A stretch of DNA of 64,000 bases from Candidatus Saccharimonadia bacterium. GTDB lineage: Bacteria; Patescibacteriota; SICC01. The DNA lies in NCBI GenBank assembly GCA_025449535.1, contig JANWJF010000001.1:303344-367343 (forward strand), in the 5' to 3' direction. Both the position numbers and the translations under genes were made by a program. This document shows positions 1 to 64,000 of the stretch, one piece after another. The notes beneath the pieces are model-generated. The model made no database searches. It was not told the DNA's origin and saw only the letters and a program-made list of their open reading frames with translations. Position 1 is the first letter of the stretch. Each line of letters opens with the position of its first letter.

Positions 1-3000
1 GTCGCTTTCGACCGGCAGGTCGACCGTTCGTGATCCTCCCGGGTAATCGACCCTGACCCGATAGCTGTCGTACCCCGGAGGCGGCGTGCCGTTCGGGTCG
101 GGGTTCGGTCGGTTGTAATAACCGAGCGTGAGGTCGTACAGACCCGGTTGGACGCCGTCGAGTTGATACGACCAGACCGCCGGAGCGTTGTTGGTACCGC
201 CGCATGCCCCCGGCAAGTTACCCGCTCCACCGCAGAAGAAGGATACGGAGTTGGGGTATGGAGCATAGTTGGTCAAACAGTAGGCATTGGCGCCGCTGCC
301 GAACTGGCAGCTATTGAAGTCACTGCCGTCCTTCGTCACCGACACGTTGTTCAATTGATCCGGATTCGTGCCGAAGTCGAGCTTGTAGCTGGCCTGCCGG
401 TCGTCACCGTTGCTGACCAAGCTCTCCGGGGTGTCGTTGAACCCGTTACTGCGGTTCGGGATCACCCGGGAGACCGTCGGCTGGACCCGCCGTTCCGTCC
501 CGTTATTGTATTGCACGGTGATCGGGAACTGCGGGTTGTCCTGGATCGGCTCGAAGTCACGAACGGAGCCAAGATAGTCGTAGATCTGATACCGCTTGGT
601 CGGCGTCTCGCCGGTGTTCCGGAGCGTCGTCTCCACCTGGACGGTCTGGCCGTCGGTCACGCTGTCCACCACCGCGCCGTTCAGGTCCTTGAACTTCTTG
701 GTGGAACCGGGCGGCAGCAGGTTGGGCCGGCTGTTCTTATGGAAGGTGGCACCGACCGGCGGGCCGAACCGGCGGTAGTTCAACGTGGGTTGGCTGCTGA
801 TCGGTATCGGGTAGCCCGAGTCGACGGTCGCCTGCGGGGTCGAGCGCGACCGGAAGAGGTCGGGGAGGGCGGGCAGCTCCGAGGCGCCGAACCGGTCCTC
901 GCCGCTGGCAGTCCAGGTCACGTCCGCACCTTCCGGCACGTCCTCTTGCAGGAACTGCGTGAGCGTCTTGTTCGGAACGCTCCGGGACGACCCGTTCACG
1001 GTCCAGCTCACGGGGCGCACGTCGTCGCTGGTATAGGTCCGGTTGTTGCCGCTCCCGTAACCGAAGGTACCGAGGTTCTTCAGCCAGCCGCCCCAGCTAT
1101 CACTGTTGAGTCCGCTGCGATTGAAGCTGGTGACGACGTTGGTCTGGCCGTCCTTCGTCCAGCTGATCGCGAAGTATGGCCTGACCTGGTTGTTTTCCGG
1201 GTCTTTCAGGACGATGGCCAGCTTGGAGCAGTTGTAGTTCACGTTGCCCGTGTTGGTAGGATTGTCCGGATCGGCCGAGACGATGGTGGCTACGGGACCC
1301 TTGTTCACGCGGAACTTGATCGCCGTGGTGCATTTTTCGACCGGACCGGGGTTCACGCAGGCCTGCCAGCTGTAATCGGTGTTCGCGCTGAAGGAATTCG
1401 CCTGGATCGGGACGCGGACCTGGTGCGTGCCCGGCTCGACGCTCGTGTTCGACTGGTCCACGCGGGCGACTTCTGCTCCGGTACTGGACTGGTTTACCTT
1501 GACGTAGTGCTTCACCAGCCCGCGGGTCTCCGGCAGCGTGTACTGGAACGCGAAGTCGATGATCGCATCGCCGGCGTTGTTCATCTGGTTGAAGTTCTCC
1601 CGACCGTTATACCGATACTTGCTGGCGTGCGCCTTGGGCGTGTGCGCGGTCACGCTGAAGTCGCTCGTGGCCAGGCACGTCGGCCAGTAGCCCCAGGTGA
1701 ACGGTGCGCCGCCTTGGGCCAGGTTGTTACCGTCGTTCCAGTGGTGGATGTTCAGTCGCCCGCTGAGCTGTTCGTTCGCCCGCCACAGGGGGTTGTAGGG
1801 GCTTCCTGACCCGGCCGGGTCATCAAGGAAAATGGCCCAGCCAGGATATGTCTGCCAAGTACCGCTGATTGAGCCGGAAGCAACTTGTCTCGTGATGCCA
1901 TCCGGCGCGTTATACCCGGAAGTGTTCAGGGTATTATTTTCGTTAAGCGTCCCGACGCGTTCCACCTGCGCGCTGATGTTTTGGTCACCCCCAGGTGGAG
2001 AACCTTCGAAGCCGCCCTTCGGTCCGTCATCCCAGTCGGCATTACCGGCCTTGAAGAGAGCTCCGCCACCGGTGGTTGGGCCGGTCGGTCCTCGATGTGA
2101 CCAATCATCGTTGCGACAACCTGCACCACCGGCCTGGAATCGCAAACCACGATACGACTGCCCGGCCATTTCCTCATACTCATGGTCCTGGCCCGGTTCG
2201 TTCGCCACCCCACCTACCGGACCGTAGCTGATATTGAAGGCAATGCTTGCCGGCGCACTGGCTAGGAACTCCTTGCCACCAGCCAGGTCCTTTGGGGTCC
2301 GCAAGAAATAGCCGTTCTGAACCAGGGGACCGCTAAGGTTGCGGCTCTGGGCGTACCGAAGGATGATTTCCGGACAGCGTAGCGTGTTAAAAGCAGCTGC
2401 GGTCAAGCAGCCATTATTCCAACTACCACTTCTTTGAATGTCATTAACATGTGTTACATACCCGTTAAAGCGGTCTTCAAAGACGACTGCCTTGATGAGA
2501 AACACGTAGTTTCCATTCAGGTTAGGGTAGTACGAACTCAAGAATCGTGCATTCGAATCCACTTGGCTAAAGTTTGCAGAACTCATTGTTCCGCTGTCAC
2601 CCCTAGTCCGGTCATAACAGAAGACGCGGTGCTCGTGTTCCTTGTTGGTGTGCGAACCGGGAACATCGCCGTGACTGTCCCAACCCCAGAAGCAGTTGCC
2701 ACCATCCTCGTAGTTACCAGGACTCCGATTGTAAAAAAGGAGCTTATTCGGATTCAGAAGATAGAAACCAGGGAATTGCTGAAAAGGACTTGCATCCGTA
2801 ATTCCTGAACCGTCCGGGTGGGAATGTGGGTCTCCGTAGTCGACCGGAACGTTATTTTCAAACTGGGCGCAGAAGACCCGGTGCGAATGCCAATTACCCG
2901 CATCGTCGCCAGCGAGAGTATTCGGGCTGTTCCACTCCCAGAAGCAGTTACCGCCACTTTGGTGGTTCGAAGGATGAGTATTGAACTGATCGTGGGCATT

Positions 3001-3909
3001 GTCGTTACGGTTCAACTGGCTCGTGTCTCCGGTTGCACTGCCGGGATTGTGGTGACTGTGCGGAGTATCACCGCTCCCGTGCTCATGACTCCGGCTATCG
3101 TTCTGCCTCACCACCCAAACGTGATCCGCCTCATGGACATGTGATTTATTGCTGTCCCGGCGCACGTTAAAGCATGGATCACTCCCCCCATACCGCCCAT
3201 CACAACTATCCTGTGCGGAGCCATCAAGCGTAATGCGGTTGGTTATTGCGCTACTGGGACCACCTGGTGCGTTAATTTCAAAGGTCCGCCAACAGGGGCC
3301 GTTGGCGCCATTCGAGTACTTGCACCCGTCGTTCGAATTCGGCTGGTTGTCGGTCGTCGGGAATATGTTACGGTCGCGCGGGTTGATGACGCCAAGCAAT
3401 CGGCCATCGCGCGGTCCGCCATTGGATAGCTGATACACCTCGTAGTACACCGGCGAGAGGAATCCGTGCTTCTTGGAAAGGTCGACTATCCCATCCACAT
3501 TCGCCTGGTCGCGGTCGTATCGATCCTGGCCTCCTGAATTATCCTCCGACCAATGCCCGCCACGCAGTTCAAACTTCACATTGGGCGTGGTCGAGCTGAC
3601 GAAGTACTGGTTTGGCATATAGGCCGCGGCCGTTCCGGCCGAGCCGGTCGGTCGATGCACAACTTGGCTCAAGCGCGCGCCGTCGGGAGAAGATCCACCG
3701 GGCGCTGATTGAGGCAATTGGTCCACCGGCGGGTGGATGACGTAATTATTGCGTTGGATCGTGTCACGAAAGTCGCCACCGCCCGTCCCCCACCACTGGT
3801 CACCCATGGCCAACGCGGTAGGTATCATCACGCCCAACACGAGAACGGCAACTGTGAGCAGTCGCCATCGCATGCGAAGTTTTCGTACCTGTAGTAGTTT
3901 TTGTTTCAT
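1..3909 (-). CDS. Very large secreted protein, C-terminus beyond the window edge (at least 1300 aa). N-terminal signal peptide, Asn/Gly-rich, with His-rich patches and repeated Cys/Trp modules (GGNCFWxW...HRVFC).
   Basis: Manual translation of the minus strand from ATG at 3907-3909 (MKQKLLQVRKLRMRWRLLTVAVLVLGVMIPTALA...) found no stop down to position 1. The frame fits the window edge. It is absent from the ORF track only because it lacks an in-window stop. High GC3 in most of the gene. Confidence 0.6.
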   Translation of the reverse strand, partial: MKQKLLQVRKLRMRWRLLTVAVLVLGVMIPTALAMGDQWWGTGGGDFRDTIQRNNYVIHPPVDQLPQSAPGGSSPDGARLSQVVHRPTGSAGTAAAYMPNQYFVSSTTPNVKFELRGGHWSEDNSGGQDRYDRDQANVDGIVDLSKKHGFLSPVYYEVYQLSNGGPRDGRLLGVINPRDRNIFPTTDNQPNSNDGCKYSNGANGPCWRTFEINAPGGPSSAITNRITLDGSAQDSCDGRYGGSDPCFNVRRDSNKSHVHEADHVWVVRQNDSRSHEHGSGDTPHSHHNPGSATGDTSQLNRNDNAHDQFNTHPSNHQSGGNCFWEWNSPNTLAGDDAGNWHSHRVFCAQFENNVPVDYGDPHSHPDGSGITDASPFQQFPGFYLLNPNKLLFYNRSPGNYEDGGNCFWGWDSHGDVPGSHTNKEHEHRVFCYDRTRGDSGTMSSANFSQVDSNARFLSSYYPNLNGNYVFLIKAVVFEDRFNGYVTHVNDIQRSGSWNNGCLTAAAFNTLRCPEIILRYAQSRNLSGPLVQNGYFLRTPKDLAGGKEFLASAPASIAFNISYGPVGGVANEPGQDHEYEEMAGQSYRGLRFQAGGAGCRNDDWSHRGPTGPTTGGGALFKAGNADWDDGPKGGFEGSPPGGDQNISAQVERVGTLNENNTLNTSGYNAPDGITRQVASGSISGTWQTYPGWAIFLDDPAGSGSPYNPLWRANEQLSGRLNIHHWNDGNNLAQGGAPFTWGYWPTCLATSDFSVTAHTPKAHASKYRYNGRENFNQMNNAGDAIIDFAFQYTLPETRGLVKHYVKVNQSSTGAEVARVDQSNTSVEPGTHQVRVPIQANSFSANTDYSWQACVNPGPVEKCTTAIKFRVNKGPVATIVSADPDNPTNTGNVNYNCSKLAIVLKDPENNQVRPYFAISWTKDGQTNVVTSFNRSGLNSDSWGGWLKNLGTFGYGSGNNRTYTSDDVRPVSWTVNGSSRSVPNKTLTQFLQEDVPEGADVTWTASGEDRFGASELPALPDLFRSRSTPQATVDSGYPIPISSQPTLNYRRFGPPVGATFHKNSRPNLLPPGSTKKFKDLNGAVVDSVTDGQTVQVETTLRNTGETPTKRYQIYDYLGSVRDFEPIQDNPQFPITVQYNNGTERRVQPTVSRVIPNRSNGFNDTPESLVSNGDDRQASYKLDFGTNPDQLNNVSVTKDGSDFNSCQFGSGANAYCLTNYAPYPNSVSFFCGGAGNLPGACGGTNNAPAVWSYQLDGVQPGLYDLTLGYYNRPNPDPNGTPPPGYDSYRVRVDYPGGSRTVDLPVESD

Positions 3910-3934
3910 CGGCAGGAACGTGGGAAATTAGGAA

Positions 3935-3963
3935 ACTATACCATCTATCTGCCTTAGTGTCAA
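3935..3963 (-). promoter_or_regulatory. Sigma70-like promoter for the giant secreted protein gene: TTGACA, 17-nt spacer, TATAGT.
   Basis: On the minus strand, TTGACA (3963-3958) and TATAGT (3940-3935) are separated by exactly 17 nt. This places a TSS about 18 nt upstream of the ATG at 3909. Confidence 0.45.
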
Positions 3964-4122
3964 TCTACCTGAATTTCGGCAAAACAAAAACCGCCGCGAC
4001 TCTGGACATCACCTCCTTTCAGGAGAGTAGACGATAAAGAGTGTACTATGCGTCGGTTCTTGCCAGTCGAAGCCCCGTAAATAGGACTGCAACTTAGATT
4101 GACGACCAAGCGGAACGCTTGA

Positions 4123-4923
4123 TCATGCGCGTTTCTTGACTACCCGGTTTGCACCATTCTTTCCCACGACCCACGGGATCTCGATGGCTCGCATGCGTCC
4201 TTGTATGGGGTCGTAATAGGGAACGGACTGTTGGACGCCCATCGACAGCCCGCACCATTTGTACTCGCGGCATAGCCGCTGGACGGCTTTCCGGTTAATA
4301 ACGAGCCGGATGACGTGATGGTTGCCAGCTGGCAATGCAGGCAACTCGACAACCTTTCGCTTTTTCTTGGGGTTGCCGACGAGCCTGCCGCCTTCGCGAG
4401 CACCCAGGGTGAGGTCGAACTCATTCTTGATCGTGGTCCGGCCTTCATAACTGACGATCGCCACGAATTGCTTCTTCGTCCTCACGATCCTGGTCTGGAG
4501 ATTATTCACTGAGCCAAGAGTCGACAGCGGGAAACTGAGGCGACCGACCTCATCCTGTGTAGTGGGACCAGACGCTATGGCCACCATGGTGAATGTGTAG
4601 TCTTCATCGGTTGGCCCTAGATCAGCCACCCAGCGACTCATGCCTCCTGGCGGCCCCTGTTCGACAGGGGTAACGCTTCGGATGACGAGAGACGGACCGG
4701 TAAACCCACCGTATTCCGCCACGGGTTCCGTGAGGTCAAAATATTGCGCCTCCGACACAACCCTGAATTCGAGTGACTTCGGCAGTGTTGTCGGCTGGCT
4801 GACGTCCGTCACCAGACAGATCTTGCCGTCTTCCGAGCACTGTTCGGCCTGGGCCGTACCTGCGAGCGCGATGCTGAGGACGAGCCCCAGCAGCGCGATG
4901 GTCTTGAATCGCTTGCTGCTCAT
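4123..4923 (-). CDS. Secreted hypothetical protein (266 aa) with a signal peptide (MSSKRFKTIALLGLVLSIALAGTAQA).
   Basis: ORF 4123..4986 trimmed to the ATG at 4923, which is preceded by a strong SD (AAAGGAGG). Classical signal peptide. Confidence 0.6.
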   Translation of the reverse strand: MSSKRFKTIALLGLVLSIALAGTAQAEQCSEDGKICLVTDVSQPTTLPKSLEFRVVSEAQYFDLTEPVAEYGGFTGPSLVIRSVTPVEQGPPGGMSRWVADLGPTDEDYTFTMVAIASGPTTQDEVGRLSFPLSTLGSVNNLQTRIVRTKKQFVAIVSYEGRTTIKNEFDLTLGAREGGRLVGNPKKKRKVVELPALPAGNHHVIRLVINRKAVQRLCREYKWCGLSMGVQQSVPYYDPIQGRMRAIEIPWVVGKNGANRVVKKRA

Positions 4924-5203
4924 TTGAGGCCTCCTTTCATCACGAAAGCAGACGGTAGTGCCTGTTTCCTTAGCCTCCTCACACACCCGAACACTCGGGG
5001 TCGCGAGGAGGCCAAGGATATCGCGTGCCTGTTTGTGAAACTGCGGGAACGGGGATTCAGTATATAAAAATCCCGGCCTGTTTTCGCCGGGATATCCCCT
5101 GTCCTCGTTGTAGCCGCACCATATCGCTACTTTTTACCTTTGTCAAGGTGTTTTTAGTCAAAATAGGAACGGTTTTCCACGTATGCGTTGCTAGAATAAC
5201 CCT

Positions 5204-5449
5204 ATGGCCGACGTCGCCAAGCTCATCCTCGCCCTGCATACGGACGTGACCCGCGGCTTCCGGTCGATGAACGTCCGGCTCGACGGGCATGACGACCGGC
5301 TGGATCGCATCGAGGCCAAGCTCGAGCAGCATGACCGGCGGTTCGTGGCTATCGACGACCGGTTCGATCGGGTGGACGAGCGATTCGACGGGATCGATCG
5401 GGAGCTCGAACAAATCAGGCGACGGCTTGGCGTATTAGAAACGACCTGA
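5204..5449 (+). CDS. Small coiled-coil protein (81 aa) with tandem DxRFDRxDERFDGIDRELE-type repeats.
   Basis: High GC3 typical of coding in this genome and balanced composition. Convergent with the FMN reductase gene. No clear SD. Confidence 0.4.
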   Translation: MADVAKLILALHTDVTRGFRSMNVRLDGHDDRLDRIEAKLEQHDRRFVAIDDRFDRVDERFDGIDRELEQIRRRLGVLETT

Positions 5450-6115
5450 CTACTTCTCGACGGTATTCCCCTCAGGCGGAACCGGGTTCGCCTTGAGGAT
5501 CCGGGCGACGTGCACGAGGTTGTGCGCGGTCCACTTGGCCGTACGCACGGTGTACGGATGCTGCTCCCCGCCGGCCTTAATGAAGCTGTCGCCCGGTCCG
5601 GCCGGACCGACCCAATACGTGTCGACGTTCGGTGGCACGGTGAAGCCGAGGTGGCCGAGGTTGTACAGCGTAGTCCCACAGGCGTCGTGCGCGCCGTCCT
5701 CGTTGCCGGTCACCGCCACGCCGGCGACCTTGTTGTACATCGGGAACTGCCCCACGTCGTTCGTCTCCATATACACGCCGTCAAGCCGCTCGATCACCCG
5801 CTGGGCGATGCTCCCGCGCACGCCGAACCAGATCGGCGTACCGAGCACGAAGATGTCCGCCGCCTTGATCTTGTCGAGTAGCTTCGGCCACTCGTCTTGC
5901 TTACCATTGACCTTTCCTTCATCGGAGGTCACGCCCGGCGGCACGTGGTAATCGACCACGCGGACCGTCTCGTGCGTCACGTCGAGGCCGTCGAAGTGCT
6001 TCGCGACCATCTTGAGCAGCGCCTCGGTGTTGGACGTCTCGGGAGACGCCTTGAGCGTGCAGTTGAAGAGGACGGCGGAAAGCTTAGGACTGTTTTCGAC
6101 GGGTCGCTTGGACAT
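5450..6115 (-). CDS. NAD(P)H-dependent FMN reductase / flavodoxin-like fold protein (222 aa).
   Basis: Motif KIKAADIFVLGTPIWFGVRGSIAQRVIERL is typical of the FMN_red/WrbA family. Start moved to the ATG at 6115 (MSKRP...) because the ORF-track N-terminal extension overlaps the tRNA-Pro gene. Confidence 0.65.
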   Translation of the reverse strand: MSKRPVENSPKLSAVLFNCTLKASPETSNTEALLKMVAKHFDGLDVTHETVRVVDYHVPPGVTSDEGKVNGKQDEWPKLLDKIKAADIFVLGTPIWFGVRGSIAQRVIERLDGVYMETNDVGQFPMYNKVAGVAVTGNEDGAHDACGTTLYNLGHLGFTVPPNVDTYWVGPAGPGDSFIKAGGEQHPYTVRTAKWTAHNLVHVARILKANPVPPEGNTVEK

Positions 6116-6165
6116 CGGATACAGCATACTACTAGCCGGGAGCGACAACCTATAAGCTATAGGTA

Positions 6166-6242
6166 CGGGGCGTGGCGCAGTCTGGCAGCGCGTACGGCTG
6201 GGGGCCGTGAGGTCGCCGGTTCGAATCCGGCCGCCCCGACCA
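6166..6242 (+). tRNA. tRNA-Pro (anticodon GGG), CCA encoded.
   Basis: Cloverleaf folded by hand. Acceptor CGGGGCG/CGCCCCG, D-stem GCGC/GCGC, anticodon stem TACGG/CCGTG with loop CTGGGGG (U33, G37), T-arm GCCGG-TTCGAAT-CCGGC, discriminator A then CCA. Confidence 0.85.
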
Positions 6243-6439
6243 AGTTTGCTAGCTCGGTTGACATGTTTTTTATTAGAGGCATAATGTGACTCACGTTCGG
6301 GTGTCCAGGGGCCTGGGTTCCACGGCATGAGGGAGAGTTACCGGAACCTGGGAGTGACAACCGAGCAAGCAGCGGACGATCGTCAGGGTTACACGTCGTC
6401 CGTCACCATCCGCTCCGTCCAATACCAATAGACTACCGT

Positions 6440-6584
6440 ACACCGACACAACGGCGGTCTTAGAAAAACGGGGGGAAATAGCGGAGCGGTAACACAGGGT
6501 CCGGAGCGGCGAGCTGATAAGGGAAACAAGGACCACCTCCCCTTCAGCCAACGCCCCCGGACCCGACTTCTTTGCACTACAAAA
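6440..6584 (+). ncRNA. Candidate structured ncRNA in a 340-nt ORF-free gap. It carries an SRP-RNA domain-IV-like string (CAGGGUCCGGAGCGGCGAGCUGAUAAGGGAAAC versus the E. coli/B. subtilis CAGGUCCGGAAGGAAGCAGC...AAGUGAAAC). Boundaries are uncertain.
   Basis: No credible ORF between 6243 and 6751. A strong intrinsic terminator lies immediately downstream. The motif resemblance to 4.5S/scRNA helix 8 is only partial (apical loop GGAG rather than GGAA). Confidence 0.2.
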
Positions 6585-6615
6585 CCGCGCGCTTCGGATG
6601 AAGCACGCGGTTTTT
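6585..6615 (+). terminator. Rho-independent terminator (CCGCGCGCTTC-GGAT-GAAGCACGCGG followed by TTTTT).
   Basis: GC-rich stem of 11 bp with one mismatch, followed by a 5-U tract, on the plus strand after the tRNA-Pro/ncRNA region. Confidence 0.7.
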
Positions 6616-6751
6616 CCTTGCGTCCGGAACCGGTATTGAAAACCTGGTGATAGCCAGGTGGGTGCCCGCAGTCGTAATCGCCACGGCGACCGACAATCTG
6701 AGGCTCCCGTTAACGAAATGAAGGTTCAATACGCGGCCGGACGCCCCGATA

Positions 6752-7429
6752 TTACACCAAGCCCGCTGGAAAGGCTTTGACGAAATAACCGAAGACGCCG
6801 ATGACCGGATCCAGTATCGTACCGAGGATGCGGGAGTCGAAGACGATCGCGGTCAGGAAGACGGCGATCAGGATGACCGGCCCGACCCGCAGATACTCCT
6901 GATAGGCATGCTGGAACCGGTGCGGCACCAGGATACCGATCGCCTTCGAGCCGTCCAGCGGCGGGATCGGCAGCAGGTTGAAGGCGGCCAGCAGGATGTT
7001 GATATCCGTCACGATGGTCGTGAACTGGAGCCAGGTCTGGTTGACCGCGGTGACGTCGCCGCCGGTGAGGTCGATGATCCGGAGCGGCAGCGCGAAGATG
7101 AACGCCACGACCAGATTGGTGACGATGCCGGCGATCGAGACGTAGAAGTCGCCAAGCTTGCCGTCGCGGAGGTTGGCCGGATTCACCGGGACCGGCTTGC
7201 CCCAGCCGATACCGGCGAAGAGGAACAGTAACGAGCCCGCCGGGTCGAGGTGCGCCTTGGGGTTCAGCGAGACGCGACCGAACATCCGGGCGGTCTGGTC
7301 GCCCTGCCGGGCCGCGACCCAGGCGTGGGCGAACTCATGGACGGTCAGTGCGATTACGATCGCGATCAGCACGAACACCGCCTGGAGCGGGCTGGCCGTG
7401 AAGTAATCGAGGATGAAGATTCCGGTCAC
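6752..7429 (-). CDS. Site-2 protease family zinc metalloprotease (peptidase M50).
   Basis: HEFAHA zinc motif in a transmembrane helix and the NLLPIPPLDG motif. Polytopic membrane protein. Confidence 0.8.
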   Translation of the reverse strand: MTGIFILDYFTASPLQAVFVLIAIVIALTVHEFAHAWVAARQGDQTARMFGRVSLNPKAHLDPAGSLLFLFAGIGWGKPVPVNPANLRDGKLGDFYVSIAGIVTNLVVAFIFALPLRIIDLTGGDVTAVNQTWLQFTTIVTDINILLAAFNLLPIPPLDGSKAIGILVPHRFQHAYQEYLRVGPVILIAVFLTAIVFDSRILGTILDPVIGVFGYFVKAFPAGLV

Positions 7430-7476
7430 GGCCTTTAGTGTACCTGGCGCCTGCGGTCACGCTATACTGGTGCGGT

Positions 7477-7806
7477 ATGTCATCCACGAGAAAGAACGCC
7501 CATCCCAAGAACAACCGGCGCAGCCGCAAGGCCAAGGCGCTGGCGAAGCTCGGTGTCGTCGAGAAGCGGCCGACCTCCGGTCATAACGTCTCGCATGCGC
7601 TGAACCGGACCAAGCGCCTCTTCCGACCGAACCTCCAGAAGACGAAGGTGCTCGTCGACGGCAAGCTGGTCAGCCTGAAGCTGGACGCGAAGACGATCCG
7701 CACCCTGACCAAGCAGCAGAAGGAGCGCACGCCGGTGAAGCCGAAAAAGCGCGCTCCCAAGTGGAACAAGAAAGCGGCCCCGAAAGCTGCTGCTGCCAAG
7801 AAGTAG
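7477..7806 (+). CDS. rpmB: 50S ribosomal protein L28 with basic N- and C-terminal extensions.
   Basis: RPTSGHNVSHALNRTKRLFRPNLQKTKVLVDGK matches the L28 core ([21 protein letters not shown]). Start set at the ATG at 7477. The ORF track begins at the GTG at 7438. Confidence 0.8.
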   Translation: MSSTRKNAHPKNNRRSRKAKALAKLGVVEKRPTSGHNVSHALNRTKRLFRPNLQKTKVLVDGKLVSLKLDAKTIRTLTKQQKERTPVKPKKRAPKWNKKAAPKAAAAKK

Positions 7807-7815
7807 CCGGGTCGT

Positions 7816-8466
7816 TTACTTGCGCGTCAGTTCCTCGTCGGGACGTTCCAGATAGTTCGGCGTACCGGCGGCGTCTTCCGTCCAGACGCGGCCAGCCAGG
7901 TCGTCCTCCTTGGAAAACCGTCCCGGCGTCCCCTTCAACCAGTTCCAGAGGTCCTTCGCCGCAGACGAGACGCTCTTGGTCTCGGTGAACGTCGGCTGGT
8001 GGTCGGCCGGCATGAACATGCCGTTGTCCTGCGGTTCGGGGGCCGGCAGTTCCTCGGGCGCGTTTTCGATCGCCTTGGTGGAGGACTCGCCCGCGATGCC
8101 CGCGGACCCCAGACGCCCACGCAGCTCCTCGAGTCGCTCCGAGACGTGCTCGGCGTCCGCCATCAGCCGATCGTACGTCACCTCGGCGATGAACCCGAGG
8201 TCGCGCGCGACCAGCAGCGAGTACTTCGTCTCTTCCAGCGTCGTGATCGCCTCCGTGATCCGGCTCGAGAACTCGGCCTCGTCCTTGCGGGCGTGTCCGG
8301 CCACGATGCTCGAGGCGACGCCGACGGCCCGCTTGCGCAGGTCCAGTCCCAGCGCCTGCCGCTCGTCCTGCGGAAGCTGGCTGGCCACCTTGTAGACGTC
8401 CAGCGTCAGCCGGTGGGCCAGCTTCCAGGTCTCGACGGCGAATTGGGTGGTCGACGGTTCGGACAT
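7816..8466 (-). CDS. Four-helix-bundle protein (23S rRNA intervening-sequence protein family) with an acidic C-terminal extension.
   Basis: WKLAHRLTLDVYKVASQLP...LRKRAVGVASSIVAGHARKDEAEFSSRITEAITTLEETKYSLLVARDLGFI matches the family. Start trimmed to the ATG at 8466. Confidence 0.6.
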   Translation of the reverse strand: MSEPSTTQFAVETWKLAHRLTLDVYKVASQLPQDERQALGLDLRKRAVGVASSIVAGHARKDEAEFSSRITEAITTLEETKYSLLVARDLGFIAEVTYDRLMADAEHVSERLEELRGRLGSAGIAGESSTKAIENAPEELPAPEPQDNGMFMPADHQPTFTETKSVSSAAKDLWNWLKGTPGRFSKEDDLAGRVWTEDAAGTPNYLERPDEELTRK

Positions 8467-8526
8467 CTGTCCCCGATTGTACATGAGATTCCTACAATCG
8501 AGCACGTTCGGGCCATACACGGGCAA

Positions 8527-8715
8527 TTATTCAGAACTTCTGACGAACGCCGGTAATTCCATGCCCAGTTCGGCAGCGATCTCTTCAAGAGTCCGGTCTT
8601 CCCCGCTCGCGGCTTGTCGCTCCTCAACTGTCCGGATGATAGCCCGGTTCTCCGGTGTATCATCCTCGGGTTTTACAAAGTCGATATCTCCTTCACCTAT
8701 GCTTTCCTCAGGCAT
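8527..8715 (-). CDS. Small acidic protein (62 aa), hypothetical.
   Basis: Perfect SD (AGGAGGTG) 5 nt upstream of the ATG at 8715. High GC3. Confidence 0.45.
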   Translation of the reverse strand: MPEESIGEGDIDFVKPEDDTPENRAIIRTVEERQAASGEDRTLEEIAAELGMELPAFVRSSE

Positions 8716-8778
8716 TTTCACCTCCTAGTGTGAATAACAAGTCAGCATACTCCTATCGGCCGGTTTGCCAAGCGGCCG

Positions 8779-9432
8779 TCAGGGACTGGGAAAGACGACG
8801 ACCTGCGACTCGTTTTCCGGCAGGTCCGAATGCTTCAGCTTGAACGTCTTCTTCTCGAGCTTCCGTACCTTGCCGCCGACCTGCCCCAGGAACTTGTCTA
8901 CCGCGGCCAGCTCCTTCACCTTCAGCTTCGGAACCTGGTAATGCATCGGCACGGTAATCCGCGGTTGGAGCAGCTTCACCACGTCGGCCGCCGCCTTGGC
9001 ATCGATCGTGAAGTGGCCACCGACCGGCACGAACAGCACGTCGACGTCGCCGAGCCGTTCGACGGTGTCCTCGTCGAGGACGTGGCCGAGGTCGCCGAGA
9101 TGCACGAGGTGCATGTCGTCGACATGGAACGAATAGACCGTGTTCCGGCCACGGTCGGCTCCCTGTTTGTCGTCATGGTAGGTCGGGATGCCTTCGATCA
9201 TCACGCCCTTGGACTCGTACTCACCCGGCGTGTCGACCACGTACGGATCGCCGCCCTCGCGACCGGATACCGCCGCGACGTTGGCATGGTCGAAGTGGTC
9301 GTGCGACACGAGCAGCACGTCGGCCTCGAGCTTCGGCTCCTTGAGTCCGATGTCCGCGAACGGGTCGACCGCGACCGTCGCGTCCTTCCCTTTCACTAGG
9401 AAGCAGGATTGTCCGTACCAAGTGATATCCAT
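8779..9432 (-). CDS. Metallo-beta-lactamase-fold metal-dependent hydrolase (UPF0173-like).
   Basis: MDITWYGQSCFLV...VDPF, HxHxDH-type motif (LVSHDHFDHAN) and a C-terminal motif typical of the family. Start trimmed to the ATG at 9432. Confidence 0.75.
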   Translation of the reverse strand: MDITWYGQSCFLVKGKDATVAVDPFADIGLKEPKLEADVLLVSHDHFDHANVAAVSGREGGDPYVVDTPGEYESKGVMIEGIPTYHDDKQGADRGRNTVYSFHVDDMHLVHLGDLGHVLDEDTVERLGDVDVLFVPVGGHFTIDAKAAADVVKLLQPRITVPMHYQVPKLKVKELAAVDKFLGQVGGKVRKLEKKTFKLKHSDLPENESQVVVFPSP

Positions 9433-9524
9433 CAGATTCAGTATACCGTGGCCGCTGGTGACTTTTCTCGTCCGGCGGCCATGAAGGGGAACGTACATGA
9501 TTGCCTGGTGTATCCTTGAGCGGT

Positions 9525-10241
9525 ATGACTTTGACCAGCGCCACCACCCACGTGCTTGCCGGGACCACTCGCCGCAGCGACGGCGATTGGGGCGAACAGC
9601 GCGTCCCCGTCCAGCTCGCCGAGCTGAAGCGGCTGGTGTCCCGCCGGTACGGCGGCGTGCCGCAGCGGATCGTCTGGATGAAGCAGGTCCACGGCGCCCA
9701 GGTGCACCCGATCACCGACGAGGACGGCGAGGTCGAGCCGGGGGACGCACTGATCACGGACCGCCCGGGTGTCCTCCTGACGATCCGGACCGCGGACTGC
9801 GTCCCGGTGTTCCTGGAATCCGAGGACGCGATCGGGATCGTCCACGTCGGCCTGGCCGGCGCCCTCAAGCAGGTCTTCCCGCGGGCCGTCCGGGCGATGC
9901 GCCGCGAGTACAAGGTACGGCCGGAGGAACTGCTGGTCCGGTTCGGTCCGCACATCTGCAGCTCCTGCTACGAGATGTCACCGAACAACCTGGCGCTGCT
10001 CGAGAAGTATCCCGAAGCGAAGCGGTACGCCAGTCCGCGCGGCGACCGGCGGTTCTTCTCACTGATCGACCTACTGGTCTCCCAGGCCGGGGAGCTTGGC
10101 GTGCGGCATCTGGAGGCGGACCCCCGGTGCACGTATCACGACAGCGACCTGTTCTCCGCCCGCCGCGGACATCAGGACAGCCGGCAGCTCTCGTTCGTGA
10201 TGATGACCCGTCCCGGCCAAGGCCAGCCCCCGCATGCTTGA
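9525..10241 (+). CDS. pgeF: YfiH/PgeF (DUF152, polyphenol-oxidase/laccase-domain) family protein.
   Basis: Conserved pattern HGAQVHPI...ADCVPV...IGIVHVGLAG...CYE. Start uncertain (ATG 9525 or TTG 9501). Confidence 0.7.
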   Translation: MTLTSATTHVLAGTTRRSDGDWGEQRVPVQLAELKRLVSRRYGGVPQRIVWMKQVHGAQVHPITDEDGEVEPGDALITDRPGVLLTIRTADCVPVFLESEDAIGIVHVGLAGALKQVFPRAVRAMRREYKVRPEELLVRFGPHICSSCYEMSPNNLALLEKYPEAKRYASPRGDRRFFSLIDLLVSQAGELGVRHLEADPRCTYHDSDLFSARRGHQDSRQLSFVMMTRPGQGQPPHA

Positions 10242-10665
10242 GACGCCACACAGCATCGTCGGCGGCGCGGTCGGGGCGGCCGTCGGCAATCCGGCCGGCG
10301 CCTTCGCGGCCGGGGTCGGCTCGCACTTCCTTGGGGACATGCTGCCGCACTGGAACCCGAACTTCCCGTTCAAATCCAAGGCGCTGTACGCCTTCGTGAT
10401 CGCCGACTTCGTGGTCGCGGAAGCGTTGGTCGTGCTGCTCTGGTTCCTGTTCCCCGACCGCCCGGAGGTCGCGATCGGCGCGTTCGCCGGGACGCTGCCG
10501 GACGTCCTGCTCGGCATCCGGTTCACCTTCAAGGTGCAACGGCTCCGCGCGTACGAGCGGTTCCACAGCCTGGTCCATTGGGAGGTGCCTATCCGCTACG
10601 GCCTCTGGCCGCAGTTAGCGGTTTCTGTACTGGGCTCGTGGTACCTACTCCAGCAGGTACAGTAA
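10234..10665 (+). CDS. Membrane-bound metal-dependent hydrolase, YdjM/DUF457-like.
   Basis: Overlaps the pgeF stop (ATGCTTGA). Hydrophobic protein with the HFLGDMLPHW motif. Confidence 0.5.
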   Translation: MLETPHSIVGGAVGAAVGNPAGAFAAGVGSHFLGDMLPHWNPNFPFKSKALYAFVIADFVVAEALVVLLWFLFPDRPEVAIGAFAGTLPDVLLGIRFTFKVQRLRAYERFHSLVHWEVPIRYGLWPQLAVSVLGSWYLLQQVQ

Positions 10666-10671
10666 AGTCAG

Positions 10672-11250
10672 ATGGCCTACCTCACGTTCCAATATTCCAG
10701 CGTCTACAACCGCTTTATCAAGCAGCGCAGCGACAACCCCGATGCGTATCCTGACCAAGCTACACTGACGAACTACCTCGGCGATGTCGAGAAGCTTTGG
10801 AGGCAGCGCGGTGAAAAAGTGCTGACGATTATCGAAACCCGACTCGGTATTCCTTGGGATAACAAAGAGCACGTCTGTTACGTAATGGGTCTGAAGCGGA
10901 GTTTCTCCAATCCTTTGTCGCTTGGATTCCTTCCCAACACTGAACGGGCATTCGATGTCCTGACCCACGAGATGATCCACCGGTACTTCATTCAGCGGGA
11001 TAGGAAGCTAGTCAAAACGGACGGCTTCCAGCAGTTGATGCAGCAATATGCAGACGAGCCGCTGCCGACCAAGAATCACGTTCCGGTCCACGCCCTACAC
11101 CAGCACGTGTACGAAAAGCTCGACCGTCAAAAAGAAATGCAGGAAGAAATTGCCAACTTAATCCGCGACGAATACAAACGTTCTTGGTACATCGTCCAGG
11201 AAGTCGGCGCGGAAAAGATTCTCGATAGGATTGCGGCCCGGCCTAGATGA
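10672..11250 (+). CDS. Hypothetical protein with an HExxH motif (LTHEMIHRY), a possible small zinc metallopeptidase. Moderately lower GC than its neighbours.
   Basis: HEMIH motif and ORF integrity. Lies 7 nt after the upstream gene. Confidence 0.5.
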   Translation: MAYLTFQYSSVYNRFIKQRSDNPDAYPDQATLTNYLGDVEKLWRQRGEKVLTIIETRLGIPWDNKEHVCYVMGLKRSFSNPLSLGFLPNTERAFDVLTHEMIHRYFIQRDRKLVKTDGFQQLMQQYADEPLPTKNHVPVHALHQHVYEKLDRQKEMQEEIANLIRDEYKRSWYIVQEVGAEKILDRIAARPR

Positions 11251-11881
11251 CTTTCGTCGGGACGCGCGTCTGGACGTTGAGTTCGTCGATGACGACCTTC
11301 TTCGGATCGGAAAGCATCAGGGTCAGGAAACGGTCGAACAGCTGGGTCCGGTAGGCGAACTCCGTCTCGCTCATGATCGTGTAGCGGATCTCGCCGTGCT
11401 TCACCTGGAGTCCCTTGAGGTAATCGGAGAAGAGGTCCTCGTCCGGTTCCCCGACGAGCAACAGGTCGGCCGGCGACTCCTTGGAGTTCACGAACTTCCC
11501 GTTCTGGACGACCAGCTTGACGTTACCGAGCGACGGCGGCGGGGTCGGCTCACCCGGCAGCGCCCCGAGGACCTGTCGCCGCGCGACTTCCTCGGTCTCC
11601 GCGGCCTGCGGCGGCATCTCCGCGAAGAGCAACCGCATCTCGTTGATGCCCGGCGCCGACTGGTCGAGCCGGTAATACAGCTTGCCCTGACTCTTCTTCT
11701 TGCTCACCAAACCGGCCGTCTCGAGGTTGCCGAGCTCGTGCCGGATCGCGTTGATGTGATCCGACAGCATCCTGGTCAGCTCCCGGACATAGTACTTCTG
11801 TCCCGGATCCTTCAGGAAATGACGCAGCAGCTTCACGCGCGTCTTGGAGCCGAAAAGAATGGTCAGTTGTTCGTTGGTCAT
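11243..11881 (-). CDS. Winged-helix DNA-binding protein with a C-terminal domain of unknown function.
   Basis: N-terminal wHTH (YYVRELTRMLSDHINAIRHELGNLETAGLV). Its 3' end overlaps the convergent 10672..11250 gene by 8 nt. Confidence 0.6.
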   Translation of the reverse strand: MTNEQLTILFGSKTRVKLLRHFLKDPGQKYYVRELTRMLSDHINAIRHELGNLETAGLVSKKKSQGKLYYRLDQSAPGINEMRLLFAEMPPQAAETEEVARRQVLGALPGEPTPPPSLGNVKLVVQNGKFVNSKESPADLLLVGEPDEDLFSDYLKGLQVKHGEIRYTIMSETEFAYRTQLFDRFLTLMLSDPKKVVIDELNVQTRVPTKVI

Positions 11882-11970
11882 GGGGTATCAGCGCTACCTA
11901 CGACACCGTAGCATATCGAGTGAATTTCGAATAAGCAAGTTGCGCGGCAACGATATCGCTGAGCAACTGG

Positions 11971-13353
11971 TTACGAAGGAATGCGCTTCACTTGTTCAGT
12001 GAAGAACCGGCCTCGATCAGTATAGCTCTTGAACCAACCGAAGCTGGTGGCGGCCGGCGAGAACAGGACGGTATCCCCTTTCCGGGCCAGCTTGCGGGCA
12101 GCCGGAACGATCTGCTGCTTGCGACGGATGTCGGTGACTTCGGGCATGGGCTTGCCGGCCTTGCGGAAGGCGCGGCGGAACGCCCGGACGATCTTCTCTC
12201 CTTCCAACGGCATGGCCACGATGCCGCGGACATCCTTCCGGGCCGCTTCCTCCGCCAGTCCTTCGAAGCGCAGGCCCTTCTTCTGCCCGCCAACGATGAG
12301 CACCAGCGGCGTGTCGATGCTGGCGACCGCCGGGGTCGCCGCCGTCTCGCTGGTGGCATAGGAGTCGTTGAAGTAGCGGACGCCTCCTTTGGCACCGAGG
12401 TACTCGAGGTGATACGGGAGCCCGCGGAACTCCTTGGCGGCCTTGGTGATCGCGGAGGTGCCGACGCCGCAGGCCGATGCGGCCAGGGCCGCGGCCAGGA
12501 CGTTCGCGCGGTTGTGCTCGCCGGGTACCTGCAGGTCCGATTCCCGGAGCAGCCGCTTGTTCCCGGCGGCCAGCCAGCCGTCTTTGAGCAAAGCGTCGGC
12601 TGGTTTCCGCGTCGAAAACCACCGGACCCGGCCCGGACCGCCCGCGAACGGCTTGCTTCCCGGGTCGTCCGCGTTCAGGACCGCCAGGTCACCGCGGCGC
12701 TGGTACTTCGTGATCGACCGCTTCGCGCCCCGGTACTCCCGGAGGCTGCGATGGTAGTCGAGATGGTCCGCGGTCACGTTAGTGACTACCGCCACTTGGG
12801 GTGACCGGTCCAGGTCTTGGAGCTGGTAACTGGAAAGCTCGAGTACGACCGTATCTCCGGACTTCACGTAGTCCAGGAAGTTCAGCATCGGTCGGCCGAT
12901 GTTCCCGCCGAGCCAGACGCGCTTGCGACCCATGTAGCCGGCCTTGAACATCCGGGCGATCAGCGAGCTCGTCGTGCCTTTCCCTTTGGTACCGGTGACG
13001 CCGACGATCCGTGCCGGGCAGCGTTCGAAGAAGACCTTGGTCTGCGAGGTCACCGTCACGCCTGCCTTCACGGCCCGTTGGATCTCCGGACTGAAGTACG
13101 GCCGGAGCGGCGTCCGGACGACGATCTCATAGTCGGTGATGCCCTTGAGGTAGTCCCGTCCGAACCGGAACGTCGTGATGCCGGCTTTCTGCAGGTCACG
13201 GACGGTCGTCCGGAGCTGGGCGTGCGACATCCGGTCGCCGACCGTGACGTCGGCGCCGTGGCGCTTGAACCAGCAAGCCGAGGACACGCCTTCTCGTCCC
13301 GCGCCCACGACCAAGACCTTCCGGCCGGCGTAGTCGGTCGAGCGGCCCGCCAT
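11971..13353 (-). CDS. murD: UDP-N-acetylmuramoylalanine--D-glutamate ligase.
   Basis: Rossmann-type N-terminus (KVLVVGAGREG), Mur ligase P-loop GVTGTKGKGTT, full length of about 460 aa. Confidence 0.85.
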   Translation of the reverse strand: MAGRSTDYAGRKVLVVGAGREGVSSACWFKRHGADVTVGDRMSHAQLRTTVRDLQKAGITTFRFGRDYLKGITDYEIVVRTPLRPYFSPEIQRAVKAGVTVTSQTKVFFERCPARIVGVTGTKGKGTTSSLIARMFKAGYMGRKRVWLGGNIGRPMLNFLDYVKSGDTVVLELSSYQLQDLDRSPQVAVVTNVTADHLDYHRSLREYRGAKRSITKYQRRGDLAVLNADDPGSKPFAGGPGRVRWFSTRKPADALLKDGWLAAGNKRLLRESDLQVPGEHNRANVLAAALAASACGVGTSAITKAAKEFRGLPYHLEYLGAKGGVRYFNDSYATSETAATPAVASIDTPLVLIVGGQKKGLRFEGLAEEAARKDVRGIVAMPLEGEKIVRAFRRAFRKAGKPMPEVTDIRRKQQIVPAARKLARKGDTVLFSPAATSFGWFKSYTDRGRFFTEQVKRIPS

Positions 13354-13357
13354 GATG

Positions 13358-13567
13358 CTACCGGTTCGCCAGGTAGACGATCTCGAACCCGAACGCCACC
13401 CAGGCCAGGATCATGAAGAACCAGACGATCGGGCTCTTCAACGACGACTTCAACACGGCCTTCGGGTCGTCATCGTGACGGAACCGCTTCAGGAAGATCA
13501 GCCCGAGCACGAACAACGCGACCCCGAACAGGCGGCCGAAGAGCAGAGGGAGCGAGTAGCCGAACAT
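13358..13567 (-). CDS. Small two-helix membrane protein (69 aa).
   Basis: Its start overlaps the ABC ATPase stop (TAATG) and it ends 4 nt before murD, indicating translational coupling in one operon. Confidence 0.45.
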   Translation of the reverse strand: MFGYSLPLLFGRLFGVALFVLGLIFLKRFRHDDDPKAVLKSSLKSPIVWFFMILAWVAFGFEIVYLANR

Positions 13568-14394
13568 TACTTCTTCTTTCGGTTCTTAGGCGCCAGCTTC
13601 CGAGGCTTCGTGGCGGGCCGCTTGCGTGGGGCCTGCCGCTTCTCGGGAACGACCTTGCCGTCGTCCATGTTTAGGACCCGGTCGGCGCGGTCGGCCACCG
13701 AATGGTCATGCGTCACGATCACGAACGTCTGGCCGGTCTGTTCGTTGAGTTCCTGGAGCAGGTCCATCACATCATCGGAAGTCTTGTGGTCGAGCTCGCC
13801 GGTCGGCTCGTCGGCCAGGACCACCGCCGGCGACAGCACCAGCGCCCGGGCCACGGCCACCCGCTGCTGCTCCCCGCCGGAGAGCTGGTTCGGCAAGTGG
13901 TTCTCCCGTTCCAGCATCCCCACCAGGCGCAGCGCCTCGCGGGCCTGCTCGCGGCCGGCCTTCCGCTTGCCACGGGCGTAGCGGAACGGCAGGTAGACGT
14001 TCTCGAACGCCGTCAGCGACGGGATCAGGTTCTTCTGCTGGAAGATCATGCCGACCTCGTTCTGCCGGAACAGCGGGACCTTCCGACGCTTCAGGTCGGT
14101 CACGTCGATTCCTGCGAACTTCACGGTCCCGGAGTCCGGCGTATCCAACAGGCCGATCACGTTGAGCAACGTGGTCTTACCGGAACCGGACGGTCCCATC
14201 AGCGCGACCATCTCGCCCCGTTGGACCTTCAGGCTCACGCCCTTGAGGACGCGGACTGGCTCGGCGCCGCTCTCGTACGTCCGGTGGACGCCGGTGACCT
14301 CCACCATCGGCGGCAGGTCCTTAAGGTCATCCTGCTTGGTGAAGAGCTTGCCCTTCATCCGTTGCGGCTTCTTCTTGCGGAACAAGGCCATCAC
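13567..14394 (-). CDS. ABC transporter ATP-binding protein (MacB/LolD/FtsE-like) with a basic C-terminal tail.
   Basis: Walker A GPSGSGKTT, signature LSGGEQQRVAVARAL, Walker B VLADEPTGELD, H-loop. Start either the ATG at 14394 (ATGA overlap with the permease stop) or 14307 (MVEV...). Confidence 0.85.
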   Translation of the reverse strand: MMALFRKKKPQRMKGKLFTKQDDLKDLPPMVEVTGVHRTYESGAEPVRVLKGVSLKVQRGEMVALMGPSGSGKTTLLNVIGLLDTPDSGTVKFAGIDVTDLKRRKVPLFRQNEVGMIFQQKNLIPSLTAFENVYLPFRYARGKRKAGREQAREALRLVGMLERENHLPNQLSGGEQQRVAVARALVLSPAVVLADEPTGELDHKTSDDVMDLLQELNEQTGQTFVIVTHDHSVADRADRVLNMDDGKVVPEKRQAPRKRPATKPRKLAPKNRKKK

Positions 14395-15593
14395 TCCTCC
14401 CTCAGCACCTTAACCGGCTTGATCCGCGTCGCCCGCCAGGCCGGGTAGAGTCCCGCCAGCACCCCAAGTACCACCGCAAAGCCGATCGACATGACGGCCA
14501 GCTCTGGCGTAAGCAGGAACAGCTCGAGGCCTTGCTGCTTGGTGATCGCATTGACGACGGCGGTCAGCGCCGCGCTGCCGAGGAACCCGAGGACGCCGCC
14601 GATCAGTCCGATCAATCCGGTCTCCGTGACCGTCTCCTTGAGGATGTGTCGCGCCCGGGCGCCGACCACCCGCTTCACGCCGATCTCCTTGCGCCGTTCG
14701 GTCACGCTCATGATCATCGTGTTGATCACGGACAGGCTGCCGACCAGCACCGCGATCAGGGCGCTGCCGAGGACGATCAGGTTGAACACCGCCGAGGCGT
14801 CCTCCAGCGTCTTCTTCAGTTGGTCCGGCGGCGTGCCGTCCACCCCGCTGATCGTCGACTCGATCTTCTCGGTCAGCTTCGTCGAGTCCACGCCCTCCTC
14901 CGGGAAGACGTTAATGTTCGTCACCAGTTCCTCGGTGCTGGTCGTGAACGAGGTGATATCCCGGGAGAGCGCCAGGGCGTCCGTCAGGGTGACCATGTAG
15001 AAGGAGTCCGGATCGGCGGTAGTCCGCTTCAGGATGCCGACCACTTCGAACTGCTTGCCGCGCAACGTGACCGTGTCGCCGACGTCGAGCTGCTTCTTCT
15101 GGACGACGTTCGAGCCGATCACCGTCTTGCCGGTGTCGCCGGCCTTCAGGGCCCGGCCTTCGCCGACCTCAAGCTGGAACTTGTCCTTGGCGGCCTCGGC
15201 TGGCGGCGCACCCTGGATCGTCTCCGGCGAGGACGCCACCGAGAACTCCGCGTCCGGTTCGGCCAGCAGCGACAACGTCGGATACGCCCGGTCCACGCCG
15301 TCGATCACCTCGATCCGGTCGGTGATACTGGACGGCAGCTGCGGCCCCACCGCGAACGGCCCGCCGAAGCCACCGCTGTCCTTAGTGACCAGGATCCGGC
15401 TGCTGAAGTAATCGATGCCGACCTGGATCGACTTGCTGAGGCTCTGCGACAACGCGCCCATCGTGGTCAGCGCGAAGATGCCGATCCCGATACCGAAGAT
15501 GGTCAGGGCGGATCGTGCCTTGCGGCGCCAGATGTTCCGGAGCGCTTCTCTCACAAGGGTTATTGTACCAAGTGGCGTATGATTGGTGCGCAT
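14391..15593 (-). CDS. ABC transporter permease, MacB/FtsX family, with a large periplasmic domain.
   Basis: N-terminal TM helix, a roughly 230-aa extracytoplasmic domain, then the C-terminal FtsX 3-TM bundle ending YPAWRATRIKPVKVLREE. An alternative GTG start lies at 15554. Confidence 0.8.
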   Translation of the reverse strand: MRTNHTPLGTITLVREALRNIWRRKARSALTIFGIGIGIFALTTMGALSQSLSKSIQVGIDYFSSRILVTKDSGGFGGPFAVGPQLPSSITDRIEVIDGVDRAYPTLSLLAEPDAEFSVASSPETIQGAPPAEAAKDKFQLEVGEGRALKAGDTGKTVIGSNVVQKKQLDVGDTVTLRGKQFEVVGILKRTTADPDSFYMVTLTDALALSRDITSFTTSTEELVTNINVFPEEGVDSTKLTEKIESTISGVDGTPPDQLKKTLEDASAVFNLIVLGSALIAVLVGSLSVINTMIMSVTERRKEIGVKRVVGARARHILKETVTETGLIGLIGGVLGFLGSAALTAVVNAITKQQGLELFLLTPELAVMSIGFAVVLGVLAGLYPAWRATRIKPVKVLREE

Positions 15594-16074
15594 GAATGGT
15601 CAAACTGTCGAGATGGCGAACGTTCCAGATAGGACCCGACTGACCTTAGACGTTGTCCGTCAATTAGAAATCATCGCCCTCGCCGAGGCCCTGGTGAATG
15701 CGCGGAGGATCGAGGACGAAGAGTCCCATGATTATTTCATTGAGCAGATTGCCAGGAGCGCGGCCAGTTCCGGTGAATACGAAGTCGCACGGTCCATCGC
15801 CCGGGAAGCCAAAGAATCACAGGTGACCGCATCGCTTGAAGCAAGCTTCGCGCGACAGGAGACCGATAGCGCGACGGAGGAAAATGACGAGGTGTTCGTA
15901 CCGGAACCGACGGATCCGGAACGGGATACCAATCGTTGGTTGGAAATCGCGACGCTGTTCGGAAGTCCTCGCGAAGAAGATGGCACCGTGGCGGCCATCG
16001 CCGACCTGATTCCAACAGATGACATGACCGGCTTGGAGCTATTCCAGACGGTGCTTGAGGCGGAAACGGCATAA
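15589..16074 (+). CDS. Acidic hypothetical protein (about 160 aa).
   Basis: ORF with high GC3, divergent from the ABC operon. No recognisable domain. Confidence 0.4.
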   Translation, partial: RMNGQTVEMANVPDRTRLTLDVVRQLEIIALAEALVNARRIEDEESHDYFIEQIARSAASSGEYEVARSIAREAKESQVTASLEASFARQETDSATEENDEVFVPEPTDPERDTNRWLEIATLFGSPREEDGTVAAIADLIPTDDMTGLELFQTVLEAETA

Positions 16075-16093
16075 GAAGAGCGAGAGGCGCTTT

Positions 16094-16741
16094 TTACTCC
16101 ATTAGACCAAGGGCCGTAGCATCCCGCAGGACCCGGTTCCGGACATTGCTGTCGCCGGACTTCTGAGCCCGACTTAGACATCGTTCCCGGATCGCGGAAT
16201 GCTTGGACCGCAAACCTTCCCGCAGGATCCGGCCGATCCGTTGCTCGCTGTCAAACGTCCGGGCGATATTCAATGCGAGGTTGGCTACTCCCTCGTTCTC
16301 GTTCCGGATACCGGCGCCCACCACCATACTTTGGTTGACGTCCCGCTTAATGTCGTCCACAGCGACCAGGGCCGCATGGGCGACGTACGTATCCGGGGAG
16401 CCGGCGGCGACCATCAAACCATCGCTGCGGTCATTCTCGCCTTCCACCTTGAGCAGGTGTCCGATCGCTTCCCGTCGGAGATCGGGATCTTCCGATGTCC
16501 GGATGACGTGAGTGAACACGTTCGCCCGGTGCTTGTCCAGCTCGAAGAACCGCGCCAGCTGCATACCCTCGCGCGTCGCGTCGCCGCCCTGCTCCACCAA
16601 CTGCCGCGCCATCGGCAGCAGGACCTTGCCCTCCTGCTCGGCACTCCACTTCCCGCCGTCCACGATGTCCTTAAAGAGTAATCGTTCTGCGTATACGAAT
16701 GCCTCGGTGCGAAGCGGGTGGTCGCCTAGTGGTTCGCTCAT
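16094..16741 (-). CDS. HEAT/PBS-lyase-like repeat protein.
   Basis: Repeated alpha-helical pairs of about 30 residues with conserved R/A/G positions, typical of HEAT-like repeats. Confidence 0.55.
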   Translation of the reverse strand: MSEPLGDHPLRTEAFVYAERLLFKDIVDGGKWSAEQEGKVLLPMARQLVEQGGDATREGMQLARFFELDKHRANVFTHVIRTSEDPDLRREAIGHLLKVEGENDRSDGLMVAAGSPDTYVAHAALVAVDDIKRDVNQSMVVGAGIRNENEGVANLALNIARTFDSEQRIGRILREGLRSKHSAIRERCLSRAQKSGDSNVRNRVLRDATALGLME

Positions 16742-16800
16742 AGCGCTGTATTGTCTCGGTCAAACCAGTGAGTGTCAACGAAAAAGAGCGAGGGGCGCGG

Positions 16801-17019
16801 TTACAGACCCTTAAACAGTTCCTCGGCCCTAATTCCCAATCCCTTACATATCGAGTAGACCGTGTTAAGGCTTGGCTTTGCGTTTCCCTGCTCTATGGCC
16901 GCGACATGTTTTTCCGCGAGTCCCGCCAAGTCCGCCAGACGAGCTTGTGTATACCCCTTCTCTTTGCGGTATGTAGCAATTCTTAGCGCAACCTCACTAA
17001 AGAAGTTCCCTCGGTCCAT
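16801..17019 (-). CDS. XRE-family (Cro/CI-type) HTH transcriptional regulator, 72 aa. Low-GC gene with atypical codons.
   Basis: Canonical HTH_3 (YRKEKGYTQARLADLAGLAEKHVAAIEQGNAKPSLNTVYSICKGLGIRAEELF). AGA/AGG/ATA codons are rare elsewhere in the window. Confidence 0.8.
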   Translation of the reverse strand: MDRGNFFSEVALRIATYRKEKGYTQARLADLAGLAEKHVAAIEQGNAKPSLNTVYSICKGLGIRAEELFKGL

Positions 17020-17054
17020 GCCCTAAGGGTAGGCAGATAGGTTGCCAGCTATGC

Positions 17055-17066
17055 TGTAATATTACA
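17055..17066. promoter_or_regulatory. Perfect 12-bp palindrome TGTAATATTACA in the divergent promoter region between the XRE gene and the small secreted-protein gene. Candidate operator.
   Basis: Seen directly. It sits between divergent start codons (17019 and 17108), the usual position of an XRE/Cro operator. Confidence 0.45.
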
Positions 17067-17107
17067 TACTTCCATCAAGAACTATTAATCAACTATAAGG
17101 AGGCTAC

Positions 17108-17485
17108 ATGGGCGAGGAAGTTAAAAAGAATTGGTTCGCGCGCCATAAAGTGCTGACTGGTATCGTCGGGGTAATACTGTTGTTGGGAATCGGTAGCGCA
17201 ATGAGTTCTACTGGGTCGGTAAGTACCGATACAGCAGATCAAAATCAGGGAGCAACACAAGAAGCACCAGTGAAGAAAGAGTCAAAAAAGCTCAGCTCTC
17301 AGGAAATTTATGAAAAAGTTCAGCCAGGCATGACCAAGGAAGAGGTTATCAAAATCGCCGGTCACGATCCGGACAACTGCATTAACTCTGACAGTGGTAC
17401 GTTTGGCTCCTCGGAAACCTGCTCATATGGGACCTTGTCTCTAATTTTCATGAATGGCGAATTAGAGAGTAAGACAAAGCTCTAA
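17108..17485 (+). CDS. Small membrane-anchored/secreted protein with a BamE/SmpA-OmlA-like (DUF3862-type) C-terminal domain. Low GC (about 43%).
   Basis: Strong SD AAGGAGG 5 nt upstream of the ATG. N-terminal TM/signal (VLTGIVGVILLLGIGSA). Motif GMTKEEVIKIAGHDPDNC. Confidence 0.7.
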   Translation: MGEEVKKNWFARHKVLTGIVGVILLLGIGSAMSSTGSVSTDTADQNQGATQEAPVKKESKKLSSQEIYEKVQPGMTKEEVIKIAGHDPDNCINSDSGTFGSSETCSYGTLSLIFMNGELESKTKL

Positions 17486-17497
17486 CTCTCTTTTAAG

Positions 17498-17547
17498 CAA
17501 GCTGCTAATATACAAAGGTGCAGCTTGGTAAGGTTGGTTTTTGTTTT
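17498..17547 (+). terminator. Stem-loop (CAAGCTGC ... GCAGCTTG) followed by a T-rich run between the convergent 17108..17485 (+) and 17546..18733 (-) genes.
   Basis: 8-bp stem with a 14-nt loop, then GTAAGGTTGGTTTTTGTTTT. Weaker than the other terminators here. Confidence 0.35.
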
Positions 17548-18733
17548 ACGACTCCGGCGTCGCGGTCGGGCTCGGGGACGGGGTCGGCGACGGGGTCGCG
17601 TTCTCGCCAGGGATCGGTGCGAACGGATCGCGGCGGCTGGTGGTGGCGGGCTTCAGCGGCGCACCGTACCGGTCGCGTGAAAGGATGCTCCGCCGTTCGT
17701 CGGCACTGAGGTCGATCGCCGGCGGGTTGTAGCCGGCGCCTTCCACGTCCGCCTGGGCCTTCTGGTTGAAGTACCAGAGCGTCCCGTAGGTCGACGTGAC
17801 GACGAGGACGGTCACGCCGGTCACCATCAGCGAGACCACGTGGCGCGAGGCGAACATCCGCGGAGTCAGCCGATTGTACTGCTTGAAGAAGTACAGCACC
17901 GCCCCCGGGATGAACAGGAACGTGACGACCAGCCGCCACTGGGTCTGTTCGACGGCCGTCGGATAGTCGCGGCGATAGCTGTCACGTAGCATCCGGACCC
18001 AGAAGGCCGTCGCGGCGAACGCCAGCACGGCCAGTGCGGCCACGACCGTCAGCTTCAGCGGAGAGAACGAGAGCACCATATCCCAGGCCTGCGCCGGCAG
18101 GCCGGCCAACGACCCGAGGTCCATGCCGCCCGCCTGTCGCAGGCCGAAGTGTTCTCCGGATACCACGGTGGCGCCGGCGACCAGCAGAACGCCTGCTCCC
18201 AGCAACGCCAGAAGTTCCCGATGCGCCTTATGGTCCGGGGTCATCGTGATCGAATCAAGCGCCTGCCGCTTCGCCCGCCTGGCGACGCGTTTGCGAACCG
18301 GCGTGGCAGCCCAGAGCGCGATCCGGCCGAGGAAGGACCAGGCGCCGAGCGCCCAGTAGGCAACGAGGGCCTCGACGGCCCGTCCGGACCGACCAGGTGT
18401 GCAGAAGACCGTGCCAGCCACCGAAGCGACCTCGGAGGCGATCTGCTTCAGTAGACCTTCTCCTGCCCGCGCGGTGCGCCGGGCAGGCTCGGCGACGGCG
18501 CGTTCCGCCGCGACCGCCTTGCGCGCGACGTCTCGCTCCACGGATGCGACCGCCCGGGTCGCCTTCCGTTCGTCCCGCCGGATCTGTCGAACTACGCGCG
18601 CGAACGCGCGCTCGGCGGCTTCGACGAACCCGACGACGCCGGCGTCCGCCTTGGCGACCAGCGCCTCCACGGAACGGTCGAACCGACGGAGTGTCCGTTT
18701 GGATGCCCTGCCGATCTGTGCGAACGGTCTCAT
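17546..18733 (-). CDS. Polytopic membrane protein (395 aa) immediately downstream of pilO. It has N-terminal amphipathic Arg/Ala repeats and a C-terminal Pro/Thr/Ser tail.
   Basis: Start is 2 nt after the pilO stop, so it is probably co-transcribed. Several predicted TM helices. No recognisable domain. Confidence 0.5.
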   Translation of the reverse strand: MRPFAQIGRASKRTLRRFDRSVEALVAKADAGVVGFVEAAERAFARVVRQIRRDERKATRAVASVERDVARKAVAAERAVAEPARRTARAGEGLLKQIASEVASVAGTVFCTPGRSGRAVEALVAYWALGAWSFLGRIALWAATPVRKRVARRAKRQALDSITMTPDHKAHRELLALLGAGVLLVAGATVVSGEHFGLRQAGGMDLGSLAGLPAQAWDMVLSFSPLKLTVVAALAVLAFAATAFWVRMLRDSYRRDYPTAVEQTQWRLVVTFLFIPGAVLYFFKQYNRLTPRMFASRHVVSLMVTGVTVLVVTSTYGTLWYFNQKAQADVEGAGYNPPAIDLSADERRSILSRDRYGAPLKPATTSRRDPFAPIPGENATPSPTPSPSPTATPES

Positions 18734-18734
18734 G

Positions 18735-19325
18735 TCATTTCCCCAAATACAGCGACTGCGCGGTGATGGTCGCCTTCACTTCTCCTGACGAATCCTCCTG
18801 GACGAACTCCAGCGCCGTGACCCGGGTGAAACGATTCATGGTCTCGAGCCGGTTCACGAAGTCCAGGACGTTAGCGTAACTGCCGACGATGTCGATGCTG
18901 ACCGGAAAGGCCGGGAATCCGCCGACGTTCAGCTTGGTCTGCGCTTGGCCGGGGTTCCCGCCTTCCTGCTCGCCGCTGGTATCCACGGTAACGAGGTCCA
19001 CCCTGGTGAGCTGGGCCAGCGCCTCGAGCTCGGTTTGGTACCCGGCGATGTCCTCATGCTTCGGGACGCTCTGAAGTACCGGCGCGTAGACGGCCTCCGT
19101 CGCCGGGAGCGTCTTCTTCACCTCACGCAGGGTGTCGGTCTTCTGCCGGGCGGCGGCGATGTCCGCCTTGGCCGCGGTAATCTGGTCGGCGTGTTCCGCA
19201 AGCAAGCCCATGACCGGCCGCAGGACGAAGAAGCCGATCAGCGCGAGCACAAGGACATTCCCCGCGATCAGGTAGTAGAACCGCTGTTCGGGCTTGATCC
19301 GGAAACCGCTCAGCGCGACCTTCAT
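18735..19325 (-). CDS. pilO: Type IV pilus assembly protein PilO.
   Basis: N-terminal TM, coiled coil and C-terminal ferredoxin-like region with the PilO-typical pattern. ATGA overlap with pilN. Confidence 0.7.
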   Translation of the reverse strand: MKVALSGFRIKPEQRFYYLIAGNVLVLALIGFFVLRPVMGLLAEHADQITAAKADIAAARQKTDTLREVKKTLPATEAVYAPVLQSVPKHEDIAGYQTELEALAQLTRVDLVTVDTSGEQEGGNPGQAQTKLNVGGFPAFPVSIDIVGSYANVLDFVNRLETMNRFTRVTALEFVQEDSSGEVKATITAQSLYLGK

Positions 19326-19915
19326 GACTGCGACCCTTCCAGTTCCTTGGTGTTCACCTTGATCCCGACCGTATACCGGATGACTTTGCCTTCACGGGTC
19401 GTGTTCAGGATCTGTGCCTCCTTGATGAACGGCGACTGGGCCAGTGCCAATTGGAACTGGCCGAGCGCCCGGCGGCTCTCGGTCACGCCGGTAATCTCAC
19501 TGGGATCGCCGTTCCCAGGCTGCGCGGCCTGCGCACCCGTCTGTTGTCCTTGGAACTTGACCGTCTTGATCGAGACGCCGTCGGGCGTCAGGCTCCGGAG
19601 AGCGGAGACGAGCGCCGCCCAACGGGTCGTCTCGCCTTCGGCTTTCTTGAGCTCTCCCAGCTGGAGCGCGAGCTGGTCGGCGTCCTTCTCCACGTCGAGA
19701 TATTCCGCCGCCTGGGCCTCCGCGAGCTGCTGCTCCGCCTGAAGGCTGGTCAGGTTGGCCTTGTAGACCTGGTCGAAGATCAGGAGCAGTCCGGCCATCA
19801 CCAACGCCCCGGTCACGGTCGCGATACCCGCGACGAGCGTGTAATAGTTGAGCAGGTCCGTCTTCCGGCGGCGTTGCTCCTTGTGCGGAAGCAGGTTTAG
19901 CGTGTGTGAATACAT
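19322..19915 (-). CDS. pilN: Type IV pilus assembly protein PilN.
   Basis: NLLP motif right after the start (MYSHTLNLLPHKEQRRRK), one TM helix, coiled coil. Start trimmed to Met21 of the ORF-track model (TTG at 19975). Confidence 0.7.
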   Translation of the reverse strand: MYSHTLNLLPHKEQRRRKTDLLNYYTLVAGIATVTGALVMAGLLLIFDQVYKANLTSLQAEQQLAEAQAAEYLDVEKDADQLALQLGELKKAEGETTRWAALVSALRSLTPDGVSIKTVKFQGQQTGAQAAQPGNGDPSEITGVTESRRALGQFQLALAQSPFIKEAQILNTTREGKVIRYTVGIKVNTKELEGSQS

Positions 19916-20012
19916 GCGTGTGTGTTTACGGGTGGTTGCTGCAAAATTAGACAACCATAACATTATCGGGCCCAAATGTCAATGCTCTCGCGTGCGGTAC
20001 AATGGGTCCAAT

Positions 20013-20756
20013 ATGTCCGGACACAGTAAATGGAGCACCATTAAGCGAAAAAAAGGTGCAGCCGACGCGAAGCGCGGCGCGGCCTTCACTCGCTTGGCAA
20101 ACCTGCTTTCCGTCGCGGCGCGCGAAGGCGGCGGCGACCCGGAGATGAACGTCCAGCTCCGCATGGCGATCGACCAGGCCCGGGCCGAGAACATGCCGAA
20201 CGCCAACATCGACCGCGCGATCAAGCGCGGCACCGGCGAACTGCCCGGCCAGCGACCCCCGGAGTCCGTCACCTACGAGGCCTACGGCCCCGGCGGAGTG
20301 GCGTTGCTCGTGGATTGCCTGACGGACAACAAGAACCGGACCGTCTCCGACGTCCGGTCCGCGGTCACCAAACGGGGCGGTTCGCTCGGGGAGACCGGCT
20401 CGGTCGCGTACCTCTTCGACGAGAAAGGGATTCTCAAGGTGGGCAAGACCGCCGACGAGGACGAACTGATCCTGGCGGCCGCGGATGCCGGCGCGACCGA
20501 CGTGGCGGTCGCCGAAGACGCGTACGAAGTGGAGACGAGCCGGCAGGACCTGGCGAAGGTCCGTGACGCCTTGGCTGCTGGCGGATTCACGGTGCAGGGC
20601 GCGGAGTTGGCGAAGGTGCCGAAGACCGAGGTCCCGGTGACGGACGCCAAGACGGCCGAGGCCGTGGTATCGCTGGTCACCGACCTCGAATCGCTCGACG
20701 ACGTGTCCGACGTCTCGACCAACGCGGACATCGAGCCGGAGCTGGTCGGTGGCTGA
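20013..20756 (+). CDS. yebC: YebC/PmpR family DNA-binding transcriptional regulator.
   Basis: MSGHSKWSTIKRKKGAADAKRG...AIKRGTG is highly conserved in this family. Start trimmed to the ATG at 20013. Confidence 0.85.
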   Translation: MSGHSKWSTIKRKKGAADAKRGAAFTRLANLLSVAAREGGGDPEMNVQLRMAIDQARAENMPNANIDRAIKRGTGELPGQRPPESVTYEAYGPGGVALLVDCLTDNKNRTVSDVRSAVTKRGGSLGETGSVAYLFDEKGILKVGKTADEDELILAAADAGATDVAVAEDAYEVETSRQDLAKVRDALAAGGFTVQGAELAKVPKTEVPVTDAKTAEAVVSLVTDLESLDDVSDVSTNADIEPELVGG

Positions 20757-21243
20757 GTTGCGGGTCGCTGGGTTCGACCCGGGGAACGCCCGGACCGGTT
20801 ATGCCATCCTCGACGTCGACGGCAAGGACCTCCGGCTGGTGGAGGCGGGACTCATCTCCACGGAGAGCGGCGAGACCCCGGAGCGACGCCTCGCCCATAT
20901 CGCCCGCGACGTCGAGGCGGTGCTGAAGAAGCACCGGCCGCACGGGGTCGCGGTGGAGGAGTTGTTCTTCTCGAAGAACGTGACGACCGCGATCCGGGTA
21001 GCGGAAGCGCGCGGCGTCATCCTGGCGGCGGTGGCGGCAGCCGGCCTGTCCGCCGCGGAGTACGGCCCGGGGACCGTCAAGCAGCAGCTGACCGGGTTCG
21101 GCCGGGCTTCCAAGGACCAGGTCTCGACGATGGCCTGCCGTCTGGTGGGACTGCAGGAAGCGCCCAAGCCGGACGACGTCACTGACGCCATCGCCGTGGC
21201 GATCTGCCACGCGTTCCGGTTCAAGCTGGCAGCGACGGGTTAG
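20749..21243 (+). CDS. ruvC: Crossover junction endodeoxyribonuclease RuvC.
   Basis: RVAGFDPG...TGYAI with catalytic acidic residues. GTG start overlaps the yebC stop. Confidence 0.85.
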   Translation: MAELRVAGFDPGNARTGYAILDVDGKDLRLVEAGLISTESGETPERRLAHIARDVEAVLKKHRPHGVAVEELFFSKNVTTAIRVAEARGVILAAVAAAGLSAAEYGPGTVKQQLTGFGRASKDQVSTMACRLVGLQEAPKPDDVTDAIAVAICHAFRFKLAATG

Positions 21244-21638
21244 TCCGTCTCCCGGAGCCACTCGATCGCCCTGGACTCGTCCTCGAAGACCTCGATCCGG
21301 TCCTGCCGGTTCGCCATCTTCACCATGAAGTGGAGGACCACCCGCAGCGTCGGGTTCATATGGACGATCGCCATCCGCTTGAAGTCGCGAGTAGCCATCA
21401 GGCGTCGCCAGGCCTGCACCTCCGGCTCTCCGAAGGCGCCGAGCTCTCCGACGTCGACGAGGATCATCACCGGCTCTCCCTGTTCCCGGAGCTGCTCGGC
21501 GAACTCGTCGGACTGCTCGCTGAGCTTCACGATGCCCTCCGCGGTCTGCTTGCCACGATAGTACATCCGCATGATGCCGTCGCGCCCCATCGTGACCTCG
21601 TTCTTGCCAGGTTGTTTCGTTCCGTCGGTCATGGTCAT
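21240..21638 (-). CDS. STAS-domain (SpoIIAA-like anti-sigma-factor antagonist fold) protein.
   Basis: PVMILVDVGELGAFGEPEVQAWRRL...RMAIVHMNPTLRVVLHFMVKMANRQDRIEVFEDESRAIEWL follows the STAS pattern. Confidence 0.5.
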   Translation of the reverse strand: MTMTDGTKQPGKNEVTMGRDGIMRMYYRGKQTAEGIVKLSEQSDEFAEQLREQGEPVMILVDVGELGAFGEPEVQAWRRLMATRDFKRMAIVHMNPTLRVVLHFMVKMANRQDRIEVFEDESRAIEWLRETD

Positions 21639-22642
21639 GAATCCTGTCTCAGTGCGTGCGCCGCGTCCTCGGGAAATACCGTCACTACGATGATCCCGGT
21701 GGAGATTTCCAGCCCGCCGGGAATCGCCAGGTGCGGCAGGATGTCGATATGCCAGCGGAAGCCCCGCAGTTCCTTCTCGGTGACGTCCACCGGCGCCGTC
21801 CGGATATACGCGTTGTACGGCGGGACGCCCGCGATCCGGTTCAGTCGGCGGGACACCAGGTTGAGGATCCGCGCCAGGTGCTCGAGCTGCTCCTGCGTGA
21901 TCTCGTGGAAGTGCGATCCCGCTTGCTTCGGCATGATCCGGATATGGTAATCGGCGTAGGGCGCGAACGGGCAGTACACCAGGAACTTCGAGTTCTCGTA
22001 GATGACCCGGGACGCGTCGTGGATCTCCCGCTGGACCTCGTCCTCACCCAGTTTGCCGCGGCTCCGGTCGTAATGTTCGGCCGCGGCCTTGACCAGCCCC
22101 TCGATGTACGGCGGGACGACCGGCAATGCCACGATCTGGGTGTGCGGGTGCACGACCGAGGCGCCGGCGTCCTTGCCACGGTTGGTGAAGATTTGCACGT
22201 GCTTGATGTGCGACATGTGCGAGATGTGGTTGTACCGCTTCAGGTAGAGCTCCAGGACCGCCTGGGTCTGTTCGGGCGTGAACGAATCGAAGTCCTGGTC
22301 GGGGTCCGGCGAGTGGATGACGATCTCGTGCACACCGAAACCGTCGCGGACGTGTCCCGTATCCCGCGGCTTCCCGCCGCCGCCTTTGCCCACGAACGGG
22401 TACAGGTTCTTGATCGCCATCGCTTTCCAAGTGCTCGGCGTCCCGTACGTGGTACCGTCGTTGTTCGGGATTACGTCGACGATATCCTCCTTTCGGATGT
22501 TCTCAGGCGAGAAGGGATCGCGCCGGACCTTGGGCGACGCATGGTCGACATAGTCCTGCGGCCGCTCGGCTCGTCCCGAGGCGATCAGGACCCAACGCTT
22601 GTCCATGTGGCCGCGACGCAGTTCTGAGGGAAAGTTTTCCAT
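21635..22642 (-). CDS. galT: Galactose-1-phosphate uridylyltransferase (HIT superfamily).
   Basis: N-terminal ELRRGHMDKRWVLIASGRAERP and the HPHxQ active site (VHPHTQIVALP). Start trimmed to the ATG at 22642. Confidence 0.8.
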   Translation of the reverse strand: MENFPSELRRGHMDKRWVLIASGRAERPQDYVDHASPKVRRDPFSPENIRKEDIVDVIPNNDGTTYGTPSTWKAMAIKNLYPFVGKGGGGKPRDTGHVRDGFGVHEIVIHSPDPDQDFDSFTPEQTQAVLELYLKRYNHISHMSHIKHVQIFTNRGKDAGASVVHPHTQIVALPVVPPYIEGLVKAAAEHYDRSRGKLGEDEVQREIHDASRVIYENSKFLVYCPFAPYADYHIRIMPKQAGSHFHEITQEQLEHLARILNLVSRRLNRIAGVPPYNAYIRTAPVDVTEKELRGFRWHIDILPHLAIPGGLEISTGIIVVTVFPEDAAHALRQDS

Positions 22643-22700
22643 GGTTTGAAAATTGCTTAACCATAACACAATAGTGCTTAATAGTCAAGACTCGAGGTCG

Positions 22701-23834
22701 TTATCGTGCGAGCGTCCGGTAGGCCTGAAGATACTCCCGGCCCATCTTTTCCCATGAGAACCGCTTCGTCCGGCGCTTCCCGAGCCGTTCCAGTTCCCGC
22801 CGCCGCGTCTCATCTGTGGCCAGCCGACGCATGGCGGCTGCGATCGAGTCCGGGTCGCCTGGATCCGTAAACTCAGCGGCATCGCCGGCCACTTCACGGA
22901 ACGGGAGGATATCGGAACACACTACCGCCCTGCCGAGACTCATCGCTTCCAGTAAAGGAAGTCCGAAACCCTCGTATCGGGATGGATAGACGAAAAAATC
23001 AGCTTCGTTCAAAAGGACCGTCTTGTCCACGTCATCCACGTAACCGGTACACACCAACCGATCGGACTTTCCCGCTGCGGCGAAGGCCGATTCGACCACC
23101 TTGCGCGTCTTGAGCGTTTCCGGACGGTCGAATTTGGATATGAGCACCAGTTGGTGCGGAATGGAATCCGCTATCTTGAGAAACGATTCCGCGAGCATCG
23201 GAAGGTTCTTGCGTCTCGTCCCACTGCCTACGTACAACACGAACGGTTCCGTGATGGCGTACCGTTTTTGCAGCTTCAGGAACTGGTCATGTGACTTGGG
23301 CGGCGTCAGCGAATCGAATCCGTTATGGATGACGGATACTTTACTCGCCGGGAAATCCGGACATAGCGCCGACAACTCACGCTTGGTGAATTCGGTGATA
23401 CAGACAACACTGTCGGCATTGTCGAGCGACCGGCCGAATGATTCCTTGAACGTCGCCACCTGCTGGCCGCTCAATTCGTCTTCTCCGCGCAGCGGGATCA
23501 GGTCGTGGACCGTCAGTACCGTAGGTATGGAAAGCGCGGGCGGCAGGCCGAATCCGAACGGGTTATGGAAGGCGTCGGGCCGGTCCCGCTCGATCACCGC
23601 CGCGAACCGGTCCTTCTCATATGTCGCGTTCTTGCCGGAAAGGAAGGCGGTATCGAACGGGACGAACCGCAGGTCTTTCCGGGCGATCCCGGGAAGATTG
23701 GCTGCGTACGCCTCCTGGCAGTAGACGACGAGCTCCAGGTCCTGCTTGCTCAATTCCGCGAGAAGGTTCCGGACATAGTCGTTCAACCCGCTGGTGCGAT
23801 CCGTAACGTTACGTGCGTCGACCCCTACTTTCAT
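22701..23834 (-). CDS. Glycosyltransferase family 4 (GT-B, RfaB-like).
   Basis: EGFGLPLLEAMSLGRAVVCSD motif and GT4 architecture. 4-nt overlap with the upstream GT4 gene. Confidence 0.85.
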   Translation of the reverse strand: MKVGVDARNVTDRTSGLNDYVRNLLAELSKQDLELVVYCQEAYAANLPGIARKDLRFVPFDTAFLSGKNATYEKDRFAAVIERDRPDAFHNPFGFGLPPALSIPTVLTVHDLIPLRGEDELSGQQVATFKESFGRSLDNADSVVCITEFTKRELSALCPDFPASKVSVIHNGFDSLTPPKSHDQFLKLQKRYAITEPFVLYVGSGTRRKNLPMLAESFLKIADSIPHQLVLISKFDRPETLKTRKVVESAFAAAGKSDRLVCTGYVDDVDKTVLLNEADFFVYPSRYEGFGLPLLEAMSLGRAVVCSDILPFREVAGDAAEFTDPGDPDSIAAAMRRLATDETRRRELERLGKRRTKRFSWEKMGREYLQAYRTLAR

Positions 23835-24943
23835 GCGAGCTTTCGATAGACGTTTTCATAACCGTCGATCATGCGTTCCATCGAGAACCGCTCCCGGACC
23901 TTGGCATGGGCGGACTCGCGTATCGTCCGGTACTCTTCGCCCGGCAACGAATACACCCGCTCGATCGCTTCTTGAAGCCCCTGGATCCCGGTCGCCTTGA
24001 CTTGCCAATCGCCACGGATGTCCGCGTCCGACGGGTTCACGAGGAAGCCGGTCTTCCCGTCCTCGATAATCTCGGGAGCAGCGCCGCGGGCGAACGTGAT
24101 CACCGGGGTGCCGGCGGCCATGCTCTCGATGAACGTCAGCCCGAACGGCTCTTCCCACTGGATCGGGAGCAGCGCCGCCTTGGCATCCGCGTATTGCCGC
24201 ACCCATCGCTCGCTACCAAGGTCCAGGGCTCCCGCGAATTCGATTTTTTTCGATACATGGGGGGTGATTTCCTTCTCGATGAATTCTTCCCTGCCGACGC
24301 CGGAGACCCGGAGCGAGCGCCCCGTTCCCTTCGCAGCCTGGATCGCTTCCGCGACGCCTTTCTGCTCGACCAGGCGTCCGGCGAACACGAGTTTTTCGGA
24401 ACCGTTTCCGGCCGAGTCCGGAAACCCGTCGAAGCGCATGCCATTATAGACCGTGGCGGCGTAGTTAAGATCCGGAAACAATTTCCGTTGATAATCAGAT
24501 ATGGTCACCAAGGGTTGCTTCCGGAAATAGTCCAGAATCCGCTTTTGTTCCGATCGGAACGCGTTATGCACGGTGATGACGGTGGGAGTGCGAGACAGGG
24601 AGGCCAGGGGCATGCCGAGGTATACCGGTTCGGTATGGAGGTGGATGACGTCGAACTCGTCCGCGCGCTTGTACAGTTCGGTCAGGTACATGGTCTTCTC
24701 GCCCATGCTGTCCTTGGAGTCCCATTCCTGGTGCGTCAACGAGAAGTCGAAGTCGCTTGGCGGGAGTCCCAGATCCCGTACTTCCGCCTTGGACGTGGAA
24801 CCTTCCGGGGCAAACAACGTGACCTCGTGGCTTCGCTCCGCCAAGCCGTCCGCCAGCTCACCGGTCAACGCGGCGCTGGCGGCGACCATGCTCGGGTCCG
24901 GCGGGACGGTCGTCCGGTTGCTGGCGAACAGCGCGATCCTCAT
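23831..24943 (-). CDS. Glycosyltransferase family 4.
   Basis: EPFGLTFIESMAAGTPVITF motif. 4-nt overlaps on both sides. Confidence 0.85.
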   Translation of the reverse strand: MRIALFASNRTTVPPDPSMVAASAALTGELADGLAERSHEVTLFAPEGSTSKAEVRDLGLPPSDFDFSLTHQEWDSKDSMGEKTMYLTELYKRADEFDVIHLHTEPVYLGMPLASLSRTPTVITVHNAFRSEQKRILDYFRKQPLVTISDYQRKLFPDLNYAATVYNGMRFDGFPDSAGNGSEKLVFAGRLVEQKGVAEAIQAAKGTGRSLRVSGVGREEFIEKEITPHVSKKIEFAGALDLGSERWVRQYADAKAALLPIQWEEPFGLTFIESMAAGTPVITFARGAAPEIIEDGKTGFLVNPSDADIRGDWQVKATGIQGLQEAIERVYSLPGEEYRTIRESAHAKVRERFSMERMIDGYENVYRKLA

Positions 24944-26220
24944 CGGGCCGCCAACGTCGCGTATAATTCTTTGAACTGGCCGCTGATCTTCTCCCAGGGG
25001 TAATGGTTCCGGATGGTGTAGGCGGCATTGTCGGCGACCTTGCTCCGTTTCTTCTTGTTACGCAACAGCACCTTGACGGTCTCGGCCAACGCCGCACGGT
25101 CCCCCGTGTCGACGATGAATCCGTTCAGCTCGTCGACGACGATCTCGCGGCTACCCGCCACGTCCGAAACGATCGGGGGCGTACCACAGGCCATGGCCTC
25201 GATGGTGGTCAGGCCGAACGGTTCGTACCGGCCGGCCAGTATGAACAACTGGGCCTGTCGGTATAGCGCCGCCAGCTCCTTACCGTGCGCCACGTTCCCG
25301 AGGAACGTCACCCGCCGCTCCAGCTTGTGCTTCTTGATCAGCCGTCCCAGCTGCTTCTCCGTCAATCGCTCCTCCTCGCTCTGGAACTCGTCGTGGATCG
25401 ACCCACCCATGTAGAGATGGAACGGCAACTGCTTCGGCAACCGGGCGAGCGCTTCCACGACCCGGTCCAGCCCCTTGGAGGGGACCATCCGGCTCATGGT
25501 CAGGATCGCGTTCGGCCGCAAGCCGAGCTTCTTATCCGCCGCCCTGGGCTTGGGATTGAAGACCGCGGTATCTACTCCGGGGTAGATCACGTGCAGACGC
25601 TCAAACTGCACGTCGTAATGCTGCAGCAGTTGGATCCGGTTGGTCTCGCTCAGCACCACGGTGGCGTCGGCCTGCTTCAAAATCCGCTGCTCGATCTGGT
25701 TCCGCACCTGAAACCGATACATCGACCGCAGTTCCGCCGGCGGAGTGCCTTCTGCCCGCATCTCGAGGTTCTTCACCTTGCCGGACGAGTGGGGGGTGTG
25801 GACGTGCGGTATCCGCTCGGAACGCGACAACAGCATACCGGCATACCCCCCGTCCCAGTAATGGGAATGCACTACGTCGTACCGGATCCGCTTCCGTTTC
25901 ATCCAGACCCGGACGCCTTTCACCAGCGCGGGCACGGTCTCGAAGATCTTCTCCTTGGGGATAAAATCCGTCCCATGGGCTTCTATCCGAACGATCCGGA
26001 CATCCTTACCAATAGGTTCCAACGCCGGAAGGTCGCCGAGCTGTCGGGTGAAGATGTCCACCTTGATTCCCTGCTTAGCCAGGGCTTTGGCCAACTGGAA
26101 CACGTAGATGGTCTGCCCGCCGGTGTCGGTCTTGCCGAGCGGTGGCGGATACTCCACGTGCCCGTGGGGATGGAGCATCATGGCCCGTTTCGGATGTCTC
26201 GTTTTTCTTTTGGCAGCCAT
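24940..26220 (-). CDS. GT4 glycosyltransferase of the sucrose-phosphate-synthase-like subfamily.
   Basis: N-terminal LHPHGHVEYPPPLGKTDTGGQTIYVFQLAKALAKQG is the hallmark of SPS/mannosylfructose-P-synthase-like GT4 enzymes. An alternative start lies at the ATG at 26181. Confidence 0.8.
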   Translation of the reverse strand: MAAKRKTRHPKRAMMLHPHGHVEYPPPLGKTDTGGQTIYVFQLAKALAKQGIKVDIFTRQLGDLPALEPIGKDVRIVRIEAHGTDFIPKEKIFETVPALVKGVRVWMKRKRIRYDVVHSHYWDGGYAGMLLSRSERIPHVHTPHSSGKVKNLEMRAEGTPPAELRSMYRFQVRNQIEQRILKQADATVVLSETNRIQLLQHYDVQFERLHVIYPGVDTAVFNPKPRAADKKLGLRPNAILTMSRMVPSKGLDRVVEALARLPKQLPFHLYMGGSIHDEFQSEEERLTEKQLGRLIKKHKLERRVTFLGNVAHGKELAALYRQAQLFILAGRYEPFGLTTIEAMACGTPPIVSDVAGSREIVVDELNGFIVDTGDRAALAETVKVLLRNKKKRSKVADNAAYTIRNHYPWEKISGQFKELYATLAAR

Positions 26221-26291
26221 CTTTTAGGCCCTTATTCTACCTCGCGGGCCGGAAACCGGCACGGCGGATACACTACACTAGTATCATAATC

Positions 26292-27476
26292 GTGGAAACG
26301 GACAAGAAAACCCGGGAAGCGGCGACCTCCCTCAAGGGCACCCGCGTGCTTCATCTGAACGCGACGGCCAACGGCGGCGGCGTGGCCGAGATCCTCCGCT
26401 CCGAGGTGCCGATGCTTCAGGCGCTCGGCATCAAGGCGGACTGGCAGGTGATCAAACCGCCGGCCGGGTTCTTCGAGGTCACTAAGAAGGTCCATAACGC
26501 GTTGCAGGGCGACCACACCGGGCTGACTCCCACGGAATGGAAGTACTACGAGGACGTCAGCAAGGAACTCGCCGAGCGGGTCACGCCCGGGGATTGGGAC
26601 GTGATCATGGTCCACGATCCCCAGCCGGCCGCCATTCCCTACTTCCGGACGGACGCCAGCGACACTAAGTGGATCTGGCGGTGCCACGTGGACAGCTCCT
26701 CGCCGCATGACGGCGTCCGTAAGCGGATGACGAAGTACCTGCTGCCGTACAGCGGCGGCATCTTCAGCCTGGATTCCTACCGCCTGCCGGGCTTCCAGCC
26801 GGAACACCTGGCGATTATCCCGCCGGCGATCGACGCGGAATCACCTAAGAACCGGCCGATGGACGAGGACGAGGCGCAGGAACTGCTCCGCGCGTACAAA
26901 CTGGACCTGTCGCGGCCGTTCGTGGTGCAGGTCTCACGGTTCGACCAGTGGAAGGACCCGCTCGGGGTGCTCGAGGCCTGGCGGCTGGCCAAGCAGACCG
27001 TGCCGGAGCTGCAGCTGGTGTTGGTCGGCGACAGCGCCGACGACGATCCGCAGGCACCGATGATCCTGAAGGAGCTCCGGAGCGTCCAGGAGGCCCAGGA
27101 CGACGGCTTGCTGATCGTGGCCGACGAGGCGGACGATCGGACCGTCAAGGCGTTCCAGACATTGGCGGTGGCGGCGGTCCAGAAGTCGCTGCGGGAGGGT
27201 TTCGGCCTCACGGTGACCGAGGCGCTTTGGGCGGGAACGCCGGTGGTGGGCAGCAACGTCGGCGGCATCCCCCTGCAGGTACGGGACGGAGAGGATGGTT
27301 ACTTGGTGGAAACGATTCCCGAGGCCGCCGATCGGATCGCCGAACTGGCCGGCGATCCCGCTTTGGCCAAGCGCATGGGTGCCGCGGGACGGCGGATCGT
27401 CGAGGAAAAGTTCCTGATGCCGCGACTGGTGCGGGACGACCTGCGCATCATCAAGGCCGTGCTCGAGGACGCCTGA
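26292..27476 (+). CDS. Trehalose-synthase (TreT)-like GT4 glycosyltransferase, divergent from the GT4 operon.
   Basis: LHLNATANGGGVAEIL near the N-terminus and SRFDQWKDPLGV, which resemble TreT family signatures. The GTG start at 26292 is inferred; the ORF-track start at 26142 overlaps the divergent gene. Confidence 0.7.
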   Translation: METDKKTREAATSLKGTRVLHLNATANGGGVAEILRSEVPMLQALGIKADWQVIKPPAGFFEVTKKVHNALQGDHTGLTPTEWKYYEDVSKELAERVTPGDWDVIMVHDPQPAAIPYFRTDASDTKWIWRCHVDSSSPHDGVRKRMTKYLLPYSGGIFSLDSYRLPGFQPEHLAIIPPAIDAESPKNRPMDEDEAQELLRAYKLDLSRPFVVQVSRFDQWKDPLGVLEAWRLAKQTVPELQLVLVGDSADDDPQAPMILKELRSVQEAQDDGLLIVADEADDRTVKAFQTLAVAAVQKSLREGFGLTVTEALWAGTPVVGSNVGGIPLQVRDGEDGYLVETIPEAADRIAELAGDPALAKRMGAAGRRIVEEKFLMPRLVRDDLRIIKAVLEDA

Positions 27477-27492
27477 GGCCTATACTGGAACC

Positions 27493-28059
27493 ATGATCGC
27501 CCAACTCCGAGGAACGCTGCTGAGCAAGGAACCGTCCGGGGTCGTCCTCGAGACCGGCGGCGTCGGCTACCTGGTGACGGTACCCGTCTCCACGCTGACG
27601 GAGCTGCCCGCGGTCGGCGGCGAGGCGACGCTGCACACCCACCAGTACGTCCGCGAGGATGTGCTGGCGTTGTACGGTTTCGCGACCACCGCGGAACGGC
27701 GCCTGTTCACCCAGCTGATCGGAGTTTCCGGCATCGGCCCGAAGGTCGCGCTGGCGATCCTCTCGCTCTCGAATCCCGACGATATCCGCGCGGCGATCGC
27801 CTCCGGGGATGCGGAGTTCCTGGCCTCCGTGCCGGGCATCGGCAAGAAGACGGCCGAACGCGTCGTGGTCGACCTGCAGGACAAGATGGACATGGTGACC
27901 AGCGAGGGCGCGCCCCGCGGCCAGGACGAGGCCGTCGAGGCGTTGGTGTCCCTCGGCTACTCGAACGCCGAGGCCCGCAAGGCGGTGTCTGCCGTGGCCG
28001 CCGGCGCCGACTCCACCGAGGCCGTGATCAAGGCCGCGCTGAAGGAGCTGTCGTCATGA
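27493..28059 (+). CDS. ruvA: Holliday junction branch migration complex subunit RuvA.
   Basis: MIAQLRGTL...GVGY, HhH motifs (LIGVSGIGPKVALAILS), domain III. Confidence 0.9.
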   Translation: MIAQLRGTLLSKEPSGVVLETGGVGYLVTVPVSTLTELPAVGGEATLHTHQYVREDVLALYGFATTAERRLFTQLIGVSGIGPKVALAILSLSNPDDIRAAIASGDAEFLASVPGIGKKTAERVVVDLQDKMDMVTSEGAPRGQDEAVEALVSLGYSNAEARKAVSAVAAGADSTEAVIKAALKELSS

Positions 28060-29087
28060 GCGACCAGCCCGCCGAGGACCGGCTGCTCTCCCCGGCGACC
28101 TCCGAGACCGACGTGGCGCTCGACGTGGCGCTCCGCCCGAAGACGCTTAAGGATTACGTCGGCCAGGGGGACATCAAGGAATCGCTCGGGATCATGATCG
28201 AGGCGGCCAAGGGACGCAAGGAGACGATCGACCACCTGCTCTTCTACGGTCCGCCGGGACTCGGCAAGACGACGCTGGCCGGGGTGATCGCCCACGAGAC
28301 CGAGGCGTCGCTGACCACCACTAGCGGGCCGGCGATCGAGCGGGCCGGCGACCTGGCCTCCATCCTCACCAACCTCGGACCAGGAGACGTGCTGTTCATC
28401 GACGAGATCCATCGGCTGCCCAAGGTCGTAGAGGAGATGCTCTATCCGGCGATGGAGGACCGTAAGATCGACATCGTGCTCGGCAAGGGCCCGGGCGCCC
28501 GCTCGGTACGGCTCGACCTGGAACCGTTCACGATCATCGGCGCGACCACCAAGGTCGGGGCACTGAGTTCGCCGCTGCGCGACCGGTTCGGCGCTACGTA
28601 CCAACTGGCGTTCTACTCGGACGACGAGATGCGGAAGATCCTGGCCCGCTCCGCGAAGATCCTCGGCGTGCAGTCGGACGCGGCGGCGCTAAAGGCCCTG
28701 TCCGGACGCAGCCGCAGCACGCCACGCGTGGCGAACCGCCTACTCAAGCGCGCCCGCGACTGGGCGCAGACCCGAGGGAACGGGACGGTGGACGGCCCGG
28801 CCGCGGAGGAATCGCTCAAACTGGAAGGCGTGGACGAGCTCGGCCTGGACGCCACGGACCGACGCCTGCTCGAGACGGTGATCAAGAAGTTCAAGGGCGG
28901 ACCGGTCGGACTGGGCACGTTGGCGGCCGCCGTCAGCGACGAGGCGGAGACGATCGAGGAAGTCTACGAGCCCTTCCTGATCCAGCTCGGACTGATCGAA
29001 CGCACCCCGCGCGGCCGGAAGGCCACGGAGCGGGCGTTCTCCCACCTCGGCATCCAGGCACCGACGGGTCAGAAGAAACTGATCTAG
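28056..29087 (+). CDS. ruvB: Holliday junction branch migration DNA helicase RuvB.
   Basis: AAA+ Walker A (LLFYGPPGLGKTT), LRPKTLKDYVGQ, sensor motifs, C-terminal winged helix. Confidence 0.9.
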   Translation: MSDQPAEDRLLSPATSETDVALDVALRPKTLKDYVGQGDIKESLGIMIEAAKGRKETIDHLLFYGPPGLGKTTLAGVIAHETEASLTTTSGPAIERAGDLASILTNLGPGDVLFIDEIHRLPKVVEEMLYPAMEDRKIDIVLGKGPGARSVRLDLEPFTIIGATTKVGALSSPLRDRFGATYQLAFYSDDEMRKILARSAKILGVQSDAAALKALSGRSRSTPRVANRLLKRARDWAQTRGNGTVDGPAAEESLKLEGVDELGLDATDRRLLETVIKKFKGGPVGLGTLAAAVSDEAETIEEVYEPFLIQLGLIERTPRGRKATERAFSHLGIQAPTGQKKLI

Positions 29088-29126
29088 GTTGCTAATCCCG
29101 GCCGGCGGCGGTACGCTCGTAAAACC

Positions 29127-29330
29127 ATGGCAACTGTCATCATTTCTTACCTGGTGTACCTGCTCGCCATTGCCGGATTCGCGGTCGCCGGGATTTACCA
29201 CGCCCGGAAGTTCGGATTCCCTGGGGACAAGACCACCCTGGCCTCCGGTATCTACCTGTTCGCGCTGATCGTCATCATCATCGGCACCTTCGTCACCCTG
29301 GGCGGCGTCCAAGTCTCGGGAGGAGTTTGA
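29127..29330 (+). CDS. Small two-TM membrane protein (67 aa).
   Basis: Overlaps the next gene by 4 nt. Hydrophobic. Confidence 0.5.
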   Translation: MATVIISYLVYLLAIAGFAVAGIYHARKFGFPGDKTTLASGIYLFALIVIIIGTFVTLGGVQVSGGV

Positions 29331-30043
29331 TGGAGTACTTCCCCGGCCAACGCCCCGACGAGAAGATCCTGACGATCGCCCGGCCCCACTGGCTGAACCT
29401 GCTGCCCGCCATCCTGATGACCCTCCTATTGGCCCTGGCGCCGATCGGCGCCTTGATAGTGATCTCGGTGAGCGGCTTCGAACTGGACGGCCTGGACAAT
29501 GCCGTGGCCACGGCGGTCGTTTCTGCGTACTACCTGGCGTTGGTCACGTACTTCTACATCCGCTGGCTCGACTTCTACCTCGACGTCGCGATCGTGACCT
29601 CGGACCGGATCGTGGACATCGACCAGAACGGCCTGTTCCGCCGGACCATCGATGAACTCGACTGCAAGATGATCCAGGACGTCAGCGCCGCCAAGCACGG
29701 CATCCTGCAAACGCTCTTCAATTTCGGCACCGTGGAGATCCAGACCGCCGGCGAACGCCGGAACTTTACCTTCGACGGCGTACCGGACCCCAACCATGTA
29801 CAGCAACTCGTGGCCAAGGCCCAGGGCATGGGCGAGGCCGAGGAACAGGCGGATACCGCCAAGGAGAACGCGGAAGCCGCGGCGGCCAAGGCCAAGGAAG
29901 CCGCGGAAGCGGCGAAAGCGGCGGCCCGGGCTACTAAGGCAAAGGCCGCAGCCGATCAGCCCGCTTCTCCGGCGGACGGAACGAAGAAGCCGGAAAGCTC
30001 GAAGTCGCTCGACTCGCAGGACCTGCCGCGAGAATTCGAGTAG
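29327..30043 (+). CDS. Bacterial PH-domain (bPH_2/YdbT-like) membrane protein with an Ala/Lys/Glu-rich C-terminal tail.
   Basis: Two TM helices followed by the bPH_2-like segment (VAIVTSDRIVDIDQNGLFRRTIDELDCKMIQDV). Confidence 0.55.
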   Translation: MMEYFPGQRPDEKILTIARPHWLNLLPAILMTLLLALAPIGALIVISVSGFELDGLDNAVATAVVSAYYLALVTYFYIRWLDFYLDVAIVTSDRIVDIDQNGLFRRTIDELDCKMIQDVSAAKHGILQTLFNFGTVEIQTAGERRNFTFDGVPDPNHVQQLVAKAQGMGEAEEQADTAKENAEAAAAKAKEAAEAAKAAARATKAKAAADQPASPADGTKKPESSKSLDSQDLPREFE

Positions 30044-30862
30044 CTACCGTTCCGTCGAAAAACTGATCCCGGAACTGGAGATCGTCGCCGTGACGGTCCC
30101 GTGCCGGTCCGTCCGCACTACCCGACAACCAGACGCGCCCAACCGCCGTACGGTATCCGGATTAGGATGACCATAAGTATTGCCCGTGCCGGAAGAAACG
30201 ATACACCACGTTGGGCTTGTCTCCTTGATGAACTCATCGGTCGAGGACGTCCGACTGCCATGATGCGGCACTTTCAGCACCTCGGTGTCCAACCCGGGGC
30301 GGCCGAGCAAACGACGTTCCTCGGCTTCTTCCGCGTCTCCGGGAAAAAGGAACGAACGACCATGCAGCGTGACTCGGACCACGACCGACGCGTCATTCGC
30401 GTTTTCGTAGCGTCTTCGTTGCCGGGCCGTCGGTTCGAGTATCTCGACCGTGCCGCCATGGATTCCCACCCGCTGTCCCGCCGCCGTAACGAGTCTGCTA
30501 TGTGAGTCGGCCTCCACGACCAAACGTTCGTACGGCCCGTCTCCCGCCTGGTTCACGAGCACCGTCCCGACGTCGTACCGGGCGATGACGTCGACCAAGC
30601 CGCCATAATGATCCAGGTGCGGGTGGCTCAGGATGACCAGCTCTATCCTCCGATCGAACCGCGGCATCGCCTTGCCTAGACCGCGCAATACGGCACGGTC
30701 AGGCCCGCCGTCGATCAAGATTTGCGTTCCGTGGCCGTCATCCACCAAGGCGGCATCCCCCTGTCCGACATCAAAGAAACGGACGGTGGCCCGCGAATCG
30801 GAAGCTGTTGTCCAGATACTGAACGCCAAGACGCCGACGATCGCGATGGCTGCCTTAAACAT
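30044..30862 (-). CDS. comEC: ComEC/Rec2 C-terminal metallo-beta-lactamase domain as a separate ORF with its own N-terminal TM helix.
   Basis: ILSHPHLDHYGGL and KVPHHGSRTSS motifs. Overlaps the upstream ComEC membrane-domain ORF by 8 nt in a different frame. Confidence 0.75.
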   Translation of the reverse strand: MFKAAIAIVGVLAFSIWTTASDSRATVRFFDVGQGDAALVDDGHGTQILIDGGPDRAVLRGLGKAMPRFDRRIELVILSHPHLDHYGGLVDVIARYDVGTVLVNQAGDGPYERLVVEADSHSRLVTAAGQRVGIHGGTVEILEPTARQRRRYENANDASVVVRVTLHGRSFLFPGDAEEAEERRLLGRPGLDTEVLKVPHHGSRTSSTDEFIKETSPTWCIVSSGTGNTYGHPNPDTVRRLGASGCRVVRTDRHGTVTATISSSGISFSTER

Positions 30863-32234
30863 GCGCCCTTGGCCTCAGGCGGACCGCACAAAGCCCGACG
30901 GTCGCGGCGAGCAGCAACGCTATCGGACCTTTCAGGTTCCCGAACGAGACGGATGCTACCGGTAACGCGGCGGTACGTTCTACGCCAGCCAGCAACAGCT
31001 CCGTAGCCGCGGCAACGAGTACCGCTGGCCACGCGGCCACCCCCGGCAAGACGAACGAGATAGCGGTACCGACGAACCCGCCGAGCATGAGCAAAGGGAT
31101 CGCCGGCACCACGAACAGGTTCGTCAAAGGAGCCACCAGGCTGGCCGTCCCGAACGTCAGGGCGATGAGCGGCGCGGTCGTGATGCCGGCGGCCAACGTC
31201 CCAGAGACGATGCCGCTGACGGAGTCCGGAACCCATGGCAGACGGGTTCGGATCCCCGGTTCCAGCCACAGGATGCCGAGCGTGGCCAAGAAGGAAAGGT
31301 CGAATCCCAGGTCGTATCGCAACGCATGGGGTTGCAACAGCAACATTCCCGCGGCCGTCAGGACCGTGGCGAACATCGCCGCTTGGGGACGCCCAAAAAG
31401 CTGACCTAACAACAGGAAACCTCCCATCAGTGCGGCCCGTGCCACCGATGCGGAAGGTCCCACCATGAGCACGAAGCACGCTATCAAGAGCAACGAGATG
31501 ACCAGCGCCGCTGGCTTCCGACCCAGTACCCAGACGATCGCCGTGATGATGATACTGATATTGAACCCGGACAGCGCGAGGATATGCGTGGTGCCGGTCC
31601 GGCGGAACGCCTCGATGTGAGCGTCCGACAACGTCGACCTTTCGCCTATCAGGATACCCAGCATGAAGCCGGCCGTCGGTTCGGGAAAAGTACGCTCGAC
31701 TTGCCGTACCCAGGTCCTGCGGACGGCATAGAACAAACGGCTGACCGTGAGATGGCTTCCTTCGACCCGGACGTCGGCTCGGCGCAGTATCGAATGGATA
31801 CCGTCCTTCGCAAGGTAGCTACGATAGTCGAACTCATCGTCAGCCTTCGGCTCGGTCAGCTGCCCCGTCACCGATACCCGGTCACCCGGTGATAACTCGG
31901 AAAACGGATCAGTCCTGACTAATGTCCTGCCGTTCCGTCCCATCGTCTCGCCGGTCACCACGAACTGCTGGTACTCACCGCGATGCTCGGGGAACGAATC
32001 GACAACGCCGAGTATCGTTCGTTCCGTTCCCGCCACCGTGACAAGGTCGGAGACCGGCGGATCCAAAGGACTTACTAGTATCCGTAGTGCGCCGATCGCC
32101 ACACCCAGGGCCGCCAACGGGCGCCAACCCAGCAGAACCAAGCCCATCCCGACTGCGACGGCGGCCGGCAACCAGGACGCCAAGGCCACGCCGATAATCA
32201 CACCTGATGCCAATAGTAAGGCTGGTTGCTTCAT
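30855..32234 (-). CDS. comEC: ComEC/Rec2 N-terminal part: DUF4131 and the competence membrane channel domain.
   Basis: GFMLGILIGERSTLSDAHIEAFRRTGTTHILALSGFNISII is the conserved competence-domain core. Multiple TM helices. Confidence 0.8.
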   Translation of the reverse strand: MKQPALLLASGVIIGVALASWLPAAVAVGMGLVLLGWRPLAALGVAIGALRILVSPLDPPVSDLVTVAGTERTILGVVDSFPEHRGEYQQFVVTGETMGRNGRTLVRTDPFSELSPGDRVSVTGQLTEPKADDEFDYRSYLAKDGIHSILRRADVRVEGSHLTVSRLFYAVRRTWVRQVERTFPEPTAGFMLGILIGERSTLSDAHIEAFRRTGTTHILALSGFNISIIITAIVWVLGRKPAALVISLLLIACFVLMVGPSASVARAALMGGFLLLGQLFGRPQAAMFATVLTAAGMLLLQPHALRYDLGFDLSFLATLGILWLEPGIRTRLPWVPDSVSGIVSGTLAAGITTAPLIALTFGTASLVAPLTNLFVVPAIPLLMLGGFVGTAISFVLPGVAAWPAVLVAAATELLLAGVERTAALPVASVSFGNLKGPIALLLAATVGLCAVRLRPRAHV

Positions 32235-32363
32235 GCAACCATCTTACAGTACGGCAGCTTGCTAATCAGTCACGCAAGATTGCACGGATCGTCTCGTCCG
32301 CCAGCCGCTTGGTCCCCGGTTCGTCCCGGACCGTCTCCGGGGAGTCCGTCCTTTCACCCATGG

Positions 32364-35300
32364 TTACAGCGTACCGACGCTGGCGCCGGTGTAGTAGAAC
32401 TGCAGGATCTGGGCGTAGCTCTGTCCGCTCAAGGCGCGACGGTAGGCTCCCCACTGGCTCATGCCGATGCCGTGGCCGAAGCCCTTCCCGTTGAACACGA
32501 AGTTGTTCCCGCTCTTGCTGACGCTGGTCACCTGCGAGGACGGCAGTCCGAGGCGACTGCGGTGGGTATCCGCGGTCAGGGTGTAGTCGTGGTTACCGCA
32601 GCTGCCGGCCAGGCGGACCGTCCGCATTCGGTCGCCCGGGTGCTTGGAGATGATACCGACGCCGGTCACCGTGCAGCCGAAGCCGTAGTTCGAACGGATC
32701 GTCTCGCGCGAGGTAGTGTCCGGCCAGAGATGGTCGGTGTCACCGACCTGCGAGAAGGAGTCGGCCTTGCCGCGGAGATAGCTGATCGGCGAGCCGCCCC
32801 AGACGTCCTCGTTGTCCGCGGTATGACCGGCCGCGTTCGAGCTGTAGAACGCTTGCACCAGCGAGCCGCTGTACTTGACCACCTTGCCGTTGGTGGCGCC
32901 GACCGCCGTGACGTGGTTCGGCTTGGCGGTCTCGTTGTTGTACCCGTTGTAGACCTGGTCCCGGGTATCATCGTAAAGATCGAAGCTGTCCGCACGTGGA
33001 CTTTGGATCTTCCGAGCCGCGTAGGTCCGGGCCGCCGTCACCTGCGCCTTGATCGCCTCTATCGGCCAGCCGTCCGGGACTTCGCCGAGGCCACGCAGGT
33101 ACTCCTCGAGGTTGACCGAGTTCACCAGGTGAGTGCCGGCGCTGCCGGTACGGATCGCCATCGACCCGCGGAAGTAGTCCTGGCTGGCGTTGTCCGCCAG
33201 GTTCGTCACCACGAACCGGTTGCCCGGCGCCTGCTCGGCCGTGAGGATGCAGCAGGAGTTGACCGTCCCGCTCGGCAGGACCGCCTGGTAGTTCGAACCG
33301 TCCTTGCGCAGGGTGAAGTTCGTGGCCGGGGCGACGGTGCCGCGATTGGCCCCGTTGATGTCACGGATGGTGACGGTGTTCGTGCCCCGCATGGTGGCGC
33401 TGGACTGCGCGGTCAAGGCGACATCGATCGGGTTCTCGATCGTGATCGACCAATGGATGCCGATGTCCTTCATCCAGCCGACGCCGTTCACGACCGGCCG
33501 GAAGTACTCCTTGTACGTACCCGGACCGGGGTTGGCGACAATGTCGAACTCGAACTCACCGATCTCGCCCGGTGCCACGCTGGTCTCGCCGCCGACGTTC
33601 TTGGCGGGATCGGTCACGTTGCTCCCCAGCTTCACCCGGTTGGAACTGAGCCAGCCGGCCGCCGTGCCGCCGTCGGAGAAACCGCTGCCGCGGTCCTGCG
33701 GACGGTCGGTCCCTAGCCGGACCGGCGTATCGCCGTCGGACTGCCAAGTGGTATACCCCATGTTCCGCAAGCGGATGAAGAGGGTATCGGTCTCATCCTG
33801 CGACAGATACCGGTAATGCGAGGCCTTGCTCACGTAGTCGTAGTCGTAGGCACGCGTCGGCACCGTCTGCGTCCAGGACAAGCCCAGGTCGTGCTGCCAG
33901 CCGAAGTTCTCGATGACCGAGCTAAAGTATTCGGTGTACTTTCCGCCCTTGGCCGGTGCTTTCAAATCGAACGACCAACGGGCAGTCTCCCCCGGAGCGA
34001 TCGCGTTGCCCGGCGTCACCGTGCCGTCCTCGACCTTACCGACAAACTTGCCGAGCCGATTACGTGACTGCCAGGTCGCGCTGTCGTACCACGCGCTATT
34101 GTGGTCCATCGGCTTGATGGTCCCGATGTTCATGTCATAAGCCGTGTCGTTGCGCCAGGTGGCGGTGCCGATGTTCTTCACGTCCGCCGTGACCGTGCTC
34201 TTCTCTCCCGGGGTAACAACCGAAGGCGGGTTGGTCTTGTCGACCAGCTGTCCGCGGTAGAACCGGCCCGGCACCGTCGTGGTGATGTACTTCGAATGGT
34301 CTTCGAGCCAGGTGACGCCGTCGATCACCGGCTGGAAGTACTCGCGCAGGGTCGCGGTGGAGGTCCGCGGCGGCGAGGTCATCGTGAAGGCGAACCGGGC
34401 GGTCTCCCCGGACTGGATGGTATCGGTCGTCGTGACACTACCGTTACTCTCGACCCGTCCCGTGAAGCTGGTGACGCGGTTCTTGGACTGCCAAGAAGCG
34501 TTGTAGAACGGCGACTTGTGGTCCTTGGGGTGGCTAGTGCCGAGCCGGATCGCGTCCGCACCGGTGTTCGACCAGGGTTCCAGGCCGACGTTCTTGTAAT
34601 CAACGTAGACCGATCGGTCGGTACCGGAGGTCGCGGAAGCGGACGCCGACTGCCGCACCCACTCCGCGGAGTATTCCTTCACCATGGCTTGCGCCCCGTT
34701 GGCGTCCAGCCGGCCATGACCGTAGAGGTTCGTCCGGGACGCGCCGTTCATCCCGGACACCGTGTCCGCGGAACTCCGCAGGACGGTCCGGACCCGCGAC
34801 CAGGAGATGTCCGGATCCAACGCCCGGAGCAGGCCCGCTACGCCGGCCACGTGCGGCGCGGCCAGGGAGGTACCCGATGCCGAGACGTAGCTGGTGTTCC
34901 CGAGCCCCGCGCCACGAACGCTGGAACCGGGAGCGACCAGGTCCAGCTGCGAGCCGCCGTTCGAGTACCCCGCCCGGGCGTCCGAGGATCCGGTCGCGCC
35001 GACGGAGATCACGCTCGGGTTGATCGCCGGGTAGTTAATCGAGTTCGTGTACCCGTCGTTGCCGGACGCCGCCACGAGGATCGTCCCGTCCGCGATCGCC
35101 TCGGTGATGGCCTGGTCGGTCATCGCTTCGGAAGTGAGTCCGTCCGCACCGAGGCTCATGTTCGCTACGTCCGCACCGACGACTCCCGCGTACCGGACGC
35201 CTTCCGCGACATCCGAGAAGAACCCGTTGCCGGCGGAGTTAAGCACCTTGATCGCGATGATCTTCGCGTTCCAGTCGACGCCGGCAACGCCGAGGCCGTT

Positions 35301-36053
35301 GTCCGTCTCAGCGGCAAAGACGGACGCCGTCAGCGTCCCGTGGCCGTTGTCGTCGGTAGGACCGTTCGCGTCGTTCTTGAACACGCTGAGCACGTGGGTC
35401 CCGTTAACGAAGTCCATGCCGTCGTGATCGTCGATATATCCGTTGCCGTCGTCGTCGAGGTTGTTATCGGGAGTCTCGTCGTCGTTCGTCCACATCTTGG
35501 CGGTAAGGTCCTGGTGCGAGGCGTTCACGCCGGTGTCGATGCTGGCGATGGTCGTCGAGCTCGACCCCACGGTACGGTCCCAGGCGGCCGGCGCCTTGAT
35601 CTTAGGCAGGGCCCACTGGTTCGGGTAATGTGGATCGTCCGGGGTACGGGAAGCGGTGACGACGAAGTCCGGCGTCGCGCTGCGGACACCCGGCAGCGCC
35701 GAGACCCGGTCGTCGGCTTGCTCGACCGGTTCGTCGATGGACAGTAAATACGTATCGGGAATAGTAGTCCCGGTCAGGCGGTCGCCGAACTGCTGCTTCG
35801 CCGCTTCATCCCGCAGACGGACGACCAGCCGACCCTTCGCGGCCTTGGTCCGCTTGCCGTTCTTGAGCGTGACCGTCTCCAGCGGCTGGCCGTGTACTTC
35901 GGTCAACTTGTTGATTGCGTCGCCTGCCTGCCGGACGGACGGTTCCTTCTCGACCGGTGCGTCGGGAGCCTTTCCGAGTACCGTGATGGCCGCTATGCCC
36001 ATTAGCCCGACGACGGCCGCGGTGAATACCTTCTGTAGGACGTTTGTTTTCAT
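32364..36053 (-). CDS. Giant secreted multidomain protein (1229 aa): N-terminal subtilisin-like S8 peptidase, about five repeated beta-sandwich domains, and a C-terminal SpoIID/LytB domain.
   Basis: Signal peptide. S8 catalytic Asp/His/Ser motifs: IDTGV, HGTLTASVFAAE, GTSLAAPHVAGVAGL. Repeated segments of about 100 aa. C-terminal SpoIID motifs LEEYLRGLGEVP...AIKAQVTAARTYA...VYNGYNNE...FYSSNAAGHTADNEDVWGG. Confidence 0.85.
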   Translation of the reverse strand: MKTNVLQKVFTAAVVGLMGIAAITVLGKAPDAPVEKEPSVRQAGDAINKLTEVHGQPLETVTLKNGKRTKAAKGRLVVRLRDEAAKQQFGDRLTGTTIPDTYLLSIDEPVEQADDRVSALPGVRSATPDFVVTASRTPDDPHYPNQWALPKIKAPAAWDRTVGSSSTTIASIDTGVNASHQDLTAKMWTNDDETPDNNLDDDGNGYIDDHDGMDFVNGTHVLSVFKNDANGPTDDNGHGTLTASVFAAETDNGLGVAGVDWNAKIIAIKVLNSAGNGFFSDVAEGVRYAGVVGADVANMSLGADGLTSEAMTDQAITEAIADGTILVAASGNDGYTNSINYPAINPSVISVGATGSSDARAGYSNGGSQLDLVAPGSSVRGAGLGNTSYVSASGTSLAAPHVAGVAGLLRALDPDISWSRVRTVLRSSADTVSGMNGASRTNLYGHGRLDANGAQAMVKEYSAEWVRQSASASATSGTDRSVYVDYKNVGLEPWSNTGADAIRLGTSHPKDHKSPFYNASWQSKNRVTSFTGRVESNGSVTTTDTIQSGETARFAFTMTSPPRTSTATLREYFQPVIDGVTWLEDHSKYITTTVPGRFYRGQLVDKTNPPSVVTPGEKSTVTADVKNIGTATWRNDTAYDMNIGTIKPMDHNSAWYDSATWQSRNRLGKFVGKVEDGTVTPGNAIAPGETARWSFDLKAPAKGGKYTEYFSSVIENFGWQHDLGLSWTQTVPTRAYDYDYVSKASHYRYLSQDETDTLFIRLRNMGYTTWQSDGDTPVRLGTDRPQDRGSGFSDGGTAAGWLSSNRVKLGSNVTDPAKNVGGETSVAPGEIGEFEFDIVANPGPGTYKEYFRPVVNGVGWMKDIGIHWSITIENPIDVALTAQSSATMRGTNTVTIRDINGANRGTVAPATNFTLRKDGSNYQAVLPSGTVNSCCILTAEQAPGNRFVVTNLADNASQDYFRGSMAIRTGSAGTHLVNSVNLEEYLRGLGEVPDGWPIEAIKAQVTAARTYAARKIQSPRADSFDLYDDTRDQVYNGYNNETAKPNHVTAVGATNGKVVKYSGSLVQAFYSSNAAGHTADNEDVWGGSPISYLRGKADSFSQVGDTDHLWPDTTSRETIRSNYGFGCTVTGVGIISKHPGDRMRTVRLAGSCGNHDYTLTADTHRSRLGLPSSQVTSVSKSGNNFVFNGKGFGHGIGMSQWGAYRRALSGQSYAQILQFYYTGASVGTL

Positions 36054-36142
36054 GTGTGGAAAATTGCCTTAATATAGCAAAAAATGAACCCTCTGTCAAG
36101 CCCCCAGACGCCCGGGGCGTCTCGTATTGGTATCCTGGTCCC

Positions 36143-36685
36143 GTGACTGATAAACCGACCATCCTCTACGGCCTGGGCGTAATCGTCTTAGACGATCTCT
36201 CGCTCAGCGTCGACGACATCGCCGAGGGACTCGAGCGCTCTCCCGATGACGTCGCCGCGGCGATCGCGGATTCCAAGCCCGCTTACGACCGCGGGGAGAT
36301 CACGCAGGTCGAGCACTGGGGTCGCGCGGCGCTGAAGCTCGCCCTGGAGGACGTGGACGTCCTGCAGGCGTTCGCGATCAACGCCGCGACCGTGGACCAA
36401 CAGGTGCTCGGGAAGATCCGGGTCCAGTCGGCGAGCCATGTGCTCGGGCTGGTCTCCGACGCCACGCCGGACTTCGTCGGGCAGTTCCGGAAGCGCTATC
36501 AGCTGGACGAGCTGCTGCACGTCCATGTGATCGGTTCCGAACTGGACGAGGAGCGCGACTACGCGGGTTTACTCCGGCTCTCGGCCGAGCGGCTACAGGC
36601 GACACCGGGCGACATCACGTTCGTCGATCGGAAGCCCGCGCACGTCGAAGCTGCCCGGACGCTCGGGTTCCGGGTTCCGGGCTAG
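36143..36685 (+). CDS. HAD-superfamily hydrolase-like protein (short).
   Basis: Motif I-like ILYGLGVIVLDD and C-terminal ITFVDRKPAHVEAARTLGF. The GTG start at 36143 is inferred. The ORF-track start overlaps the convergent giant gene. Confidence 0.5.
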   Translation: MTDKPTILYGLGVIVLDDLSLSVDDIAEGLERSPDDVAAAIADSKPAYDRGEITQVEHWGRAALKLALEDVDVLQAFAINAATVDQQVLGKIRVQSASHVLGLVSDATPDFVGQFRKRYQLDELLHVHVIGSELDEERDYAGLLRLSAERLQATPGDITFVDRKPAHVEAARTLGFRVPG

Positions 36686-36691
36686 GAGTTC

Positions 36692-37402
36692 CTACCGCAA
36701 CCGTCGGCCGACTCGCCTGATGCGTTCAAGCTCGGCGGCTTCCTTGTCCTCCTCGTAGACAGGCTCGCCATCGGGGTCGGGCGCTTCGCTGCAATTCGGG
36801 CAGTACGGTTTTTGTTCCGTGACCACGCGACCCGGTCCGGCCAGGGGCATCGCCTTCAGGCGGACGGGGTGGCGTACTTCCGCGGCGGCGACCATGGTGC
36901 CGCAGTGATGCATCCAACGGGAGGTCTCCGGATCGAACACCGACTCCGCCAGCACCGGATCCTCGGTATCGACGTCATCCGGGGTGCCCTCGAACTCCTT
37001 GTGGACGCTCTGCGCGTCGATCTCCTGGATGCCCAGGATCTCCGAGGCACGGACGCCGACCCTGCGCGTCACTTCGTCACGGTCGGTGGTGGCATCCGCC
37101 GGCTGCTCGACGGTCGGGTCGAAATACCCGTTCGGAGGCATCGGAGCCTGCTCGGCAAAGTCCTCCAGCTCCTCCTCGACGGACGTACCGAGCCGCGAGG
37201 AGAACCGGGCGACCTCTTGTCCGGTCTTCATGACGCAGAACGGGCCGACGTCGCCCGGATTCAGCACGGGACAATCATGCGGGAAGAACCGGCATGGCTC
37301 CCGTTCGTCCATGCGCTCCCGATGCTGGGCCACGGTGTCGACGCCGTCCATGAAGTCCCCTTCACAGACGCTGCCATCCTCGATGAGTTTCTTGTCGCGC
37401 AT
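36692..37402 (-). CDS. Cysteine-rich hypothetical protein (236 aa) with N-terminal C-x21-C-x6-C-x10-C and C-terminal HHCG...CPNC clusters. Probably metal-binding.
   Basis: Cys spacing, acidic central region. Start trimmed to the ATG at 37402. Confidence 0.5.
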   Translation of the reverse strand: MRDKKLIEDGSVCEGDFMDGVDTVAQHRERMDEREPCRFFPHDCPVLNPGDVGPFCVMKTGQEVARFSSRLGTSVEEELEDFAEQAPMPPNGYFDPTVEQPADATTDRDEVTRRVGVRASEILGIQEIDAQSVHKEFEGTPDDVDTEDPVLAESVFDPETSRWMHHCGTMVAAAEVRHPVRLKAMPLAGPGRVVTEQKPYCPNCSEAPDPDGEPVYEEDKEAAELERIRRVGRRLR

Positions 37403-37412
37403 GGCGAACGAG

Positions 37413-37892
37413 TTACGACTCGTACCAGAACGCGTCGGTCCGGCGGATGGTGAACGCGTAGGCGCCGGCCAGCCCGGATACCACGAGCAGCATCCAAAGC
37501 GGCCAGAGCGGCTGCGGCTCCCTTGTCGCACCGGCTACTTCCACCTTGGTCGTAGCGGGATTGACCGTGGCTGGCTTCTTTTCCTTGACTGCCGACTTCT
37601 TCTTTTCAGGCTCGCTCACGGCCTGCTGGTCAGTCTGGGATGCGGATTGTACTTGGCTTGAATTGAAATTCGTTTGGGGCGGTGCTGCTTGAGCATTCTT
37701 TTGTACAGCATGGCTGGTACTACCAGTACTTGGAGGTCGGCCACTGCAGTCAGGAGGACCGTAATACACTGGGTCACCCCCACAGTTCGTCACGAATTGA
37801 ACCGGCTCCTCGGCTTGCGCCGTACCCACGCCGACTACCCCCGCGAGCAGGAACGCGAAAAGGACGGCAGATATGTTTCGGGCTTTCTTCAT
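37413..37892 (-). CDS. Secreted protein (159 aa) with a signal peptide, a Cys-containing N-terminal module and a C-terminal TM anchor.
   Basis: Signal peptide MKKARNISAVLFAFLLAGVVGVGTAQA. C-terminal hydrophobic segment plus RRTD. Immediately upstream of the Cys-rich gene. Confidence 0.55.
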   Translation of the reverse strand: MKKARNISAVLFAFLLAGVVGVGTAQAEEPVQFVTNCGGDPVYYGPPDCSGRPPSTGSTSHAVQKNAQAAPPQTNFNSSQVQSASQTDQQAVSEPEKKKSAVKEKKPATVNPATTKVEVAGATREPQPLWPLWMLLVVSGLAGAYAFTIRRTDAFWYES

Positions 37893-37965
37893 CTGTCGGT
37901 CGTCATCAGGCCATTTATGCCTGAGCAATGGGACTATACGCTCGTGTTCACGCGATTGCAAGGGA

Positions 37966-38553
37966 CTATTCGACGGGTACCGCGCGCACTACGAACCGCT
38001 TAGAGTCCAACCAGCCCGAGCAGGTGTAGACCGTCAGGACTTCCTTCTTGGTCGGCGCCAGGACGCCCACCTGGTCGGTCGTCACTTCCTTCAGGCTCGT
38101 AATCCGGTACTCGTGCTTCCGACCGCCCTTGGTCGTGAGTACGACACGCTCGTTCCCCTCCAGGCCGAGGAGCGGCCCGAAGACGTCCTTCGTGTTGTGT
38201 CCGTAGACGATGATGTTGCCCTTCTCGTCCGGTTTGGCGGAACCGTTCATGTAAGAGCCGGCGTGCTTGGCGACGGTCCACTCCCCGTTCTCGTACTTCT
38301 GCGGTTCGAGCTTCTCGTCCACCACGCCAGAAATCCGCAGTCGGACCGGTCGGGTCGAATCAGTCGATTCCGCGGCTACCGGCGCTGCCACTCTAGGCTG
38401 GAGCGCTCGGTCATAATAATAGTTGTTAGCGCCGCTATAGAGCAGTAGCGCCAAACCGACGACGATCAGCACTATCGGCCAGTGCCGCAGGAAGAACTTC
38501 GGAGCTGAATCCAAAGAGCGTCCTTTGCGTCGCGAGCGGGAACGCTTCGCCAT
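37966..38553 (-). CDS. Sortase (transpeptidase), class E-like.
   Basis: N-terminal TM anchor, catalytic His (IIVYGHN), TLxTC-type active-site Cys (LTVYTCSG) and a conserved Arg. Start trimmed to the ATG at 38553. Confidence 0.8.
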   Translation of the reverse strand: MAKRSRSRRKGRSLDSAPKFFLRHWPIVLIVVGLALLLYSGANNYYYDRALQPRVAAPVAAESTDSTRPVRLRISGVVDEKLEPQKYENGEWTVAKHAGSYMNGSAKPDEKGNIIVYGHNTKDVFGPLLGLEGNERVVLTTKGGRKHEYRITSLKEVTTDQVGVLAPTKKEVLTVYTCSGWLDSKRFVVRAVPVE

Positions 38554-38557
38554 GGAC

Positions 38558-39397
38558 TCAGTTCCGGAGTCGCCGTCGCGTGGCTGCGTACGCGCCGATG
38601 GAAACCAGCGTGGTGCCCAGACCGGCCAGCGAACCAAGTCCCGTGTCCGCAAAGCTGAGCGGGACAATGCTGCCGCCCGTGGCCGGGTCTGACGGATCAC
38701 TCACGCTTCCTTGGGAGTTCACGCCCGGATCATCGGTCGGATCGGGACTCCCTTGGGGATCCACGGTCGGGTCGGGATCAGGACTTCCCTGCGGGTCTGC
38801 GGTGGGATCCGGAGTCGGGGTGGGATCAGGACTTCCCTGCGGGTCTGCGGTCGGGTCAGGGGTAGGAGTGTCCGAGGGGGTTTCGGTGGGGGTCGGGGTC
38901 GGTTCCGGAGTCGGGGTACTTTCCACCTCTACCGTAGGAGTCGGGGTGGGGGTTTCGGTTGGAGTAGGAGTGTCGCTCGGTGTAGGCGTGGCAGAGGGAG
39001 TCGGGGTCGCAGAGGGACTCGGCGTGGTATAGATCAGGCAGTAGTGGATGTGGCTCAGCGCAGGAACCTGATTGCCACCATTCAGGGGAGTCACGCCAAT
39101 ACCAACCAAATAGTCGTACGTAGCTCCATTACCCCCTCCGTACAACTCGACCGTGCCGCTGATTCCGTCCTCCACGTTCCAAACCACTGTACCGGAGCCG
39201 GCCGGGGTCTCAGTGAACGTTATCGTAACCCCGTTGATTACTATCGAACCGTCGCCGCTCTCGGCCACCTTCGCGCAGCCGGGCCGGGTCTCGTTGTGGG
39301 CAAACGCGATCGTTCCAAACATTGTCGCCCCTACAAACACGGCGGCTGCCAGCAAGGCAGGCACCAACCGCTTTCGATATATCGCTCGTTCGCTCAT
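38558..39397 (-). CDS. Sortase substrate: secreted protein with a Thr/Pro-rich stalk and a C-terminal sorting signal (LSFADTG, then a hydrophobic helix, then RRRLRN).
   Basis: Signal peptide. About 90 aa of (TP)n repeats. The LAxTG-like FADTG motif precedes a TM segment and a cationic tail. Confidence 0.75.
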   Translation of the reverse strand: MSERAIYRKRLVPALLAAAVFVGATMFGTIAFAHNETRPGCAKVAESGDGSIVINGVTITFTETPAGSGTVVWNVEDGISGTVELYGGGNGATYDYLVGIGVTPLNGGNQVPALSHIHYCLIYTTPSPSATPTPSATPTPSDTPTPTETPTPTPTVEVESTPTPEPTPTPTETPSDTPTPDPTADPQGSPDPTPTPDPTADPQGSPDPDPTVDPQGSPDPTDDPGVNSQGSVSDPSDPATGGSIVPLSFADTGLGSLAGLGTTLVSIGAYAATRRRLRN

Positions 39398-39435
39398 AAA
39401 AATAAAAAACCGCCCAACGACATTCTTTTGGGCGA
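39398..39435 (-). terminator. Intrinsic terminator (CGCCCAA...TTGGGCG stem followed by a U-tract) downstream of the 39521..39868 gene.
   Basis: 7-bp GC-rich stem with a T-run on the minus strand (complement of AAAATAAAAAA). Confidence 0.5.
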
Positions 39436-39520
39436 CTTCCTTATTGCTCAGGTATTCTGTCCCCGATACGGCTGATTGTCAACAGATACCGTCACAAAGG
39501 GATTTTGAATCATTGGCCGC

Positions 39521-39868
39521 TTACCGCGCTTCCCCGACGGCCCGACGCTCGATCATGGACAGTACCTCTTCCTTGCTGGCGTATGCCCGATGCTTCAGCA
39601 GCTCGCGCACCTGCTCCTCGACGAACGGATAGCAGACGGCCGGCACCACGACCGCCCACTCCCGGCGCCCCGGGTCGCCTGGCGGCATGGAGATGACGCG
39701 CAGGGCCTCGTCGGGCCTGCACTGCGCATGGCCCATCAGCTCCAAGGCCCGGTCCGGCGAAGCGACGAGTGCGAATACGCATACTTCGGCCGCATCCGCG
39801 GTCTCGACGCCGTTCTCGGCGACTCGTTCGATCAAGGATTGGTGGGGTTCTCGTTCCATGAAAATCAA
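39521..39868 (-). CDS. Hypothetical protein (115 aa).
   Basis: ORF with high GC3. No domain recognised. Confidence 0.4.
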   Translation of the reverse strand: MIFMEREPHQSLIERVAENGVETADAAEVCVFALVASPDRALELMGHAQCRPDEALRVISMPPGDPGRREWAVVVPAVCYPFVEEQVRELLKHRAYASKEEVLSMIERRAVGEAR

Positions 39869-39871
39869 AAA

Positions 39872-39895
39872 ACCGCCTGGTGGCGGTCGATGAGC
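39872..39895 (-). terminator. Intrinsic terminator (CGACCGCC-ACCA-GGCGGTTTTTTGATTTT) downstream of the PurH-like gene.
   Basis: GC stem CCGCC/GGCGG with a U-tract on the minus strand. Confidence 0.55.
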
Positions 39896-40012
39896 GGCTA
39901 CTGGTCAGTACGCGCGTCTCACCGCCGCCGGAGGCGGGTGGCGAGCAGCCCGAGCTGGCGCGTGCGTGTCATACGCACACGATACGGGGTAGCACGCGGG
40001 AAGTAAAACGAC

Positions 40013-40747
40013 TCAGGATTCCTGCAGGGCGGTATCCGGGCCCTCGGCTTCGTCCCCAGGCTCCAGCCACTTCGCGATCTGATCGTCATGCCTGGCGGTG
40101 CATTTGAACGCGTCCACCGCCAAGCGGCGGCTGATGCTGGGATGGACCCCGCCGGTCCGCTCCAGCGCGGCGATGACTCGGTGATAATCGAGCAGACTGG
40201 AGACCGGAACCACGCATTCGTGGTTCTTGCCGGCCGCCCGCAGCATCGCGGACCCGCCGATATCGATCTTCGCGGTCGGGTCACCGTCTTCTTGGTACTG
40301 GACGTGCTGCTCGAACGGGTACAGGTGGACGCAGACCAAGTCGATCGGCTCGATGCCCGCCTCCGCCAGTTCCCGCATATGGCCGGGGTCGTCGCGGTCC
40401 GCGAGGATGCCGATGTGGATGCTCGGATGCAGCGTCTTTACCCGGCCGTCGAGGGTCTCCGTGAACCCGATGACCTCCTCCAGGGACTTCACGGGGATTC
40501 CCGCCGCCTGCAAGTCCCGACAGGTGCCCCGCGTGGCAATTAACTCAGCGCCGTGGCGGACCAGATCACGGGCGAACTGCAGGAACGCCTCGTCCCGCTC
40601 GGAGACGCTGAGCAAAGCACGCTGGACCGGCAACTCAGAGCCATCCTTTTCGGGAATCTCCGGCTGCTCCTCGGTCGGCACCTCCGGCTCTTCCACACCG
40701 GGCCGATCGACGACGGGAACTGGCTGTCTGGATCCGTTCATGACCAA
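40013..40747 (-). CDS. PurH-like protein containing only the N-terminal MGS-like IMP cyclohydrolase domain, with an acidic Pro/Glu-rich N-terminal extension. No AICAR transformylase domain.
   Basis: RALLSVSERDEAFLQFARDLVRHGAELIATRGTCRDLQAAGIPV...TLDGRVKTLHPSIHIGILADRD matches the PurH N-domain. The ORF ends after the linker, at about half the length of bifunctional PurH. Confidence 0.65.
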   Translation of the reverse strand: MVMNGSRQPVPVVDRPGVEEPEVPTEEQPEIPEKDGSELPVQRALLSVSERDEAFLQFARDLVRHGAELIATRGTCRDLQAAGIPVKSLEEVIGFTETLDGRVKTLHPSIHIGILADRDDPGHMRELAEAGIEPIDLVCVHLYPFEQHVQYQEDGDPTAKIDIGGSAMLRAAGKNHECVVPVSSLLDYHRVIAALERTGGVHPSISRRLAVDAFKCTARHDDQIAKWLEPGDEAEGPDTALQES

Positions 40748-40783
40748 TCATGCTACCACCGCCGCACGCATGGCAGGCAACCG

Positions 40784-41290
40784 CTACGCGGACTCGGCCG
40801 GCGTTTCACGCGCATAATCATCCGCCAGACGAACGATGTCGTCCTCATCCGATGGATGCTCCGGATCGGTGTGCGTCCAGATCTCGGCCACGATACCCCA
40901 ACTATCCAAGCCGATCAGACGGTGCCGCTCGCCCTGGACGATCTCGACTTCCTCACCTTCCTGCAGGACCCGCGGTTCGACTTCATCGTCCGTTTCCGAG
41001 ACCGCTACGCCGACCGGCCCGCGCAGGACATGCCAATGCTCGCTCCGCCGGTGATGGAACTGCCAGGACAACCGTTCGCCGGGACCGACGATCAGCAGCT
41101 TGGGGCTTCGTTTGAGGTCATCGCCAGGCAGCTCGAGCTTCGGAAAGAACGCCGTGGCAAATTCCCTGACCTCCGATTCACCAAACACCAGGAACCCGCC
41201 CCAGGGACGTTCCAGGTCTCGGTCCACGACCTTCACGCCGGCATCAGCGGCGATCTTTTCGGCTTCGGAAAGCGTTTTCTGTTCAACCAT
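40784..41290 (-). CDS. Cupin-domain protein related to the mannose-6-phosphate isomerase C-terminal domain (ManC-like).
   Basis: RPWGGFLVF...KLLIVGPGERLSWQFHHRRSEHWHVLRGP is the type II PMI cupin signature. Confidence 0.65.
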   Translation of the reverse strand: MVEQKTLSEAEKIAADAGVKVVDRDLERPWGGFLVFGESEVREFATAFFPKLELPGDDLKRSPKLLIVGPGERLSWQFHHRRSEHWHVLRGPVGVAVSETDDEVEPRVLQEGEEVEIVQGERHRLIGLDSWGIVAEIWTHTDPEHPSDEDDIVRLADDYARETPAESA

Positions 41291-41358
41291 GGCTACCCGG
41301 CCATTCTACACGCATCGCGGAGACGGTTCCGGACCCGAAGCGGGTATACTGGACCGTT

Positions 41359-42279
41359 ATGAATCCTGGCGATAAAACAACCGAACTCGACGAACGCCGG
41401 TTCGCGGCGGCGCTGGAAGGCGACGCACCGACGCGGGCCGACGCGGCGGCCGCGCTCGTCGAACAGGGGGATTACGAGCGTGCCGAGCAGCTTTTGGCAC
41501 CGTTGTTCGACGATTGGGCCGAGGAGTCGGACCGCTGCGAGCACATGCTGAACCTGATGCTGCTCGACGAATCTTACTTTCCGCCGGAGGTCGAGCGGGA
41601 TGAGGACGATTGCCTGGTCTTCGTGACGAAAGGCCGGATCAGCGCGCTGATGGCCGAATGCGTCACGCAGACCCGGTCATACGGCTCCGACGACTTCCAG
41701 GTACGGGAGACCTGCCGCTACCTCTGGTACCGGGCCGCCGAGCACTACAGCGGCGCCATGGGGTACGAGTTCGACGACGGGAACTTCGAGTTCCACCCTT
41801 TGCAGCACGAGGCGGCGCTGGGAGCGGTCCGGGCCGCGCACGCGCGGTTGGGTTCGTTCGTGGAACATCCCGACGATGACTCTGCGTGGGACCGCATCGG
41901 CTTGAACCAGATCGGCCGCCTGATCGGCAACCCGCCGCCTGAGATCGTCAAGCTCGAACAGGAAGGGAATTATCCGCTGACCCGCGCCTGGGTAGCGTAC
42001 ATCGTCGAATCCCGCGACTTCGGCGTCGCCCGACGTGCTGACGGGGCTATCTCGGCAAAAGAGCTACGATTCGACCAACTGGAGGGGGCTGCCTGGATGC
42101 TGGACGGTGCACTGAGCCGGACAGGTTACGAAGTCGCCGAGTCGCTCAGGCAACCGGTCTGCGAACGATTAGGCGAGATCATCGCCGAACTGGAGGCATC
42201 GGATCGGTACGGCGGTATCGAGCCGTACCGGCGCGACATGATTGAAAAGGCCAAACGGGAGATAGCCAAGTTGCTATAG
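41359..42279 (+). CDS. Hypothetical acidic protein (306 aa).
   Basis: ORF with high GC3. No domain recognised. Confidence 0.45.
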   Translation: MNPGDKTTELDERRFAAALEGDAPTRADAAAALVEQGDYERAEQLLAPLFDDWAEESDRCEHMLNLMLLDESYFPPEVERDEDDCLVFVTKGRISALMAECVTQTRSYGSDDFQVRETCRYLWYRAAEHYSGAMGYEFDDGNFEFHPLQHEAALGAVRAAHARLGSFVEHPDDDSAWDRIGLNQIGRLIGNPPPEIVKLEQEGNYPLTRAWVAYIVESRDFGVARRADGAISAKELRFDQLEGAAWMLDGALSRTGYEVAESLRQPVCERLGEIIAELEASDRYGGIEPYRRDMIEKAKREIAKLL

Positions 42280-42293
42280 GTACGGTTTGGGTG

Positions 42294-42366
42294 TGCCCCG
42301 GGAGGGTCTCGAACCCCCGACACATGGGTTAAAAGCCCACTGCTCTGCCAACTGAGCTACCGGGGC
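42294..42366 (-). tRNA. tRNA-Lys (anticodon UUU). CCA not encoded.
   Basis: Folded by hand from the reverse complement. Acceptor GCCCCGG/CCGGGGC, D-arm GCTC-AGTTGGCA-GAGC, anticodon stem GTGGG/CCCAT with loop CTTTTAA, T-arm GGGGG-TTCGAGA-CCCTC, discriminator A. Confidence 0.85.
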
Positions 42367-42496
42367 AGCCGTTTCATCTTACCTCAAGCGCCGGCTACCT
42401 CGTGTCAGGAAACGCTTAGTATCCAGAAATAAGGAATTCCCTCGGTCAAAAAAACGCCGAGAAGGCGTTTCCAGCACGACGGTAGCTGGCGCGACC

Positions 42497-43024
42497 TTAC
42501 TCTTCTTCGGGATCGTTCACGAACATCATCACGACGATCGGCAGCACCGCCCATATGAAGAGCGCCGTGTTCGTGGCGAAGAGGTTGCTCGTGAACGGCA
42601 GCAGTCCGGCCTGTCGCGCCTCAGGCACGAACGACAGCACTATCGCCACCAGCAGACCGGCGTGCAGGATCGAGAACGCGATGATCTGCCAGGCCTTGCC
42701 TTGGACTTCCTGGGCCGCGAAGGCCTTGCGGAGCGCCGAGTTGGACAGGAAGAAGAAGATCAGGAGCATCGTGGCGATGAACGCCGTGATCTGGACGATG
42801 AAGAACGGGCTGGAGCCGACCGTCACCGATTGGGAGCCTTGCAGGAACGGCGCCGTCTCGACCAGCGCCAGCGCCATGTAGGTGCTGATCAGCAGTACCA
42901 TGATCCGCGACCGCCCCAGCGTGAAGCCGTAGACGAACGTCGCGACGATGAAGAACAAAAAGATGAACAAATCCCAGCTGGGGCTGTTTACATCAAGTCC
43001 GGTCAAGAATTGTACGGGTATCAT
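42497..43024 (-). CDS. Polytopic membrane protein (175 aa).
   Basis: Five to six hydrophobic helices, high GC3. Confidence 0.55.
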   Translation of the reverse strand: MIPVQFLTGLDVNSPSWDLFIFLFFIVATFVYGFTLGRSRIMVLLISTYMALALVETAPFLQGSQSVTVGSSPFFIVQITAFIATMLLIFFFLSNSALRKAFAAQEVQGKAWQIIAFSILHAGLLVAIVLSFVPEARQAGLLPFTSNLFATNTALFIWAVLPIVVMMFVNDPEEE

Positions 43025-43107
43025 GTTTCTTTTTGCCCCTGGGCGGTTTTCCCAAAGTTAGTCTCATACTATACGCCTGAGGCGCCAAAGCACAACAACC
43101 GAACAAG

Positions 43108-43194
43108 AGAACAAAATCAAGAAGCGTCCAAGAGCCGCGGGAGCGATGATGGACGCTTCGGGGTGGCTTCCCCGGCCGGATTGCCGGGGAAGCC
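43108..43194 (-). terminator. Tandem hairpins followed by a U-tract downstream of the 43204..43836 gene: a perfect 11-bp stem GGCTTCCCCGG/CCGGGGAAGCC, then GAAGCGTCC...GGACGCTTC, then TTGATTTTGTT.
   Basis: Seen directly on the minus strand immediately after the stop at 43204. Confidence 0.55.
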
Positions 43195-43203
43195 GAAAGG
43201 CCG

Positions 43204-43836
43204 CTATTGGTGCTTGATGGCAAGATAGTCGATGTCCGGTTTCACCATGTCGGCACTACCAACATGCAGGCTTGAACCTTTCATGATGGGTATGGCGCGA
43301 GATCCCCCTTTGGATCCCGGCAACGTCCCTACCGTTCCCAACACACCGACGGGCTTTCTGTCGAACATCCAGGGATGTTCGATGTAGCAAAAGATCAGCT
43401 CCTCGAGCACTGCCGGACGCAATTTATGACGTACCGTTTCTTCTCGCAGTTGCTTTGACTCGATCGAACCTGATCGAACTGTTACCAGCCTGGCCCTGTG
43501 CCACCCAGGACTCACAACGAAGGGCGCTGCGTCTGGCCAGTCGTGCTTTCGGAACTCGTCCGTTAGCTCGATTCCAGGCGTTCGAAGCAATCGTGCCAGT
43601 TCGTCATGAGGGGGTCCCTCTACCGGGAACGCGAACGGGTCGTCGGCGGTCGCTAGTACCAACAGGTCCGCGATTTTCTCAGCAAGACCCTCCTCGCTGC
43701 GCAATCGCAGAAAGTGCTCCCCCGTGCCGCCGAGGTCGCTGACCGCATGAGCAATTCTTCTCGCAACTTCGTAGTCTGCACCGAAGCCGAGTTCCTTCAG
43801 GATAGATATTCCTGTGTCAGGCATTTCTTTCTCCAC
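43204..43836 (-). CDS. Hypothetical protein (210 aa) with atypical composition and codons (AGA, ATA, about 54% GC).
   Basis: Intact ORF with its own terminator and an upstream repeat array. No domain recognised. Confidence 0.45.
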   Translation of the reverse strand: MEKEMPDTGISILKELGFGADYEVARRIAHAVSDLGGTGEHFLRLRSEEGLAEKIADLLVLATADDPFAFPVEGPPHDELARLLRTPGIELTDEFRKHDWPDAAPFVVSPGWHRARLVTVRSGSIESKQLREETVRHKLRPAVLEELIFCYIEHPWMFDRKPVGVLGTVGTLPGSKGGSRAIPIMKGSSLHVGSADMVKPDIDYLAIKHQ

Positions 43837-43844
43837 TCTCAGGC

Positions 43845-43935
43845 GTACTGCGTGCCCTACACGAGGGTTACAGCGTACCTGTTCCGATACTTTCGCTGCG
43901 TACTCCGTGACTACAGGAGCGTACAGCCTATTGTT
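43845..43935. repeat. Four tandem iteron-like direct repeats of about 22-26 bp sharing a GCGTAC-N9-10-TAC core, immediately upstream of the 43204..43836 gene.
   Basis: GCGTACtgcgtgcccTAC, GCGTACctgttccgaTAC, GCGTACtccgtgacTAC, GCGTACagccTAT. Spacing of about two helical turns. Confidence 0.5.
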
Positions 43936-44044
43936 GCCTTGGCGGTTGCCGCAGCGGTCGACGAACGAGACTCGCGCGCCCGCCGCTACGGCTTCGCGAT
44001 GTTAACGAGCCGATAAAAATACCACCACTTGGCTTTTTTATCAA

Positions 44045-45187
44045 TCAGAGCCCGAGCTTGTCCAGGAAGCCCTTCTTCGGCTTGGGTCCTTCCTTCTTCC
44101 CGAGCTCCTCGACCAACCGCTTTTCCTCGGCCGTCAGCTTCTTCGGCACGGAGACGTGGACCGTCACCTTGAGGTCGCCCGCGCCGGCCGCGTTCAGCTT
44201 GGGCATGCCCGCCCCCTTGATCGTGAACGTCTCGCCGCTCTGGGTGCCGGCCGATATCTTGAGCTCCGTCTTGCCGGTGGCCGTCGGTACCTCGACCCGG
44301 TCGCCGAGCACGGCCTGCGGGAAGCTGATCGGGACGGTCACGCCGAGCGTAAAACCGTTACGCTCGAACATCTTCGACGGCTTCACGTGGACGATCACGT
44401 AGGCGTGGCCGGACGGCGCGCCGCGCTGACCCGCCTCGCCGGCGCCCTGGATCCGGATCGTCTGACCCTCGTCGATGCCGGGCGGGATCTCCACGGTCAG
44501 CGTCTCCTTCTTCTGCTTCCGGCCTTCGCCGCCGCAATCCGGGCACGGCTTCTCCGGCCGCTTGCCCTCGCCATGGCACTCCGGGCACTCCGTGACCTGT
44601 GCCATCGTGCCCAGCACCGTCCGCCGGGTGACCTGGACCTGCCCCTGGCCGCCACAGCGTTCGCAGGTGACGATCTTCGCTCCCTTCGCCGCGCCGGTGC
44701 CGCCGCAGGTCTCGCAGGTCGTCCGCCGGTCGATCGTGAGCTCCTTGGTCGTGCCTTTGACGGCCTCGTCGAAGCCGATGGTGACCGTCATCTGGAGGTC
44801 GGAGCCGCGGGACGGTCCGCGCTGCCGCGTGCCGCCGCCGAACCCGCCGGTGAACATCTGCTCGAAAATGTCGCCGAGGTTGCCGAAGTCGAATCCCTGG
44901 GCATTGAAGTCGTTCGGATTGAATCCGCCGAATCCCGCGCCGCCCGGCCCACCGCCGGCGCCCTGGGCACCGGTTTTGCCGAACTGGTCGTAGGCCGACC
45001 GCTTCTGCTGGTCGGACAGCACCTCGTAGGCTTCCTGTACCTCTTTGAACTTGCGTTCGTCTTCCTTGGTACCGCCCTTGTCCGGGTGGTACTTGTGGGC
45101 GAGCTTCCGGTACGCCTTTTTGATGTCGGCGACGGAGGCGTCCTTGCCGACGCCCAAGATATCGTAATAATCCCTGCTGGTAGGCAT
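44045..45187 (-). CDS. dnaJ: Chaperone DnaJ (J domain, G/F region, four CxxCxGxG zinc-finger repeats, C-terminal domains).
   Basis: DYYDILGV...HPDK, Gly/Phe-rich linker, CETCGGTG / CERCGGQG / CPECHGEG / CPDCGGEG. Confidence 0.95.
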
Positions 45188-45226
45188 AGCGTTCCCAGTC
45201 TACGGAAAAACCGCCGCGCAGTCAGG

Positions 45227-46264
45227 TCAGAACGGCAAGCCGAGGATCTTCGGGTCCACTACCATCCCGAACAGCATCCCGACCACCAGCGCCGCCAGGA
45301 CCATCAGCACGATGATGATGTTCTTCACGGACGCCGAGGCGTAGCTGGCGTAGGCCGCCAGGTTGGGCGGCTTGATTGAGCCGGCGATCATACCGATCAC
45401 GAATCCAGTGAACGCGCTCCAGCCGAAGGCGGCAGCGGGTTGGCCGGAAGCGGTCAGGATCACGCCGAGTCCGGCGCCGACGAACGCGCCCACTGCGCCG
45501 ACCTCGGCGCCCCGGACCAGCGTGTAGAACAGGTTGAACCGGCCGGCCCCGGAGCGGAGCTTGTCGACCGTGTCGCCGTCGGAACCGGCCACCGCGCCGG
45601 CCAGCACGCCGAGCAGGATTAGCGGCAGGGTGAACGCCTTGGTATCCGCGGCGGCGTCGATCGATCCGCCGAGCAGCCCGCCGTAGTACGCCAGGCCGAG
45701 GCTCATCAGGATCGTCCGCGCCAAGGTGTAGCTCCGTCCCAGCCAGCCCGTCCCCAGGAACGACTCCACCTTGAAGTTGTAGTCCGCTCCCCACAGCAAG
45801 CCGACCAAGAGGCCCGGGATCGCGCCCTGCACCGCTTCCGACACAAGCAGCTTGGATTCGGTCAGGAATCCGAGCGCCGCCGCTAGCAGACCGCCGGCCA
45901 GCGCCGCGATCAGCCCGAACATGAACGTCCGGAGCAACGCCGCGCGGAGCAACGCCCGGCGGTACGGGCTTTCCGCCGCCGCCGCCTCGGCCTGGGTCGC
46001 CCCGGACGGAGCGCCGCCGGCCGGGGCGGGTCCGCCATGCCGGACACCGGTATCGGAGAGCGACTGGTCGTAGTCGGCACGCTTCAGTGAATCCGACAGC
46101 GTGCCATACGCCTCGTTGATCTTCTTGAACCGCTCCTCAGCCTCCGGTCCTTTGTTGACGTCGGGATGGTACTCTCGCGCCAACGTCCGGTACGCCTTCT
46201 TGATGTCGTCTTCCGTGGCTGTCCGTGAGACGCCGAGAATGCCGTAATAGGTTTCCTTCGCCAT
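45227..46264 (-). CDS. J-domain protein fused to a Gly/Ala/Leu-rich polytopic membrane domain. A DnaJ-like membrane co-chaperone.
   Basis: N-terminal J domain ([34 protein letters not shown]) followed by about 250 aa of hydrophobic helices. Confidence 0.8.
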
Positions 46265-46274
46265 TACTTACAGC

Positions 46275-46706
46275 CTACCGTACTTGGCCGGGCCATTTGA
46301 TCGCCGGGCTATAGGTCTCGTGGTTCCGCGCGTAACACAGACGGCCGAGCCCGACCAGGATCGTCGCGTCGATCCGTAACCCATGTTCCTCGCTGGCACC
46401 GAACAGTTCGCGGAGCCGTTCGGAGAGCCGGACTTTGGTAGGAGGATTTTCCTCGCGTAAGAACGGGACCCCCGCATCCCGGAACGTTTGCCCCATGAGC
46501 GATCCTCTCCTGATCTTTCGGTCGATCGCCGGGTAGGCAGCGGCGCCCGCCGGGTCGAACGAGACGACCGCGTATTCCAGGACTTGCCCGGTGCGCCGTA
46601 CCTTGACCGCTACTTCGCGCCGTCGGCGGGTCTGCGAGAGCACCTCGGCATGCACCGGTCCGAACTGGGCTTCCATGATATCGGTCGTGAGTAAGTAAGG
46701 ATTCAT
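46275..46706 (-). CDS. Hypothetical protein (143 aa), downstream partner of the oxygenase/FolE genes.
   Basis: ORF with high GC3, 10 nt after the upstream gene. Confidence 0.45.
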   Translation of the reverse strand: MNPYLLTTDIMEAQFGPVHAEVLSQTRRRREVAVKVRRTGQVLEYAVVSFDPAGAAAYPAIDRKIRRGSLMGQTFRDAGVPFLREENPPTKVRLSERLRELFGASEEHGLRIDATILVGLGRLCYARNHETYSPAIKWPGQVR

Positions 46707-46715
46707 AGTTAGTCA

Positions 46716-47354
46716 TTATGCTGGTGCTTCCATCCGGAACACCAGTGCCGTGCGACTGCCTCCCGCGTTGCCACCGCTGACCTGGTGGAGCGGCCGGCCG
46801 TCCTCCATCCCCGCGAATCCCGGGGCGCGCATCAGCATCAGGTCCCCCGGCGTGGTCTCCCAGCTGCGTATGATCGGCGCGGCGCGGCGCGCGTTCACCA
46901 CCTTGTGCGAGGGCAGCTTCCGTTTCGGATCCGGGTCCTCGACAAGCGAGAACTCGGCCGATCCGTGGACGGTCAGGGCCGCGATCAGGACGCGGTACTT
47001 CTTGAGGTCGTAATGCGGCGTGATCCCGACCTCCCCCGCCGCGTAACGGTGTACCGACACGTGTTCCGGATCGTAGTCCTCGAACCATTGAAGGCTTTCG
47101 GCGATCGCGCGCACGATCGGATGACGTGGGAACGGCGGATGCAGCTCGTAGCTCTCGATGTTCTGGATCGACCTCCCATAGTCCCGTTCCTGCGGCTCGA
47201 ACTCCGCGGCGGCCAGCTCTACCAGTAAGGGATGGAGCAGCTCCTCGGGAACGTAGCCCGGCAAGAACGCCGCCCCGTCGCGCCGCAGGCCTACCCAGGC
47301 CTCCGCGAACGTCCCGCGTTCGGGCAGCGGGAACTCGGCCTGTCGGTCAGGTAC
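46716..47354 (-). CDS. Fe(II)/2-oxoglutarate-dependent oxygenase-like protein.
   Basis: HxD...H triad candidates (ITPHYD ... LTVHGSAEF). The ORF-track N-terminus is Arg/Ser-rich junk, so the start is trimmed to a GTG at about 47354 that overlaps the folE stop by 8 nt. The start is uncertain. Confidence 0.45.
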   Translation of the reverse strand, partial: VPDRQAEFPLPERGTFAEAWVGLRRDGAAFLPGYVPEELLHPLLVELAAAEFEPQERDYGRSIQNIESYELHPPFPRHPIVRAIAESLQWFEDYDPEHVSVHRYAAGEVGITPHYDLKKYRVLIAALTVHGSAEFSLVEDPDPKRKLPSHKVVNARRAAPIIRSWETTPGDLMLMRAPGFAGMEDGRPLHQVSGGNAGGSRTALVFRMEAPA

Positions 47355-47826
47355 GGTATCGGTCCCCCTTTCTCGATTCGACGGTCTTCGTGACGATACC
47401 CGCCTGCCGCACGCCGCGCATCCGCATACAGAAGTGCTCCGCCGCGACCTCGACCCGCAACGCTCTCGGCTCCAGGGTCCGTTCCAACGCATCGGAAATC
47501 TGCCGGGTCAGCCGTTCCTGCGTCTGCAGGCGTCGGCCGAAGATCGAGACGACCCTCGCGAACTTCGACAGGCCGAGGATCCGGTCTGCCGGTTCGTACC
47601 GGACGGTCACCTCGCCCGCGAACGGCAGGACGTGGTGCTGGCACAGGCTCGTGAACGGGATCGGCCCGACCGTCAGCTCGCCGGAGAACCCGGCGGCGTC
47701 GAAGGTCCGGACCTGGTCCTCGGTCCGTTCCCGGTACCCGCCGACCAGCTCGCGATACGAATCCGCCACGCGGGCGGGCGTGGCGTCGGGTAATTCTGAT
47801 TGGGGAACTCCGGAGCGTTGCAGCAA
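47347..47826 (-). CDS. folE: GTP cyclohydrolase I (FolE, type I).
   Basis: CQHHVLPF...GLSKFARVVSIFGRRLQTQERLTRQISDAL is the conserved FolE active-site region. Confidence 0.8.
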   Translation of the reverse strand: MLQRSGVPQSELPDATPARVADSYRELVGGYRERTEDQVRTFDAAGFSGELTVGPIPFTSLCQHHVLPFAGEVTVRYEPADRILGLSKFARVVSIFGRRLQTQERLTRQISDALERTLEPRALRVEVAAEHFCMRMRGVRQAGIVTKTVESRKGDRYRT

Positions 47827-47964
47827 TTCGCGGACGAGATCCGCGGTCGAAAGGAAGTTCAGCTTGGCGTGTGCGTGCCCATTGAAAGTATCTCCAGCTT
47901 ACCATGGCGCTTCGTGCGAGGGACCTCGTACGGTACGCTTATTGGACGGGGGCAAGGATACGTC

Positions 47965-48834
47965 ATGCCCAAGAAGCCCCAAAAAGACCTGTTTTCCGAC
48001 GCTGCCGTCCCCGAGACGGAAGCTCTGGCCGCCGACCGGCGGCAGGCGGAGCTATGGGAGTACGCCGAACTGCCGCTAGGGGCCTCGGTGGCACGGGTCC
48101 TCCGCGAGACCCCGACCCGAGAATGCTTACGTCATGCCAGGATGGCGCTCCGGGCCGGAGCCCCGGAACTAGCGTACGAGATTTACCGCGTCGCGATCGA
48201 ACATGCGTGGGGCTTCGAGAAGACGGCCGGCGAGCATGATCCGGTCGAACGGGCCTGGGGCCACGCGGGATGCGCCGCCTGCTGCGAAAAGCTCGGCTGG
48301 TCCGGACTGAAGGAGGACCACCTGCTGCTCGGATTGCAGGACCTGGCCATCGGGACCCAGGGACGGCATCCCCGCTACCGCCACGTATTGCCCGCCCGGG
48401 ACATCGAGCAGGACCGGTACGCCGCCCGGGTCTGCTTCGTGGCCGTGAAGCTGACGGGCGACGGCGCGGTATACGAGCGGTACGAGGAGATCTGCGAAGC
48501 GCTCCAGGACTTTTGGACGAAGCGGTACCGCGGATCCAACGCCGAGCAGGAACTGTACGACCGGATCGGCGAAGTCTCTCAGTGGGCCGAATGGACGAAC
48601 CGCTCCGACGAGCCCGGGCAGAAGACGATCTTTCCCGAAAGCGAGGCGCACCGCACGCCGCAACGACAGCGCGAGCCCTCGGAACTGATCAGGAGCGAAT
48701 CGGCGGACCGGGCGGACGGTCCCGTGCCGCAGCTCGAGCTGTTCGAACGCGCGGAGCTCCCAGCCTTGAACCACGTATCCACCGCACTAGAGCAGGCGGA
48801 GGGAGCGGAGCCGGCCGGGCCCGACGGCGGATGA
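47965..48834 (+). CDS. Hypothetical protein (about 290 aa).
   Basis: ORF trimmed to the ATG at 47965 (MPKKPQ...). No domain recognised. Confidence 0.45.
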   Translation: MPKKPQKDLFSDAAVPETEALAADRRQAELWEYAELPLGASVARVLRETPTRECLRHARMALRAGAPELAYEIYRVAIEHAWGFEKTAGEHDPVERAWGHAGCAACCEKLGWSGLKEDHLLLGLQDLAIGTQGRHPRYRHVLPARDIEQDRYAARVCFVAVKLTGDGAVYERYEEICEALQDFWTKRYRGSNAEQELYDRIGEVSQWAEWTNRSDEPGQKTIFPESEAHRTPQRQREPSELIRSESADRADGPVPQLELFERAELPALNHVSTALEQAEGAEPAGPDGG

Positions 48835-48838
48835 CGCC

Positions 48839-49471
48839 CTAGGGCCGCTTCGACTGCTTCTTGAAGTCTATCGCCTCGGTCTCGGCGTTCACGTAGATCT
48901 CCAACCGGGCCTTGGTGCCATCCCCGGCGTCGTACTGGAAGAACCACTGCAAGGGGTGGGCGCCGACCTTGGAAAGCTGCTGGAGCAACGTATAGCCGGC
49001 CAGGTGCTGCTCGCGGAAGGCCTCGCCGCCGGCTTCCTCGGCGAGCCGCAACGCATCGTCCGGCGCCACCTTCCACTGGGCCACGTTAATCGGGTTGAAG
49101 AGCAGCTCGAACGGCTGCTTCTTCGTCGTGCGTTCGCTGACGTCGTCGCCCTGATAGACCACCTCGAATGTCGACTTGGGATCGGCCAGGGAAGAGAACG
49201 CGTACATCAGCGGCGTCGGTGAGGACGGCGCCAGGGTTCCCGAGAATTTCCGGTGGACACGGACCAGTTCCGCGTTGCTCTGCCAGCGCTTGGCGCGTTC
49301 CAGCGACTCGGTGTAGCGTTCCTTCGATTGCTCGATCGGGCTTGGCGTCTTGGTCGCGATCACGTCCGGGGACGGCTTGTCATCCGGCTGCTTGCCGCAA
49401 CCGGCGATGCCGAGTGCCGCCGCCGCCGCGACGGTGATTCCGGTGATGCGCGCTGCCTCCCTTATCCGCAT
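48839..49471 (-). CDS. Lipoprotein (signal peptide with lipobox LGIAGC), hypothetical.
   Basis: MRIREAARITGITVAAAAALGIAGCGK is a type II signal. Confidence 0.6.
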   Translation of the reverse strand: MRIREAARITGITVAAAAALGIAGCGKQPDDKPSPDVIATKTPSPIEQSKERYTESLERAKRWQSNAELVRVHRKFSGTLAPSSPTPLMYAFSSLADPKSTFEVVYQGDDVSERTTKKQPFELLFNPINVAQWKVAPDDALRLAEEAGGEAFREQHLAGYTLLQQLSKVGAHPLQWFFQYDAGDGTKARLEIYVNAETEAIDFKKQSKRP

Positions 49472-49527
49472 GGGATTATCGTATCTCGCGGTCCGGTGCT
49501 CGGCGAGCGCCGGACCGCTGCGACCGG

Positions 49528-51534
49528 TTACTTCTGCTCTTCCTTGCCGTCCGCCTCGGACGTGTCATCCTCGGGCTTCGCGTCGTCCGAGCCGGACTGG
49601 TCGTCGGAAGCGTCGGCGTCGGAACCATCGGACGCGCCTTCTGATCCATCGTCCGTGCTCTGGTCGGCCGAGGTCGTATGGTCCACGCCGTCTCCGGAGG
49701 ACTCTTCCGTCTGTCCCTGCTCAGTGCCACCACTCTGCTGGTAGATCGCTGCGCCAACCTTCTGGATCGACTCGGACAGCTCGTTCGTCTTCGTCTTGAT
49801 CGCCTCGACGTCCTCGCCGTCCATTACCTCGCGAAGCGCTTTGATCTTCTCGTCGACCTCGTTCTTATCGGTCTCCGAGACCTTGGCGCCGGCGTCCTTG
49901 ACCGTCTTCTCGCTGGAATACACGAGATTGTCGGCCGCGTTCCGGGCTTCGATCAGTTCCGCCTTCTTGGCGTCGTCGGACTCGTGCTCCTGCGCCTCCT
50001 TGCGCATGTTCTCGACCTCCGTGTCGGAAAGGCCGCTGGAGCCCTGGATCGTGATCTTCTGCTCCTTGCCGGTGCCCTTGTCCTTGGCAGAGACGTTCAG
50101 GATGCCGTTGGCATCGATGTCGAAGGTGACCTCGATCTGCGGCACGCCGCGCGGGGCCGGCGGGATTCCGTCCAGTACGAACCGTCCGAGCGACTTGTTG
50201 TCCCCGGACATCTTGCGTTCGCCCTGGAGGACGTGGACGTCCACCGAGTTCTGGTTGTCGGCCGCTGTCGAGAAGACTTGGCTCTTGCTGGTCGGGACGG
50301 TGGTGTTCCGTTCGATCAGCGGCGTGGACACGCCGCCGAGCGTCTCAATTCCGAGCGTCAGCGGGGTTACGTCCAGAAGCAGCAGGTCCTTCACGTCGCC
50401 GGAGAGGACGCCGCCCTGGATGGCCGCGCCGAGCGCGACCGCCTCGTCGGGATTCACGTTCTGGTTCGGCTCCTTGCCAAAAATCTCCTTCACCGCCGCG
50501 TGGACCGCCGGCATCCGGGTCATGCCGCCGACCAGGATCACCTCGTCGATGTCGCTGGTCTTGAGACTCGCGTCCTCGAGCGCCTTCTTGCAGGGCTCCT
50601 GGGTCCGCTTCACGAGGTCCGCGGTGAGCTGCTCGAGCTTCGCCCGGGTCAGCGTCAGGTTGAGGTGCTTGGGACCGGAGTCGTCCGCGGTGATAAACGG
50701 GATGTTGATCTCGGATTCGCCGGTGGTGGAGAGCTCGATCTTCGCCTTCTCCGCGGCTTCCTTGAGCCGCTGCAGGGCCTGCCGGTCCTGCGACAGGTCC
50801 ACTCCCTGGTCCTTCTTGAACTCCGCCACCAGGTGGTCGATGATCGCCTGGTCGAAGTCGTCGCCGCCGAGGTGGGTGTCGCCGTTAGTCGACTTCACCT
50901 CGAAGACCCCGTCGCCGAGCTCCAGGATGGTGATGTCGAAGGTCCCGCCGCCGAGGTCGAACACGGCGATCTTCTCTTCCTTCTTCTTATCGAGTCCGTA
51001 GGCCAGCGAGCTCGCCGTCGGCTCGTTGATGATCCGCTTCACGTTCAGTCCGGCGATCTTGCCGGCGTCCTTGGTGGCGTTCCGCTGCGAGTCGTTGAAG
51101 TACGCCGGAACGGTCACCACCGCGTCGGTGACCTTCTCTCCGAGGTACGCTTCGGCGTCCGTCTTGATCTTCTGCAGGATCATCGCGGAGATCTCCTGCG
51201 GCGAGTAGGACTTCTCGCCCATCTTCACCTTCACGTCGCCGTTGGACGCCTCCTCCAGCTTGTACGGAAGCAGCTTCGCCTCCTTCTGGACGATCGGGTC
51301 CTTGAACTTCCGGCCCATCAGCCGCTTCACGGAGAATATCGTGTTCTCCGGGTTGGTGACCTGCTGCCGCCGGGCGACCTGCCCGACCAGCCGTTCCTTG
51401 TTCTTCCCGAGCGCGACGACGGACGGGGTCAGCCGGCCGCCTTCCTTGTTCGGGATGATCTTCGACTCGCCGCCCTCAAGCACGGCCGCCGCCGAGTTGG
51501 TGGTACCGAGGTCGATACCGATGATTTTAGTCAT
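49528..51534 (-). CDS. dnaK: Chaperone DnaK (Hsp70) with an acidic Asp/Ser/Glu-rich C-terminal tail.
   Basis: [41 protein letters not shown]. The SD AAAGGAG lies within the 3' end of the upstream small gene. Confidence 0.95.
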
Positions 51535-51535
51535 A

Positions 51536-51871
51536 TTAACTAGCTCCTTTCTCTAATGGTGCCATGACTCCGAATTCTCTCATGGCCTCAATAATACGAA
51601 TCTTTTGTAATTCCAAACCCTTTCCTGTTCTTTCGGCCTGTTTTAAAGCCGGAATAATTTCTTGAAGACTTCTTGTGAACCTGCCTCCGCCCATTACTTC
51701 ATTCAGGGTAGGGTCACCTCCGGAGTGAGCAGCTTGGCCTACCATTTCTTGGAAGTGTTCTGACCAACTCTGGCCTTTCTCCTTGATTCTTTCTTCAACC
51801 GCTTCTAACAGGGAAGCCACAGCCCGGGCTTCTAGCAGAGCTTCTTCTGATCTTTCACTATCTTCGCTCAT
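51536..51871 (-). CDS. Small protein (111 aa) of unknown function, encoded by a low-GC (about 48%), atypical-codon segment between grpE and dnaK.
   Basis: Overlaps the grpE 3' end by 14 nt and ends 1 nt before the dnaK ATG. AGA/TTA/AAA/ATA codons contrast with the flanking 65% GC genes. Confidence 0.55.
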
Positions 51872-52490
51872 TTTCCTTCTTTCCGCTTGATACTTGCACC
51901 TTCGCCGGGCGGACGACCTTGTCGCCCATCCTGTACCCGGCCGCGAACTCCTTGCTCACGACGTCCTTGTCGTACTCGTCGCTCGGCTCGTGGCCGAGCG
52001 CCTCATGGAGTTCGGGGTCGAACGGCTGCCCGACGGCTTCGACCCGTTCGATCCCGAGTTCCGTGAGAATGTCCGCGAACTGCTTCCGGATGCCTTCGAT
52101 GCCCGCGTACCATTGGTCTCCCTTGATCGCCTCCGGCACATGTTCCGCCGCCCGGTCGAAGTTGTCGATCACCGGCAGCAACTGCACGGCAAGATCGCCG
52201 TGGGCATCCTGGACCATCTGCAGGCGTTCCTTCTCCATCCGCTTCTTGAAGTTCGTGAAGTCGGCCTGGAGCCGCGCCATCTGCCCGCGCAGATCCTCCG
52301 CTTCGGGAGACGGACCGGCGTATCCGGCGGCTTGGTTGGCCTGGTCGGCCGTTTTCCCGGTCCGCTTGTCCGAGTCCTTGGCCGGATCGCGCTCGAGGCG
52401 TTGGCCCTTCTTCTTGATCGTGACCTTCGGACCCTTGGGCTGGTTCTGATCCCCCGGCTCGGAGGCCGGGCGGTGCTTATCCGTAGACAC
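51858..52490 (-). CDS. grpE: Nucleotide exchange factor GrpE with a basic N-terminal extension.
   Basis: RLQADFTNFKKRMEKE, LLPVIDNFDRA, C-terminal beta domain. 14-nt overlap with hrcA. Confidence 0.9.
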   Translation of the reverse strand: MSTDKHRPASEPGDQNQPKGPKVTIKKKGQRLERDPAKDSDKRTGKTADQANQAAGYAGPSPEAEDLRGQMARLQADFTNFKKRMEKERLQMVQDAHGDLAVQLLPVIDNFDRAAEHVPEAIKGDQWYAGIEGIRKQFADILTELGIERVEAVGQPFDPELHEALGHEPSDEYDKDVVSKEFAAGYRMGDKVVRPAKVQVSSGKKENERR

Positions 52491-53181
52491 GGGTAAGCTC
52501 CTTCCTGCCGTAATCGAACAGCGCGGTCAGTCGCTGATATGGCATCCGGGTGGAGCCGATCACGCCGACGCGCGACTCGTAGTGCTTGGCGGACTTCAGC
52601 TTGAGCCCGAGGATCGCGACGGCCCGGGCCCGGAAGTCCTCGTGCTCGGCGCCGATCCGGATGCCCAGCCGGGTGGTCCGGCCCGCCAGCTTCGGGAACC
52701 AGTCCTTCGCCCGATCGAGCAGTTCCGCCAGGTACGACGCCACGTGCGGATCCTGGAATTCCGGTTGGCCGAACACGTTGGCCAGGTTGAACAGCTGCAC
52801 GCCGTCGGCATCCAGATGGATGCCCGCCGCGCCGGCCGTCTCCGACAGCTGCTCGGTCAGTCGTCGGCTGGCCTGTGGAGCGGAGCCGGCCTGCTCGATC
52901 CGGCGCGTCAGCTTCTGCTGCTCGGAGAGGGCCGGATCCTTGGTGGGCGCGCTCTCCATGAACAGCCGGAACGCCCGGTCCGTCGGCACGCGGCCGGCAG
53001 AGACGTGCGGCTGCTCCAGGAAGCCCGCCTCGGTCAGGGCGGCCATCACGTTGCGGATCGTGGCCGGGGACACGCCGAACCCGTACCGTACGCGCAGCAC
53101 CCGCGAACCGACCGGCTGGGCCGAGTTCAGGTACTCGTGGACGATCGCCCGCAATATCTGATTTTCGCGTGCACTGAGCAT
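52477..53181 (-). CDS. hrcA: Heat-inducible transcription repressor HrcA (short form, 234 aa).
   Basis: N-terminal wHTH (LSARENQILRAIVHEYLNSAQPVGSRVL) and C-terminal VGVIGSTRMPYQRL motif. CIRCE lies 24 nt upstream. Confidence 0.8.
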   Translation of the reverse strand: MLSARENQILRAIVHEYLNSAQPVGSRVLRVRYGFGVSPATIRNVMAALTEAGFLEQPHVSAGRVPTDRAFRLFMESAPTKDPALSEQQKLTRRIEQAGSAPQASRRLTEQLSETAGAAGIHLDADGVQLFNLANVFGQPEFQDPHVASYLAELLDRAKDWFPKLAGRTTRLGIRIGAEHEDFRARAVAILGLKLKSAKHYESRVGVIGSTRMPYQRLTALFDYGRKELTRVYG

Positions 53182-53204
53182 GCTAGGGCCAACCTATCAG
53201 ATTC

Positions 53205-53231
53205 TTAGCACTCTGTCAATGAGAGTGCTAA
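53205..53231. promoter_or_regulatory. CIRCE operator (TTAGCACTC-N9-GAGTGCTAA), a perfect match to the consensus, upstream of hrcA-grpE-dnaK.
   Basis: Seen directly: ttagcactc tgtcaatga gagtgctaa. Confidence 0.9.
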
Positions 53232-53321
53232 AAAGCTAAAATACTGGACATGTTGACGTGCCCTAGCCTGCCTGCGCACAATAGGAGCAGCAACAAGGCG
53301 TAACCAAAGGAGGAGTAACTT

Positions 53322-53570
53322 ATGCCGCATCGTACCGTATTTCAGTGGGGAAAGAACCACGCCCATCCGTTCACGACGTTCCTGGGTGGATTCATCGTCG
53401 GAGGACTGGTGGTAGGCGCCGTCGTCTACGCCTGGCAACTGGCCGACGAGACCAGCGACGTCGAGATCGAAAGCACCGTCGTCGAGCCGGTGGTTGACGA
53501 GACGGCCGCTCCGGAAGCGTCCGTCGAGCCGTCGCCGCAGGCCACGGCCGCTGCGGACGTCCAGTTCTGA
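53322..53570 (+). CDS. Small membrane protein (82 aa) with an acidic C-terminal tail.
   Basis: Strong SD AAAGGAGGAG 5 nt upstream of the ATG. One TM helix (FLGGFIVGGLVVGAVVYAW). Confidence 0.65.
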   Translation: MPHRTVFQWGKNHAHPFTTFLGGFIVGGLVVGAVVYAWQLADETSDVEIESTVVEPVVDETAAPEASVEPSPQATAAADVQF

Positions 53571-53592
53571 TTCCGGTTTATCTTGCCTTGAT

Positions 53593-53625
53593 GACAGCCC
53601 GCTTCGGCGGGCTGTCTTAGTTCTG
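53593..53625 (+). terminator. Stem-loop GACAGCCCGC-TTCG-GCGGGCTGTC followed by a T-rich run, between convergent genes. It abuts the lepA stop codon.
   Basis: 10-bp GC-rich perfect stem with a UUCG loop. The T-tract is modest (TTAGTTCTGCTT). Confidence 0.5.
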
Positions 53626-55416
53626 CTTCAGCACGGCCACAAACGCCTCCGGCGGCACCCGGACGCTGCCTTCGGCCTTCATCCGGGCCTTGCCCTTCTT
53701 CTGCTTCTCCTGGAGCTTCCGCTTCCGCGTGACGTCGCCGCCGTACAGCCCGGCGGTCACGTCCTTCTTGCGCGGGCTGATGTTCTCGCGAGCGATCACC
53801 TTGCCGCCGATCACGGCCTGTAAGGCGATCTGGAACATCGCCGGCGGGATGACTTCCTTCAGCTTCGCCAGCACCACCCGTGCCCGGCGCTCGACTTCGT
53901 CGCGGTGTACGATCACCGATAGACCGGAGACCGCGTCTCCGGCCACCAAGAAGTCCAGACGGACCAGCGGCGCAGCACGGAAGTCCCGAAGTTCGTACGA
54001 GAGCGAACCGTAGCCGGCGGTCGCGCCCTTCAGCTGATCGTAGAAGTCCGCCACCAGGTTCGCCAACGGCAGCTCCGCCCGCACGATCACCTGCTCCGCG
54101 GCGGCGAAGCTCGTGTCCGCGAACGTCCCGCGCCGATCGGCGACCAGCTGCTGGACGGCGCCGAGGTCCTGGGACCGACAGACGATCTCCAGCTCCGCCC
54201 AGGGCTCGCGGATCTCGGAGATCCGGGTGACGTCGGGCAGCTCGGCCGGGTCGGTCAGGGTCAGTCCGCTGCCGTCGGTCAGCTCTAGCTCGTACGGGAC
54301 CGTCGGCGCGGTGACCACCAGCTCGAGGTCGAATTCGCGCGTCAGCCGCTCCCGGATGATGTCCAGGTGGAGCAAGCCGAGGAAGCCGGCCCGGAAGCCC
54401 TGGCCGAGCGCCTGCGACTGCACCGGCTCATAGCTGAGCGACGCGTCGTTCAACGCGAGCTTGCCGAGCGCCTCGCGAAGCTTCCCGAAGTCGCCACTTG
54501 AGCCACTGGCGGATACGCCAGACGACTCCAGGAAGATTCCCGCGAAGACCATCGGCGAGACCTCGCGGTAGCCGGGCAGCGGTTCGGAAGCCGGGGCCGC
54601 GGCCAGGGTGACGGTGTCGCCGACCCGGACCTCCGCGATCGACTTGAAACCGGTCACCAGATAGCCAATCTCTCCCGTCTCCAGGCCTTTCCGGGCCTCC
54701 GGCTGCGGCTTGAGCACGCCGACGTCGTTCGCCTCCGCGGCCTTACCGGCGGCCATCAGCTTGATCTTCGTCCGCCCGGGCAGCGCGCCGTCGACCACGC
54801 GCACCGACGCGACTACTCCCTGGTAGGAATCGTACCGCGAGTCGAAGACTAGCGCCCGGAGCGGCGCGGCAGCGTCTCCTTTCGGCGTCGGGACCCGGTC
54901 GACGATTGCCCGCAGGACCTCGTCGACCCCTTCGCCGGTCTTGGCGGATATGAATAGCACGTCGTCCTCGGGCAGCTCCAGCGTCTTGGCGACCGCCTTG
55001 GCGGCGTCCTCCGGCTCCGCGGCCGGCAGGTCGATCTTGTTGACGACGGGAATCAGCGTCAGTCCCTGGGCCTTGGCCTGCGTCGCGTGCGCCAGCGTCT
55101 GGGCCTGGATGCCCTGGGTGGCATCCACCAGCAGCAAGGCGCCTTCGCAGGCAGAGAGCGTCCGCGAGACCTCGTACGAGAAGTCGACGTGGCCCGGCGT
55201 GTCGATCAGGTTCATCACGGTATCCTCGAACCGCATGGTCACCGGCTGAAGCTTGATCGTGATGCCCCGTTCCCGTTCGAGTTCCATCGAGTCCAGCAGT
55301 TGCTCCTGCATGTCCCGCTTCTCGACCGTACCGGTCAGCTCGAGCAGGCGGTCGGCCAACGTCGACTTACCGTGGTCGATGTGGGCGATGATGCAGAAGT
55401 TGCGGATATTGCGCAT
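53617..55416 (-). CDS. lepA: Elongation factor 4 (LepA).
   Basis: FCIIAHIDHGKSTLADR, DTPGHVDF, NKIDL, LepA-specific C-terminal domain. Confidence 0.95.
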   Translation of the reverse strand: MRNIRNFCIIAHIDHGKSTLADRLLELTGTVEKRDMQEQLLDSMELERERGITIKLQPVTMRFEDTVMNLIDTPGHVDFSYEVSRTLSACEGALLLVDATQGIQAQTLAHATQAKAQGLTLIPVVNKIDLPAAEPEDAAKAVAKTLELPEDDVLFISAKTGEGVDEVLRAIVDRVPTPKGDAAAPLRALVFDSRYDSYQGVVASVRVVDGALPGRTKIKLMAAGKAAEANDVGVLKPQPEARKGLETGEIGYLVTGFKSIAEVRVGDTVTLAAAPASEPLPGYREVSPMVFAGIFLESSGVSASGSSGDFGKLREALGKLALNDASLSYEPVQSQALGQGFRAGFLGLLHLDIIRERLTREFDLELVVTAPTVPYELELTDGSGLTLTDPAELPDVTRISEIREPWAELEIVCRSQDLGAVQQLVADRRGTFADTSFAAAEQVIVRAELPLANLVADFYDQLKGATAGYGSLSYELRDFRAAPLVRLDFLVAGDAVSGLSVIVHRDEVERRARVVLAKLKEVIPPAMFQIALQAVIGGKVIARENISPRKKDVTAGLYGGDVTRKRKLQEKQKKGKARMKAEGSVRVPPEAFVAVLKQN

Positions 55417-55484
55417 AGCTATCAGTATACTGGTTCCCCGCTCCGCGACGGTCCCAAACTCGCTTATACTTGGGACGAAAACAA

Positions 55485-55967
55485 ATGATCACAACGGATA
55501 ATCGGGGTTATACGCTGATCGAGGTCCTTACGGTCGTAGCGATCATCGGGATCGTTACCGTAGTCGCTTTCAGCCTGGCCGGCGGTGATAAGACCGCGCG
55601 GTTCGGGCAGGACTTCGACGAACTGGCAGCCAATCTTCGTGACCTCCAAGCGAATGCCCGGGCAGCCAAGGACAATCGCGAGTACGGGATGTGCCTACGG
55701 TCCGACGGTTGGTCATCGTTCGCGGTCCAGAGCGATACGACGGCCGATCCCTGCGCGACCGGATATCCAGAGCAGATTAAACCGGTGAACTTCGAAGTCG
55801 CGTCGATGAGCGCGGCCGTGAGTCCATCCACCGACCGGGTCGTATTCGAACGCGTCACTGGTCGGACCAAGGACGGCAGCACCGCCACGCTTACGCTCAC
55901 GCTCGACAATCCGGCCCGGACCCGTACGTTAAGGATCGAAACCAACGGAGCGATCCATGAGCAGTAG
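55485..55967 (+). CDS. Type IV (pseudo)pilin with an N-terminal prepilin cleavage/methylation motif (leader MITTDNRG, mature start YTLIEVL).
   Basis: Gly(-1) and Glu(+5) rule satisfied, hydrophobic N-terminal helix. Start trimmed to the ATG at 55485. Confidence 0.7.
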   Translation: MITTDNRGYTLIEVLTVVAIIGIVTVVAFSLAGGDKTARFGQDFDELAANLRDLQANARAAKDNREYGMCLRSDGWSSFAVQSDTTADPCATGYPEQIKPVNFEVASMSAAVSPSTDRVVFERVTGRTKDGSTATLTLTLDNPARTRTLRIETNGAIHEQ

Positions 55968-56466
55968 GGTCGCGCAGCGTGGATTTACCTTGCTCGAGGC
56001 GGTGGTCGCGATCACCGTCTTCACGATCGGAGTGGTGGGAATGGTCCAGATCGTCCTGGTGGCCCGATCGACCTCCGACCAGGGATCGGACCTCGTAATG
56101 GTCAGTGGCTACCTGAAGGAAGGCATTGATGCCGTCCGGATCATCCGGGACGACGATTGGGAAGCTATCGCTGTCGACGGTTCATACCGTCTTTCGGCCC
56201 AGCCCGGCACCACGCCACCCTGGACCTTGCGGAACGGCAGCGAGACGATCGGCAAGTTCACCCGTCGCGTCGGCATCGCATCGGTCCGGCGTAGCGATAC
56301 CGACGGCAACGGAACCTTGTCCGCGGGCGATCTCATCTGCCAGGGGACGAACTGCGGCAGCTTTGAAGACCCTGAGACCAAGAAGGTCGCTGTCACGGTG
56401 ACTTGGCAGCAGGGCTCCCAGCAGAAATCGCGAAACGTATTCGGTTACCTCACCAACTGGCAATGA
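55957..56466 (+). CDS. Type IV minor pilin (prepilin-type N-terminal domain: QRG|FTLLEAVVAITVF).
   Basis: Leader, cleavage motif, Glu+5, C-terminal beta-rich region with a Cys pair. Confidence 0.7.
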   Translation: MSSRVAQRGFTLLEAVVAITVFTIGVVGMVQIVLVARSTSDQGSDLVMVSGYLKEGIDAVRIIRDDDWEAIAVDGSYRLSAQPGTTPPWTLRNGSETIGKFTRRVGIASVRRSDTDGNGTLSAGDLICQGTNCGSFEDPETKKVAVTVTWQQGSQQKSRNVFGYLTNWQ

Positions 56467-56957
56467 AACGCCATCTCCAATCCGGCCTTACTCTGGTCGA
56501 ACTGCTGGTCGCGATCTCGATCCTGACGCTACTGATCCTGGCAGCCGGAACGCTTTATGTGACCGTGATCCGGCAACAGGTCGGTGACCGGCTCGTCCAG
56601 AACCTGCAACGCGAGGTCGATCGGATGACTGCCCATGTCGAACGGAACGTCGCCACGAGCACGGAGGTTTCTGGTAGTACGACCTGCAATCTGCAGGCGA
56701 CCGACCGGATCGATCTCGACTCGCCGGACGGTATGCTCAGTTACCAGCGGAACGGCAGCCGACTGGAATTCAGCAAGGCGGGATCCATCGAAGAGGTCTC
56801 CTCGCCAGGTATAGCGGTAAGCGGGGTACGCTTCTTCCCGACCTGTGATGGTACGAGGTTGGTATCGGTCAAGTTCGAGGCGACCTTGACGAAGTCAGCG
56901 GGCGGCCAGACCAAAACGACTAGCATATCCACTACGACCGGGACGAGGCCGCAATGA
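56463..56957 (+). CDS. Type IV minor pilin (QSG|LTLVELLVAISIL).
   Basis: Start trimmed to the ATG at 56463, which overlaps the previous stop (ATGA). Prepilin motif present. Confidence 0.7.
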   Translation: MKRHLQSGLTLVELLVAISILTLLILAAGTLYVTVIRQQVGDRLVQNLQREVDRMTAHVERNVATSTEVSGSTTCNLQATDRIDLDSPDGMLSYQRNGSRLEFSKAGSIEEVSSPGIAVSGVRFFPTCDGTRLVSVKFEATLTKSAGGQTKTTSISTTTGTRPQ

Positions 56958-58771
56958 CGCAGCATCTCAGAGGACAGTCCGGCGTCATAGGCATCTTGGC
57001 CGTGCTGATCTTCTCGGCGCTGATCGTGGTCATCGGCAGCGCCATGGTGGCAACCTCCGTGCTGACGTTCCAGCAAAGCCAGGAGCGGATCGATTCGACC
57101 CAGAGCATCGTGGATGCCGAGAGCGGCGTGGAAGACGGGTTGCTCCAAGTCAGGCGGAATCCGAACTTCGGAGCAAACGACGCCACGGTGAGTATGTCCT
57201 TCGATACCCGGAATCGCACCGAATATACTATCAGCACGGTCGACACCCAATCGTGTCAGGACGCCCGGCGGGTCACCGCCTCCGGATTCCTGGACACGCT
57301 GGTTCGGCGAGTCCAGGTGGATAACTGCCCCCAGCCGTCCGTCGATGCCGACTTCGTATACGCCCTGCAAGCCGGGAGCGGCGGCATCGACATGTCCAAC
57401 AATTCCCGGATTATCGGCAGTACGTACTCGAACGGCAACCATACCGGCGGCAACGGGGCTAGCGTGACGGGAGACGTGTGGGTGGCGGGTGCGGCAGCTC
57501 CGAACCCCACGCCTCAGTACGACCCCGCGACGGTGACCGACTTCCTCTTCGGGTCATCCACGAACCCGAACGCCATTGACGTAGCGCAGTCATTCGCTGC
57601 CGATACCACGCAAAGCAATAAGTTGGTCAAAGTGGCACTCAAGGTGAAGAAGATCGGCAACCCGGCGAACGCGACGGTCCGGATCGTTACCGATAACAGC
57701 AATCAACCCTCCGCGACCCAGGTCGCCAGCGGAACTTTGAACGCCTCTTCCGTCGGGTCTGCACTGCAATTCATTGACGTGAGCTTAAGCACGCCGCCGA
57801 CCCTGGCCAACGGTCAGAAATATTGGATCGTCGTAGACGCGTCTTCTTCCGGATCGAACTATTGGTCCTGGGGCATCGCGGACGACAATGGGTACCCTGG
57901 TGGCAGCGGCAAGAACTCCGACCGCTGGCGGAGCAGCGGGGCAATGAGCTGGTATCCCGTCGGCAAGGATTTCGCTTTCAAGGCTTTCATGGGGAGCCCG
58001 CCGACGTACGCCCAAAGCCTTACGGTCGGTGGTGACGTCCATGCCAACACCATCACCAGCCTCAGCGTTGCCAAGGATGCCTACTTCCAGACGAATAATG
58101 GATCCACCGTCGCAGGCAGCAACTTTCCCGGCAGCCAGGACCCACCCCAGCGCGATCTGCCGATCACCGATGCAAACATCAATGACTTCAAGACACAAGG
58201 GACTTCCGGAGGCACACAGACAGGAGACGTGACGGTCCCACTTGGCAGCACTGCCACGATGGGACCACTGAAAATCAACGGCGACCTGGTCGTCGAGAAT
58301 AATGCGACCCTGCGGATTACCGGCACGCTTTACGTGACCGGCACGATGCTGTTCTCGAACAACGCCAAGATCATCCTGGACCCTGGATACGGTTCAGACA
58401 GCGGAGTCATCGTAAGCGACGGTGCCATCACCATTTCTAACAACGTGACTTTCACGGGTAGCGGATCGGCAAACAGCTTCCTGCTGCTGGGCACTACCAG
58501 CACGTCGGACGCTGCGATCGATGTCTCTAACAACGCCACCAATATCATCCTGGCAGCTCCGAACGGGACGATCCGCCTGCATAACAACGCTGGAGCCAAC
58601 GCCCTGACCGCCAACCGCCTGATGCTTGATAACAACGCGGTAGTGACCTACGTCTCCGGCCTGGCCGATATCCACTTCACCAACGGACCGGGCGGCAGCT
58701 TCGCCGCGAACGGCTGGCGCGAGATCGTCTGCGACACCGACAGCGGACCGTGCACACCAGTCGTCGAGTAA
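56954..58771 (+). CDS. Large pilus-associated protein (605 aa, PilX/PilY1-like role). N-terminal pilin-like TM helix and a C-terminal beta-helix-like array of Asn-rich repeats.
   Basis: N-terminus MTQHLRGQSGVIGILAVLIFSALIVVIGSAMVA. C-terminal repeats (NNATLRITGTLYVTGTMLFSNNAKIILDP...NNVTFTGSG...NNATNIILAAPNGTIRLHNNAGAN). Last gene of the minor-pilin operon. Confidence 0.6.
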   Translation: MTQHLRGQSGVIGILAVLIFSALIVVIGSAMVATSVLTFQQSQERIDSTQSIVDAESGVEDGLLQVRRNPNFGANDATVSMSFDTRNRTEYTISTVDTQSCQDARRVTASGFLDTLVRRVQVDNCPQPSVDADFVYALQAGSGGIDMSNNSRIIGSTYSNGNHTGGNGASVTGDVWVAGAAAPNPTPQYDPATVTDFLFGSSTNPNAIDVAQSFAADTTQSNKLVKVALKVKKIGNPANATVRIVTDNSNQPSATQVASGTLNASSVGSALQFIDVSLSTPPTLANGQKYWIVVDASSSGSNYWSWGIADDNGYPGGSGKNSDRWRSSGAMSWYPVGKDFAFKAFMGSPPTYAQSLTVGGDVHANTITSLSVAKDAYFQTNNGSTVAGSNFPGSQDPPQRDLPITDANINDFKTQGTSGGTQTGDVTVPLGSTATMGPLKINGDLVVENNATLRITGTLYVTGTMLFSNNAKIILDPGYGSDSGVIVSDGAITISNNVTFTGSGSANSFLLLGTTSTSDAAIDVSNNATNIILAAPNGTIRLHNNAGANALTANRLMLDNNAVVTYVSGLADIHFTNGPGGSFAANGWREIVCDTDSGPCTPVVE

Positions 58772-58774
58772 CGG

Positions 58775-60022
58775 TCAGGCGAAGACCGGCCCTTCCTGGC
58801 CGACTTCAGTCTCCTCGTCCTCGATAAGTACCCGCATCGGGGTGCCGGCGTACGTCTCGGCGACGCGATCCCGCGGGATCGCGACCGGCACTTCGCCGGA
58901 CTCGTTCAGTCGGAAAGCCCGCACGAAGAATTCTATGGTGTCTGGATTGCAGATGCGCATCAGAGCCAGGCCGATCTTGCGGTTGTACCGCGTGTCGAAG
59001 GCGATTCGTCGGACGGACTGCTTCTTGCCTATCTTCACCTTTGCTTCCTTGGAAATATCAAGCAGAGTCCGTTGCTCTTCGTGGATCCTGGCAGAGCGAT
59101 CATTAAGACGCTTCCTGGCTTTCTTCATCTCGTCATACGCCTCGTCGCCGGTCCGCTGACGGGAGATATATTTGACGTAGTGACCGGCCAAGTTCTCGTG
59201 CCGCGGGTCGTCAGGCTCGATGACGTTATCGTACTTGAACCAGTGATGGTAGGCCTGCGACTCCGCGCCGGCACGGAACAGCAGCGCGGCGATGAACTCG
59301 CGGTCCTCTAGGAATTGCGCGTCCTGGAAGCTGCCTTCCACCCATTCCGCGTTCCTGAGGGCTTCCGTAATCCGTTCCTGGAAGCGCTCCACCAGGAACT
59401 GCACCTGCTCCTCACAGGTCCGCAGGTTCCCCTTTTCCGAATCCTTGAGGTCCTTGTACCCCCGCGGCCGGCCTTCGACCGCCTCGTCCCATTCCGGATC
59501 GTGCGGAAAACGGAACCGGTCCAGTTCGAGGCACAGCTCCTCCGTGATGAACGCTTCTGCCTCCTCGGAATCAAGATCGGCGGTCTGCCCGAGAATCTCC
59601 GCGTACCGTTTACGGGCTTCCTTCTTCCAATCCTTGTCTTCCGGCTGCGGGTCCTCCTGGAGGTCCTCGAAAGTCGGGAATCGGTCGTATGGCAGAGGCT
59701 CTACCTCGCATGAAGCCAGCGCTCGGTCCGCTTCCAGGGGGTCGTCGGGTCCCTGCTGGGCGGTATCTCCAACCGCCAGCCCGTCGTCCGCGGGGTCATA
59801 GCGCGGCCATTCGTGGTCGCTGCCGTCGTCGGGTTCCCTGGTCCGCTCCGGAGTAGAGCCGAAGAAGCCGCTGGCCCTTTCCGTCCATGCACGGAGTTCC
59901 TCGACGCTCGCGCCCTCGCGTAGTCCGTCTGTGCGAGGATGGCCGTCAAAAACAGGAGCTTCTGCCCCTGCTCTTCCCTCCATCGCGCCCCGTTCGATGT
60001 CTGTCTTTACGTTTGTTTCCAT
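58775..60022 (-). CDS. Acidic hypothetical protein (415 aa).
   Basis: ORF with high GC3, downstream of rnj. No domain recognised. Confidence 0.45.
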   Translation of the reverse strand: METNVKTDIERGAMEGRAGAEAPVFDGHPRTDGLREGASVEELRAWTERASGFFGSTPERTREPDDGSDHEWPRYDPADDGLAVGDTAQQGPDDPLEADRALASCEVEPLPYDRFPTFEDLQEDPQPEDKDWKKEARKRYAEILGQTADLDSEEAEAFITEELCLELDRFRFPHDPEWDEAVEGRPRGYKDLKDSEKGNLRTCEEQVQFLVERFQERITEALRNAEWVEGSFQDAQFLEDREFIAALLFRAGAESQAYHHWFKYDNVIEPDDPRHENLAGHYVKYISRQRTGDEAYDEMKKARKRLNDRSARIHEEQRTLLDISKEAKVKIGKKQSVRRIAFDTRYNRKIGLALMRICNPDTIEFFVRAFRLNESGEVPVAIPRDRVAETYAGTPMRVLIEDEETEVGQEGPVFA

Positions 60023-60089
60023 GAGGCGACTTTGTTGTTACGAATCCATTATCGCACCAACGGAGAAGCCGAGGGAAGCAAGCGACAAC

Positions 60090-60116
60090 GAAGGCCTGTG
60101 GTTTCCACAGGCCTTC
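60090..60116. other. Perfect 11-12-bp GC-rich stem-loop (GAAGGCCTGTGG-TTTC-CACAGGCCTTC) in the rnj-downstream intergenic region, without a U-tract.
   Basis: Seen directly. Lies between the rnj stop (60133) and the next gene start (60022). Confidence 0.5.
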
Positions 60117-60132
60117 GTACCGGATGGACGGT

Positions 60133-62139
60133 TCAGACCTCGATGATGACCGGAATCACCATCGGCCGGCGTTCGGTCTGGTCGTAGAAGAAGTCACCCA
60201 GGTCGTCGCGTAACTTGTTCTTAAGCACGTCTCGTTCGGGTTGCCGACTGCCGGAAGCCTGGGCGATCTTCTTGATACGGTTCCTGGCCTGGCCGATCAG
60301 CTTGCCGGATTCCTTCAGGTAGACGAAACCGCGGGAAATGATGTCCGGGCTGCCGATCAGCTTGCCGTTCCGCCGGTCGATCGTGGCAATCGCCACCACC
60401 ATGCCGTCCTCGGCCATGTGCTTGCGGTCACGCAGCACCACTTCGCCGATGTCGCCCACCCCGAGTCCATCGATCAGTACCAGTCCGCCGCCGACCCGCT
60501 CCTTGCTGAGCCGGACGTCATCCGGACCGCGGACCTCGAGCACCTTGCCGTTGTCGAGGATATGCACGTTCGCGGTCGGAATGCCTTCCTCGTTCGCCAA
60601 CCGCCCGTGGAGGACGCGTTTGCGGTATTCGCCGTGGATCGGCATGAGGTGCTTCGGCTTGAGCATCCGGAGCATCTCGCGGAGCTCGTCTTGCTGGGCA
60701 TGTCCGGAGGTGTGGATGTCGTAAATCTTGTTATAGATCACGTCGGATCCGAGCCGGAACAGGTCGTCCATCATCTCCTCGACGGCACGCTCATTGCCGG
60801 GCACCGGCGAACTGGAGAGAATCACCGTATCACCGGCTTTGATCTGGATCTGCTTGTGCTCGCCCGTCGACATCCGCAGCAACGCGGAGTACTCGGTGGC
60901 CTGCGAGCCGGTGCAGATCACCAGCAATTCGCGGTCCGGGATGTTCTTGAGCTTCCGGACGTCGACCGTGATCCCCTTCGGGATCTTGATGTAGCCAAGC
61001 CGTTGGCAAGTCTCGACGTTCTTGAGCATCGAGCGACCGACGATGCAGACCTTGCGGTTCGTCTTCTCCGCGGCGTCGATCGCTTCCTGCAGCCGCGCGA
61101 CCAAGGAGGAGAACGTCGACATGATCACGCGGCCAGGGGCCTTGCGGATCTGTTCGGTGAGTTCCTTCTCGATCTCGATCTCGGACACGGTATGTCCGGG
61201 CTTCTCGACGTTCGTGGAGTCGTTCAGCGACATCAGCACGCCGCGCTCGCCGATGCGCTTGATCTTGTCGAACTGCGCCGGCGTATCCGCGATCGGCGTC
61301 TCGTCGAACTTGAAGTCGCCGGAGTGAGTGATAACTCCGACCGGCGTGGTGATCGCAAACCCGACGCCTTCGGGGATGTTGTGGTTCACATGGAACGCCT
61401 CGACGCTGAAGACGCCCGCCTTGAGCACGTCGTCGAACTTAAAGCGGGTCACTTCCACGCGGCGGTCGAGCTTATGCTCCTCGAGTTGGTTCTTGATGAA
61501 CCCGTCCGTCAGCTTGGTCGCGTACACCGTCGGGAAGCCGAGCTTCGGAATCAGGTACGGCGCGCCGCCGATGTGGTCGAGATGCGCGTGAGTGATGAAG
61601 ATCCCGCGGATCCGATCCTTCCGGGCCTCCAGATAGGAGATGTCCGGAATCACGTAGTCGACGCCCGGCATCGTCTCGTCCGGGAACATGAAGCCCACGT
61701 CGATGATGATGATGTCGTTGCCGAACTCCAGCGCGGTGCAGTTCATGCCGATTTCGCCGAGACCGCCCATCGGGATGATCCGCAGGTGGTTCGGTCCCGG
61801 CGGAGCCGGCTTGTTCGTATCGATCTCGGCTCGGCTGAGGTTCAGTCCGGTCGATCGGTTCGGCGGCGGGCCGTTGCGGCGGCGGCGGTTCTTGGATCCG
61901 CCTCCGCCCGGACGTCCGCCCGGTTTGCCGGGAGTGTTCCCCCGCCCGCCCGGGTTCCCGGAACGGTTAGGTCGGCCGGGACGGTTGTCGCGTCCGGGGC
62001 CGCCCGGTTTGCCGGACCGGCGAGGTTGGCCCGAACGGTCCGAGCGTCCTCCGGACGGTTGCCCGGGGGCATCGGAACGGCCGGCTTGGTCAGGCCGGTT
62101 CGGCTGGTTAGGTTGATTCGATTGGCTAGGTTGGTTCAT
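60133..62139 (-). CDS. rnj: Ribonuclease J (beta-CASP metallo-beta-lactamase RNase) with a low-complexity N-terminal extension of about 115 aa (Gly/Pro/Arg/Asn-rich).
   Basis: HAHLDHIGG zinc motif, beta-CASP and C-terminal domains. Confidence 0.9.
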   Translation of the reverse strand: MNQPSQSNQPNQPNRPDQAGRSDAPGQPSGGRSDRSGQPRRSGKPGGPGRDNRPGRPNRSGNPGGRGNTPGKPGGRPGGGGSKNRRRRNGPPPNRSTGLNLSRAEIDTNKPAPPGPNHLRIIPMGGLGEIGMNCTALEFGNDIIIIDVGFMFPDETMPGVDYVIPDISYLEARKDRIRGIFITHAHLDHIGGAPYLIPKLGFPTVYATKLTDGFIKNQLEEHKLDRRVEVTRFKFDDVLKAGVFSVEAFHVNHNIPEGVGFAITTPVGVITHSGDFKFDETPIADTPAQFDKIKRIGERGVLMSLNDSTNVEKPGHTVSEIEIEKELTEQIRKAPGRVIMSTFSSLVARLQEAIDAAEKTNRKVCIVGRSMLKNVETCQRLGYIKIPKGITVDVRKLKNIPDRELLVICTGSQATEYSALLRMSTGEHKQIQIKAGDTVILSSSPVPGNERAVEEMMDDLFRLGSDVIYNKIYDIHTSGHAQQDELREMLRMLKPKHLMPIHGEYRKRVLHGRLANEEGIPTANVHILDNGKVLEVRGPDDVRLSKERVGGGLVLIDGLGVGDIGEVVLRDRKHMAEDGMVVAIATIDRRNGKLIGSPDIISRGFVYLKESGKLIGQARNRIKKIAQASGSRQPERDVLKNKLRDDLGDFFYDQTERRPMVIPVIIEV

Positions 62140-62140
62140 A

Positions 62141-62986
62141 TCAGAGTAAACTTTCTTGGTTAGTAGTATCTTGTTTTGCCAGCTCGACCGGTGCGGTCGG
62201 CTTGGCGTCCTGGTTCAACATCTTGCGCACTTTCAGCTTGAAGACCGGTTCGATCTCCGGACTTTCTTCCGGCAACTCCCCGATCTTCTCAAGCAACTTC
62301 GGGATTTGCTTGAAGTCGTCGAGCAACGTGTCCTTCAGCGAGCCCGTGTAGAGCGCGGCGGCGGGATGGTACACCGGAAGGTAGGCTTGGCCGCGGAACC
62401 GCTTCGCCCGGCCGTGGTCGGCCGAGATCTTGAGGTCGGGCAGGAACCAGTCCATCGCGTGGCGGCCCAACAGCACGATCAGCTTCGGCCGGATGGCCGT
62501 AATCTGGTCGCGCAGCCAGGGCCAGGAGTGCTCGATCTCCTCCGGCTTGGGATCGCGGTTCCCCGGCGGCCGGCCCTTCAGGACGTTGGCAATGAACACG
62601 TCGTCCCGCTTCATGCCGATCGAGGCGATCAGCTCGTCGAGCAGTTTTCCCGCCGCGCCGACGAACGGCCGGCCCTGCAGGTCTTCGTTCTTGCCCGGCG
62701 CCTCGCCGATGAACAGCACGTCCGCGTTCGGGTTGCCTTCGCCCGGTACCATGTTCGTGGCCTTTTCACACGGCTCGAACCCGCACCCCTTGTGGGCGCG
62801 GATTTCGTCCGCGATCTGGTCGATTGTCTTCAACTGCTTCTGTTCCGCCCCGCACGACGGACCAGCAACATATCCTCCTACTTGAGGAGGGCGTTGTCGG
62901 TTGCCGTAGCTGATGGCGTCGGAGTCTTCCTGGAGAAGGACCCCGTCGCCGCGAGGCTGTGAGCGAGCGCGGTGCTTGGAAACCAA
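62141..62986 (-). CDS. Uracil-DNA glycosylase, family 4 (4Fe-4S type), with N- and C-terminal extensions.
   Basis: GEAPGKNEDLQGRPFVGAAGKLLDELI and a Cys cluster (CGAEQ...CGFEPC). Ends 1 nt before the rnj start. Confidence 0.8.
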   Translation of the reverse strand: MVSKHRARSQPRGDGVLLQEDSDAISYGNRQRPPQVGGYVAGPSCGAEQKQLKTIDQIADEIRAHKGCGFEPCEKATNMVPGEGNPNADVLFIGEAPGKNEDLQGRPFVGAAGKLLDELIASIGMKRDDVFIANVLKGRPPGNRDPKPEEIEHSWPWLRDQITAIRPKLIVLLGRHAMDWFLPDLKISADHGRAKRFRGQAYLPVYHPAAALYTGSLKDTLLDDFKQIPKLLEKIGELPEESPEIEPVFKLKVRKMLNQDAKPTAPVELAKQDTTNQESLL

Positions 62987-63180
62987 GTGACGGCGCTCCT
63001 GTTAAGTGATGCCATGGTACCCCATCAGGCCTTTCGTGTCAATGAAGGAGTTTATCCGAATAGAACATTTTTCCGCTAACCCCATGCAAGAAGGAAGCCA
63101 GATGACTTCCCGTAATCGTCATACGTTTGACAACCGGAGTAGAAGCCCATATTAAGTAAGCAGCCGGAACATCTCAAAAA

Positions 63181-64000
63181 ATGAAAAACGCCATCGAACG
63201 AATACGCACGATACGCTTTCCCTTCCGGGCGTCGATTGCCGCTGTCATCGCGATAGGCATTACTGCCGCAATCGTGACATTTGCCGCCCCGGGGCAATAT
63301 CAGAACAAGTACCCCAACATCATTTACGTGATCACGGATGACCAGACGTTCGAGTCGCTCAACAAGATGAAGTTCCTCACCCAACAACCGGATTGGATCA
63401 AGTTCAGCAGGGCGTATGCGAACACCCCAATCTGTTGTCCCGCCCGCGCTACGCTGTTGTCCGGTCAGTATTCCCACCACACGGGGGTAGAAACCAACAA
63501 GGAAGGCTGGAAGTTCAACGACCGATCGACCGTCGCCACTTGGCTCAAGGTCGTCGGGTACCGGACGGGCTTCGTCGGCAAGTACTTGAACGAATACCCG
63601 TGGAGCGAGCCGGGTACTTTCGTACCGCAAAGCGCGGTAAGGCCGGCCAACTACCGCCCACCGGGGTGGAATACATGGGTCGCGTTTTCCGGACCGCCCG
63701 GCTACTTGAACTACACGCTCAATATAAATGGCACACTGGTCAATAAGGGTGGCGAGGAGGCGGACTACTCCACCGATGTCCTGACTGACCAAGCGGCCCG
63801 GTTCATCTACGACAACAGCCGCGGACCGGCTCGCGAGCAACATCTGTTCCTGGTGTATGCCCCGTACGCGCCGCATACTCCGTCCACGCCGGCCGAACGT
63901 CATAGCGGTCTGTTTAAAGGCCTGAGCATTCCGCACGCTCCGAACTACAACGAGACGGACATTAGTGATAAGCCGAAGTGGTTACAGGAAAACCACGCGC
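63181..64000 (+). CDS. Sulfatase (formylglycine-dependent arylsulfatase family), 5' part only. The gene continues past the window edge.
   Basis: Manual translation from the ATG at 63181 found no stop to 64000. Signal peptide/TM, YVITDDQ, CCPARATLLSG (C-x-P-x-R FGly motif). Absent from the ORF track for lack of an in-window stop. Confidence 0.7.
   Translation, partial: MKNAIERIRTIRFPFRASIAAVIAIGITAAIVTFAAPGQYQNKYPNIIYVITDDQTFESLNKMKFLTQQPDWIKFSRAYANTPICCPARATLLSGQYSHHTGVETNKEGWKFNDRSTVATWLKVVGYRTGFVGKYLNEYPWSEPGTFVPQSAVRPANYRPPGWNTWVAFSGPPGYLNYTLNINGTLVNKGGEEADYSTDVLTDQAARFIYDNSRGPAREQHLFLVYAPYAPHTPSTPAERHSGLFKGLSIPHAPNYNETDISDKPKWLQENHA

Follow-up and report, generated by a model that had tools for sequence, protein, structure and literature searches.

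A small gene of low GC content between grpE and dnaK in the heat-shock operon of a high-GC Patescibacteria lineage

Layout of the operon and composition of gene X

The window, i.e., the whole stretch of 64,000 nucleotides that was analysed, contains a heat-shock operon in which a small gene, referred to here as gene X, separates grpE from dnaK. The features of this locus are as follows.

53205..53231, strand given as ".": CIRCE operator TTAGCACTCTGTCAATGAGAGTGCTAA, located 23 nt before the start codon of hrcA
52477..53181, minus strand: hrcA (234 aa), first gene of the operon (PF01628, E = 1.6e-11; a weak HrcA DNA-binding match)
51858..52490, minus strand: grpE (210 aa), identified by PF01025 (E = 5e-42) and by its relatives
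51872..51885, minus strand: putative Shine-Dalgarno-like, purine-rich tract GGAAAGAAGGAAA, directly upstream of the gene X ATG and within the grpE tail
51536..51871, minus strand: gene X (111 aa, ATG start, TAA stop), from reading of the sequence and the ORF listing
51544..51550, minus strand: dnaK Shine-Dalgarno sequence AAAGGAG, inside the last codons of gene X and 9 nt before the dnaK ATG
49528..51534, minus strand: dnaK (668 aa; PF00012, E = 3e-269)

The first-pass annotation had assigned the locus to a CIRCE/HrcA heat-shock operon, and this assignment is borne out by Pfam matches to HrcA, GrpE and Hsp70 and by a perfect CIRCE element (TTAGCACTC-N9-GAGTGCTAA) in front of hrcA. The element is the sole match in the window; 100 shuffles of the window yielded none, and the chance expectation is zero. 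A simple consensus scan of the coding (minus) strand from hrcA to dnaK revealed neither promoter-like nor terminator-like sites, and the four genes (in the order hrcA, grpE, gene X, dnaK) overlap or abut on this one strand. The dnaJ gene of the genome is located elsewhere, and there is no tRNA gene near gene X. HrcA of the window is unusually short for this protein (234 aa). The idea that gene X provides a missing piece of HrcA was rejected because HrcA of lineages devoid of gene X is also 234 aa long (242 aa in L037) and the gene X product does not match an HrcA profile.

Gene X is an intact ORF that is coupled to its neighbours on both sides, as had been proposed. It starts 14 nt inside grpE, an overlap of the same length (14 nt) as that between hrcA and grpE. 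The overlap spans the last five codons of grpE and its stop codon (GAA AAT GAG CGA AGA TAG), and direct reading confirmed that these five codons are AT-rich. At its other end, the TAA of gene X (51536–51538) is followed by a single base (51535) and then by the dnaK ATG (51532–51534), and it is from the final codons of gene X that dnaK obtains its AAAGGAG motif. A dnaK ribosome-binding site inside the tail of the upstream gene is an arrangement common to all relatives described below, and GGAG-like or GGGAG-like tracts also precede the start codons of the gene X orthologues.

Followed along the window, GC content identifies gene X as a compositional outlier with a sharp discontinuity that is confined to the gene. 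Its GC content is 0.46, close to the initial estimate of about 48%, and its GC3 is 0.38, as compared with 0.64 and 0.83–0.84 for grpE, and 0.63 and 0.90 for dnaK. The mean GC content of the window is 0.625, and the mean GC3 over 61 gene proxies is 0.79 (sd 0.09). Three codons are enriched 4–30 times in gene X, namely AGA (45 per 1000 vs 1.5 elsewhere in the window), TTA (36 vs 2.0) and AAA (27 vs 6.7). All three had been named as unusual codons of this gene at the outset, together with ATA, which was an error: gene X contains no ATA, and isoleucine is encoded by ATT. A and purines are abundant on the coding strand (A3, 0.41), and GC3 lies below the rough intergenic GC content of 0.57.

Orthologues in the grpE–dnaK slot and their history

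Related loci were gathered by a search with GrpE, inspection of the contigs of the closest relatives and a phmmer search; ten distinct hrcA-grpE-dnaK loci were recovered. Six of them contain an ORF of 87–120 aa in exactly the slot between grpE and dnaK. They are listed below; the identities given (63–81%) are between the full-length GrpE proteins of the carriers and that of the window.

L023: ORF of 111 aa; GrpE 76% identical
L020: ORF of 113 aa, not called by the depositor; GrpE 81% identical
L032: ORF of 109 aa; GrpE 80% identical
L033: ORF of 120 aa; GrpE 68% identical
L035/L036 (identical assemblies): ORF of 102 aa, called in one and missed in the other; GrpE 63% identical
L034 (849-bp contig comprising grpE-X-dnaK): ORF of 87 aa, corresponding to protein P0123; retrieved by phmmer (E = 7.5e-7, 37% identity)

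The carriers include L035, the most distant relative sampled. In all seven lineages gene X tightly abuts or overlaps grpE and dnaK, the junctions being either overlaps or gaps of 1–24 nt. Gene callers missed the ORF in two assemblies, which we attribute to its anomalous composition. The small X family was previously undescribed and its members are annotated only as "hypothetical protein"; a search of the literature did not reveal any description of a small ORF between grpE and dnaK.

A word-indexed protein search retrieved only an identical protein, present in the "Patescibacteria group bacterium" MAG GCA_036560925.1 and in a JGI metagenome, on contigs that match the window identically over 10.3 kb. 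With phmmer, a single further real relative was detected among 1.84 billion representatives (P0123), while the remaining matches (P0122 and P0124–P0127) are long repeat proteins that were judged spurious. Within the sensitivity of both methods, no homologue outside the slot was found among 5.8 billion clustered proteins (word-indexed) and the 1.84 billion representatives (single-sequence phmmer). Relatives were likewise absent from IMG/VR and JGI metagenome contigs when a three-member alignment was used as query, and from GenBank phages and plasmids at the protein and DNA levels. A DNA pattern of the grpE 3' end had no match in JGI metagenome contigs, and a GrpE scan of genome contigs returned distant phyla only. 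The alignment of all seven members is too divergent to serve as a query for related loci.

In six of the seven lineages, gene X has stably AT-rich third codon positions. GC3 of the orthologues is 0.36–0.54 in these six, the window included, and host-like in L032 (0.72), while the flanking grpE and dnaK genes have values of 0.66–0.93 in every genome compared. Fast evolution alone does not suffice as an explanation of the low GC3 because fast-diverging pilin-like genes in the neighbourhood (44–64% identical between relatives) maintain a GC3 of 0.72–0.77, and the clade-specific genes orf82 and orf210 one of 0.78–0.87. Moreover, synonymous divergence between the lineages is saturated. Low GC3 is thus stationary in gene X and does not mark an import yet to be ameliorated.

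A neighbour-joining tree was constructed from LepA, HrcA, GrpE and DnaK, with the root set on L035 as the most distant locus. Clade A (window, L020, L021, L023, L032, L033) was defined by means of the identity matrix, HrcA and GrpE together being 83–93% identical within this clade and 72–76% identical between it and clade B (L025, L028, L030, L037); L034 was placed in clade A based on the C-terminal domain of its GrpE. Clade B and the pair of L021 and L023 each have a bootstrap value of 100%. Values inside clade A are only 13–46%, and the two sequence types of the X protein described in the next section do not map cleanly onto the tree.

Both L035 and six of the seven loci of clade A carry gene X. 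The exception is L021, where grpE leads directly into dnaK and whose sister L023 bears the gene. GrpE of L021 ends with SSGKHKEESQ and a stop codon; this tail resembles those of X proteins (KEESYE, KEEAHD) and, judged from this similarity, appears to be the end of an X protein that a deletion joined to GrpE. Clade B is devoid of gene X, and its GrpE proteins end with SSGKEKSHE followed by a stop codon, with an 8-nt overlap into dnaK as in genes encoding type II X proteins. In L028 of clade B an 82-nt spacer contains an ORF of 30 codons, ATGA-coupled to both grpE and dnaK, which is a remnant of gene X. Four relatives couple grpE straight to dnaK without a spacer. The most parsimonious history is that the gene was present in the common ancestor and was then lost two or three times; two gains by transfer are a conceivable alternative. 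Because it was lost repeatedly, gene X is dispensable. We regard it as very probably an ancestral, vertically kept, protein-coding gene, with its ancestral presence resting on the rooting with a single locus, L035.

Properties of the gene X protein

Homology among the seven X proteins is weak but recognisable (16–52% pairwise identity). Trp36, with which helix 2 starts, and Leu69 are invariant, and an EAVEE-like helix in front of the tryptophan is common to the proteins. Their C-terminal motifs fall into two recognisable types. Type I is a 17-residue stretch in the window protein that is matched in L034 and L035 (KLKDAEETGEGLHLQKV in L035), and type II (LGELTQV..DLAWRETDE) is found in L020 and L032 and, in a weaker form, in L033 and L023. 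AlphaFold predicted five helices for the type I protein of the window (pLDDT 78, pTM 0.67) and the same four-to-five-helix layout for the type II protein of L032 (pLDDT 85, pTM 0.78). All X proteins are acidic, with pI values of 4.2–5.0 (5.0 for the window protein).

Based on mononucleotide shuffles, an open frame of this length would arise at the composition of gene X of the window with p of about 0.001; per lineage, the corresponding chance is 0.0002–0.035, and all seven ORFs are intact. L020 and L032, the only pair close enough for the measurement of dN/dS, yielded a dN of 0.40 and a dN/dS of about 0.25 for gene X, as compared with dN/dS values of 0.09 for grpE, 0.06 for hrcA and 0.07 for dnaK; dN of gene X is 3.4–15 times that of these three genes. 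These data indicate that gene X is a real protein-coding gene under purifying selection, which is much weaker than that acting on its neighbours.

The window protein has no match among Pfam, NCBIfam, PHROGs and PADLOC families, and none at E <= 1 in Pfam and NCBIfam, where the seven members also have no family in common. A sequence profile search of the PDB with the window protein returned noise (best E, 0.045), and the predicted model has no specific fold match beyond a generic helical bundle. Several candidate identities were considered and rejected. Local duplication of a neighbouring gene is contradicted by hhalign probabilities of at most 0.2% against GrpE, DnaK and HrcA. A J-domain co-chaperone does not fit because there is no PF00226 match, and conservation is seen neither for an HPD nor for the loop motifs HSGGDP and HGPD. 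An RNA element or thermometer was dismissed based on the lack of any Rfam match at E <= 1 and a fold z-score of 0.02.

Origin and possible role of gene X

Taking these data together, we consider it probable that gene X is an old, clade-restricted and fast-evolving gene of the hrcA-grpE-X-dnaK operon of a high-GC Patescibacteria lineage, possibly a dispensable chaperone accessory, and that it is not a recent insertion. The first-pass annotation had suggested a recent horizontal acquisition, possibly of a selfish kind, with the low GC content reflecting an import yet to ameliorate. Such an event in this genome would agree with the sharp compositional break confined to the gene, with the 20–30 times enrichment of AGA and TTA over the rest of the window, and with the first word-indexed search, which was devoid of homologues. 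It is nevertheless extremely unlikely in view of the homologous same-slot ORFs in six other lineages, with GrpE identities down to 63% and a low GC3 in five of the six, and because the low GC content persists even though synonymous sites are saturated between lineages. A low-GC gene in the same slot of relatives is what the first-pass annotation itself had named as evidence for an ancestral gene. Furthermore, only short chance repeats were seen around gene X, without target-site duplications or terminal repeats, and the searches brought up no relatives in phages, plasmids or viral contigs, nor in any genomic context other than this slot. Recurrent replacement is a further alternative: the slot between grpE and dnaK might be an old hotspot with a young occupant, where small AT-rich genes from unsampled mobile elements or low-GC relatives replace one another via conserved flanks. 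The grpE tail and the first 40 nt of dnaK are highly conserved and might act as recombination arms; presence and absence of gene X vary among relatives; and the GC3 of 0.36–0.54 lies below the rough intergenic GC content despite saturated dS. In addition, relatives with 85–87% identical HrcA and GrpE carry X proteins that are only 20–34% identical, whereas X of the far more distant L035 is 30% identical to that of the window and has the same C-terminal motif. Between close relatives X identity is as low as 20–26% where HrcA and GrpE are 87% identical, an observation that counts against the reading we favour. Both this very low identity and a GC3 below intergenic GC are harder to reconcile with simple vertical descent than with repeated replacement out of an unseen pool. 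Even so, we judge replacement to be improbable: across all databases searched every detectable member resides in one slot and one clade, GC3 of gene X in L032 is host-like (0.72), and rate variation on a star-like, unresolved tree accounts for the pattern of identities just as well.

Two further models concern what gene X does rather than where it came from. X might be a co-expressed heat-shock protein whose job is unrelated to DnaK and GrpE, a passenger such as a small acidic binder of some other target. The lack of similarity to any co-chaperone family, the generic helical bundle fold and the fact that several lineages dispense with the gene while retaining identical hrcA-grpE-dnaK genes are compatible with this model, which we nevertheless hold to be unlikely. 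No other target is suggested by any of the data, and the tight coupling on both sides has been kept in all seven lineages, down to 63% GrpE identity; such conserved coupling argues for a functional or stoichiometric link to the neighbours. Alternatively, it might be the act of translating an AT-rich spacer, or an AU-rich RNA, that matters and not the protein, with gene X setting the ratio of DnaK to GrpE as a coupling device or a platform for RNase processing. This would be consistent with the position of the gene between overlaps or gaps of 1–24 nt, with the dnaK ribosome-binding site it bears, its A-rich and purine-rich coding strand, the very fast divergence of the protein sequence, and the 30-codon coupled mini-ORF that is all L028 has retained. 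Several results on the protein make this model highly unlikely, i.e., the dN/dS of about 0.25, the invariant Trp and Leu and further motifs conserved across lineages at 63% GrpE identity, the confident and concordant AlphaFold models of two divergent members, and a length kept at about 100–120 codons. Moreover, there is no excess of RNA structure (z = 0.02) and no Rfam match, and four relatives join grpE to dnaK without any spacer at all.

Returning to an old gene of this operon, the persistence of its AT-richness calls for an explanation, and we see three candidate causes: it may reflect selection for rare codons that hold down the amount of X made from a strongly expressed transcript, repeated replacement by genes of an AT-rich pool not yet sampled, or a local lack of GC-biased gene conversion. 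The first of them has a precedent by analogy. Genome-rare codons in a gene between two strongly expressed, codon-optimised neighbours are a known means of limiting a low-copy protein that is encoded on a common transcript, and Konigsberg and Godson reportedly described such a case in 1983 for the rare-codon dnaG gene in the rpsU-dnaG-rpoD operon of E. coli. Gene X resembles dnaG in that it uses genome-rare codons between two codon-optimised neighbours, the analogy being one of composition only. Gene X can also be compared with two groups of genes of unusual composition or distribution. With horizontally acquired genomic islets it has in common that GC content and codon usage change abruptly and within a single gene only; by contrast, it occupies an orthologous site in deep relatives and lacks mobility genes, flanking repeats and donor-like homologues. 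As with CPR orphan genes, it has no homologues beyond a narrow clade and is small, fast-evolving, patchily distributed and annotated as "hypothetical protein". However, whereas orphan genes are usually located in variable regions, gene X is translationally coupled inside a highly conserved operon, and even between deeply diverged lineages its codon composition has stayed unlike that of all its neighbours.

Few bacterial gene arrangements are as well conserved as the hrcA-grpE-dnaK operon, which makes an extra, lineage-specific cistron coupled to grpE and dnaK a natural candidate for a new accessory of the DnaK cycle. Based on the CIRCE-controlled promoter and the translational coupling, X would be produced in parallel with GrpE and DnaK upon heat shock, probably at a sub-stoichiometric level owing to its rare codons (AGA, TTA and A-ending ones). 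In this context X might modulate or assist the DnaK/GrpE cycle as a dispensable factor specific to this lineage, similar in logic to DafA and CbpM; a novel co-chaperone or modulator had also been suggested in the first-pass annotation. DafA (DnaK-DnaJ assembly factor A) of Thermus thermophilus and CbpM, its functional analogue in E. coli, are small, operon-encoded modulators of DnaK/DnaJ; they are roughly 8–11 kDa in size, lineage-restricted, made together with chaperones, and assemble with or restrain DnaK/DnaJ (PMC3727329, PMC3125180). Their partners are DnaJ and CbpA, and the two genes have adjacent locus numbers in D. vulgaris (PMC3727329, PMC3125180). Size class, operon logic and narrow taxonomic range are common to gene X and these modulators. 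Unlike them, gene X is situated between grpE and dnaK, with dnaJ located elsewhere; moreover, X exhibits no sequence or profile similarity to them (no Pfam or NCBIfam match among the seven members). A chaperone-modulator function of X, for which this analogy speaks, is a tentative proposal. It is tempting to speculate that an undescribed class of Hsp70 regulators, specific to a lineage of ultra-small Patescibacteria, has X as its founding member, with AT-rich rare codons selected to throttle the synthesis of X between highly expressed, codon-optimised chaperone genes, but we consider this combination doubtful.

Whatever its function, gene X represents a clean natural case of a gene that is vertically kept and yet compositionally foreign through saturating divergence. 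It thus serves as a warning that a GC or codon anomaly should not be taken as evidence of recent transfer. The practical impact of the finding is modest: it concerns a tiny family and a gene that several relatives do without, the hosts are uncultured, and function is deduced from context. The host organisms possess drastically reduced proteostasis networks. If X is indeed an Hsp70 regulator with a rare-codon throttle, it would be an instance of deeply conserved, codon-level dosage control inside the dnaK operon.

Unannotated, possibly reduced and probably lost copies of gene X

Inspection of the related hrcA-grpE-dnaK loci (contigs denoted by L numbers) revealed the following features at the grpE-dnaK junction.

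L020, 4618-4959: intact, unannotated orthologue of gene X, the AT-rich ORF between grpE and dnaK
L036, 4699-5007: intact, unannotated orthologue of gene X
L028, 4576-4668: 30-codon ORF (MRTLELWHRGKSLFGDSIDKDYQRKETNHE) in the grpE-dnaK spacer
L021, 4590-4625: grpE-dnaK junction without gene X

Gene callers missed the orthologue in two assemblies, L020 and L036. The DNA of L036 is identical to that of L035, the most distant relative, yet the gene was called in the latter. The missed calls are probably due to the atypical codon composition of gene X, and the X family is consequently under-counted in protein databases.

In the clade B relative L028, the grpE-dnaK spacer measures 82 nt and contains a 30-codon ORF that is ATGA-coupled to both the grpE stop and the dnaK start. 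This ORF might be either what a deletion left of gene X or a proto-gene. Among the clade A relatives, only L021 lacks gene X. The C-terminus of its GrpE (...SSGKHKEESQ*) resembles the tails (KEESYE, KEEAHD) of type II X proteins, a C-terminal motif type, and this likeness suggests an in-frame deletion that would have joined grpE to the end of gene X while retaining the dnaK ribosome-binding site.

Base composition elsewhere in the window

A type IV pilin-like gene cluster served as control for the GC anomaly of gene X, and further low-GC stretches were noted.

Window 55470-57000, plus strand: type IV pilin-like gene cluster (N_methyl/GspH motifs)
L001, 1-1387: counterpart of this cluster
Window 16801-17019, minus strand: 72-aa ORF, helix-turn-helix-like as judged by eye
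Window 17108-17485, plus strand: 125-aa ORF, hydrophobic segment at the N-terminus, divergent from the 72-aa ORF

The pilin-like cluster adjoins lepA, with synteny kept in relatives. Its genes are fast-evolving (44-76% identity), but their GC3 is host-like at 0.72-0.77. GC is lowest in the window at 16727-17630 (minimum 0.42), where the 72-aa and 125-aa ORFs lie; together they may form a two-gene module that is genuinely accessory or foreign. In the five other low-GC stretches (2212-3034, 3690-4247, 4885-5235, 10611-11235 and 62894-63448; minimum 0.47-0.51) neither an Rfam family nor a tRNA was found, and most lack an ORF of clear coding signature. A 192-aa ORF whose GC3 is 0.66 overlaps 10611-11235.

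Neighbouring genes of the heat-shock locus

Window 52477-53181, minus strand: hrcA, 234 aa
Window 53322-53570, plus strand: conserved 82-aa ORF
Window 48839-49471, minus strand: conserved protein of ~210 aa, downstream of dnaK
L023, 6981-7622; L025, 6717-7346; L028, 6695-7324; L035, 7095-7721: counterparts of the ~210-aa protein

HrcA comprises only 234 aa across the clade (window, L020, L021, L023, L025, L028, L030, L032, L033); in L035/L036 and L037 its length is 219-242 aa. The Pfam model of the HrcA C-terminal domain has 215 positions, of which 93-213 align to residues 90-217 of the window protein, and hence ~90 model positions are absent. The HrcA of this clade is truncated, yet still encoded behind a perfect CIRCE operator (53205-53231).

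In all relatives, hrcA and the 82-aa ORF, which has no Pfam match and is 56-83% identical, are divergently transcribed. On its plus strand, the 140-nt intergenic region common to both genes carries two sigma-70-like promoter matches, and one overlaps CIRCE.

The ~210-aa protein (52-78% identity among relatives; gene GC3 0.87) has a lipoprotein-like N-terminus (...LGIAGCGKQ) and no Pfam domain. Its gene follows dnaK after ~55-110 nt in every relative, with dnaJ coming next in L028 and L035, and may be a second operon gene specific to the clade.
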